From the NCBI GenBank assembly GCA_002269645.1, contig NIVC01003457.1, forward strand, positions 1 through 37,953: a stretch of 37,953 nucleotides of DNA, in the 5' to 3' direction. This stretch comes from Macrostomum lignano. Taxonomy: Eukaryota. Positions 1 to 37,953 of the stretch are shown one piece after another (position 1 is the first letter of the stretch; every line of letters begins with the position of its first letter). A program made the translations under genes and the position numbers. The notes beneath the pieces were generated by a model. That model saw only the letters and a list, made by a program, of their open reading frames with translations, was not told the DNA's origin and searched no databases.

Positions 1-3000
1 CACTGTTATCAGCGCCTGGGCAGTCCTTCTGGGGCTTCCATTGTCGGCAGCTAGAATTCTCAGCTGCAAAATTTACAGTGTATATTATTTAGAGTAGCGT
101 TGGAAGTTATTCATCAAGTTAAATGATATGATGTTCCCTTGTCAGGGAAATGAATTGACATATAAAAACGAATGCACTGTTACCTGATACTGAGTGGCGG
201 TTTGTGTAGCAATGCTAGCAGATATCAGGCTGATCTCTCCCGTGGCAGAGTTCACCGAGAAGTAGGTGCTGGAATCGCTGTCACCAATAAGCGAGTAAGT
301 AATGATGGAGCCGAATACGCTGTCGCTGTCATTGGCAAAGACTCTCCCGATTGACCCGATAGCCCTGGTCATGTCGATGTTGATTGTGGTGGACGCCAGG
401 TAGAATAATTGGCGCGGCCGTGTTGCGTCGAACGTTGAGAGTCAACGGGATCGTATTGTTTCTAGCGGGGTAGCCTTGATCGCGTATGCCAATGGTAATC
501 TGTTCGAGTGGAAATTAAATATTGTATAATTTGAAAGCTTACTTGTTGCCTTAACTTCATTTATTTGTCTTAATTTCTTATGCCACTTACATTAAAAGAG
601 GTTTCTGTACGCGTCAAGATGTCTTGCTGTAAGTAGACTCCACCAGTGGCTGTGATACCAATTAATGGGTTCTCGGAGAAAAACTCCACCGTGTTTTCCG
701 GAGAATTCGGGTCCAGATCGTATCCGCTGACAGTATCGAAAACTTGTCCTAGCTGCTGCGTCTCGTTGATGGTGAAAACGTAAGAAGAAGAATTGAAGTC
801 GGGCGTGAAGTCGTTTCTTAGTATGACGACATTCACCTGCGTCCTGTTGGACTTTGGCGGCTTTGCAGTGTCCGAGGCTTCCAAAATAATCTATTGGAAA
901 GGATAAATGATTAAAAGGATAAATTATCGCCAAACTTTGGGCTGCGTCACAATTCAATTGCAGCAGTCATACTTACAAAGAATCGGATCGGAACAGCTGG
1001 ATTATTGAATCCACCGACGGCGATCAGATTGGTGCCATTGTGAGAAAATAGGCTCGCGTAAGTTCCATAAAGAGCATAAGACAAGACGGGCTAAAATTCA
1101 GTGGTCGCAAAGATGAAAATTAATCTTCCTGTGAGTAAACATCAGTTAAATATATTACAAATAAAGTTTAATTACCGATTCAGCATCTGTTGCGATGATG
1201 CTTGCAACTGGGAGATTGGTCGCACTACCAGGAACCTCAATGTTATACTGGCTGTTAGTAAACTGTGGGAAGCCGTTGTTAGTTACTAGGTTGACTTGCA
1301 CTAGTGCCGCGGTCGAGCTCAAGGATGGAGTACCTTTGTCCTGTGCGGTGACCGACAGGAAGAATAGTTTGGTAGTAGAGTCAACAAGGCTGCGTTTGGC
1401 CATGATCTGGCCTGTGTTTGCGTCAATCATGAAGTAGTTTAGAGCGTCACTCTGGTTAGATGTCAAGACATACTGCCAGGTGTTGTACGGAGCCTGCAAG
1501 TCCGCGTCGCTAGTCGTAAATGAGGCTCCAATGCTGGTGCCAAGCACCTGCTCCTCTGATATGGAGAAGTTCTGATAAGCCGGATTGATCACTGGAGCGT
1601 GGAGATTCCTAGAAACGCTAACGGTGATCGTTGAAGTTCCTGTCAGGCCCGAAGGATCTGTGGCAACTACGTAAAGAATGTACTCGGTGTCGATATCAAG
1701 ACTGAGGTTTCTTTGCAATGTAATTGAGCCAGTAGTGCTGTTAATGGCAAAGTAGGTTGGCCCTTTATATAAACCGGCGAGGGAGAACAGAAGAGGAGAG
1801 TTGAAGCTCGCTACCGTGTCCGCATCAGTTGCACTCATTAGCACAACCTGTGTCCCGACAGGCATCAGCATCGAGATATTAGCAACCCAGGTGGCTGGTT
1901 GGACAACCGGAGATTGGGTTGCTCTGGACACGTTGATGATCACACTGGTGCTCGAAGAGAAACTTGGGGTCCCATAATCCGATGCTGTCACGGTAAGCTG
2001 AAATGGTGTTAATGTTTTTATGAGGCCTAATCCTCATAGAGATGTAATTTCTGACTTCAGAGTAGCAATTACTTTTTTAGAAACTCACATTGTAAACTGA
2101 ATTCGACCTGTTTCTCAGCAGGCTATTTCTCAGTCGAATGGAACCAGTTCGAGAGTCAATTAAGAAAAAGCTTAGTCCGTCGGCTGGAATGGCCTTTGCG
2201 ATCGAGAACTGGACCATCGCATTGACTCCCTGAAAAAATGTTCACGATTCGAATATCCAGGTAAAGAGATCTGGTCGAATAGGAAGATTGGTCTGTAATA
2301 AGTATCTGCCGCTTGTTCACTCACCGAGTCAGCATCCGAAACAGACACATTGCCAACTGTCGCTCCGATGGGCTGAGTCTCTAGCACACTCATTGCGGGA
2401 GCTGAAAGCACAGGTCTGTTGTCATTGACGTCCTGAAAAAAGACAAGAAAATTATTATTTCTGTAATTTTAAACTACAAGCAAAGCAGGGTAGTCTGAAC
2501 TAGATTATGGAAAGCTTACAGTGATTGCGATAGACACGGTGGCGGAGAGGCGCGAGGCGTCTGTAATCGTCAGTGAGGACTGATCCGTCGACACGATAAG
2601 CACATAGCTCTGGTTGCTCTCATAGTCGATCCCGCTAGTGGTAAAGATTTCACCACTTGTCGCGTTGATTCGGAACGGAACCGACTCGTTTACCAGCCGG
2701 TACGTGACGTTTGAAAATGAGTCGCCATCAATTGCCTAAATAGCGATAACGTGGCAATATTATTAGTCTGAATTTTTATGCAGAAAAATAGTCAGCAATA
2801 AGCAACTACTCACAGCGACAGTGGACATAGGCATTGTTTGAATTTTCCGCCACGCTGCCGCTAAAATATCGAACAGGAAAGAATGGTGCCATATCATCGC
2901 GATCCTCCACATTGATAGTTAGCGTCACTGTTGCGCTTCGAGCGGTTAGGCCGAAGTCGCGGGCTGTCACCGTCACGTAGTGAACTGCGCGCGCTTCGTA

Positions 3001-6000
3001 GTCGAGTGCCTTGGCCAGCTGAAGCTGAGCCGATGCGAATCCCGTAGTGTTGGTCGTTTGAGTGATTGCGAATGAGTTTCTGCAAAGTAATTTGGGCAGT
3101 CAGTCCTGCTAGTATAATATGGCGGCAACAATTCTCAGACTCCAAGATCTAAGAAGAAGTGCATTTGCTTACGTCGCCTCGCTGACAAAAAACCTAATCA
3201 GAGCATTTTCAGCTAGGTCAGCGTCTGTCGCGTTGATGGTCACAATTATGGCTGGGAAGGTGTTCTCGGCAACAGAAAAGTTAGTCGGAACTACGGAGAT
3301 AACGGGATCGTTGTCATTGGAGTCCAGAAGTACAACTCTAATCTCGGTGACTGCCGTCTGCAAAGGACGATTAAACATTTTTTGTTTTAGGTTTGCGTTT
3401 GCTCGATAATATATATTTTTAAATTCCTGTTTCATCTTGAACTCACCCGATTCCCAAGACTGTCTTGAGCGCTGACAAAAACGCTATGATATGGAACGAT
3501 TGGAGACTCCCTGTCCAACGGGGCTGCAACAGTGAGACTGCCGTCACTTGTGTAATTAAATGCCGATGACACTGTCTGGTTGAGCAGGCTGTACCTAATA
3601 ATGTCACCCTCCGGGTCAGCGGCTGGAAAACTACCAACAACACTGCCAACAGGTGTGTCCTCCGAGACCGAGACTGAGTACACTGGGGCAGAGTAATACG
3701 GCGGCAGGTTGTACATTCGTGTGACCGTAATCTGTACGGCAACGTCCGCAGTTCGTACGAGGCTGGCCTGAGGTTCGGAGTCGCGAGCCCTCACGGTCAG
3801 CACGAAAACCTCATTGCGAACCAAGTTACCAGTGGCGCTAATCTCGCCAGTTGATTCGTTGATAGCAAAGATGGTCGTGTTTCCTTCCACAATGGAGTAG
3901 CGTAATCCGGCGGTGCCTCGGACACCCGAATCGGCGTCGGTGGCACGCACTTGTCCGACCGGTCGCGAGCCCGGGCCCTCCGCTATCACGAATGAATAGT
4001 TGAGAGCCTGGAACACGGGCGAATTGTCGTTCATATCGAGGACCGATACGGAGAAGCTCACAGTGCCGGTGAGGTTTGCACGAGGGGAGTCGATCTCTGT
4101 GGCAGTGACCTATAATTCAGTATCATGCATAAATTTACGAGGTATCATTTTTATTTTTTAGACTCCAATTTTTAGAAAGTATGTCTCACAGTGAGATTGA
4201 TCTGCTTGTCAGCTGGCAGGCTTTCATAGTCAATCAGCACGTAGTTGACAGCAACTGTGCCATCGTCGTTCACTTTGAACAATGCAGTGTTGGTCACTGT
4301 GTATTGGTATTTTCTAGGTGGGTCGCTCGGTAGCTGAAAATCAAATAAAATCAATACTGATCATATCCGCAGAACTTACAAGTAATTTTTGTGTAAATTC
4401 TTGCAAATGATTGACTCACCAAGTCGCGATCAGAAACTATCAGCTTAAATATTTCTCCCGTTGTGTTCATCACTAGCGTGCCAATCGGGGAGTTCTCAGT
4501 TACCGTCAGTTGATCTGACGGCATATTGAAGCTTAGCGTCGGGGCGAAAGTGTCCTGCGCGTCGACGCTGATGATGAGGACTGCCGTATCGTACAGGTTG
4601 TTATTGGTCACGTCAGTCCGAGTGGTGAATTGCGAGGCCTGAGAGAAAAAATGACACAATCATTGAATCGTTATTTCACAGTTATGCTCAAGACTAATGA
4701 CGAATGAAGGGCAAAACGTAAGCTATATTCTTACCCTGATGACAAGTGTAACCGTTGCGGCAACTTGGCGATCAATCGGAGCAAGCTGAGCCACCTGGCC
4801 AGTTATTTCGTCGATGAAAAAACTTGACGAAAAGTTCCCTGAAGGTACGTATGAATTGCATTTAATGCAAATAAACTTTGTTGCAAGCTAGTAAATATAC
4901 CACCTGAGAGAGATCGTACACTAGCAGAATGGCTTTCCTCTATTTCGGTAATTTACCTGCGACAATGGAGTAGCGGGTGCTGAAGTTCAGTGAGTCTTGG
5001 TCCAATGCCAGAATGGGACCTGGTTGGATTGCTAGCGGACCCGAGGCCTAAAAAACGCGGATTAGATCTGGTTTGTAAGGATAAATACAACAAACAATAA
5101 CTACAATGCTTGAGACTTACATTAACGTTGCTGATGATGCTGCTGGTGTAGGTTGGATTCAGACACACTGACAAGTACAGAGTGCAACCAGAGACAATGA
5201 ACTTTGGTGGCAGGTCATCTTCATCCAGTACACTAAACACAATGGTTGCTGTAGATGTCAGGGCCATAGAAGCGTTGGCTGGGGAATCCTGAAACAAAGT
5301 GTCACATTGTTTAAACGGTCTATCAGAATTTCGCGACTCAATTATAATTACTTGGGGAAGTGCGAGAAAACAATGAGCAATAGCAGTTTTGCTACACGGT
5401 TACCTTAGCAATCACCAGTACTGAAATATTAGGCGATGACACACCGAAAGACTCATAGTCCAACGGTCGGTTGGTGTACAGTCGAACATCTGATCCAATT
5501 TCTCTCGTCTGTAAGTACGTGTCATTCAACACAGATATTGTGACCACAGCGTTGCTTGCATCGTCTAAATCTCTGGCTTGGGCACCTAGGAACTGCAGGA
5601 CTCCAGTTGGCGTGTTCTGCAAAACAAGTGGCAGTTAATTTTGAAAGTTTGAAACTGAAACATTATCCGATTTGAAATTTTAAAATCAAAGCAGACTTAC
5701 TTCTCGAATGAAGCCTGCGTATACAGTTTGAACCAAATTCGTCGATGTGTTGTAGAACACTGGGCTGTTGTCGTTAACATCATTTATAGTAACTCTTGCA
5801 GTCAAGTTCTACAAAATGCAGTAAATATGGTTCTAAAAATGCTGGAAACTTATACCATTTTTTTAGCAGCGACAGTTCTGTACTCACCCTGGCAATGCCC
5901 GTATCCGGCAGGCATTCGATGCCGAAATCTATTGTGACACCGATTCCTGTCGTGCCAGGAAATGAGGAGACACGGATGTCCATGATCTGCAGATAGAAAA

Positions 6001-7388
6001 GCGTGTCATGAATGTAGGGTGATTTTTAATAGGGAATTCAGCGTAATTCAACTCTCTTCAGAACCAACCTCTCGGTCGATGCCCTGCTTGAGGCTGATGT
6101 ATCCGACACCGGAACGGACGCTGAGCTGGAAGTACTCGCGTACTGCGTCAAACGCGGTCTTATTAAAGAACAGATTGTTGGTGTTGTTGAAAATCCTCAA
6201 TACAATTGTCTCGTTGGTCTTCGGATCGCTGGCCTGTCTGACTGTGCCAAAGATGACCGACACGCTCCTTTCTTCGCCGAGCGTTGGCAGGTGATCTCCG
6301 GCTGTGCGAATTTGTAAGCTTTTAAGTTATTATTGGCAAAAATAATTGTCGTGCGATGGTTATATGATTGCATCCCTAAATGATGCAGCACGAGATACTT
6401 ATACCAACAAAATATTCACAGGAGGGCTGTGGGCATCCTGGTGCAAAGCATTCGGCAACATTACCCAACAATCAGCAGTGAGGCAACTCTGCCCATTCCG
6501 CTGACTACTGAAGCGCGCCAATACTGTACACAGGTACGCACTCATGCACACGCTCACACAGGGTGTACACAGCAGCCCCTGACTGTCTAATCGTCAGGCA
6601 TGTACACTCTCTGTGCCTTGGGGTCGGCCCTCGGGGGTGTGACTCGCACGACAGCCCCTCGACAATTTTTTGCACAACTCGGGGAGCGAGAGTCGGATGC
6701 GTTTACCGTTGAGCTGCTCCCCCCGTTGCTCCCCACGTAAGATACTTACGACCGTAGTTCTCCGTAAAGTCCAGGTTGACGTAGAAGCCGGAAGTCAATT
6801 CGCAGGGGTTAACACCGTGCACAATACTCGCATGATGACCTGTAGTTCAGATTGGTTGTTAATGGGATTTCAAATTTACTTCGAAAACTGATTCGAAAGT
6901 TTACAGCTTAAATACCCCATGACCGAAAGTATTCAGATTCAATATAATGTTCTACGTTACCCTCATTTCGCCTAGCACAAAAAAGTACAATAAAGCCCTT
7001 TTTCAGTAGCTCAATCTGCATTATTTCCATGGGCCCAGACACTGATCCGTTCTATTACTTCACAAGGTCCACTTGAACTTTGAAATTGGTCTTGCTATGC
7101 CTGAAACCGACCATGTACGAACGCATAGAGCATAGATCCTACACATGACTAAATACTATGGTTGGAACTGACTCCGATGAAATCTAGAAGGGTCACAACC
7201 TTACGAGTAGTGAATTGAAAAAGCATTCCGCATTGGAAAATGGAAATGAGCCATCTATCTGGTGTATGAATCTGCGGCACGGATTTGAAAGCAACCTGTA
7301 TGAGACTCCTACCGGACGCGAGGTCAACAATTGAAAACTTACCGATTAGCACAGACAGCAGCAGCAGAGCTGCTCTAAATGCTGCCAT
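1..7388 (-). CDS. Multi-exon cadherin-repeat protein (protocadherin-15/Cad99C-like), 3' end beyond the window; two apparent 1-nt frame breaks
   Basis: Exons read by hand with GT/AG boundaries and matching phases: 7388-7343 (signal peptide MAAFRAALLLLSVLI), 6301-6069, 5986-5888, 5808-5701, 5616-5404, 5288-5121, 5047-4957, 4838-4735, 4637-4419, 4333-4190, 4109-3447, 3357-3173, 3079-2814, 2735-2520, 2432-2325, 2229-2089, 1997-1176, 1090-977, 890-591, 499-184, 63-1. Repeated cadherin Ca-binding motifs: DVNDNSPVF, DMNDNSPVF, DSNDNDP, DVNDNRP, ATDAD, LDYE, LDRE. Confidence 0.93.
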
Positions 7389-8417
7389 TATTTTTCGTTA
7401 CCAAAAGTTGCAACTCTCTGATCCGATGCGATTGGCGAACGAATGCAATAAAATTCGACTCTATTAGACAGATTTAAGCTCAGATAAAGCTTCGATATTT
7501 GCCAATTTTGCACGATGTGCGCTGTATAAAATCTTAGGCAGTATAGCTTCGAGGAAACTCTGTGTCGTTTTTACCTTCTGATTAAGAGATGGTCGGTACC
7601 CACCCAGTTACCCACCCATATTTCTTTTCAGCCTTCGCAAGGGGGGCTGGGCGCAGCCTTCTTGATGCCCTTCTGGGGGACGGCGGTTCGCCCCGCCTAG
7701 CACCAGCTCGAGTCCCACCCACTTGCCCCACCTCGAGCAGAGCATCTATGCCCACCCACCAACCACCCACACTTGGGCTCTGTGCCACTGCTGCTAATGT
7801 CTGCTTCTTCTGAGCATCTTTTAGGGAGTGCGACTGGCCAACCCACCCTCCAGCTAGACAAGAGAACTCCCGTTTGACAAAGCCTGAGAGAGACAGAGAG
7901 AGACACACTTGCCCTAATGCCGTCGGGCAAAGGGAGGGGCGGTTGGTACACAATAGAACGCACGATAGCCCTCACAGAACAGTTTTTATATTTCTTATTC
8001 GGAATGAATGAAATGCAGGAGAAATGAATGAACGGTGTAATGGCTATACAATAACACTGCAACAGCTAGCTCAGGAAATCATTTTTTAGAGTTTGTGTTT
8101 TCAACTCAGAAAGACAGTTCTGTGCGCGATGCACCGTGTCTACAGCTTAGCTACAATAATTCCAGATGTACTCCGAAGAAATAAGTCACTTTGCGAGAGC
8201 TGGAGCTGCAAAGTCAATGGCGGAAAAGTGCGAATTTTTACTGAAAATTTAATTGACAATATCTCACCTTTCTTAGCTTCAGAATTTGAAACAAGCCCTG
8301 CGTCCGTGTTTGTCCGAGTTTGATTCCGGGCCTCACTGGCAAATCGTCCAAACTCCTTCAACTCAGACAAAGAGTAGAGAATTCAGCTAAGCGAAATCAC
8401 TTTTACTGCAGTTTCAA

Positions 8418-9316
<899 letters not shown>

Positions 9317-10407
9317 ACAACAACAAGAGTAAAAATAATCCGTAATTCTTTGTAATTGCGGTTCTTTCTCAATCGAGTTTGTATCTCGTATACGATAAAT
9401 TGAAAGTCCAGAGGTTGACATATTTTGAAGTTTCTTCTACATACAGAAAACTTTCTATCTCGCTAGTGCATTTTGCATTGAAAAGCAGAACGATTTACAA
9501 ACTAAACTTCAAATACGAGCATTCTGTGAGATATTCAATTTAGACTACTGAGAAAAGTAGACGAATAATGCTTTGAATCGTAAATCTCTCACAAAGCCTG
9601 AAAAATGACGTATAAAAGAAATGGCTCCATAAAAAACTACTGTGCACGCTGAGAGTGCTGGTGAAGAACGGCGGGAGGCCATGGCTCACGGAAGAAGGCA
9701 ATCAAGTCATAAATCAGTCTCATTCTGCCTGAATACTACTCATTTTTCATATGAGTCGTTTTAAAGCAACTGATGAGGACGAACTTTTTTCCAAATCCCG
9801 CGCTAGCACATGGGCTCTAAACTTACTAGCCTACTAACAGTGGGCAATGGGCATTTTTATCCTTTTTCAGCGAATTGTCATAGAATCTATACTAGATATA
9901 ATGTTTGGTCATACTAGTAGTCATAATAACATAGGAGCAGCTTTTTGGGTCATAAATCATCGCTTTCGAAGCTGGTCTTACAGCCACCTGCGCCTCACTC
10001 AGTGCTGGGGCTGGCACCAGATGGTCTGAGAGGATGCGAATGATAGCTTTTTTCTCATCATTTTGACAGGCCAACAAGATTTATGAGGTCAGGGCCTATA
10101 TTGTTCGTGTTCACTCAAGCGTGTTACAGCTTTGACAGCTATGCGTTTTACCCCTAAAGGTGGTACACTTTTGGGGGTTTGGGGGTTGGGATTAGCGATT
10201 AGCGATTTCTCTTCATTATCTTCACTTTCTACTTAATAAGAGCTTTCTAATGTATTTTTTCATTAATTTTTGTTAATTCTACGCGAAAAGTCATAAATCA
10301 TTTTGTTGCGATTTTGATTGATTTATGGCCGCACCTGTCATATTTTTACGATCCCGAGGGAACTGATAGGATCTCCCGGTCACGTTATTGGATGGCAACA
10401 AGCTTAG

Positions 10408-10510
10408 CCAATCAGAAAATTCGACGCTCATTTTAACAAACCGGCTCAGCCAATCAGAATCGACGTGTTCCACTATAACAAACTGCGGTCCAGTTGGCGG
10501 CTATTTAAAC
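10408..10510 (+). promoter_or_regulatory. Possible promoter-like cluster (two CCAATCAGAA boxes and TATTTAAA)
   Basis: CCAATCAGAA at 10408 and 10450, TATTTAAA at 10502, and an inverted TTTCTGATTGG at 10783. No linked gene identified. Confidence 0.25.
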
Positions 10511-11175
10511 CGGTGTTTTTGCTCGGACTAACCCTTGCTGGAATCCGGCCAGGAACTTGCTCTCTCCCTGGCCCGACCGTCGTTTCTTGATCCCAGGATT
10601 GCGACTCCCCCATCATCATCAAGGACGAATCCCCCCGGTCATCAGCAGTGAACATCAAAGTGAAGAGCATCACCTGCTAGCTATCTGCGAAGGTTGTGAC
10701 ATCAGCATCATCCCGGGCCTACAGCTGCGAAGCACTAAGCCGATTCGGTCACTGTGGATTACCTGGTCTCCGGCTGTTGAGTTTCTGATTGGTTGGGTGA
10801 GAGGCTACCTAGACTTGCTTGATTGGGTGATCCCTTATCTGTCCCCTATTTCAGTAGCTGGATTAAGCGCACACTTTTGCTCATTTTGTTCAGTAGTGCT
10901 GTTACTGAGGCAGAAATCATTCAATAATACTGCTAGTAGTCTAAAACTCCAATTCAATCTGAAGTGTGAAGTGATCTAAGGAGAAGGTTAAATCTGACAG
11001 TTATTTTTATCGGTTTTATTTCTTTGTTCGCCGATGGCTCAGATGAATAGCTAAGCTAGTAGGCGCCGGTCATAGTGGACCAATGGCAAGGCAGTTCTCA
11101 GTCGATCAATCTATCAAATCAGTTAGCGAAATTGCCAATAGTGCAGAATCGGCGCCAGAGATGTACTTTTTGCAC

Positions 11176-11237
11176 TCTAGGTTAGCCAAGCGGCTCGGGT
11201 GATGAATCATGCGGTCTCTGAGGTTCGAGTTAGCCTA
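11176..11237 (+). pseudogene. tRNA-like pseudogene or SINE head (Pol III A and B boxes)
   Basis: TAGCCAAGCGG (11183-11193) fits the A-box consensus TRGCNNAGYGG. GGTTCGAGT (11222-11230) is B-box-like. taggt/gccta could pair as an acceptor stem. The A-B spacing is shorter than in a true tRNA. Confidence 0.35.
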
Positions 11238-11949
11238 TCATCAGCGCTAGAAGAGGCTGGTTGGCGCGTTGAAGGCCAAAAGTACAATTCTTCGTATTTA
11301 GCAATGTAATAGTACATGTAGCTACATGGGCCCATAGTCTCGCCACTGCAAGAATCCCCTGCACAAGTCCCCTCTGTACCTGCATGGCCAATGCGATCTA
11401 GTCCCAGCAGTGTCCCTTATCATCGGCTATGACTTCGAGATTGACAGCAAAAAGACACTAGTTGGCAGTAAGTGCAAAGCCCCTTCTAGTCGGAAGCCCG
11501 ATTTCGAGAGTCCCGGTGTGGTGAGCCAGGGCGCACGGGCTGGTGGCAGCGGGTCAGCTAATCTGCGGATTAACTAATTTCTACCTTCAAAATTCTCCCT
11601 GCTTGTCTCTCGCTGTCCCTCTCTTAGCTATAGGACCTAGACTGCTCGCCACACGATCAAGCTACCATGGGGCTGACCATCTGACAGGAGTGGGGGGCCA
11701 GGACTCTAATTGATTTATTTCTGAGACCTGAGGCCCGAAGGCTTCCCCACAAGGGGGCCGAAAGGTCGAAACCCATCTCATCAGATAATTCTGGGAACTC
11801 ATACAAAGATTTCAAAACGGATTCTATTGCATTTTTTGTGTAACAATACAAGTTTAATTCGATTCGATTTACGACCGATCCGTCACTCCGAACAAAGAAT
11901 TGGCACCGCCCAACGAGGTCCCCCAGTGTCGCCAGCATCTATGCTGCAG

Positions 11950-12652
<703 letters not shown>

Positions 12653-13782
12653 GTGACTGTCACTTTACTAAAATAATACACTAAAAACACCAGTAGTAAT
12701 GTTTGCATGTCGCTCAGCAAAGTTATTACAAATCTCAACTTTTTACAGCGCACTCGTGGACTCATTTTTTCGTAGCGAGGACTGAGAGTAATAAAATGTT
12801 TAAATGTGTTTATATTGCACATTGGAGGCTGTAAACTTGATATTGTCGCACCTGATGGGCCAATAAATAATTAATTGGGCACCTCACTCTAGCGCGGATC
12901 AGCTCCCTGCACGTCAGAAGATAATTGCCCCGCAGACCAGCTCAGGCCGCGTGCTACGGCAACCCCATTGTTTGAGTTGCTCTACTCCTAGAAGCAAGGC
13001 TTCCAGCTGTTTTTTCCATTCTCTTCGTTTTACTCGGTGGCTTGATGCATTTGCTTCATTCGTTGCAAAAGAAGCACTGTAGACCAAGACTGGGTCCGCC
13101 AGCAGGCAACAAACTTTCACCCCTGCAGTTTTCTATTGGCGGTAATTTACAGAAAAGAAACAGACAGGCAGACAAAGAGACAGAGAGGGTAGGGGCGGAT
13201 TGGGCACTCGGCGTGCTTCGATCCCACGCCTCTCTAGGCCTCTTAAGTTTTCACCTCTCCATTAGGGCCGGACCCACCTGACACTCTCGGCCTGGAGTCC
13301 GCAGAGATTTCATCAACTAACCAATCGGTGGCCGTGGGCCGGCCGTGACCCCGCGACTTGGTTGGATATTTAGCGAGAGAGAAGACAATTCTTATTAACA
13401 CTCGGACACTGTGAGTAGTTTGCGCAGACCTCCTGGCGACAGTTGGTGGTGTTTCAATTTTGAGAACCGCATTGCAGACTTGAGCAGCTGTGGTAAGTCA
13501 AACTTTATTGTTAACACAAAGCAAACCAGCTCTATGTAAATTGTTGCAGGTCACGAAACTGGAGTAAAGAGACTCAAACCTTTCCTTTATTAAGGCGCAA
13601 ATCTGTGCCAATTTTATGTTTGTAATTTAGCTTTTTCTTTTGAAAAACTGGAACACAGTTCGATACAAAATCTCTTGCTAAGTATTTAATCTCTAAATTT
13701 ACGAGACTCGTGATTAGACTTGTTCTGGCTTAGTAAAAATCACATTGATTTCAGCAATCTTGCACACAAAACAGCATTGGCA

Positions 13783-13933
13783 ATGCCGAGGAGCAGAGTC
13801 TGGGCGCAGCTGCTGCTGCTGCTGACGTGTCTGCAACAATTGCATCATCAAGTTCTTGCCCTAAGCGTTGGCAGGCCAACAGGATTTAGCAGCATTGGAG
13901 CCGATAACCTGCCTGACGGACTCGATCAGTCAG
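13783..13933 (+). CDS. Putative first coding exon encoding a signal peptide (orphan, or alternative first exon of the downstream lectin gene)
   Basis: MPRSRVWAQLLLLLTCLQQLHHQVLALS..., ending at a phase-1 donor CAG|GTGAGA. An AG acceptor (aaaacag) lies a few nt before the ATG. Confidence 0.45.
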
Positions 13934-13998
13934 GTGAGATATGGAACTTGAGATGCCCGCTTTGTTCATTGAGCAGCAGAGAAAATAAGGGAACTGAA

Positions 13999-14140
<142 letters not shown>

Positions 14141-14480
14141 AGGAGGGCACCTCCAATCTCAGGCCCTGACACGGTTGAAAGGACTGAACAAAGTCAATTT
14201 AGTTGGATTGCCGATATTTCAAATATTGTATATTCTTTGTCAGGGCTGGAAGCATGTAAAATTTATTTGGCGCGAATTGCCGTCAATATATAATGGCGAT
14301 ATCGCCAGGGAGAGATGATCGATAAATAGGTGTGCACAAACACTTAAAACAGTACGCATGGCCAGTAGTACATTAAAACGAGTCTGAGACTCTGAGAAAG
14401 CGGAGGGGGTGGCTAAAACTGTACAAGTGTGGCTAAACGACCTTTAAGTGTAGGATAACAATTGTAATATAAAAGGCAAA
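14141..14480 (-). mobile_element. Diverged second copy of the Penelope-like element 3' unit (pLTR-like)
   Basis: Aligns by eye with 15163-15480: cctccaatctc-aggccctgacacgg vs cctccaatcccgagggcgccgacacgg, and gatatttcaaatattgtatattctttgtcagggc vs gatatttcgaatacgaaattcttcgtcagggc. Both copies abut an (AG)n tract. Confidence 0.65.
14208..14247 (-). ncRNA. Degenerate minimal hammerhead ribozyme (copy A)
   Basis: Minus strand: GCC-CTGACAA-A-GAAT-atacaat-ATTT-GAAA-TATC-GGC. Stem I GCC/GGC is intact; the core has a G>A change. Confidence 0.5.
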
Positions 14481-14619
14481 ATAAATAGACAAGGTAAATA
14501 AAAATTATCAAATGCTCAGAGCAAAAAAGGCAGGTGCACCGTACACAGTGTCAGAAAAAAGAAAAAAAATCAGAGAAAAAAATCGAAATATTATATTAAT
14601 ATTAATATTAATTAAAATA

Positions 14620-14661
14620 TAGAGAGAGAAAGAGAGAGAGAAAGAAAGAGAGAGAGAGAGG

Positions 14662-14749
<88 letters not shown>

Positions 14750-14831
14750 GGAGAGAGAGGGAGAGAGGGAGAGAGAGGGAGAGAGGGAGAGAGAGGGAGA
14801 GAGAGGGAGAGAGGGAGAGAGAGGGAGAGAT

Positions 14832-14910
<79 letters not shown>

Positions 14911-14983
14911 GGGAGAGAGGGAGAGAGAGGGAGAGAGAGGGAGAGAGGGAGAGAGAGAGAGAGAGAGGGAGAGAGGGAGAGAG

Positions 14984-15059
<76 letters not shown>

Positions 15060-15121
15060 GGAGAGAGGGAGAGAGAGGGAGAGAGGGAGAGAGGGAGAGA
15101 GAGGGAGAGAGGGAGAGAGGG

Positions 15122-15152
<31 letters not shown>

Positions 15153-15162
15153 GAGAGAGGGA
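14620..15162. repeat. (AG)n/(AGGG)-mixed purine microsatellite
   Basis: Directly visible. Confidence 0.98.
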
Positions 15163-15232
15163 GAGCCTCCAATCCCGAGGGCGCCGACACGGCAAAGCAA
15201 CAAGACAAACAAAAAAGTTCAAAAGGAGTTAG

Positions 15233-15272
15233 TTGCAGATATTTCGAATACGAAATTCTTCGTCAGGGCAAA
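15233..15272 (-). ncRNA. Minimal type I hammerhead ribozyme (copy B), Penelope type
   Basis: Minus strand: ttgcc-CTGACGA-A-GAAT-ttcgt-ATTC-GAAA-TATC-tgcaa. Intact CUGANGA and GAAA core, 4-bp stem II, palindromic ATAT stem III, AUC cleavage triplet (predicted cut between 15238 and 15237). One mismatch in stem I. Confidence 0.7.
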
Positions 15273-15588
15273 AATGAATATTTTTTTAAATGAATAAATG
15301 AATATAATTATTGTGAGAAGCCGACAAATAAATATAAGCGAAAAGTGGGGGGAGGGATCGCGCAAGTGCATACTGTATGTACATCAACTATGAGTCAAGA
15401 CTCTAAATTCCAAAACCGGTTGGCTAAAGCGAGATTGCGCAATACAGTGGGCCTTCAAAGGTTAAATAAATGAAAACAAATAATAAAGAGCCAAATGAAC
15501 TGAGTCAACACAGAATAATAAAAAGTAAATAAATAAGTAAGTAAATAAATAAATAAGTAGAGTGAAAGTGCACCATGCACGGTGTCAC

Positions 15589-16252
15589 TCAATTGGCAGA
15601 AGCTGGTTCGAGCTGGCTGTGGCAGAGCAGATCCCGAAGGCTCCTCCCTTTAGTGAAGGCCGGCAGTACAGGGGCATCGCAGTGCCGTGCCAAGCCGTCC
15701 TTCACCTTGGCAACCAGGGTGTCAGACCCAGCGCAGTGCGGCACAATCAGTGGGATCGCCGGATTGTGCAGCACCCCGGCCAGCTCGTTGGCGCCATTTG
15801 GGACCAGAGTCTTCAGGACCGCGATGAGTTTGGCTTCCTGACGTTGACGTCGGTCGTTGGCCTTGGATCCAGAGCCGTCTCTCGTCCACACTCCGGTGAA
15901 GGCGAAGTCCTCATGGCCATCGTTGCTGAAGTGGCGGGCCACCGGAGTGTCGCGTGCGTGGCTGATGTCGCCGACGTGCGCTAGCATGCGGGCGCGTATG
16001 CTGTTATACGCGGACCGTCTCGCCGACGTAGACCGTGCAGCTGCAGCGGCGGCAGAACACCGTGTAGACGGCGTTGACCGAGTTGCAGTCGATCCTCTGG
16101 CTGATGATGATCTTGACGGTCGTGGACGCGGATCCCGGGCAGACGGAGGTGAACCTGGCGTGCGCCTGGCAGCACTTGCACAGCCGGCCCGGGTTGCACG
16201 GCAGGAAGCCGAACTCCCACCGCCTTGTCGGGTAGAAGCCCAGCTCCGCCAG
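15589..16252 (-). pseudogene. Penelope-type GIY-YIG endonuclease, 5'-truncated, frameshifted near 16010
   Basis: Frame 1: GFLPCNPGRLCKCCQ...IDCNSVNAVYTVFCRRCSCTVYVGET. Frame 2: NSIRARMLAH...PVARHF...RQEAKLIAVLKTLVPNGANE. The conserved Y, Y, G, R, H, E and N residues and the Cys/His Zn ligands typical of PLE endonucleases are present. Confidence 0.85.
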
Positions 16253-16254
16253 CA

Positions 16255-16261
16255 GACAGAC

Positions 16262-16352
<91 letters not shown>

Positions 16353-16357
16353 AAGAT

Positions 16358-16408
<51 letters not shown>

Positions 16409-16413
16409 AAGAT

Positions 16414-16471
<58 letters not shown>

Positions 16472-16640
16472 AGAGAGAGAGGGACAGAGAGAGAGAGAAA
16501 GATAGAGAGAAAGAGAAAGAGAGAGAGAGAAAGATAGAGAGAAAGAGAAAGAGAGAGAGAGAAAGATAGAGAGAAAGAGAAAGAGAGAGAGAGAAAGATA
16601 GAGAGAAAGAGAAAGAGAGAGAGGGACAGAGAGAGAGAGA

Positions 16641-16734
<94 letters not shown>

Positions 16735-16824
16735 GAAAGAGAAAGAGAGAGAGAGAAAGATAGAGAGAAAGAGAAAGAGAGAGAGGGACAGAGAGAGAGA
16801 GAAAAAGAAAGAAAGAAAGAAAGA

Positions 16825-16855
<31 letters not shown>

Positions 16856-16924
16856 GAAAGAGAAAGAGAGAGAGAGAAAGATAGAGAGAAAGAGAAAGAG
16901 AGAGAGGGACAGAGAGAGAGAGAA

Positions 16925-16979
<55 letters not shown>

Positions 16980-17047
16980 GAAAGAGAAAGAGAGAGAGAG
17001 AAAGATAGAGAGAAAGAGAAAGAGAGAGAGGGACAGAGAGAGAGAGA

Positions 17048-17089
<42 letters not shown>

Positions 17090-17163
17090 TAGAGAGAAAG
17101 AGAAAGAGAGAGAGAGAAAGATAGAGAGAAAGAGAAAGAGAGAGAGGGACAGAGAGAGAGAGA

Positions 17164-17205
<42 letters not shown>

Positions 17206-17277
17206 GATAGAGAGAAAGAGAAAGAGAGAGAGAAAGATAGAGAGAAAGAGAAAGAGAGAGAGGGACAGAGAGAGAGA

Positions 17278-17347
<70 letters not shown>
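16255..17347. repeat. Compound (AG)n/(AAAG)n purine repeat with higher-order ~110-120 bp units
   Basis: Directly visible; recurring block ...GAAAGATAGAGAGAAAGAGAAAGAGAGAGAGGGACAGAGAGAGAGAAAAAGAAAGAAAG... Confidence 0.97.
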
Positions 17348-17349
<2 letters not shown>

Positions 17350-17444
17350 GGAACTGAGCTTTACTGAGAGACTTCAGTAAAACAATCCGTAGCGAACTGA
17401 ATAGAGTCGAAGCGACTCATCTCAGAGGGTAGAGAAAAAAATCA

Positions 17445-17467
17445 CCAATTGCGTACCAATATAAAAG
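17445..17467 (+). promoter_or_regulatory. Candidate CCAAT + TATA (TATAAAAG) promoter upstream of the lectin gene
   Basis: CCAAT at 17445 and 17456, TATAAAAG at 17460-17467, ~320 nt before the ATG at 17783. Confidence 0.3.
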
Positions 17468-17782
17468 GCAGGTGTCTAGGAACTGCATGTGAGTGAATAA
17501 TGTCTCAACAGGTGCGGGTCTCTTTCATCCCTATCTGTGTTTCTGTCTATTTTTCATCTTTCGCTGCTATTTTTTTGCCAGCTGCCTTGGCAACTGAGTC
17601 TATTGATTTTTTAGTTCCATAGTCTTCCTTTGTTATCGAAATTGCTTCTGTGCGTGCATTGTTCCCCTTGAGATGGCGTACTGCTCCGGGAAACGGGAAA
17701 CAATTTGATTTTTAAAAAAGCGATGCTTTAGGAAATATCGGATGGCTTTGAATCGTCGGTTTTAAAACTGTAATACACGGCT

Positions 17783-20700
17783 ATGACTGCTTCACGACTG
17801 CTTTCACTGCTGCCGTCGCTGCTGCTTCTGCTGGAAAGCGGTGAGTTTCCAAACTGGCATCGAATGGTTGGGAAGCGTGTGCGTTCGATGGGAAGGGTGT
17901 CTGAGCGATGGGAAGGGTGTCTGATTGATGGGAAGGGTGTCTGAGCGATGGGAAGGGTGTCTGAGCGATGGGAATGGTGTCTGAGCGATGGGAAGGGTGT
18001 TTGAGCGATGGGAAGGGTGTCTGAGCGATGGGAATGGTGTCTGAGCGATGGGAAGGGTGTTTGAGCGATGGGAAGGGTGTCTGAGCGATGGGAATGGTGT
18101 CAAGCGATGGGAAGGGTGTGCGATCGATGGGAAGGGTGTCTGATCGATGGGAAGGGTGTCTGATCGATGGGAAGGGTGTTTGAGCGATGGGAAGGGTGTC
18201 TGAGCGATGGGAAGGGTGTCTGAGCGATGAAAAGGGTGTTTAAGCGATGGGAAGGGTGTTTGAGCGATGGGAAGGGTGTCTGAGCGATGAAAAGGGTGTC
18301 TGAGCGATGGGAAGGGTGTTTGAGCGATGGGAAGGGTGTGTGATCGATGGGAAGGGTGTGTGATCGATGGGAAGGGTATGTGATCGATGGGAAGGGTGTC
18401 TGAGCGATGGGAATGGTGTCTGAGCGATGGGAAGGGTGTCTGAGCGATGGGAATGGTGTCTGAGCGATGGGAAGGGTGTCTGAGCGATGGGAAGGGTGTT
18501 TGAGCGATGGGAAGGGTGTGCGATCGATGGGAAGGGTGTGTGATCGATGGGAAGGGTGTCTGGGCGATGGGAAGGGTGTCTGATTGATGGGAAGGGTGTC
18601 TGATCGATGGGAAGGGTGTTTGAGCGATGGGAAGGGTGTTTGAGCGATGGGAAGGGTGTCTGATTGATGGGAAGGGTGTCTGATTAATGAGAAGAGTGAC
18701 TGATCGATGGGAAGAGTGTCTGATCGATGGGAAGGGTGTCTGAGCGATGGGAAGGGTGTTTGAGCGATGGGAAGGGTGTGCGATCGATGGGAAGGGTGTG
18801 TGATCGATGGGAAGGGTGTCTGGGCGATGGGAAGGGTGTCTGATTGATGGGAAGGGTGTCTGATCGATGGGAAGAGTGTCTGATCGATGGGAAGGGTGTC
18901 TGATCGATGGGAAGAGTGTCTGATTGATGGGAAGGGTGTCTGATTGATGAGAAGAGTGACTGAGCGATGGGAAGGGTGTCTGATCGATGGGAAGGGTGTC
19001 TGATTGATGGGAAGGGTGTCTGATTGATGGGAAGGGTGTCTGATCGATGGGAAGGGTGTCTGATCAATGGGAAGGGTGTCTGATCGATGGGAAGGGTGTC
19101 TGATTGATGGGAAGGGTGTCTGAGCGATGGGAAGAGTGTCTGATTGATGGGAAGGGTGTCTGATTGACGAGAAGAGTGACTGATCGATGGGAAGAGTGTC
19201 TGATCGATGGGAAGGGCGTCTGATCGATGGGAAGGGCGTCTGATCGATGGGAAGGGTGTCTGATCGATGGGAAGGGTGTCTGATTAATGGGAAGGGTGTC
19301 TGAGCGATGGGAAGGTTGTCTGATTGATGGGAAGGGTGTCTGATCGATGGGAAGTGTGTGAGCTTACTGCTAATTTTCTCCACTTGCAGGCCCCGTATCC
19401 GCCAGCCCGTGCGGCGTCAAGTGGACCTACGACAGCGGCATTGGGTGGTGCCTCCGGCAGTACGAGCTCATGCTCAACTGGGCGGAGGCCCGAGCCCACT
19501 GCGACAGCCTGCGCGGTCCCGCGGTGGGCGCTAGGGCCGCCGGCTCGAAGCTCAGCACGCTGCAAAGCTCGACTGAGCTGGCCGCCGTGAAGCGCTTCCT
19601 GACAATGCGAGGCAACTACGGCGCCGTGTGGGTGGCCGCCAGACGCGGTGAGTGTCCCTAATTATCCTTGAGTTCAGACCAACACGGCCGGCCACCAATC
19701 AGCCTGATCTGTAACGTTCAACCCGCAGAGAGCACAGCATCGCCGTATAAATGGGTCGACAGGAGCCCGCCAGCTGACGTGACCTCGGGCTGGGCGACCA
19801 ACCCAGGAACTGAGAACTGTGTCTTCACCGCCCTCGTTAACACAAAGGTCGGCGGCGAATGGACGACCTACCTTGAGCTGTACACAGGAGGCTGCTCGGA
19901 GCGGAAGCCATTCTTCTGCTACTACGAGGGTACGTGAAAATCCGGAGACATTATTCTAGCGTATTAATGTTAAGTTTTTCTCGGTTTTTATAAGTTCAAC
20001 AAAGCTACATTGAATTGAACTCGAGCTGCGTTCGAATAGAGGCCTGCATTGGCGTGACACTGAATAACATGGCTGGATTTCCATTCCGAAACTTCATCGC
20101 GTTGAAGCTCTCGGATGTTCCTCAGTTACATGATTTATCATTGAGAACTGAACCTGTGCTGCATTATTCATTTGTTTTATTTAATGAAAAGAAGAATATC
20201 TGTTGAAATTGCAGCCAAACGCTGCAGCCTGAGCAACCTCGCCGGCTACAATCCCGAGTCGATGGACCTGCCGGCCAAGGCTGTCCACATCGGCGAGGCC
20301 ACGGTGGCCGCCTGTCGAAAAGGCTACTACCGCCGCTCGGCCATGGAGGCTGCTGTGTACACTGGACAGCAGCTGGGGACGACCACGCAGTCCCCGGAGA
20401 GCACTTCGACGCCCGTGCCGAACGGCGTCAATTGCACCGACTCGATGAACAGTGAGGATCCCGAGCTGGTGTCTCCAGTTTGGGTGCAGGGCACCATTGA
20501 GTCTTGTCTCCGTGAGTTTTCAATTGTCGATATGTTGTGTAATTAGCTTTATTAACTAAAGCAAGCACAAGCCAATGAAGGAGCTGAAGCAAATGACATC
20601 ATTTAGGTCAGAAAGCCCACACACTCGAATATTATCTGGAAGTCTTTTAAACAGTCGGACGTCTCTAAATGCTTAAAGGGATGACGGCCTATGCAGCGGG

Positions 20701-23700
20701 GATGGAGCCCGGGAGTAGAGCTCCAGACAAACTAAAACTTGTCGGACCATAAGAGAATTAAAATTTTGAGACATCCCCGCTCTAGGACTCTCCCTCCGCG
20801 ATCCCAAAGGACAGGTCGAATGATGGGCACAACCACAGATCGTGCATGGGATTCTATACTTTCTCGTTTGTATCCTTCCCTACTCAAGTGGCGGGCTGCG
20901 ACACTCAGCCTCTGGCCGAGCTGGGCATCGACAACGCGCTGCCGTTTAGCGAAGCCCTGGTCAAGAGCGGCTACAAGTTCGGCGAAGGCTTCAACGTTAC
21001 GTGCAAACACGGCTACGTGTCATCCATGGATCCCAGCTCCAAGGTGGCCAGGGTCGCGTGCTACCAGGACCCGAGCCTGTCGTGGCTGGGCATCTGGATG
21101 CCGTCCAGCTCTAGCGTGTGCGCTCCGATCAAGTGCCTGGACATTCGCACGGTGCTAGCCAACTACAGCGGAGTGCACCCGGCCAAGGCCTACAACCACG
21201 AGCTGAACCGATGGTTCTCCAATCTGGAAGTGAATCGATTCTCAACCTACTCGTCCGAGGTTTACATCACCTGCAACTCGGTCGGTCAGTTCTTCCAGGA
21301 TCAGAAGTATGAGCGACAGCTGGCCTGTCTGGCCGAGAATGACAGCAGCACCACGGCCAGTTGGGTTGGTGTCCGAGGCACCTTCAGCACTGACGGCGTT
21401 ATTCAGAACATTCGCTGTATTGGTGAGTTTGCAACTCAGCTGATTGCTTGTGATGGCCTGCTTGTGTACCTGTTCACTGTGTCCGATCATTATCTGTTCA
21501 CCGTGTCTAATCACGATCTGTTCACCGTGTCTAATCACGACCTGTTCACCGCGTCTAATCACGACCTGTTCACCGTGTCTAATCACTACCTGTTCACCGT
21601 GTCTAATCACTACCTGTTCACCGTGTCTAATCACTACCTATTCACCGCGTCTAATCACGACCTGTTCACCGCATCTAATCACGACCTGTTCACCGTGTCT
21701 AATCACTACCTGTTCACCGTGTCTAATCACTACCTGTTCACCGTGTCTGATCACTACCTGTTCACCGTGTCTGATCACTACCTGTTCACCGTGTCTGATC
21801 ACTACCTGTTCACCGTGTCTGATCACTACCTGTTCACCGTGTCTGATCACTACCTATCCACCGTGTCTAATCACGACCTGTTCACCGTGTCTGATCACTA
21901 CCTATCCACCGTGTCTAATCACTACCTATTCACCGTGTCTAATCACGACCTGCTTACCATGTCTGATCACGGTACCTGTCCACGTACTGTGTCTGATCAC
22001 TTTATCAGAAAGAAAAAGAGAAGAAGCAACGGAGAACAAGAGACGTTCGAATAATAAAGGCCTCATTTACGAGCTAGCATGCATAAAATAGGGTTCCAAG
22101 GGGAAGTGTAAGTTGGCGGTCAGAAGATCAAACCAAAAAGCCGCATTTCGTGATTCTAACGCAATACTGATCACTTGCTACGCTCTACCCACCCACTAAC
22201 AGAGGTTGTGTGCAACCTGGTTGACCTGTTCCACCTCATGGAAGAGGGCGGCTCAGTGGTTGACCTACTAGTGAGCTATCATATCAGTGAGGGCATTGTG
22301 ATCTACGACGCGAGAACCAATGTGCTGAGCAACATGACCCGGTATCAGATCAGCTCGCAGGGCTCCCTGCTCTACGGCAGTTACATTTCCGTGACTTGCC
22401 CGTCTGACCGACTGTTTGTACAATCTGGCACTGATAAAGTCAACCTGGTGCTGAACCTCGCACAGATGACCATCACCTGCTCCAAGACTGGCAAGTGGAA
22501 CCAGACTATTGGCATGTGCATCGGTAAGTGTCCTTGAGCAACTGTAAGTATAAAATTTGCTGTATGAGAAAATCGAGCTATCGTTTCTAGTAAGTACACG
22601 GAGCGATTGTCCGATTCTTTGCCGGACATGCTCAGGGCTCAGGGCCCTGCGGAGTTTGGCGGAGGGACTGAGGGTGCGCCTGAGCACAGTGTTTGAGTAC
22701 CGGGCCTGTTCACCGTGTCTGATCACTGTACCTGTCTACTGTTACCTGTTCGCCGTGTCTGATCACTGTACTTGTCTACTGTTACCTGTTCGCCGTGTCT
22801 GATCACTGTACTTGTCTACTGTTACCTGTTCGCCGTGTCTGATCACTGTACTTGTCTACTGTTACCGGTTCGCCGTGTCTGATCACTGTACCTGTCTACT
22901 GTTACCTGTTCACCGTGTCTGATCACTGTACTTGTCTACTGTTACCTGTTCGCCGTGTCTGATCACTGTACTTGTCTACTGTTTCCTGTTCACCGTGTCT
23001 GATCACTGTACTTGTCTACTGTTACCTGTTCGCCGTGTCTGATCACTGTACTTGTCTACTGTTTCCTGTTCACCGTGTCTGATCACTGTACTTGTCTACT
23101 GTTACCTGTTCGCCGTGTCTGATCACTGTACTTGTCTACTGTTACCTGTTCGCCGTGTCTGATCACTGTACTTGTCTACTGTTACCTGTTCGCCGTGTCT
23201 GATCACTGTACTTGTCTACTGTTTCCTGTTCACCGTGTCTGATCACTGTACTTGTCTACTGTTACCTGTTCACCGTGTCTGATCACTGTACTTGTCTACT
23301 GTTACCTGTTCGCCGTGTCTGATCACTGTACTTGTCTACTGTTTCCTGTTCACCGTGTCTGATCACTGTACTTGTCTACTGTTACCTGTTCGCCGTGTCT
23401 GATCACTGTACTTGTCTACTGTTACCTGTTCGCCGTGTCTGATCACTGTACTTGTCTACTGTTACCTGTTCGCCGTGTCTGATCACTGTACTTGTCTACT
23501 GTTACCTGTTCGCCGTGTCTGATCACTGTACTTGTCTACTGTTACCTGTTCGCCGTGTCTGATCACTGTACTTGTCTACTGTTTCCTGTTCGCCGTGTCT
23601 GATCACTGTACTTGTCTACTGTTACCTGTTCGCCGTGTCTGATCACTGTACTTGTCTACTGTTACCTGTTCGCCGTGTCTGATCACTGTACTTGTCTACT

Positions 23701-25201
23701 GTTACCTGTTCGCCGTGTCTGATCACTGTACTTGTCTACTGTTACCTGTTCGCCGTGTCTGATCACTGTACTTGTCTACTGTTACCTGTTCGCCGTGTCT
23801 GATCACTGTACTTGTCTACTGTTACCTGTTCGCCGTGTCTGATCACTGTACTTGTCTACTGTTACCTGTTCGCCGTGTCTGATCACTGTACTTGTCTACT
23901 GTTACCGGTTCGCCGTGTCTGATCACTGTACCTGTCTACTGTTACCTGTTCGCCGTGTCTGATCACTGTACTTGTCTACTGTTTCCTGTTCACCGTGTCT
24001 GATCACTGTACTTGTCTACTGTTACCTGTTCGCCGTGTCTGATCACTGTACTTGTCTACTGTTACCTGTTCGCCGTGTCTGATCACTGTACTTGTCTACT
24101 GTTACCTGTTCGCCGTGTCTGATCACTGTACTTGTCTACTGTTACCTGTTCGCCGTGTCTGATCACTGTACTTGTCTACTGTTACCTGTTCGCCGTGTCT
24201 GATCACTGTACTTGTCTACTGTTACCTGTTCGCCGTGTCTGATCACTGTACTTGTCTACTGTTACCTGTTCGCCGTGTCTGATCACTGTACTTGTCTACT
24301 GTTACCTGTTCGCCGTGTCTGATCACTGTACTTGTCTACTGTTACCTGTTCGCCGTGTCTGATCACTGTACTTGTCTACTGTTACCTGTTCGCCGTGTCT
24401 GATCACTGTACTTGTCTACTGTTTCCTGTTCGCCGTGTCTGATCACTGTACTTGTCTACTGTTACCTGTTCGCCGTGTCTGATCACTGTACTTGTCTACT
24501 GTTACCTGTTCGCCGTGTCTGATCACTGTACCTGTCTACTGTTACCTGTTCGCCGTGTCTGATCACTGTACTTGTCTACTGTTACCTGTTCGCCGTGTCT
24601 GATCACTGTACTTGTCTACTGTTACCTGTTCGCCGTGTCTGATCACTGTACTTGTCTACTGTTACCTGTTCGCCGTGTCTGATCACTGTACTTGTCTACT
24701 GTTACCTGTTCGCCGTGTCTGATCACTGTACTCGTACCTGAAGTCACCATGTTTGATCACAGTGATTCAAAACGCGTTACCACTGAGCTATTCCACCCGC
24801 ACCCCGAATTGAGGGATGTATTGTCAGAGGGAGGGTAGAGAAAGGTGAAGCACCATTTTCTATGTTCTGAGAGTAGAGAGTGAGCCGTCATGATGAACTT
24901 GGTTGAGACCACAAAGGTATTAAGCGATTGGCCTGATGATTGCATAGCCTGATCACAAACTACCACTCCCACCCCGCGCGCAGAGAAGACGGCCGCTATC
25001 CAGCTCCTTGGCAGGCAGAAGCAGTACGTGCCGCCAACAACGGAAGCCACGGCAGCCTGGCAAACCGGCATGGTGGCCATCACCATTGTTATTCTATTCT
25101 TCACTTGCATTGTTGTCTTGGACCTGGCCACGATCAAGAGAGACTTCAGCCTGCTCAAAACCAACATTTTCTACCTGAGAATGAGACTGAAACAGCTTTG
25201 A
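17783..25201 (+). CDS. Type I membrane protein: signal peptide, C-type lectin-like domain, several sushi/CCP-like modules, TM helix, short tail (selectin-like architecture)
   Basis: Exons 17783-17840 (MTASRLLSLLPSLLLLLES), 19390-19647, 19729-19929 (CTLD: C...W...C, WAEARAHC, VWVAA, YKWVD, C..RKPFFC), 20215-20511, 20889-21422, 22203-22523 (CRKGY, CKHGY, ITC...W...C), 24984-25201 (TM GMVAITIVILFFTCIVVLDL). All introns are phase 1 GT-AG. AATAAA at ~25322 and 25351. Confidence 0.82.
17885..19352. repeat. 20-bp minisatellite (GCGATGGGAAGGGTGTCTGA)n, ~73 units, in intron 1 of the lectin gene
   Basis: Directly visible with unit variants. Confidence 0.98.
21470..22000. repeat. 24-bp minisatellite (ACCTGTTCACCGTGTCTRATCACK)n, ~21 units, intronic
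   Basis: Directly visible. Confidence 0.97.
22704..24731. repeat. 40-bp minisatellite (GTTACCTGTTCGCCGTGTCTGATCACTGTACTTGTCTACT)n, ~50 units, intronic
   Basis: Directly visible and highly homogeneous. Confidence 0.99.
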
Positions 25202-25384
25202 TCAGCTGAGATGGAGCAGCGAAATTCGAACAAAAAACTAATACAATTTGTAACGACTGAATTGTAAAACGCTCCAAATTGAATGTTTCAGTTACAGTTC
25301 CACAACAAAAATTTTGACAAAAATAAACCGCAAGAACTCAACTCAACCCGAATAAAATTGAACGAATTAGCCGCGATCTACGAG

Positions 25385-25560
25385 AGTAGTATGGGATAAC
25401 AGAACTCTGCCGCAGGAATTTCCGTGGAAAAGCCATGGGCCCTAGTGAGTGAACATACGGGCCTATGTAAATCCATTGAGCGACTCTGCCGCAGGGAAAG
25501 CCATGGAAATTCCATGGGGGGCACATCGGGTGGGCATGGGGGCCCGGTGAGATAACAAAG
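25385..25560 (+). repeat. Candidate left terminal inverted repeat/replication origin region with internal repeats and palindromes
   Basis: Starts AGTAGT (or AGAGTAGT at 25383). ACTCTGCCGCAGG occurs twice (~25404, ~25483), AAAGCCATGG twice, and CCATGGAA-A-TTCCATGG is a palindrome at 25501-25517. The partner TIR is not in the window. Confidence 0.55.
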
Positions 25561-25623
25561 CGCATGCTGGTATATGTACTGAAGGAAACTCATTATTGCA
25601 CCCACCCCACTCCGCCTAGAAAG

Positions 25624-25633
25624 TATATATAAG
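25624..25633 (+). promoter_or_regulatory. TATA-like box (TATATATAAG) upstream of the PC4-like ORF
   Basis: ~75 nt upstream of ATG 25708. Confidence 0.45.
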
Positions 25634-25707
25634 ATGGGCGATTTTTTGAGGTTGGCTTCATGACGAAAGGAATTTTTGTGCATCCTTCTTAAAGAAACAT
25701 ATCATTA

Positions 25708-26436
25708 ATGGATCTCTGTGACGGCTTCAAAGTTCAAGTGCAAGAGTACGAAGGTCATCGCTTTATTGCAATCCGACGTTTCTTCTCCTCTGAAAGCGGG
25801 CTCAGAGCGGGCATCCCTGGCTTTAACATCAATGCATACCAATGGGAGAAGTTGAAGCAGCTGAAACGCCAGCTTGTGCACTCGGCAGTCAATCGGCACA
25901 GCGTCACAGTCAAGCTTGGCTTTGATAAACTCGTTGTGGTCAGCAGGGGTATCATCTGGCTGAAGCGCCTGCCGGAAGACTGTACAGAGGATTATCTGCG
26001 GCGGAACTCAGTGGCGCTGACTCCCCGTCTATGGGGAGAACTCTGGAAGAAGGCCGAGTGGATCGACAACGAGCTGCGAGAGAAGTCGGCGGAGAGTGAG
26101 TATCAGCTGGAGGCCGAGGACATCAAGCATGAGGGCCAAGAAACTCTGCCGGTCAGCGAAGAAGAAGAAGAAGAAGAGAAGAGGCTGCGCATCGTCGAGT
26201 CGGACAATGCAACCAGCTCGCCTGTTCTGCCAGAGACTTCAGTCGGGCGCATACCGCAGCAAGACAGCGACCTGTCGCACGACCCACTGTGGTACCGGTT
26301 CCGTGCTGCTTCAGGGCTCGGCAACAGCGGCTGTCACAAACGAAAGCTTCCGTGGCCCCTGCGCAGGCAAAATGCAATCAAGTTGCCCAAAGTGATCAAT
26401 GGTGGAGAGGATGGTGACGCAGACAAAAGTGCTTGA
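25708..26436 (+). CDS. Protein with two tandem PC4 (Sub1/p15 transcriptional coactivator, ssDNA-binding)-like domains and an acidic/basic tail
   Basis: Domain 1: FKVQVQEYEGHRFIAIRRFF...LRAGIPGFNINAYQWEKLK, matching PC4 VSVREFKGKVLIDIREYW...KPGRKGISLNPEQWSQLK. Domain 2: VKLGFDKLVVVSRGIIWLKR...LRRNSVALTPRLWGEL. AATAAA at 26563. Confidence 0.8.
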   Translation: MDLCDGFKVQVQEYEGHRFIAIRRFFSSESGLRAGIPGFNINAYQWEKLKQLKRQLVHSAVNRHSVTVKLGFDKLVVVSRGIIWLKRLPEDCTEDYLRRNSVALTPRLWGELWKKAEWIDNELREKSAESEYQLEAEDIKHEGQETLPVSEEEEEEEKRLRIVESDNATSSPVLPETSVGRIPQQDSDLSHDPLWYRFRAASGLGNSGCHKRKLPWPLRRQNAIKLPKVINGGEDGDADKSA

Positions 26437-26656
26437 TAACTTTTTAAGTGACTATGCGTGGACATTGCTATGCCATCTGTATTGATGTCTAACAGTTCTA
26501 TTTATCCAGCTTTTTCAGCTTATTCATTAATGTCCTATTAAATGAGCTCGTTTAAAATTAAAAATAAAATAAAATAAGCATCTCTCTCTATAATTATGCT
26601 AGTTTACTGGTGAACTTAAGAATGCGAAATGAGTTTAATTTTTTCTCTAATTAAAA

Positions 26657-27724
26657 ATGGAAAAGATTTACTTTAACCCTGAGCAGCCAGCAAGCTTTTC
26701 TGGCTGCAATAAATTTATTAATGAAGTTCGCACGCAGGGTATCCGAGTGAGTGAAAAAGCTGCGAAAAACTGGCTTAACGATCAGACAGTCTACACATTA
26801 CATAAGCCAGCAAGGAGGAATTATCCGAGGGCCCCAATCATAGTTCGAAGTATTGATGACCAATGGGAGTTGGATCTGGTGGAGATGATTCCTTTTTCCA
26901 AGTATAATAACGGCTACAGGTATATTCTAACATGCATTGATGTGCTGTCCAAGTACGGATGGGCGAGGGCATTAAAGAACAAGTCTTCTATTGAAGTGAA
27001 GTCGGCATTCGAGAGCATATTAAGAAGTTCAAAGCGGCAACCGCGCACTGTTCGCACTGATCAGGGGAAAGAGTTTATCAACTCTACTTTTCGCCAATGC
27101 TGTATGGAAAGGGGAATCCTGGCATTCCCAACCAACAGTGAGCAGAAGGCGGCTGTCATTGAACGATGGAACCGAACTTTAAAGAGCAAAATGTGGCGCT
27201 ACTTCACTCACAACAGCACTCTGCATTGGCTTGATGTGTTGCCTAAGCTAGTGAAGTCCTACAACAAAACATACCACAGAAGCATACGAATGGCCCCAAC
27301 GAATGTCAGCCAGGAGAACGAGTCCGAGGTCTGGATGAGCCTATATGACGGGAAAGCGATTGAAACTGTGGAAAAGCTGGGAAAGCCAAAGTTCAGCGAA
27401 AACCAGTCTGTGCGGATTTCCAATGCACCCAGGCTTTTTAGAAAAGGGTACAAGGCCAACTGGAGCGAAGAAGTGTACACGGTGGTGTCCAGAGCTCCAA
27501 AGCATTATCCCTACATGTACAAGATAAAAGACATGAAAGGAGAAGAGATTCGTGGGCTTTTTCACGAGCATGAACTGCAGGCCGTTCCGGAGTCGCAGCG
27601 GCTGTATGTGATTGAAAAGATTTTGAAGACTGAGAAGCGGCAGGGAAAGATCCGATATCTGGTCAAGTGGGCCGGCTACGACTCCACTGACTGGGTGGAT
27701 GAGAAGGACTTAAGAAAAGTGTAA
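26657..27724 (+). CDS. Retroviral-type (rve) DDE integrase with C-terminal chromodomain
   Basis: DQWELDL, TDQGKEF and IERWNRTLK (D-D-E); C-terminal YVIEKILK...YLVKWAGYDSTDW chromodomain. Confidence 0.97.
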   Translation: MEKIYFNPEQPASFSGCNKFINEVRTQGIRVSEKAAKNWLNDQTVYTLHKPARRNYPRAPIIVRSIDDQWELDLVEMIPFSKYNNGYRYILTCIDVLSKYGWARALKNKSSIEVKSAFESILRSSKRQPRTVRTDQGKEFINSTFRQCCMERGILAFPTNSEQKAAVIERWNRTLKSKMWRYFTHNSTLHWLDVLPKLVKSYNKTYHRSIRMAPTNVSQENESEVWMSLYDGKAIETVEKLGKPKFSENQSVRISNAPRLFRKGYKANWSEEVYTVVSRAPKHYPYMYKIKDMKGEEIRGLFHEHELQAVPESQRLYVIEKILKTEKRQGKIRYLVKWAGYDSTDWVDEKDLRKV

Positions 27725-27754
27725 GATGCCGACATTGTGCAGCCATTCCCAATT

Positions 27755-28564
27755 ATGAGAAGCATCATCATTAACAGCGAAAATGCTGAAGGTACTCCTG
27801 CTGACTTTCATTTTCACCTGCCTTCACCTATTTACTTGGATCGAAATGTGGACTATGAGGCAGGTCTGGCTGAAATCCATCTGCCTGCTGCATGGTTCAA
27901 TGTTGACGAGCCTTACTGCTTCACTGTCTCAGATGGAAGAGAGCATGAGGCCTTGGTTCTTCAACCCGGACGCTTTGCTAGAGTGGAGGAGTTGGTGGAG
28001 CGCATGAATGAGCTGCTGGCCAACTCTGAGTCACTGTTCTTCGATGCAATGAGTGAGAGGGAGTCTGAAATGGAGGCTGATGAGTCTGGTTTAATGGGGC
28101 GGAGCAGCGCTAGAGATATTGGCATAAAGTTTGAGATCCAAGAATTGAGAACGGTAGTGCTCAACAACACGGCTCGAGCAGAATTATTCCTTCCATCAAG
28201 TAAAATTCTGCAGTGGCTGGGATTCGGAAATCAGTCCGTGAAAATTCCACCTGGGCGCCAAGTTTCCATGTACCACATTGGCTGCCCGCCCACCAATCTG
28301 ATCAACGTGCATTGTAGCATTGTGGAGTCAACTAATTGCAACTGGAATTCCCTGCTGCGAACTGTGAACATGAATCCTGAAGCCGGATGGGGAAGCTACT
28401 GGAGCAAAGTGTTTAAGAAAACAGTTTTCTTCCCCATTCAGAAAACAAATTTTCTACACAGCATTCGAGTTCAACTGCGAGACATCTTTGGCTTCTCACT
28501 GACTGCTCATAGCGGCAGCCCTGTTCTGCTCACAATTCTGATACGTGAGAGACCAATGCAATGA
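27755..28564 (+). CDS. Minor capsid protein (penton, PX-like)
   Basis: PADFHFHLPSPIYL...YEAGLAEIHLPAAWFNV, INVHCSIVE and IRVQLRDIFG motifs of Polinton pentons. ATG 27755 preferred over the in-frame GTG at 27737. Confidence 0.85.
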   Translation: MRSIIINSENAEGTPADFHFHLPSPIYLDRNVDYEAGLAEIHLPAAWFNVDEPYCFTVSDGREHEALVLQPGRFARVEELVERMNELLANSESLFFDAMSERESEMEADESGLMGRSSARDIGIKFEIQELRTVVLNNTARAELFLPSSKILQWLGFGNQSVKIPPGRQVSMYHIGCPPTNLINVHCSIVESTNCNWNSLLRTVNMNPEAGWGSYWSKVFKKTVFFPIQKTNFLHSIRVQLRDIFGFSLTAHSGSPVLLTILIRERPMQ

Positions 28565-28977
28565 ACTATCAGCAGCTGATTCGGCAGTATTCAGGGACTC
28601 GGACGGGAAATGAAAAGTCCATGCTCTATGGCTGCGGGAGTTTTCCTGGAATAATGACTTACCAGCCTCCTCCAGCACCTTCCATAACATCATCATCATC
28701 ATTAGCATCAAAGCCTGTACAAACCAGCAGTAGCAGCAGAAGCAATAGTACGAGTAATAGAAACATAGGAAATCAAGGACAGGCTAAAAAGGTGAATAAA
28801 AAGCAGGTGCGCATGAAGAAGAAGAAAAAAAGTGGCGAAGCACGCAAAACAAGCAAGGTCAGAACAAGCAAGCAACCTAAGAAAAGAACGACTAAAACAC
28901 AGGCCAAGAAAACAGGCAAAAGAAAACAAAAAGTGGGCAAAGAAACTGTGAAGCGTGTTCTGGACTCACTCTCATAG
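28561..28977 (+). CDS. Small Lys/Arg-rich putative DNA-packaging core protein (adenovirus pVII-like by position and composition)
   Basis: C-terminal half is extremely basic; lies between penton and hexon; ATGA overlap with the penton stop. Confidence 0.6.
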   Translation: MNYQQLIRQYSGTRTGNEKSMLYGCGSFPGIMTYQPPPAPSITSSSSLASKPVQTSSSSRSNSTSNRNIGNQGQAKKVNKKQVRMKKKKKSGEARKTSKVRTSKQPKKRTTKTQAKKTGKRKQKVGKETVKRVLDSLS

Positions 28978-28979
28978 CA

Positions 28980-30262
28980 ATGGCTTACGGATTCAACCCG
29001 AGACTCGATTTGTTCAAGTCCCCCGTGCTGCAGACTGCTATTGAAAAATCCACGTATGTTGATATTCACCCCGTGAACTCTATTTCTACTAACTCACCAA
29101 TTGAATTCGACTGCCATCCATCGGCTGATGAGTACACTGATCTGCTGAGCTCATTCCTGTATATTCGCTGTCGCCTAGTCCGGCTTGGCGGGGCTTTGAT
29201 GAGGGAGGAGGTTCGGAATGCCGATGGAGTTGTCACTGAGCGCAGAGACAGTGGGGTGCACCCAGAAAACTTTGTCCTATCTACGGCATTCTCAGATGTA
29301 ATCGTGAGCATCAACCAGCGCATTGTCTCTGGCGGAGACCAGCTCTACCCCTACCATGCCTACCTAAAAGCTCTCATGAGCTCATCCGATGCTCAGCAGT
29401 TAAATTTCTACCCCGCCGGATTCCTGGAACCCGAAACTGCTGCTGAGGGGCATGCCGAGAGACACAGGGAGTCCCGCTGGGTGGAGTATGCGGGACCGCT
29501 GCTCAGCGACATCTTCCAGTGTCCTGTTCTGCTGCTGAACAATTTACACCTGCACATCAAGCTGATGCCCAGTGAAGCTGCATTTGCCATCCGAACCCCA
29601 GATGAGAACAACACAGCCTACCGAATTGAAATTCCCATTGTATTCTGAACCTGCGCCGAGTCAAAGTGGCGCCTCACATCAGCCTAGCGCATGAGCAGGG
29701 ACTTACCAATCAGAACGCACTTTACCCCATCGAGCGAACCGAAATGCAAAACTTCATTCTACCCCAGGGAATTCAGTCAAAAAACATTGAAGGATTCACC
29801 CATGGCAAACTGCCGAAGTTCGTTATGCTGGTCTTCGTGAACCACCGAGCCTTCAATGGCCATCACCATTCCAGCCCCTTCGAGTTCCAGAGCTTCAACC
29901 TCAGCCAGCTAGCACTAAAGAAAGGTGGTGAAGCCATGTGCCACGCTGCATTTGCACCTGAGAATAATTCATTCGTGAGAGAGTACTTGCACTACCTGAA
30001 AAGCTGTCAGTCTGCCAGCCCTACCAACTCGGTTCCGTGGGTCCCCTACCAGTTGTTCTCCAACGGCAACACAGCTTTCGCATTCGATCTCACGCCTGAG
30101 GGAGCGGCCCTGTGGTACGGACAGAAGGAGGGAAATTTGCGGCTGGAGATTCGCTTCCGACAGGCCCTGGAGGAGCCTGTATCTCTGATTGTTATGTGCC
30201 TGTATGACTCACTGATTGAGGTCACGAAGCACAGGGAGATTCTGCTAGATTTTCCATCCTAG
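28980..30262 (+). CDS. Major capsid protein (hexon/PY, double jelly-roll), split by a -1 frameshift near 29633
   Basis: ORF 28980-29648 (STYVDIHP..SPIEF..DEYTDL) continues in another frame as HCILNLRRVKVAPHISLAHEQ..ALYPIER..GKLPKFVMLVFVNHRAFNG..SPFEFQ..FAFDLTP..GNLRLEIRFRQAL. Confidence 0.92.
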
Positions 30263-30285
30263 GAGTACGCTGGCGCAACGCTAAT

Positions 30286-30824
30286 ATGGATGCTTTTCAA
30301 CTGCTTAAACTGGCTAAAAGCTTTTTGCCACAAAATAACTATTTAATTATTGTCTTGAATTCAATAAATAAAACATCTTATGCTTTAAACTTTATTCAGC
30401 GAGCAACTCTCAAAAGAAATTTATCTCGATGTAGTTTATTTTCTTTCTGCTTCAGTACGGCTCGTCCTTTGGTCACTGGGTGGTTTGTTATGCCAATAAG
30501 GAGAATTCCATAGAACTCTTTAACTCTCTGGGCTGGGACTCAAGCACTTTAGAGATCATTCACAGAGCACTGAAATCCTTTTGGTATTCTCCATTCTACT
30601 TACGTAGCAATGTGAATCGAATTCAGAGCTGCAACTCTGCTAAATGCGGTTTGTTCTGTCTCTTGTTTGCCTATCAAAAGTTTCGTTTCAAGCGCTCGTT
30701 TGAGTGGGTTCTGCGGCACCTCCATGCAAATCAGCAGAGCCACTTGAATGAAAGAATTCTGCAAAGGTTTGAGAGTTGCTTAAGAAAAAAAAATTTAATT
30801 AGACTTTTAAAATCAAGGATTTAG
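30286..30824 (+). CDS. Adenain-like cysteine maturation protease, split by a -1 frameshift near 30468
   Basis: GHWVVCY...ELFNSLG...RIQSCNSAKCGLFCLLF (His, Gln, Cys motifs of adenoviral/Polinton proteases). The N-terminal ~60 codons are in another frame. Confidence 0.9.
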
Positions 30825-30835
30825 CTCAACAGGCG

Positions 30836-31489
30836 ATGGAAACACGTGAGCGGATAAACTGTTATGATGTGCGCCTGCGACAAGGAAGCTGCATGATTGT
30901 CAGCGGGCCTACAAATGCAGGAAAGACAACCTTCGTGAAACATCTGATACAATACAAGGATGTCATGTTTGATGTGAAGCCTGGGAGAGTTCTGTGGTAC
31001 TACGGAATTTCACAAGCAGCACACTCTGAGCTCAGCAGTCTCGGCGTGCACTTGCAGCAGGGATTTCCCAGCAGTATCGAGACCGCACTGAGACCCAATG
31101 ACCTGGTTGTATTTGATGACCTGATTGAAGAAACTTCCAATTCTGCTGCAATGCGAAATGTTTTCACTGGAATTGCCCATCATTTGCCCTGCTTTCTGGT
31201 TATGCTGACCCAAAATGTATTTTTTAAAGGGAAGGAGTTGCGAACAATGAGTCTGAATGCGATGTACTTTGTGATCATGAAGAACCCCAGAGACCAGCTG
31301 CAGATTGCGGCGCTGGGCAGGCAGTGTTTTGCTGAGAAGCCCGGCTTTCTGCTGTCAGTGTTCAAGCACGTGACATCGCACGGCAGGGGAGCCTACCTGC
31401 TCCTGGATTTTCACCCTTCCACCCCTGATGAGCTGCGGGTCCGGGCTCGAATCCTGCCCAATCAGCGACCCCACCTGGTTTACACTTAA
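30836..31489 (+). CDS. A32/FtsK-like DNA packaging ATPase
   Basis: Walker A GPTNAGKT, Walker B LVVFDD, and HH..MLTQN..RTMSLNAMY..KNPRDQLQI..LGRQ typical of Polinton ATPases. Confidence 0.96.
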   Translation: METRERINCYDVRLRQGSCMIVSGPTNAGKTTFVKHLIQYKDVMFDVKPGRVLWYYGISQAAHSELSSLGVHLQQGFPSSIETALRPNDLVVFDDLIEETSNSAAMRNVFTGIAHHLPCFLVMLTQNVFFKGKELRTMSLNAMYFVIMKNPRDQLQIAALGRQCFAEKPGFLLSVFKHVTSHGRGAYLLLDFHPSTPDELRVRARILPNQRPHLVYT

Positions 31490-31536
31490 GAATAACAGCC
31501 GAGATTTTGCCATTTGCTCTATATTCTGCAACACTA

Positions 31537-31854
31537 ATGATAATGGAAACATTCGACTCACATGAAAGTTTGTTTGATGTTCTCGCCTCACCGAAATATT
31601 CCATCAGCTTTAAACGTCTGTTGATCAGAGCGGGTCCAAAAGCAGTACATGAATTTCTCATTGAGGCCTGCTATAACCTATTGCAAAACACTCTGTCGTT
31701 CTCACTCACTGAAAAGGCAGCGCTAGTGAAGCAAAAGCAAATAATCCGCAAAATTTCTACACATAGAAGAGCTGCGGATCTGCTAAATACGGGTTTTATC
31801 AAAATTCTCTACATTCTAATAAAGCTAGTGAAGAAAAAGAAACAAAATGAATAA
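31537..31854 (+). CDS. Small conserved Polinton basic protein with a hydrophobic/amphipathic C-terminal helix (possible virion membrane-active peptide precursor)
   Basis: KRLLIRA..HEFLIEACYNLLQNTL..EKAALVKQKQIIRKI..GFIKILYILIKLV. Resemblance recalled from Polinton ORFs, not searched. The ORF track starts at TTG 31507. Confidence 0.55.
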   Translation: MIMETFDSHESLFDVLASPKYSISFKRLLIRAGPKAVHEFLIEACYNLLQNTLSFSLTEKAALVKQKQIIRKISTHRRAADLLNTGFIKILYILIKLVKKKKQNE

Positions 31855-32539
31855 GTTCTCAGAAATGGTTCTGATCCCCAAGTCAGAATACGACATGCTC
31901 ACACAGAATTTGAAGCCAGTTGAGTCTGAACTCGACACTGCTGTGAGATATGCGCAGAGGAAATGCAATGATATTTTGCTTGCCGAGGATTGCCCAGACG
32001 ATGTGAAAGCTGCCATGTACCATGATGCGATGAAGAGTTTGCTGGCCAAGCGCAAGCGGACTGGAAAGGATGATGCGGTACCTGCGAGTGATGCAAAGAT
32101 GCTGAAAACTGATATTGCACCAAGCAGCTGGGGGGAAAAGATCACCCAATCCGTGCCGCAGAAGTTTAAAGCGAGAGCCCGCAGTCTATGGGCCATCCTA
32201 TCTGGCAATCCTTCTCTGATTCGGGTGTCCGAAAATGGCGAGGCGCAAATTTGTGGGAAGACAATACCCTCCTCAAACATCCTGGATTTGTTTCACAGTG
32301 CCGTGAGGGATTCGAAATGTGCCAGCGAGCCGGTGGGCTGGAGTGAGTTTGTCTCATTGCTCCAAGATAAAAAGCTTAACATCCCAGCTTCGGCCATAGG
32401 AAAGTCAGTTAGGCAGCTAATTTCTAAACCTGCTGTTTCTCCAGAGGCCGCCCCTGCTCATCATACAGTTAAAGGATTCGGGAGTGGGAGAGCTTGGCTA
32501 CAGCTGAACAGGAAAAAACTATTTAAGAAGGGGAACTGA
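31847..32539 (+). CDS. Conserved uncharacterised Polinton protein (possibly PZ-like; name tentative)
   Basis: MVLIPKSEY..., VPQKFKARARSL..NGEAQICGKTIPSSNILDL..PVGWSEF..IPASAIG pattern; overlaps the upstream stop by 8 nt. Confidence 0.65.
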   Translation: MNKFSEMVLIPKSEYDMLTQNLKPVESELDTAVRYAQRKCNDILLAEDCPDDVKAAMYHDAMKSLLAKRKRTGKDDAVPASDAKMLKTDIAPSSWGEKITQSVPQKFKARARSLWAILSGNPSLIRVSENGEAQICGKTIPSSNILDLFHSAVRDSKCASEPVGWSEFVSLLQDKKLNIPASAIGKSVRQLISKPAVSPEAAPAHHTVKGFGSGRAWLQLNRKKLFKKGN

Positions 32540-32579
32540 GTCGGCTTCCCGATATCAGGCATCTTGAAACCATCCGATC

Positions 32580-33425
32580 ATGAACTATATTGACTTCCAA
32601 GGCTTCCCACGCGAGAGATCGAGCAGAGATTTCGTTGTGAAGGAGCTAGCCATTGCCCAAGTCCGGGCAGGCAGTTACCATATCACTCATCACGTGTACG
32701 CCTCTCCGTTCTCATGGGAGCGAATCTCACCTGAGATGCAGGTGCATTACAGAAAGCTCTCAAAGAATTTGCATCATTTCAAGTGGACAGATGGATCCCG
32801 ATCGTACATGCATTTGGCAAATGACATTCTAAACATTGCTTACGGCCCCACCTGGACAAGCGGGGTGAAAAAGTCCATCTTTCTGACTGAGCTGCTTGGC
32901 AGACAGGTGTACAACCTAGAGGATCTGGGATCACCTTTGATTCAAGCATCTGATACTGGTTGTGCAGTGAAAAATGTATTGCTCTACTACAACTGGCTGA
33001 AGCCAAAGTTCTGTATCAACTTAAGAAGCGAGGTGTGCCCGCACCACTCAAAGGCTCTCAAAGACAGCACCACTGACAGAAAGGACTCTCTAAATGAGTA
33101 CACCTGCGACAGCCCTGCGAGTGACCAATCTGGTTGGCGGCGTGGATCTGAGGCTGGCTGGAGGCAGGGGTGCCCAGTTGCCTCTGCGGGAACTGGCTCT
33201 CAGCATGGCTCATGTCATCTATCGCCCCGTCTGGCCCCGAGTGCTCATCAAGAGGATGCGGAATCCCAGAGTGACTCTGTTGCTCTATCCGACTGGACAA
33301 CTGAGTATCTGTGGCGCCCGGAGCTACTCGGCCTCAGTCAAGGCTGCCCGTCGCTTCGTGGCTATGCTGCATCGCAGAGTTCCGCCTCAACTGCTGCCTC
33401 GTCAATCCGTTTGTGTCCGAATTAA
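32580..33425 (+). CDS. RNase H-fold DEDD/Maelstrom-like protein (first ~145 aa); the remainder overlaps the TBP-like ORF in another frame
   Basis: IDFQGF..FVVKELAI..HHFKWTDG..Y..GVKKSIFL..VYNLEDLG..CAVKNV..W pattern. The C-terminal ~110 codons look like off-frame read-through. Confidence 0.55.
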   Translation: MNYIDFQGFPRERSSRDFVVKELAIAQVRAGSYHITHHVYASPFSWERISPEMQVHYRKLSKNLHHFKWTDGSRSYMHLANDILNIAYGPTWTSGVKKSIFLTELLGRQVYNLEDLGSPLIQASDTGCAVKNVLLYYNWLKPKFCINLRSEVCPHHSKALKDSTTDRKDSLNEYTCDSPASDQSGWRRGSEAGWRQGCPVASAGTGSQHGSCHLSPRLAPSAHQEDAESQSDSVALSDWTTEYLWRPELLGLSQGCPSLRGYAASQSSASTAASSIRLCPN

Positions 33426-33660
33426 GACTATTACTGCTTATGGAAAAATAGACTTGCCCAAGGCTCTATCACTAAGAAACCTCTGTGAAGTGCTACCGAA
33501 TGCGAAATATGAACCTGAAAGTTTTACTGCTTTAGTTTGTCAGCTTCAATACTGCAAGTGTACGCTTTTTCACAATGGCTCATTTGTGCTCAGCGGAGCA
33601 AAGTCTAAGCATATGCTACAATCAGACCGTTCCCTATTAGCTTGCTTGCTTTCAAACTGA
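33094..33660 (+). CDS. TBP-like: Divergent TATA-binding protein (TBP)-fold protein encoded by the Polinton
   Basis: 188 aa, two internal repeats. Repeat 1: VTNLVGGVDL..LPLRELA..YRPVWPRVLIKRMRNPRVTLLLYPTGQLSICGARS..SVKAARRF. Repeat 2: IKTITAYGKI..LSLRNL..YEPESFTALV..TLFHNGSFVLSGAKS. Compare TBP [58 protein letters not shown] and YEPELFPGLIY..LLIFVSGKVVLTGAK. Confidence 0.9.
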   Translation: MSTPATALRVTNLVGGVDLRLAGGRGAQLPLRELALSMAHVIYRPVWPRVLIKRMRNPRVTLLLYPTGQLSICGARSYSASVKAARRFVAMLHRRVPPQLLPRQSVCVRIKTITAYGKIDLPKALSLRNLCEVLPNAKYEPESFTALVCQLQYCKCTLFHNGSFVLSGAKSKHMLQSDRSLLACLLSN

Positions 33661-33683
33661 AATAAATAAAAAGAAAGAATAAA
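33661..33683 (+). terminator. Clustered AATAAA polyadenylation signals after the plus-strand gene block
   Basis: AATAAA at 33661, 33665 and 33678, immediately after the TBP-like stop, in the AT-rich spacer between convergent units. Minus-strand AATAAA at ~34090 and ~34134 follows pPolB. Confidence 0.6.
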
Positions 33684-34220
33684 TCGCGGCTTGTTTAATT
33701 AAAATATTCAAATTAATTCTCTCTCATGCACTAGCTTTTTTGTCTTCATTTTTAATTGCAATGAAAAACCAGTGGTGAACATCTTGTAGAGATAAACAAA
33801 TAGCAAGCTAAAAGCAAATACGAGCAAGCAGATAAACCACTACAAAAATAGGAAAAAATAGTCCAAAAGCAGATGGAATATATTAAAACTTATAAAGCAA
33901 TATCAGGATTCAAAAAACCAACCACAAAGTACAGGTAAAATTAGAAAAAAATAAAACTCTCACATGCCATCACCGCAAACACCACCACCACCACTAACGA
34001 AGCATTGGTTTCATTATCATCATCGCGCAATTGTAAGTAAATATTGTGAAGCAAAAAATTGTTGCTAGCCTCAGCAGATGATCAAAGTTTTTATTGCATT
34101 TGGAAAAAATCCTATTTAGATTAGCGGTTAACCTTTATTCAATGTCAAAGAAAGAAACTTTGAAATCGCAAAGAAATTATTGTTTTTGTTTAGCAAGCTT
34201 GTTGTACTCATTATTCAATT

Positions 34221-34269
34221 TCAAAGTAGTCGGCGCCGTTTTGATGATTTCTGCTGCTGTTGCTGCTGC

Positions 34270-34300
<31 letters not shown>

Positions 34301-34311
34301 GCTGCTGTTGC

Positions 34312-34380
<69 letters not shown>

Positions 34381-37300
34381 AGCAGCCGAATGTGACCAAA
34401 TGGGAGACTATAGTTAGGGCTCAGCCAAGCGCGCTTGTCTTCCCAAATGCTTAAGGCACACTTCCGCTGCTGCAAAGTGTACAGTCGGTGATGGATGCTG
34501 GCAATACGATGAACAACGACAGAATGGCTGCAGAGCTCATTGAACACCCTTAGGTAGTCACTGTGAGCCAGCTCTTTCTTAACAATGCATCCTTGAACTC
34601 CTTTGGCCTTCTTCTTTTCCGCGGCTTGGCTACTCGCCTTGAATGAGTAAAGCTTCGGCCTTAGGAGCAGCCACTCCTCAAAGCGAGCACCGGCTGCTTC
34701 ATCCTTAATGCAGCCAAGTCGCGCTTTTAAATCATTCGAGAATAGCGCGTGCTCTTGAGGATAGTTTGAAGTGTCGAGCAGCTGCTTCGACTTCAACAGC
34801 GGTAGAACTTTAGACTGAACGCTCATGTTGCTGATTGAGAGAAAGAAAGAATCGGTATCACCACCGCATAGCTTGATGACACCTCCATCGTTCTCTATCC
34901 AGGGCTTCAGTTTGTCGTAAAACAGCTCGTACATAATCATTTTCGAAAAGTCTAGGACGCATTGCCCGATAAAAATAGGCCGATCGAGCTTTAATTTTGT
35001 CTTTTGCAGTTCCAAAACGCTTAGTGAATCAGTAATTATGATAAAATTGGTAATTGTCGGCTTGGCAAGCAGTACCTTTACCTTTTCCACGTTGGTGCAG
35101 ACTCGAATATCACGCCGCTTTCGCACATTCTCCATAGTTTTGCCGAATAGCGCGTTATTCTTTAACTTGTAGAAATCCTTTTCGAAGTTGGTTTTCGCTG
35201 CAGCCCGCTTCTGGCTATTTTTCTCGACGTAGGCAGCAAAGAGAGGCTCTTGGTGAAACTCAATCATGCGATTGATGCGTCTAACCCGCATTCCATGGTT
35301 CAGGTAGAACGCCAAAATAGAGGAATGAACCACATAGGAAGGCTTATCGTGACAAGTGAGCATCAGCTTCTCTGTCGGATGATAGGTGGAGTTCTCCGTA
35401 CCGACCTTTTCCCACAGCTGCTGCATGTATTCAGGAAATTCCCTGAAATTCGGGGCAGCCTTTTCCGGTGCAAATGGTAGGTCTTCGGTGGTTTCGTGAA
35501 TCTCTGGGGGATACTCAAGGTCAACATCAAAGAGGTAGGCGAGTGGATCGGTTAGCTTGAGTCCTCGAATGCGATCTTCAGTCCACAAAAGCAGCTCATC
35601 ATCGTCCAGCCAACGGAATCCTCCGACTGGTAAGTTCATAGTGAGCGCCTGTCCATACAGGTTGTTTGCATCCACAGCAAGAAGCTCGGTGAGGCCAGCA
35701 TGAATAGTAGGAGTGCCACCATCAACATCCTCATTGCTGTCAACACCAGTGCTGGCGCCCGCTGCTGAGGTAGCCTGCACTTTGTGGATGTTAACAAACG
35801 ACATGCCGCCGCGAATGCCGCGCTCAAACAGCGAATACATCTGCGCATCTGTTAGCAGTTCAATCCCTGACTTGATGGATTTCAATGCCGAAGCGAATGA
35901 TAGGCCTGGTGTCGAAATAAAATGGACTGGATCAAGGCCATCCTCTTGCATGCTGATCTTGCGAAAATTTTCAAAAATATCAGCCAACTGCCTGATGTCG
36001 AGCTCGAGGTAGCACAGCATGTACTCTTTTAGATTTGAAACCTGAAATTCTCGCCAGGCGCGTTGAGCATGCTCATAGTCAGAGTTGGTGCAGTGGCTCT
36101 TAGTCAGAGCATTGTAGAAGCTCTCTTGGCTGGGAAGCACGGCATCCTTCAGCACGTCTGAATTTTTAAGATAGTCATACGGGAAAACTCCCTTGCTGAA
36201 AAGCACTTCGGATGATAGCAGTGGGAATCTGCTGCTGCGTAGGCGACTAGTGATACGACATTCAGCCTCTGGTAAATTTTTGATGAGCTGTGAGAGGCTG
36301 GCATTAAGAAATTGATTCGAATCAATGAACTGAATAGTAAAATTTAAAGGCTTGATCTTGCCCTCACTCTCATACTCGCCGATTTTAAATTCGATTTTCA
36401 TCGACAGAAACTGCTCTGGATTCAGAGGGATGACGGAGATTTTCCAACCCTCCATCAGACCCAAAGCGGATGACATCATGAGATGGAGATCGTACCCCTT
36501 GAAATTGTGGAACACGACGGGAAGGAAAGACCTCTTTAGTCTGGCCTTCATATTACAATCAGCACACGCAGCTCCCCGAAATTCTCCGCTGAGGTGGTCG
36601 TGATCCCAATGTTTATTGGACCCTTCCGTGAATTCGCTTCTACAATAGCAGCAAGCTGTGGCTTCTCTGAACTGTCGCCCTGCCATCTCTGTTCTTATCG
36701 CTGCTTGTCGACTGAACTCCGTGTTCCAGCCGTAAACTTCACGAGCGAGCTTCTCCAGCGATTGCAGGAAATCGGAAATGCACTTATTAGGATCGTCGCT
36801 GACAAAAGTGCTCACTTTATCATCCGCTCCTCTGGGCGCTAGACCAGTCATCCCTTCTCTGTGCAGCACGATGTAGCCAGCAGCAACAGCAATGTGCTCA
36901 GTTAACTTCTTCGTTGCTATACCAGCAATCGAATCTTCTTGGCATGGAGCATTCAATGCTTCGAAGTCGGCGTAAACAACAAATGGCGGACTAATTGTTT
37001 TTTCCCATGATGAGAATCGGAGAATATTATTCCTTTCATCTGGCAACTCTTCCTTGACGTTGATCACTCCAGGTTGACAAGGAGCTCGGCTGTGTTCTTC
37101 AAAGGCTGCATCACTATGAAAGGGCAGCAAGCAGCGCTCACACCACTTCCGCCGATGCAGAGCTGCCTTGCTATTAAGAAGCCTGTTGATGCTTGAAACA
37201 GCACACCAATGACCCGAGGCCTCGTCTTCTGATGGTGGAATAAATAAGAGTAGAACAACTTCTCGATCTTTAATTGTAGCTGCAGTAGGCAAGCGGAGGA

Positions 37301-37953
37301 CTTGAGCGCTCTCTTTCTCCCAGATGAAAACCGTGAAGCAAAGTCTCGGGTTCAGTCTCTCAACAATGGAAAGGTCGGTGACATTGATTGGCAAGTCAAT
37401 TCCACTCATGTTAAGTTCATCCAGCCAGTCAGTGTAGGAAGACTCGCGTTGCGCTGATTTCTTTATTTTGTTGTCTTCCTTGTGCAGAAAAGCAAGGCAT
37501 GCGTAAAGAAAGCAATTTACACCATTGCTTGGAGGACAAATAACCGCCTTCTTCCGAAGAAGTGGAGTCGGTAGAATAAATTCCGCAGCATGCCCCGTGT
37601 AGTAGGAAACTCGTTCGACGAGAGCTGAGTAAAGTTCAAAAAAATTGATTTTTTCAATTATCCAGCCACTACCGTTGGTGTTGTAGACATCGACTTTGCG
37701 CTCCAGCTCTGTAAACTGCTGTCTCCACCAATCATCAAACTCCTGTATATCTACCACCAATCCGAGTTGTGTGCTCATCCATTTATCCTCCCCCTTGACA
37801 GCTTCTGACGCCTGCACTCTGACCATGCGCAAATTCAGTTTGATCTGAGCTTTAACAGAGCAATTATCCGAAGAGTCGAAGCGAATTTCAAGACACTGCT
37901 GCACTGCGATTTTGCAGAAATCGAGAAACTCGAATGTTTCAGTGGCAGCTCCA
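34221..37953 (-). CDS. polB: Protein-primed family B DNA polymerase with N-terminal vOTU-like domain and Zn finger, EndoVII insertion and polyQ tail; frame open to the window edge
   Basis: ExoI VYADFE, ExoII FHNFKGYD, ExoIII YLELD; PolA DANNLYG, PolB KLKNNALFGKT, PolC GDTDS. NCFLYAC...GHW (vOTU), CERC..H..C (Zn finger), CCYC..DHDHLSGEFRGAACADCN (EndoVII). No stop between 37904 and 37953. Confidence 0.98.
34251..34379 (-). repeat. CAG/CAA mixed trinucleotide repeat encoding 42 Gln + 1 Arg at the pPolB C-terminus
   Basis: Directly visible and in frame. Confidence 0.97.

Follow-up and report, generated by a model that had tools for sequence, protein, structure and literature searches.

A Polinton in the genome of Macrostomum lignano encodes a genuine two-repeat TATA-binding protein (TBP), whose gene is fixed in two distant Polinton families. 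The DNA-facing surface of the protein, though remodelled, is its best-conserved part, and a recurrent 8-bp, TATA-like box ahead of the element's genes is a candidate target of this protein. On balance we favor a reading in which Polinton TBP is an element-specific transcription initiation factor that acts like the TBP mimics of herpesviruses, a view built on the observed fold, the presence of the gene in two families, the selection on it, its conserved and remodelled DNA face, and the box together with its position. The question this addresses is how animal Polintons activate their capsid genes, with or without a helper virus.

The window, by which we mean the whole 37,953-nucleotide stretch analysed (contig NIVC01003457.1, forward strand), carries both a protein-primed polymerase (pPolB) and a retroviral-type integrase, which identifies the element as a Polinton/Maverick (Table 1). 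Its 132-nt terminal inverted repeat (TIR), with AGT-type ends, is matched between the left end in the window and the end of a sister copy (L050), and an end motif of this type has been described for Polintons/Mavericks (PMC8097293). From sister-copy coordinates we infer an element length of about 15.8 kb, and the 5' end of pPolB and the right arm of the element may lie beyond the window. Many copies in this genome are broken; in another copy (L038) the protease slot holds an open ORF with a weak match to adenovirus protease (E 0.0026). The minor and major capsid labels are presumptive, assigned from gene order, and the core of the MAEL-like ORF gave a weak Maelstrom-like lead (cluster score 0.88) and no Pfam match. 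Four sequencing runs presumed to be RNA, all contigs, cover the element and also its terminal repeats and flank junctions, and may include DNA; they were counted neither in favor of expression nor against it.

Table 1. Features of the Polinton in the window, with positions counted from the first nucleotide of the window.
Feature	Position	Strand	Remarks
Left TIR, 132 nt, begins AGTAGT	25385..25516	+	93% match to other end of sister copy L050; other flanks join at 25385
Canonical TATA box TATATAAG	25626..25633	+	ahead of PC4-like gene
PC4-like ORF	25708..26436	+	PF02229 E 3e-4, below cut-off
Box CTTAAGAA	26615..26622	+	42 nt ahead of integrase
Retroviral-type integrase with chromodomain	26657..27724	+	PF00665, PF00385
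Box CTTAAGAA	27709..27716	+	46 nt ahead of putative minor capsid gene, within integrase end
Putative minor capsid protein	27755..28564	+	no Pfam match; position conserved in families A and B
Basic Lys/Ser-rich ORF	28561..28977	+	no preceding box
Box variant CCTAAGAA	28876..28883	+	104 nt ahead of putative major capsid gene; CTTAAGAA in diverged subfamily
Putative major capsid gene	28980..30262	+	two frames in this copy; no Pfam match
Protease gene	30288..30824	+	broken in this copy; no preceding box
Box CTTAAGAA	30779..30786	+	57 nt ahead of ATPase
P-loop ATPase, putative packaging ATPase	30836..31489	+	weak AAA-type matches only
Box CTTAAGAA	31485..31492	+	spans ATPase stop codon, 52 nt ahead of 105-aa ORF
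ORF, 105 aa	31537..31854	+	no Pfam match
ORF, 230 aa	31847..32539	+	no preceding box in this copy; weak match in clade C
Box variant TTTAAGAA	32522..32529	+	58 nt ahead of MAEL-like ORF; TATATAAGAA in 7 of 9 aligned diverged-subfamily loci
MAEL-like ORF, 281 aa	32580..33425	+	core of about 170 aa plus tail over TBP codons 1-110 in another frame
Box CTTAAGAA	33020..33027	+	74 nt ahead of TBP ATG, within MAEL-like ORF
TBP-fold gene, 188 aa	33094..33660	+	two repeats; frame intact in this copy
Overlapping AATAAA signals	33661..33670	+	directly past TBP stop; from sequence
pPolB, protein-primed, with endonuclease VII-like domain	34221..37826	-	PF03175, PF02945

The TBP gene is an intronless ORF whose ATG lies immediately 3' of an in-frame stop and about eight residues ahead of the first strand of the fold. 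It is the final plus-strand gene, convergent with pPolB, and its placement, the AATAAA that follows and the lack of an N-terminal extension are all as an earlier, sequence-only reading of this DNA had described. The same reading had proposed a two-repeat TBP saddle, and here too the data bear it out: the ORF has two PF00352 matches (E 1.3e-22; 79.8 bits, the cut-off being 22.9), 35 of 35 solved-structure matches are TBP chains or TBP fusions, and an AlphaFold2 model, built from a TBP-rich alignment of 88 rows, has a pLDDT of 96.1. A Foldseek search with this model places human TBP first (TM 0.81), with human, archaeal and fungal TBPs leading the list and named giant-virus TBPs ranking below the cellular proteins; TM values of 0.75-0.84 to TBP chains identify the saddle fold. 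The ESM Atlas returned generic TBP clusters only, at a recognition value under its threshold. The reading had staked its claim on a TBP fold being found, and both the profile search and AlphaFold2/Foldseek returned one, confirming that the ORF encodes a genuine two-repeat TBP.

A search of the genome gave at least 151 TBP matches, fragments included (the best 150 of 228 candidates were scored), and at least seven of those listed are identical to the window TBP. Host TBP and a TRF2-like host gene were each found at three places in the assembly (L031:1710-2366 and L032:1342-2514, each a single open frame), so that insertions are fewer than matches; at least two copies carrying an identical TBP have different flanks. 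Besides family A, represented by the window copy, a family B carries a TBP in the same slot that is 36% identical to the window protein, the two families being 42% alike in ATPase and 54-61% alike in integrase, and a family-B TBP lies nearby on 26 of 28 family-B ATPase contigs (compared by eye). Both a MAEL-like neighbor and an open TBP frame are present in all 45 TBP-bearing loci fetched (27 distinct), which, as best-scoring or hand-picked matches, are biased to intact copies.

Comparison with the window gene yields dN/dS values of 0.20-0.32 for every one of the 22 diverged coding sequences from family A (p ≤3e-9 each, the sequences being related and not independent), 0.27-0.29 in two near-identical family-A sequences (p 0.06 and 0.09), and 0.35-0.42, near saturation, in two from family B. 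Polinton TBP is 26% identical to host TBP and 22% to the host TRF2-like protein, and the source of a database protein 75% identical to it gives the organism as Macrostomum lignano. The family A and B proteins form, in a tree of 44 rows, one clade with three unplaced database proteins (100/99) on a long stem, and the proteins P0002-P0004, P0009 and P0023, database entries that come without gene context, cluster with Polinton TBPs in the trees. Placing the clade beside host TBP is rejected at p-AU 0.016 and beside TRF2 at p-AU 0.030 (with a long-branch caveat), and neither the 44-row tree nor a 131-row quick tree indicates a donor. TBP thus belongs to the fixed genes of two distant Polinton families and is no fresh retrocopy; the recent host copy with dN/dS near 1 that the sequence-only reading had set against its own proposal is replaced by a divergent protein under constraint on a branch of its own. 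The check that it proposed, for TBP-like ORFs next to Polinton genes, finds them in families A and B of this genome; in the viral contigs scanned, queries with the window protein, P0011, P0027, P0097 and P0029 gave no relatives with gene context. One metagenome match (L053, query P0009) covered 35 residues only and was judged spurious.

Two further observations concern the history of such genes. A second clade of short TBPs (99/97; P0029, P0087, P0091, P0097, P0172 and P0173) shares Thr at 159 and 161 with the Polinton proteins, and its members, some of them on contigs of 9-19 kb, are candidates for other element-borne TBPs; the 44-row tree gives no supported union of this clade with the Polinton TBPs. 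Within the TBP gene itself, a recombination junction lies between the two repeats at 33390-33410: in several copies, similarity to the window is 93-100% upstream of it and 62-80% downstream, with pPolB only about 58% alike there, and repeat 2 travels with the polymerase arm in these recombinants.

We next consider the DNA face, using 15 base-contact residues drawn from Table 1 of PMC12529657 and section 4 of PMC12209930, the portions of those papers available to us, and yeast numbering (host TBP position plus 59). Only six of the 15 contacts in Polinton TBP are identical to host TBP, against a median of 13 among 94 other matches. Relative to cellular TBP the changes are F99P, F116Y, V122S, T124C, N159T, V161T, P191T, L205T and T215S, and N69, V71, L114, F190, V213, F207 and the stirrup residues E186/E188 are retained; a short insertion follows strand 1. 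The canonical set of four intercalating Phe is reduced to two, with one Tyr and one Pro in the other places. As the sequence-only reading had it, the repeat-2 Phe are kept (F144 and F159, yeast F190 and F207) and the repeat-2 Asn is replaced by Thr. Its claim that other aromatics replace the Phe of repeat 1 is right for F116, now Tyr, and does not simply hold for F99, whose place in an ungapped alignment is occupied by Pro48, with W47 of the YRPVW motif at position 98; three of the four aromatic positions remain aromatic. Likewise, the face is altered, as that reading said, but both repeats are remodelled rather than repeat 1 alone.

Across six deep rows, eight of the 15 base-contact positions are invariant versus 22 of 142 others (Fisher p 0.002), with F116Y, T124C and N159T among the invariant new states, so that the DNA-facing surface, though remodelled, is the best-conserved part of the protein. 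TBP and TFIIB are a textbook pair, and the glutamates E140 and E142, which correspond to yeast E186 and E188, are present in the sequences of 13 of 13 clade rows; on this evidence the acidic C-terminal stirrup for TFIIB appears intact, where E186 is a contact that we assume from our own mapping. The available part of the contact-residue source writes the TFIIB-contact glutamates as E184 and E188. P191, which according to the accessible part of PMC12529657 favors T at position 1 of the TATA box, has given way to Thr, Ser or Asn in all 13 element-type rows. Such a surface fits a factor that may still bind DNA and TFIIB with another sequence preference; the loss of F99 and the nine of 15 differing contacts could also mean weak or no DNA binding. 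Conservation of the altered DNA face makes the dominant-negative role that the earlier reading had offered as an option, in its pure form, less likely.

Inspection of the regions ahead of the element's genes revealed a feature that the sequence-only reading had missed, a conserved 8-bp box, mostly CTTAAGAA, that lies 42-104 nt ahead of seven of the 11 genes. Each of the five CTTAAGA sites of the element is a plus-strand site at a distance of 42-74 nt from the start that follows it, and variants precede two further genes; the occurrence of TAAGAA before seven of 11 starts has a P of about 7e-4 versus the best k-mer in 3000 random placements, and the raw count of CTTAAGA in the window is at chance (6 vs 7.4 expected). 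All 13 further family-A loci in the alignment keep the box ahead of TBP, and boxes persist, their flanks drifting, in a subfamily about 75% alike in DNA; conservation spans eight bases, in a column count that, of the two sites at the TBP gene, used the incorrect one. Boxes that fall in coding sequence force Leu-Arg to be written TTA-AGA, a spelling used by three of 26 Leu-Arg pairs in the window (1.5% expected), two of them at boxes, and by three of 21 in L038, all at boxes. Family B has TAAGAA before four of eight genes (P 2e-4 with the motif fixed beforehand) and TATAAAAG before its TBP gene; an unprompted k-mer test was not significant in families B and D. Canonical TATA boxes precede the PC4-like gene in both families and the right-arm ORF in family A. 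The box is absent before four of the 11 genes, one of which has a canonical TATA, and is carried by the integrase, the MAEL-like gene and the family-A TBP, and there is therefore no clean late gene set. In two cases a box-like site is as close as 12 or 28 nt to the ATG that it precedes. A length of 8 bp and a spacing of mostly 35-110 nt fit a TBP site, which makes the box a candidate target of Polinton TBP.

A third Polinton clade of the same genome, C/D (ATPase 33-34% alike; 58 places), carries boxes as well. Reading 8.5 and 6.6 kb of it revealed no TBP, and not one of its 58 places is near a listed TBP match (judged by eye among the searches' best 150 or fewer candidates, for example 150 of 164); clade C/D and TBP matches share two contigs, on both of which they are more than 250 kb apart. 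TATAAGC stands before four of seven genes in clade C (P 0.008) and TAAG before four of seven in clade D (P 0.04), and TAAG is the part common to the boxes of all four families examined. Since TATAAGC boxes occur in this clade, where the search turned up no TBP, a box can exist without Polinton TBP, and the TAAG-type box would be older than, or independent of, the protein, unless a C/D TBP was missed. Position 1 of the box is mostly T in C/D, mostly C in A and mixed in B, a change from T to C that parallels, in a single lineage contrast, the loss of the T-favoring P191 in TBP carriers. Judging by the contacts of TBP with DNA, V122S could admit G at box position 6; C/D boxes carry that G too. 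Clade C/D (L051, L052) further differs in gene order and has a dUTPase and an adenovirus protein X-like ORF, and additional integrase groups, 33-35% alike, are present in the genome.

If Polinton TBP is an initiation factor, host TBP would first read the canonical TATA boxes at the element arms, and the TBP gene would first be switched on through a TATA-like form of the MAEL promoter in family A or directly from a TATA in family B. Once made, Polinton TBP would bind the CTTAAGAA-type box in the minor groove and, through its intact acidic stirrup, recruit host TFIIB, thereby placing host Pol II at the genes for the integrase, the capsid module and TBP with a presumed early-to-late timing; in family A it would also drive its own gene. 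The combination of a TBP with a matching TATA-like box suggests a built-in switch for element genes. A more specific proposal, to which we give a little less than an even chance, is a one-protein switch in which the DNA face of TBP co-evolved with an ancestral TATAAG-type box into a private pair (with CTTAAGAA) that still uses host TFIIB and Pol II. If true, animal Polintons would possess an expression programme that needs no helper, and nature would have supplied a TBP-promoter pair of altered specificity; a sister clade without TBP, present in the same genome, would serve as the control.

The same features can be read differently. It is possible, but in our view unlikely, that host TBP or another host factor reads the box, and that Polinton TBP has no sequence target of its own and acts as a decoy or booster by soaking up TFIIB or TBP regulators (host shut-off, dominant-negative). 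The boxes of clade C/D, the invariant TFIIB glutamates and the loss of F99 are in keeping with this, as is the loss of DNA contacts in TRF2-type proteins (the host protein at L032 keeps seven of 15); against it, the altered DNA-facing residues are better conserved than the remainder of the protein, and the family-A box departs from TATA at positions 1, 2 and 6, which presumably makes it a poor site for host TBP.

The TAAG motif is that of baculovirus late promoters, and the TAAG common to all four families might be an initiator for an RNA polymerase supplied by a large DNA virus acting as helper, with TBP serving another step. We consider this quite improbable: the two sites at 12 and 28 nt before an ATG would suit it, and related small viruses are described, in the part of the literature available to us, as borrowing helper promoters, but the majority of sites lie at least 35 nt before the ATG, conservation extends over 8 bp and not 4-5, and both the AATAAA signals and the canonical TATA boxes suggest host Pol II. 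Decidedly improbable, too, is binding of element DNA for another purpose: the protein might recruit Pol III or Pol I, or it might bend DNA or bind single strands during replication or packaging. A role of this kind has been proposed for the divergent Giardia TBP, which has most contacts changed and binds single-stranded DNA (PMC12209930, in its accessible part), and the movement of repeat 2 with the pPolB arm would be in line with such a role; the three aromatic positions that remain aromatic, the intact TFIIB stirrup and a TATA-like box of the right size speak against it. A captured host TBP copy riding as a neutral passenger has nothing in its favor beyond the many broken element copies and is already refuted, to our minds nearly beyond doubt, by selection and age (dN/dS 0.20-0.32, the same slot in two families with ATPases 42% alike, and the rejected sisterhood with host TBP/TRF2 at p-AU 0.016 and 0.030).

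For the favored role as an initiation factor, the closest working model is herpesvirus ORF24. According to the accessible part of PMC12529657, the herpesvirus TBP mimics (KSHV ORF24, EBV BcRF1 and HCMV UL87, which use a TATT late box) are likewise TBP-fold proteins of a nuclear DNA virus without its own polymerase, with a more polar DNA face and a variant box, and V122, T124, V161 and T215 are changed both in them and in Polinton TBP. The same portion of that paper describes ORF24 as keeping all four Phe and the Pro, unlike Polinton TBP, and as lacking the TFIIB glutamates, binding Pol II directly and needing five partners. Polinton TBP is in contrast a bare 188-aa core that retains the glutamates and would use another box, and so departs from the herpesvirus late pre-initiation complex, with its large TBP mimic bearing a Pol II-binding domain, TATT box and five partner proteins (for partners, the comparison covered Pfam matches); the two are likened by fold only, and Polinton TBP would parallel the mimics by a simpler route. 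Cellular TBPs (eukaryotic TBP, TRF2/TLF and archaeal TBP) share the two-repeat saddle at a TM of about 0.8, the Polinton protein differing in being borne by a mobile element and only 26% identical to host TBP. Most giant viruses with TBP-like genes encode their own RNA polymerase. A viral TBP fold is shared with giant-virus and mirusvirus proteins, including BFVD matches, and TBP-like genes are carried by African swine fever virus (ASFV B263R) and mirusvirus-like elements in the available parts of PMC5825884 and PMC10675990; named giant-virus TBPs are 6-14% identical to Polinton TBP and structurally further from it than cellular TBPs.

With Polintons, Mavericks and adintoviruses (PMC8097293; PMC8502044, in part) the element shares pPolB, a chromodomain integrase and an AGTAGT TIR, to which a putative ATPase and protease, seen as weak matches, and putative capsids may be added. 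The eight genes that make up the core set of vertebrate Polintons do not include TBP (Barreat and Katzourakis 2021, PMC8097293), and VLTF3 has been reported in some polintoviruses and PLVs, in sources available in part. The sequence-only reading was not aware of TBP as a described Polinton gene; the accessible part of Starrett et al. 2021 (PMC8502044) lists TBP in the Figure 5 legend for an adintovirus-like element, and what stands is that no text was found that treats it as routine or analyses it. TBP and TATA are absent from the main text of PMC11071308, PMC11071296, 10.64898/2026.06.19.733378, 10.64898/2026.10.13.758929, PMC11131425, PMC10748475, 10.1101/2022.05.25.493380 and PMC8097293, and a search of openly accessible papers and the main texts of preprints gave no analysis of Polinton TBP (selection, DNA face) or of a promoter box. 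The Polinton TBP label itself is thus already published, and the 8-bp box ahead of element genes is new here. With a self-encoded TBP and a defined 8-bp box, the question of capsid-gene activation becomes directly testable, one oligonucleotide and one small protein being enough. Polinton promoters may be annotated with the help of the TAAG-type box that four families carry, and the protein offers a case supplied by nature for seeing how TATA specificity depends on the contact residues of TBP.

Several minor observations concern the element and its surroundings. The MAEL-like frame, whose overlap with TBP the sequence-only reading does not mention, stays open over TBP codons 1-110 (33094-33425) in 25 of 25 distinct family-A sequences and for 90 and 129 codons in two family-B sequences (chance 0.016-0.026 per lineage). 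Silent change is about 0.3 in the overlap, a modest reduction from the 0.5 of the MAEL-like core and the 0.4 of the ATPase. Outside the window, the right arm of the sister copy (L050:2347-3567) holds a 406-aa ORF with CxxC pairs, an LxCxE motif, a repeat and an acidic part, preceded by a canonical TATA box at -102, which fits Starrett's 'Oncoid' description. The pPolB frame terminates in a long glutamine-coding triplet repeat (34240-34385), and several element copies contain inserted foreign sequences (L034:3638-4646, L036, L041 and L045), one of them with an integrase-like ORF. To the left of the element lie long tandem arrays of 20- and 40-nt units (17700-24730), and the minus strand at 1155-5267 carries exon-like ORFs of what we take, from their motifs, to be a cadherin-repeat host gene.
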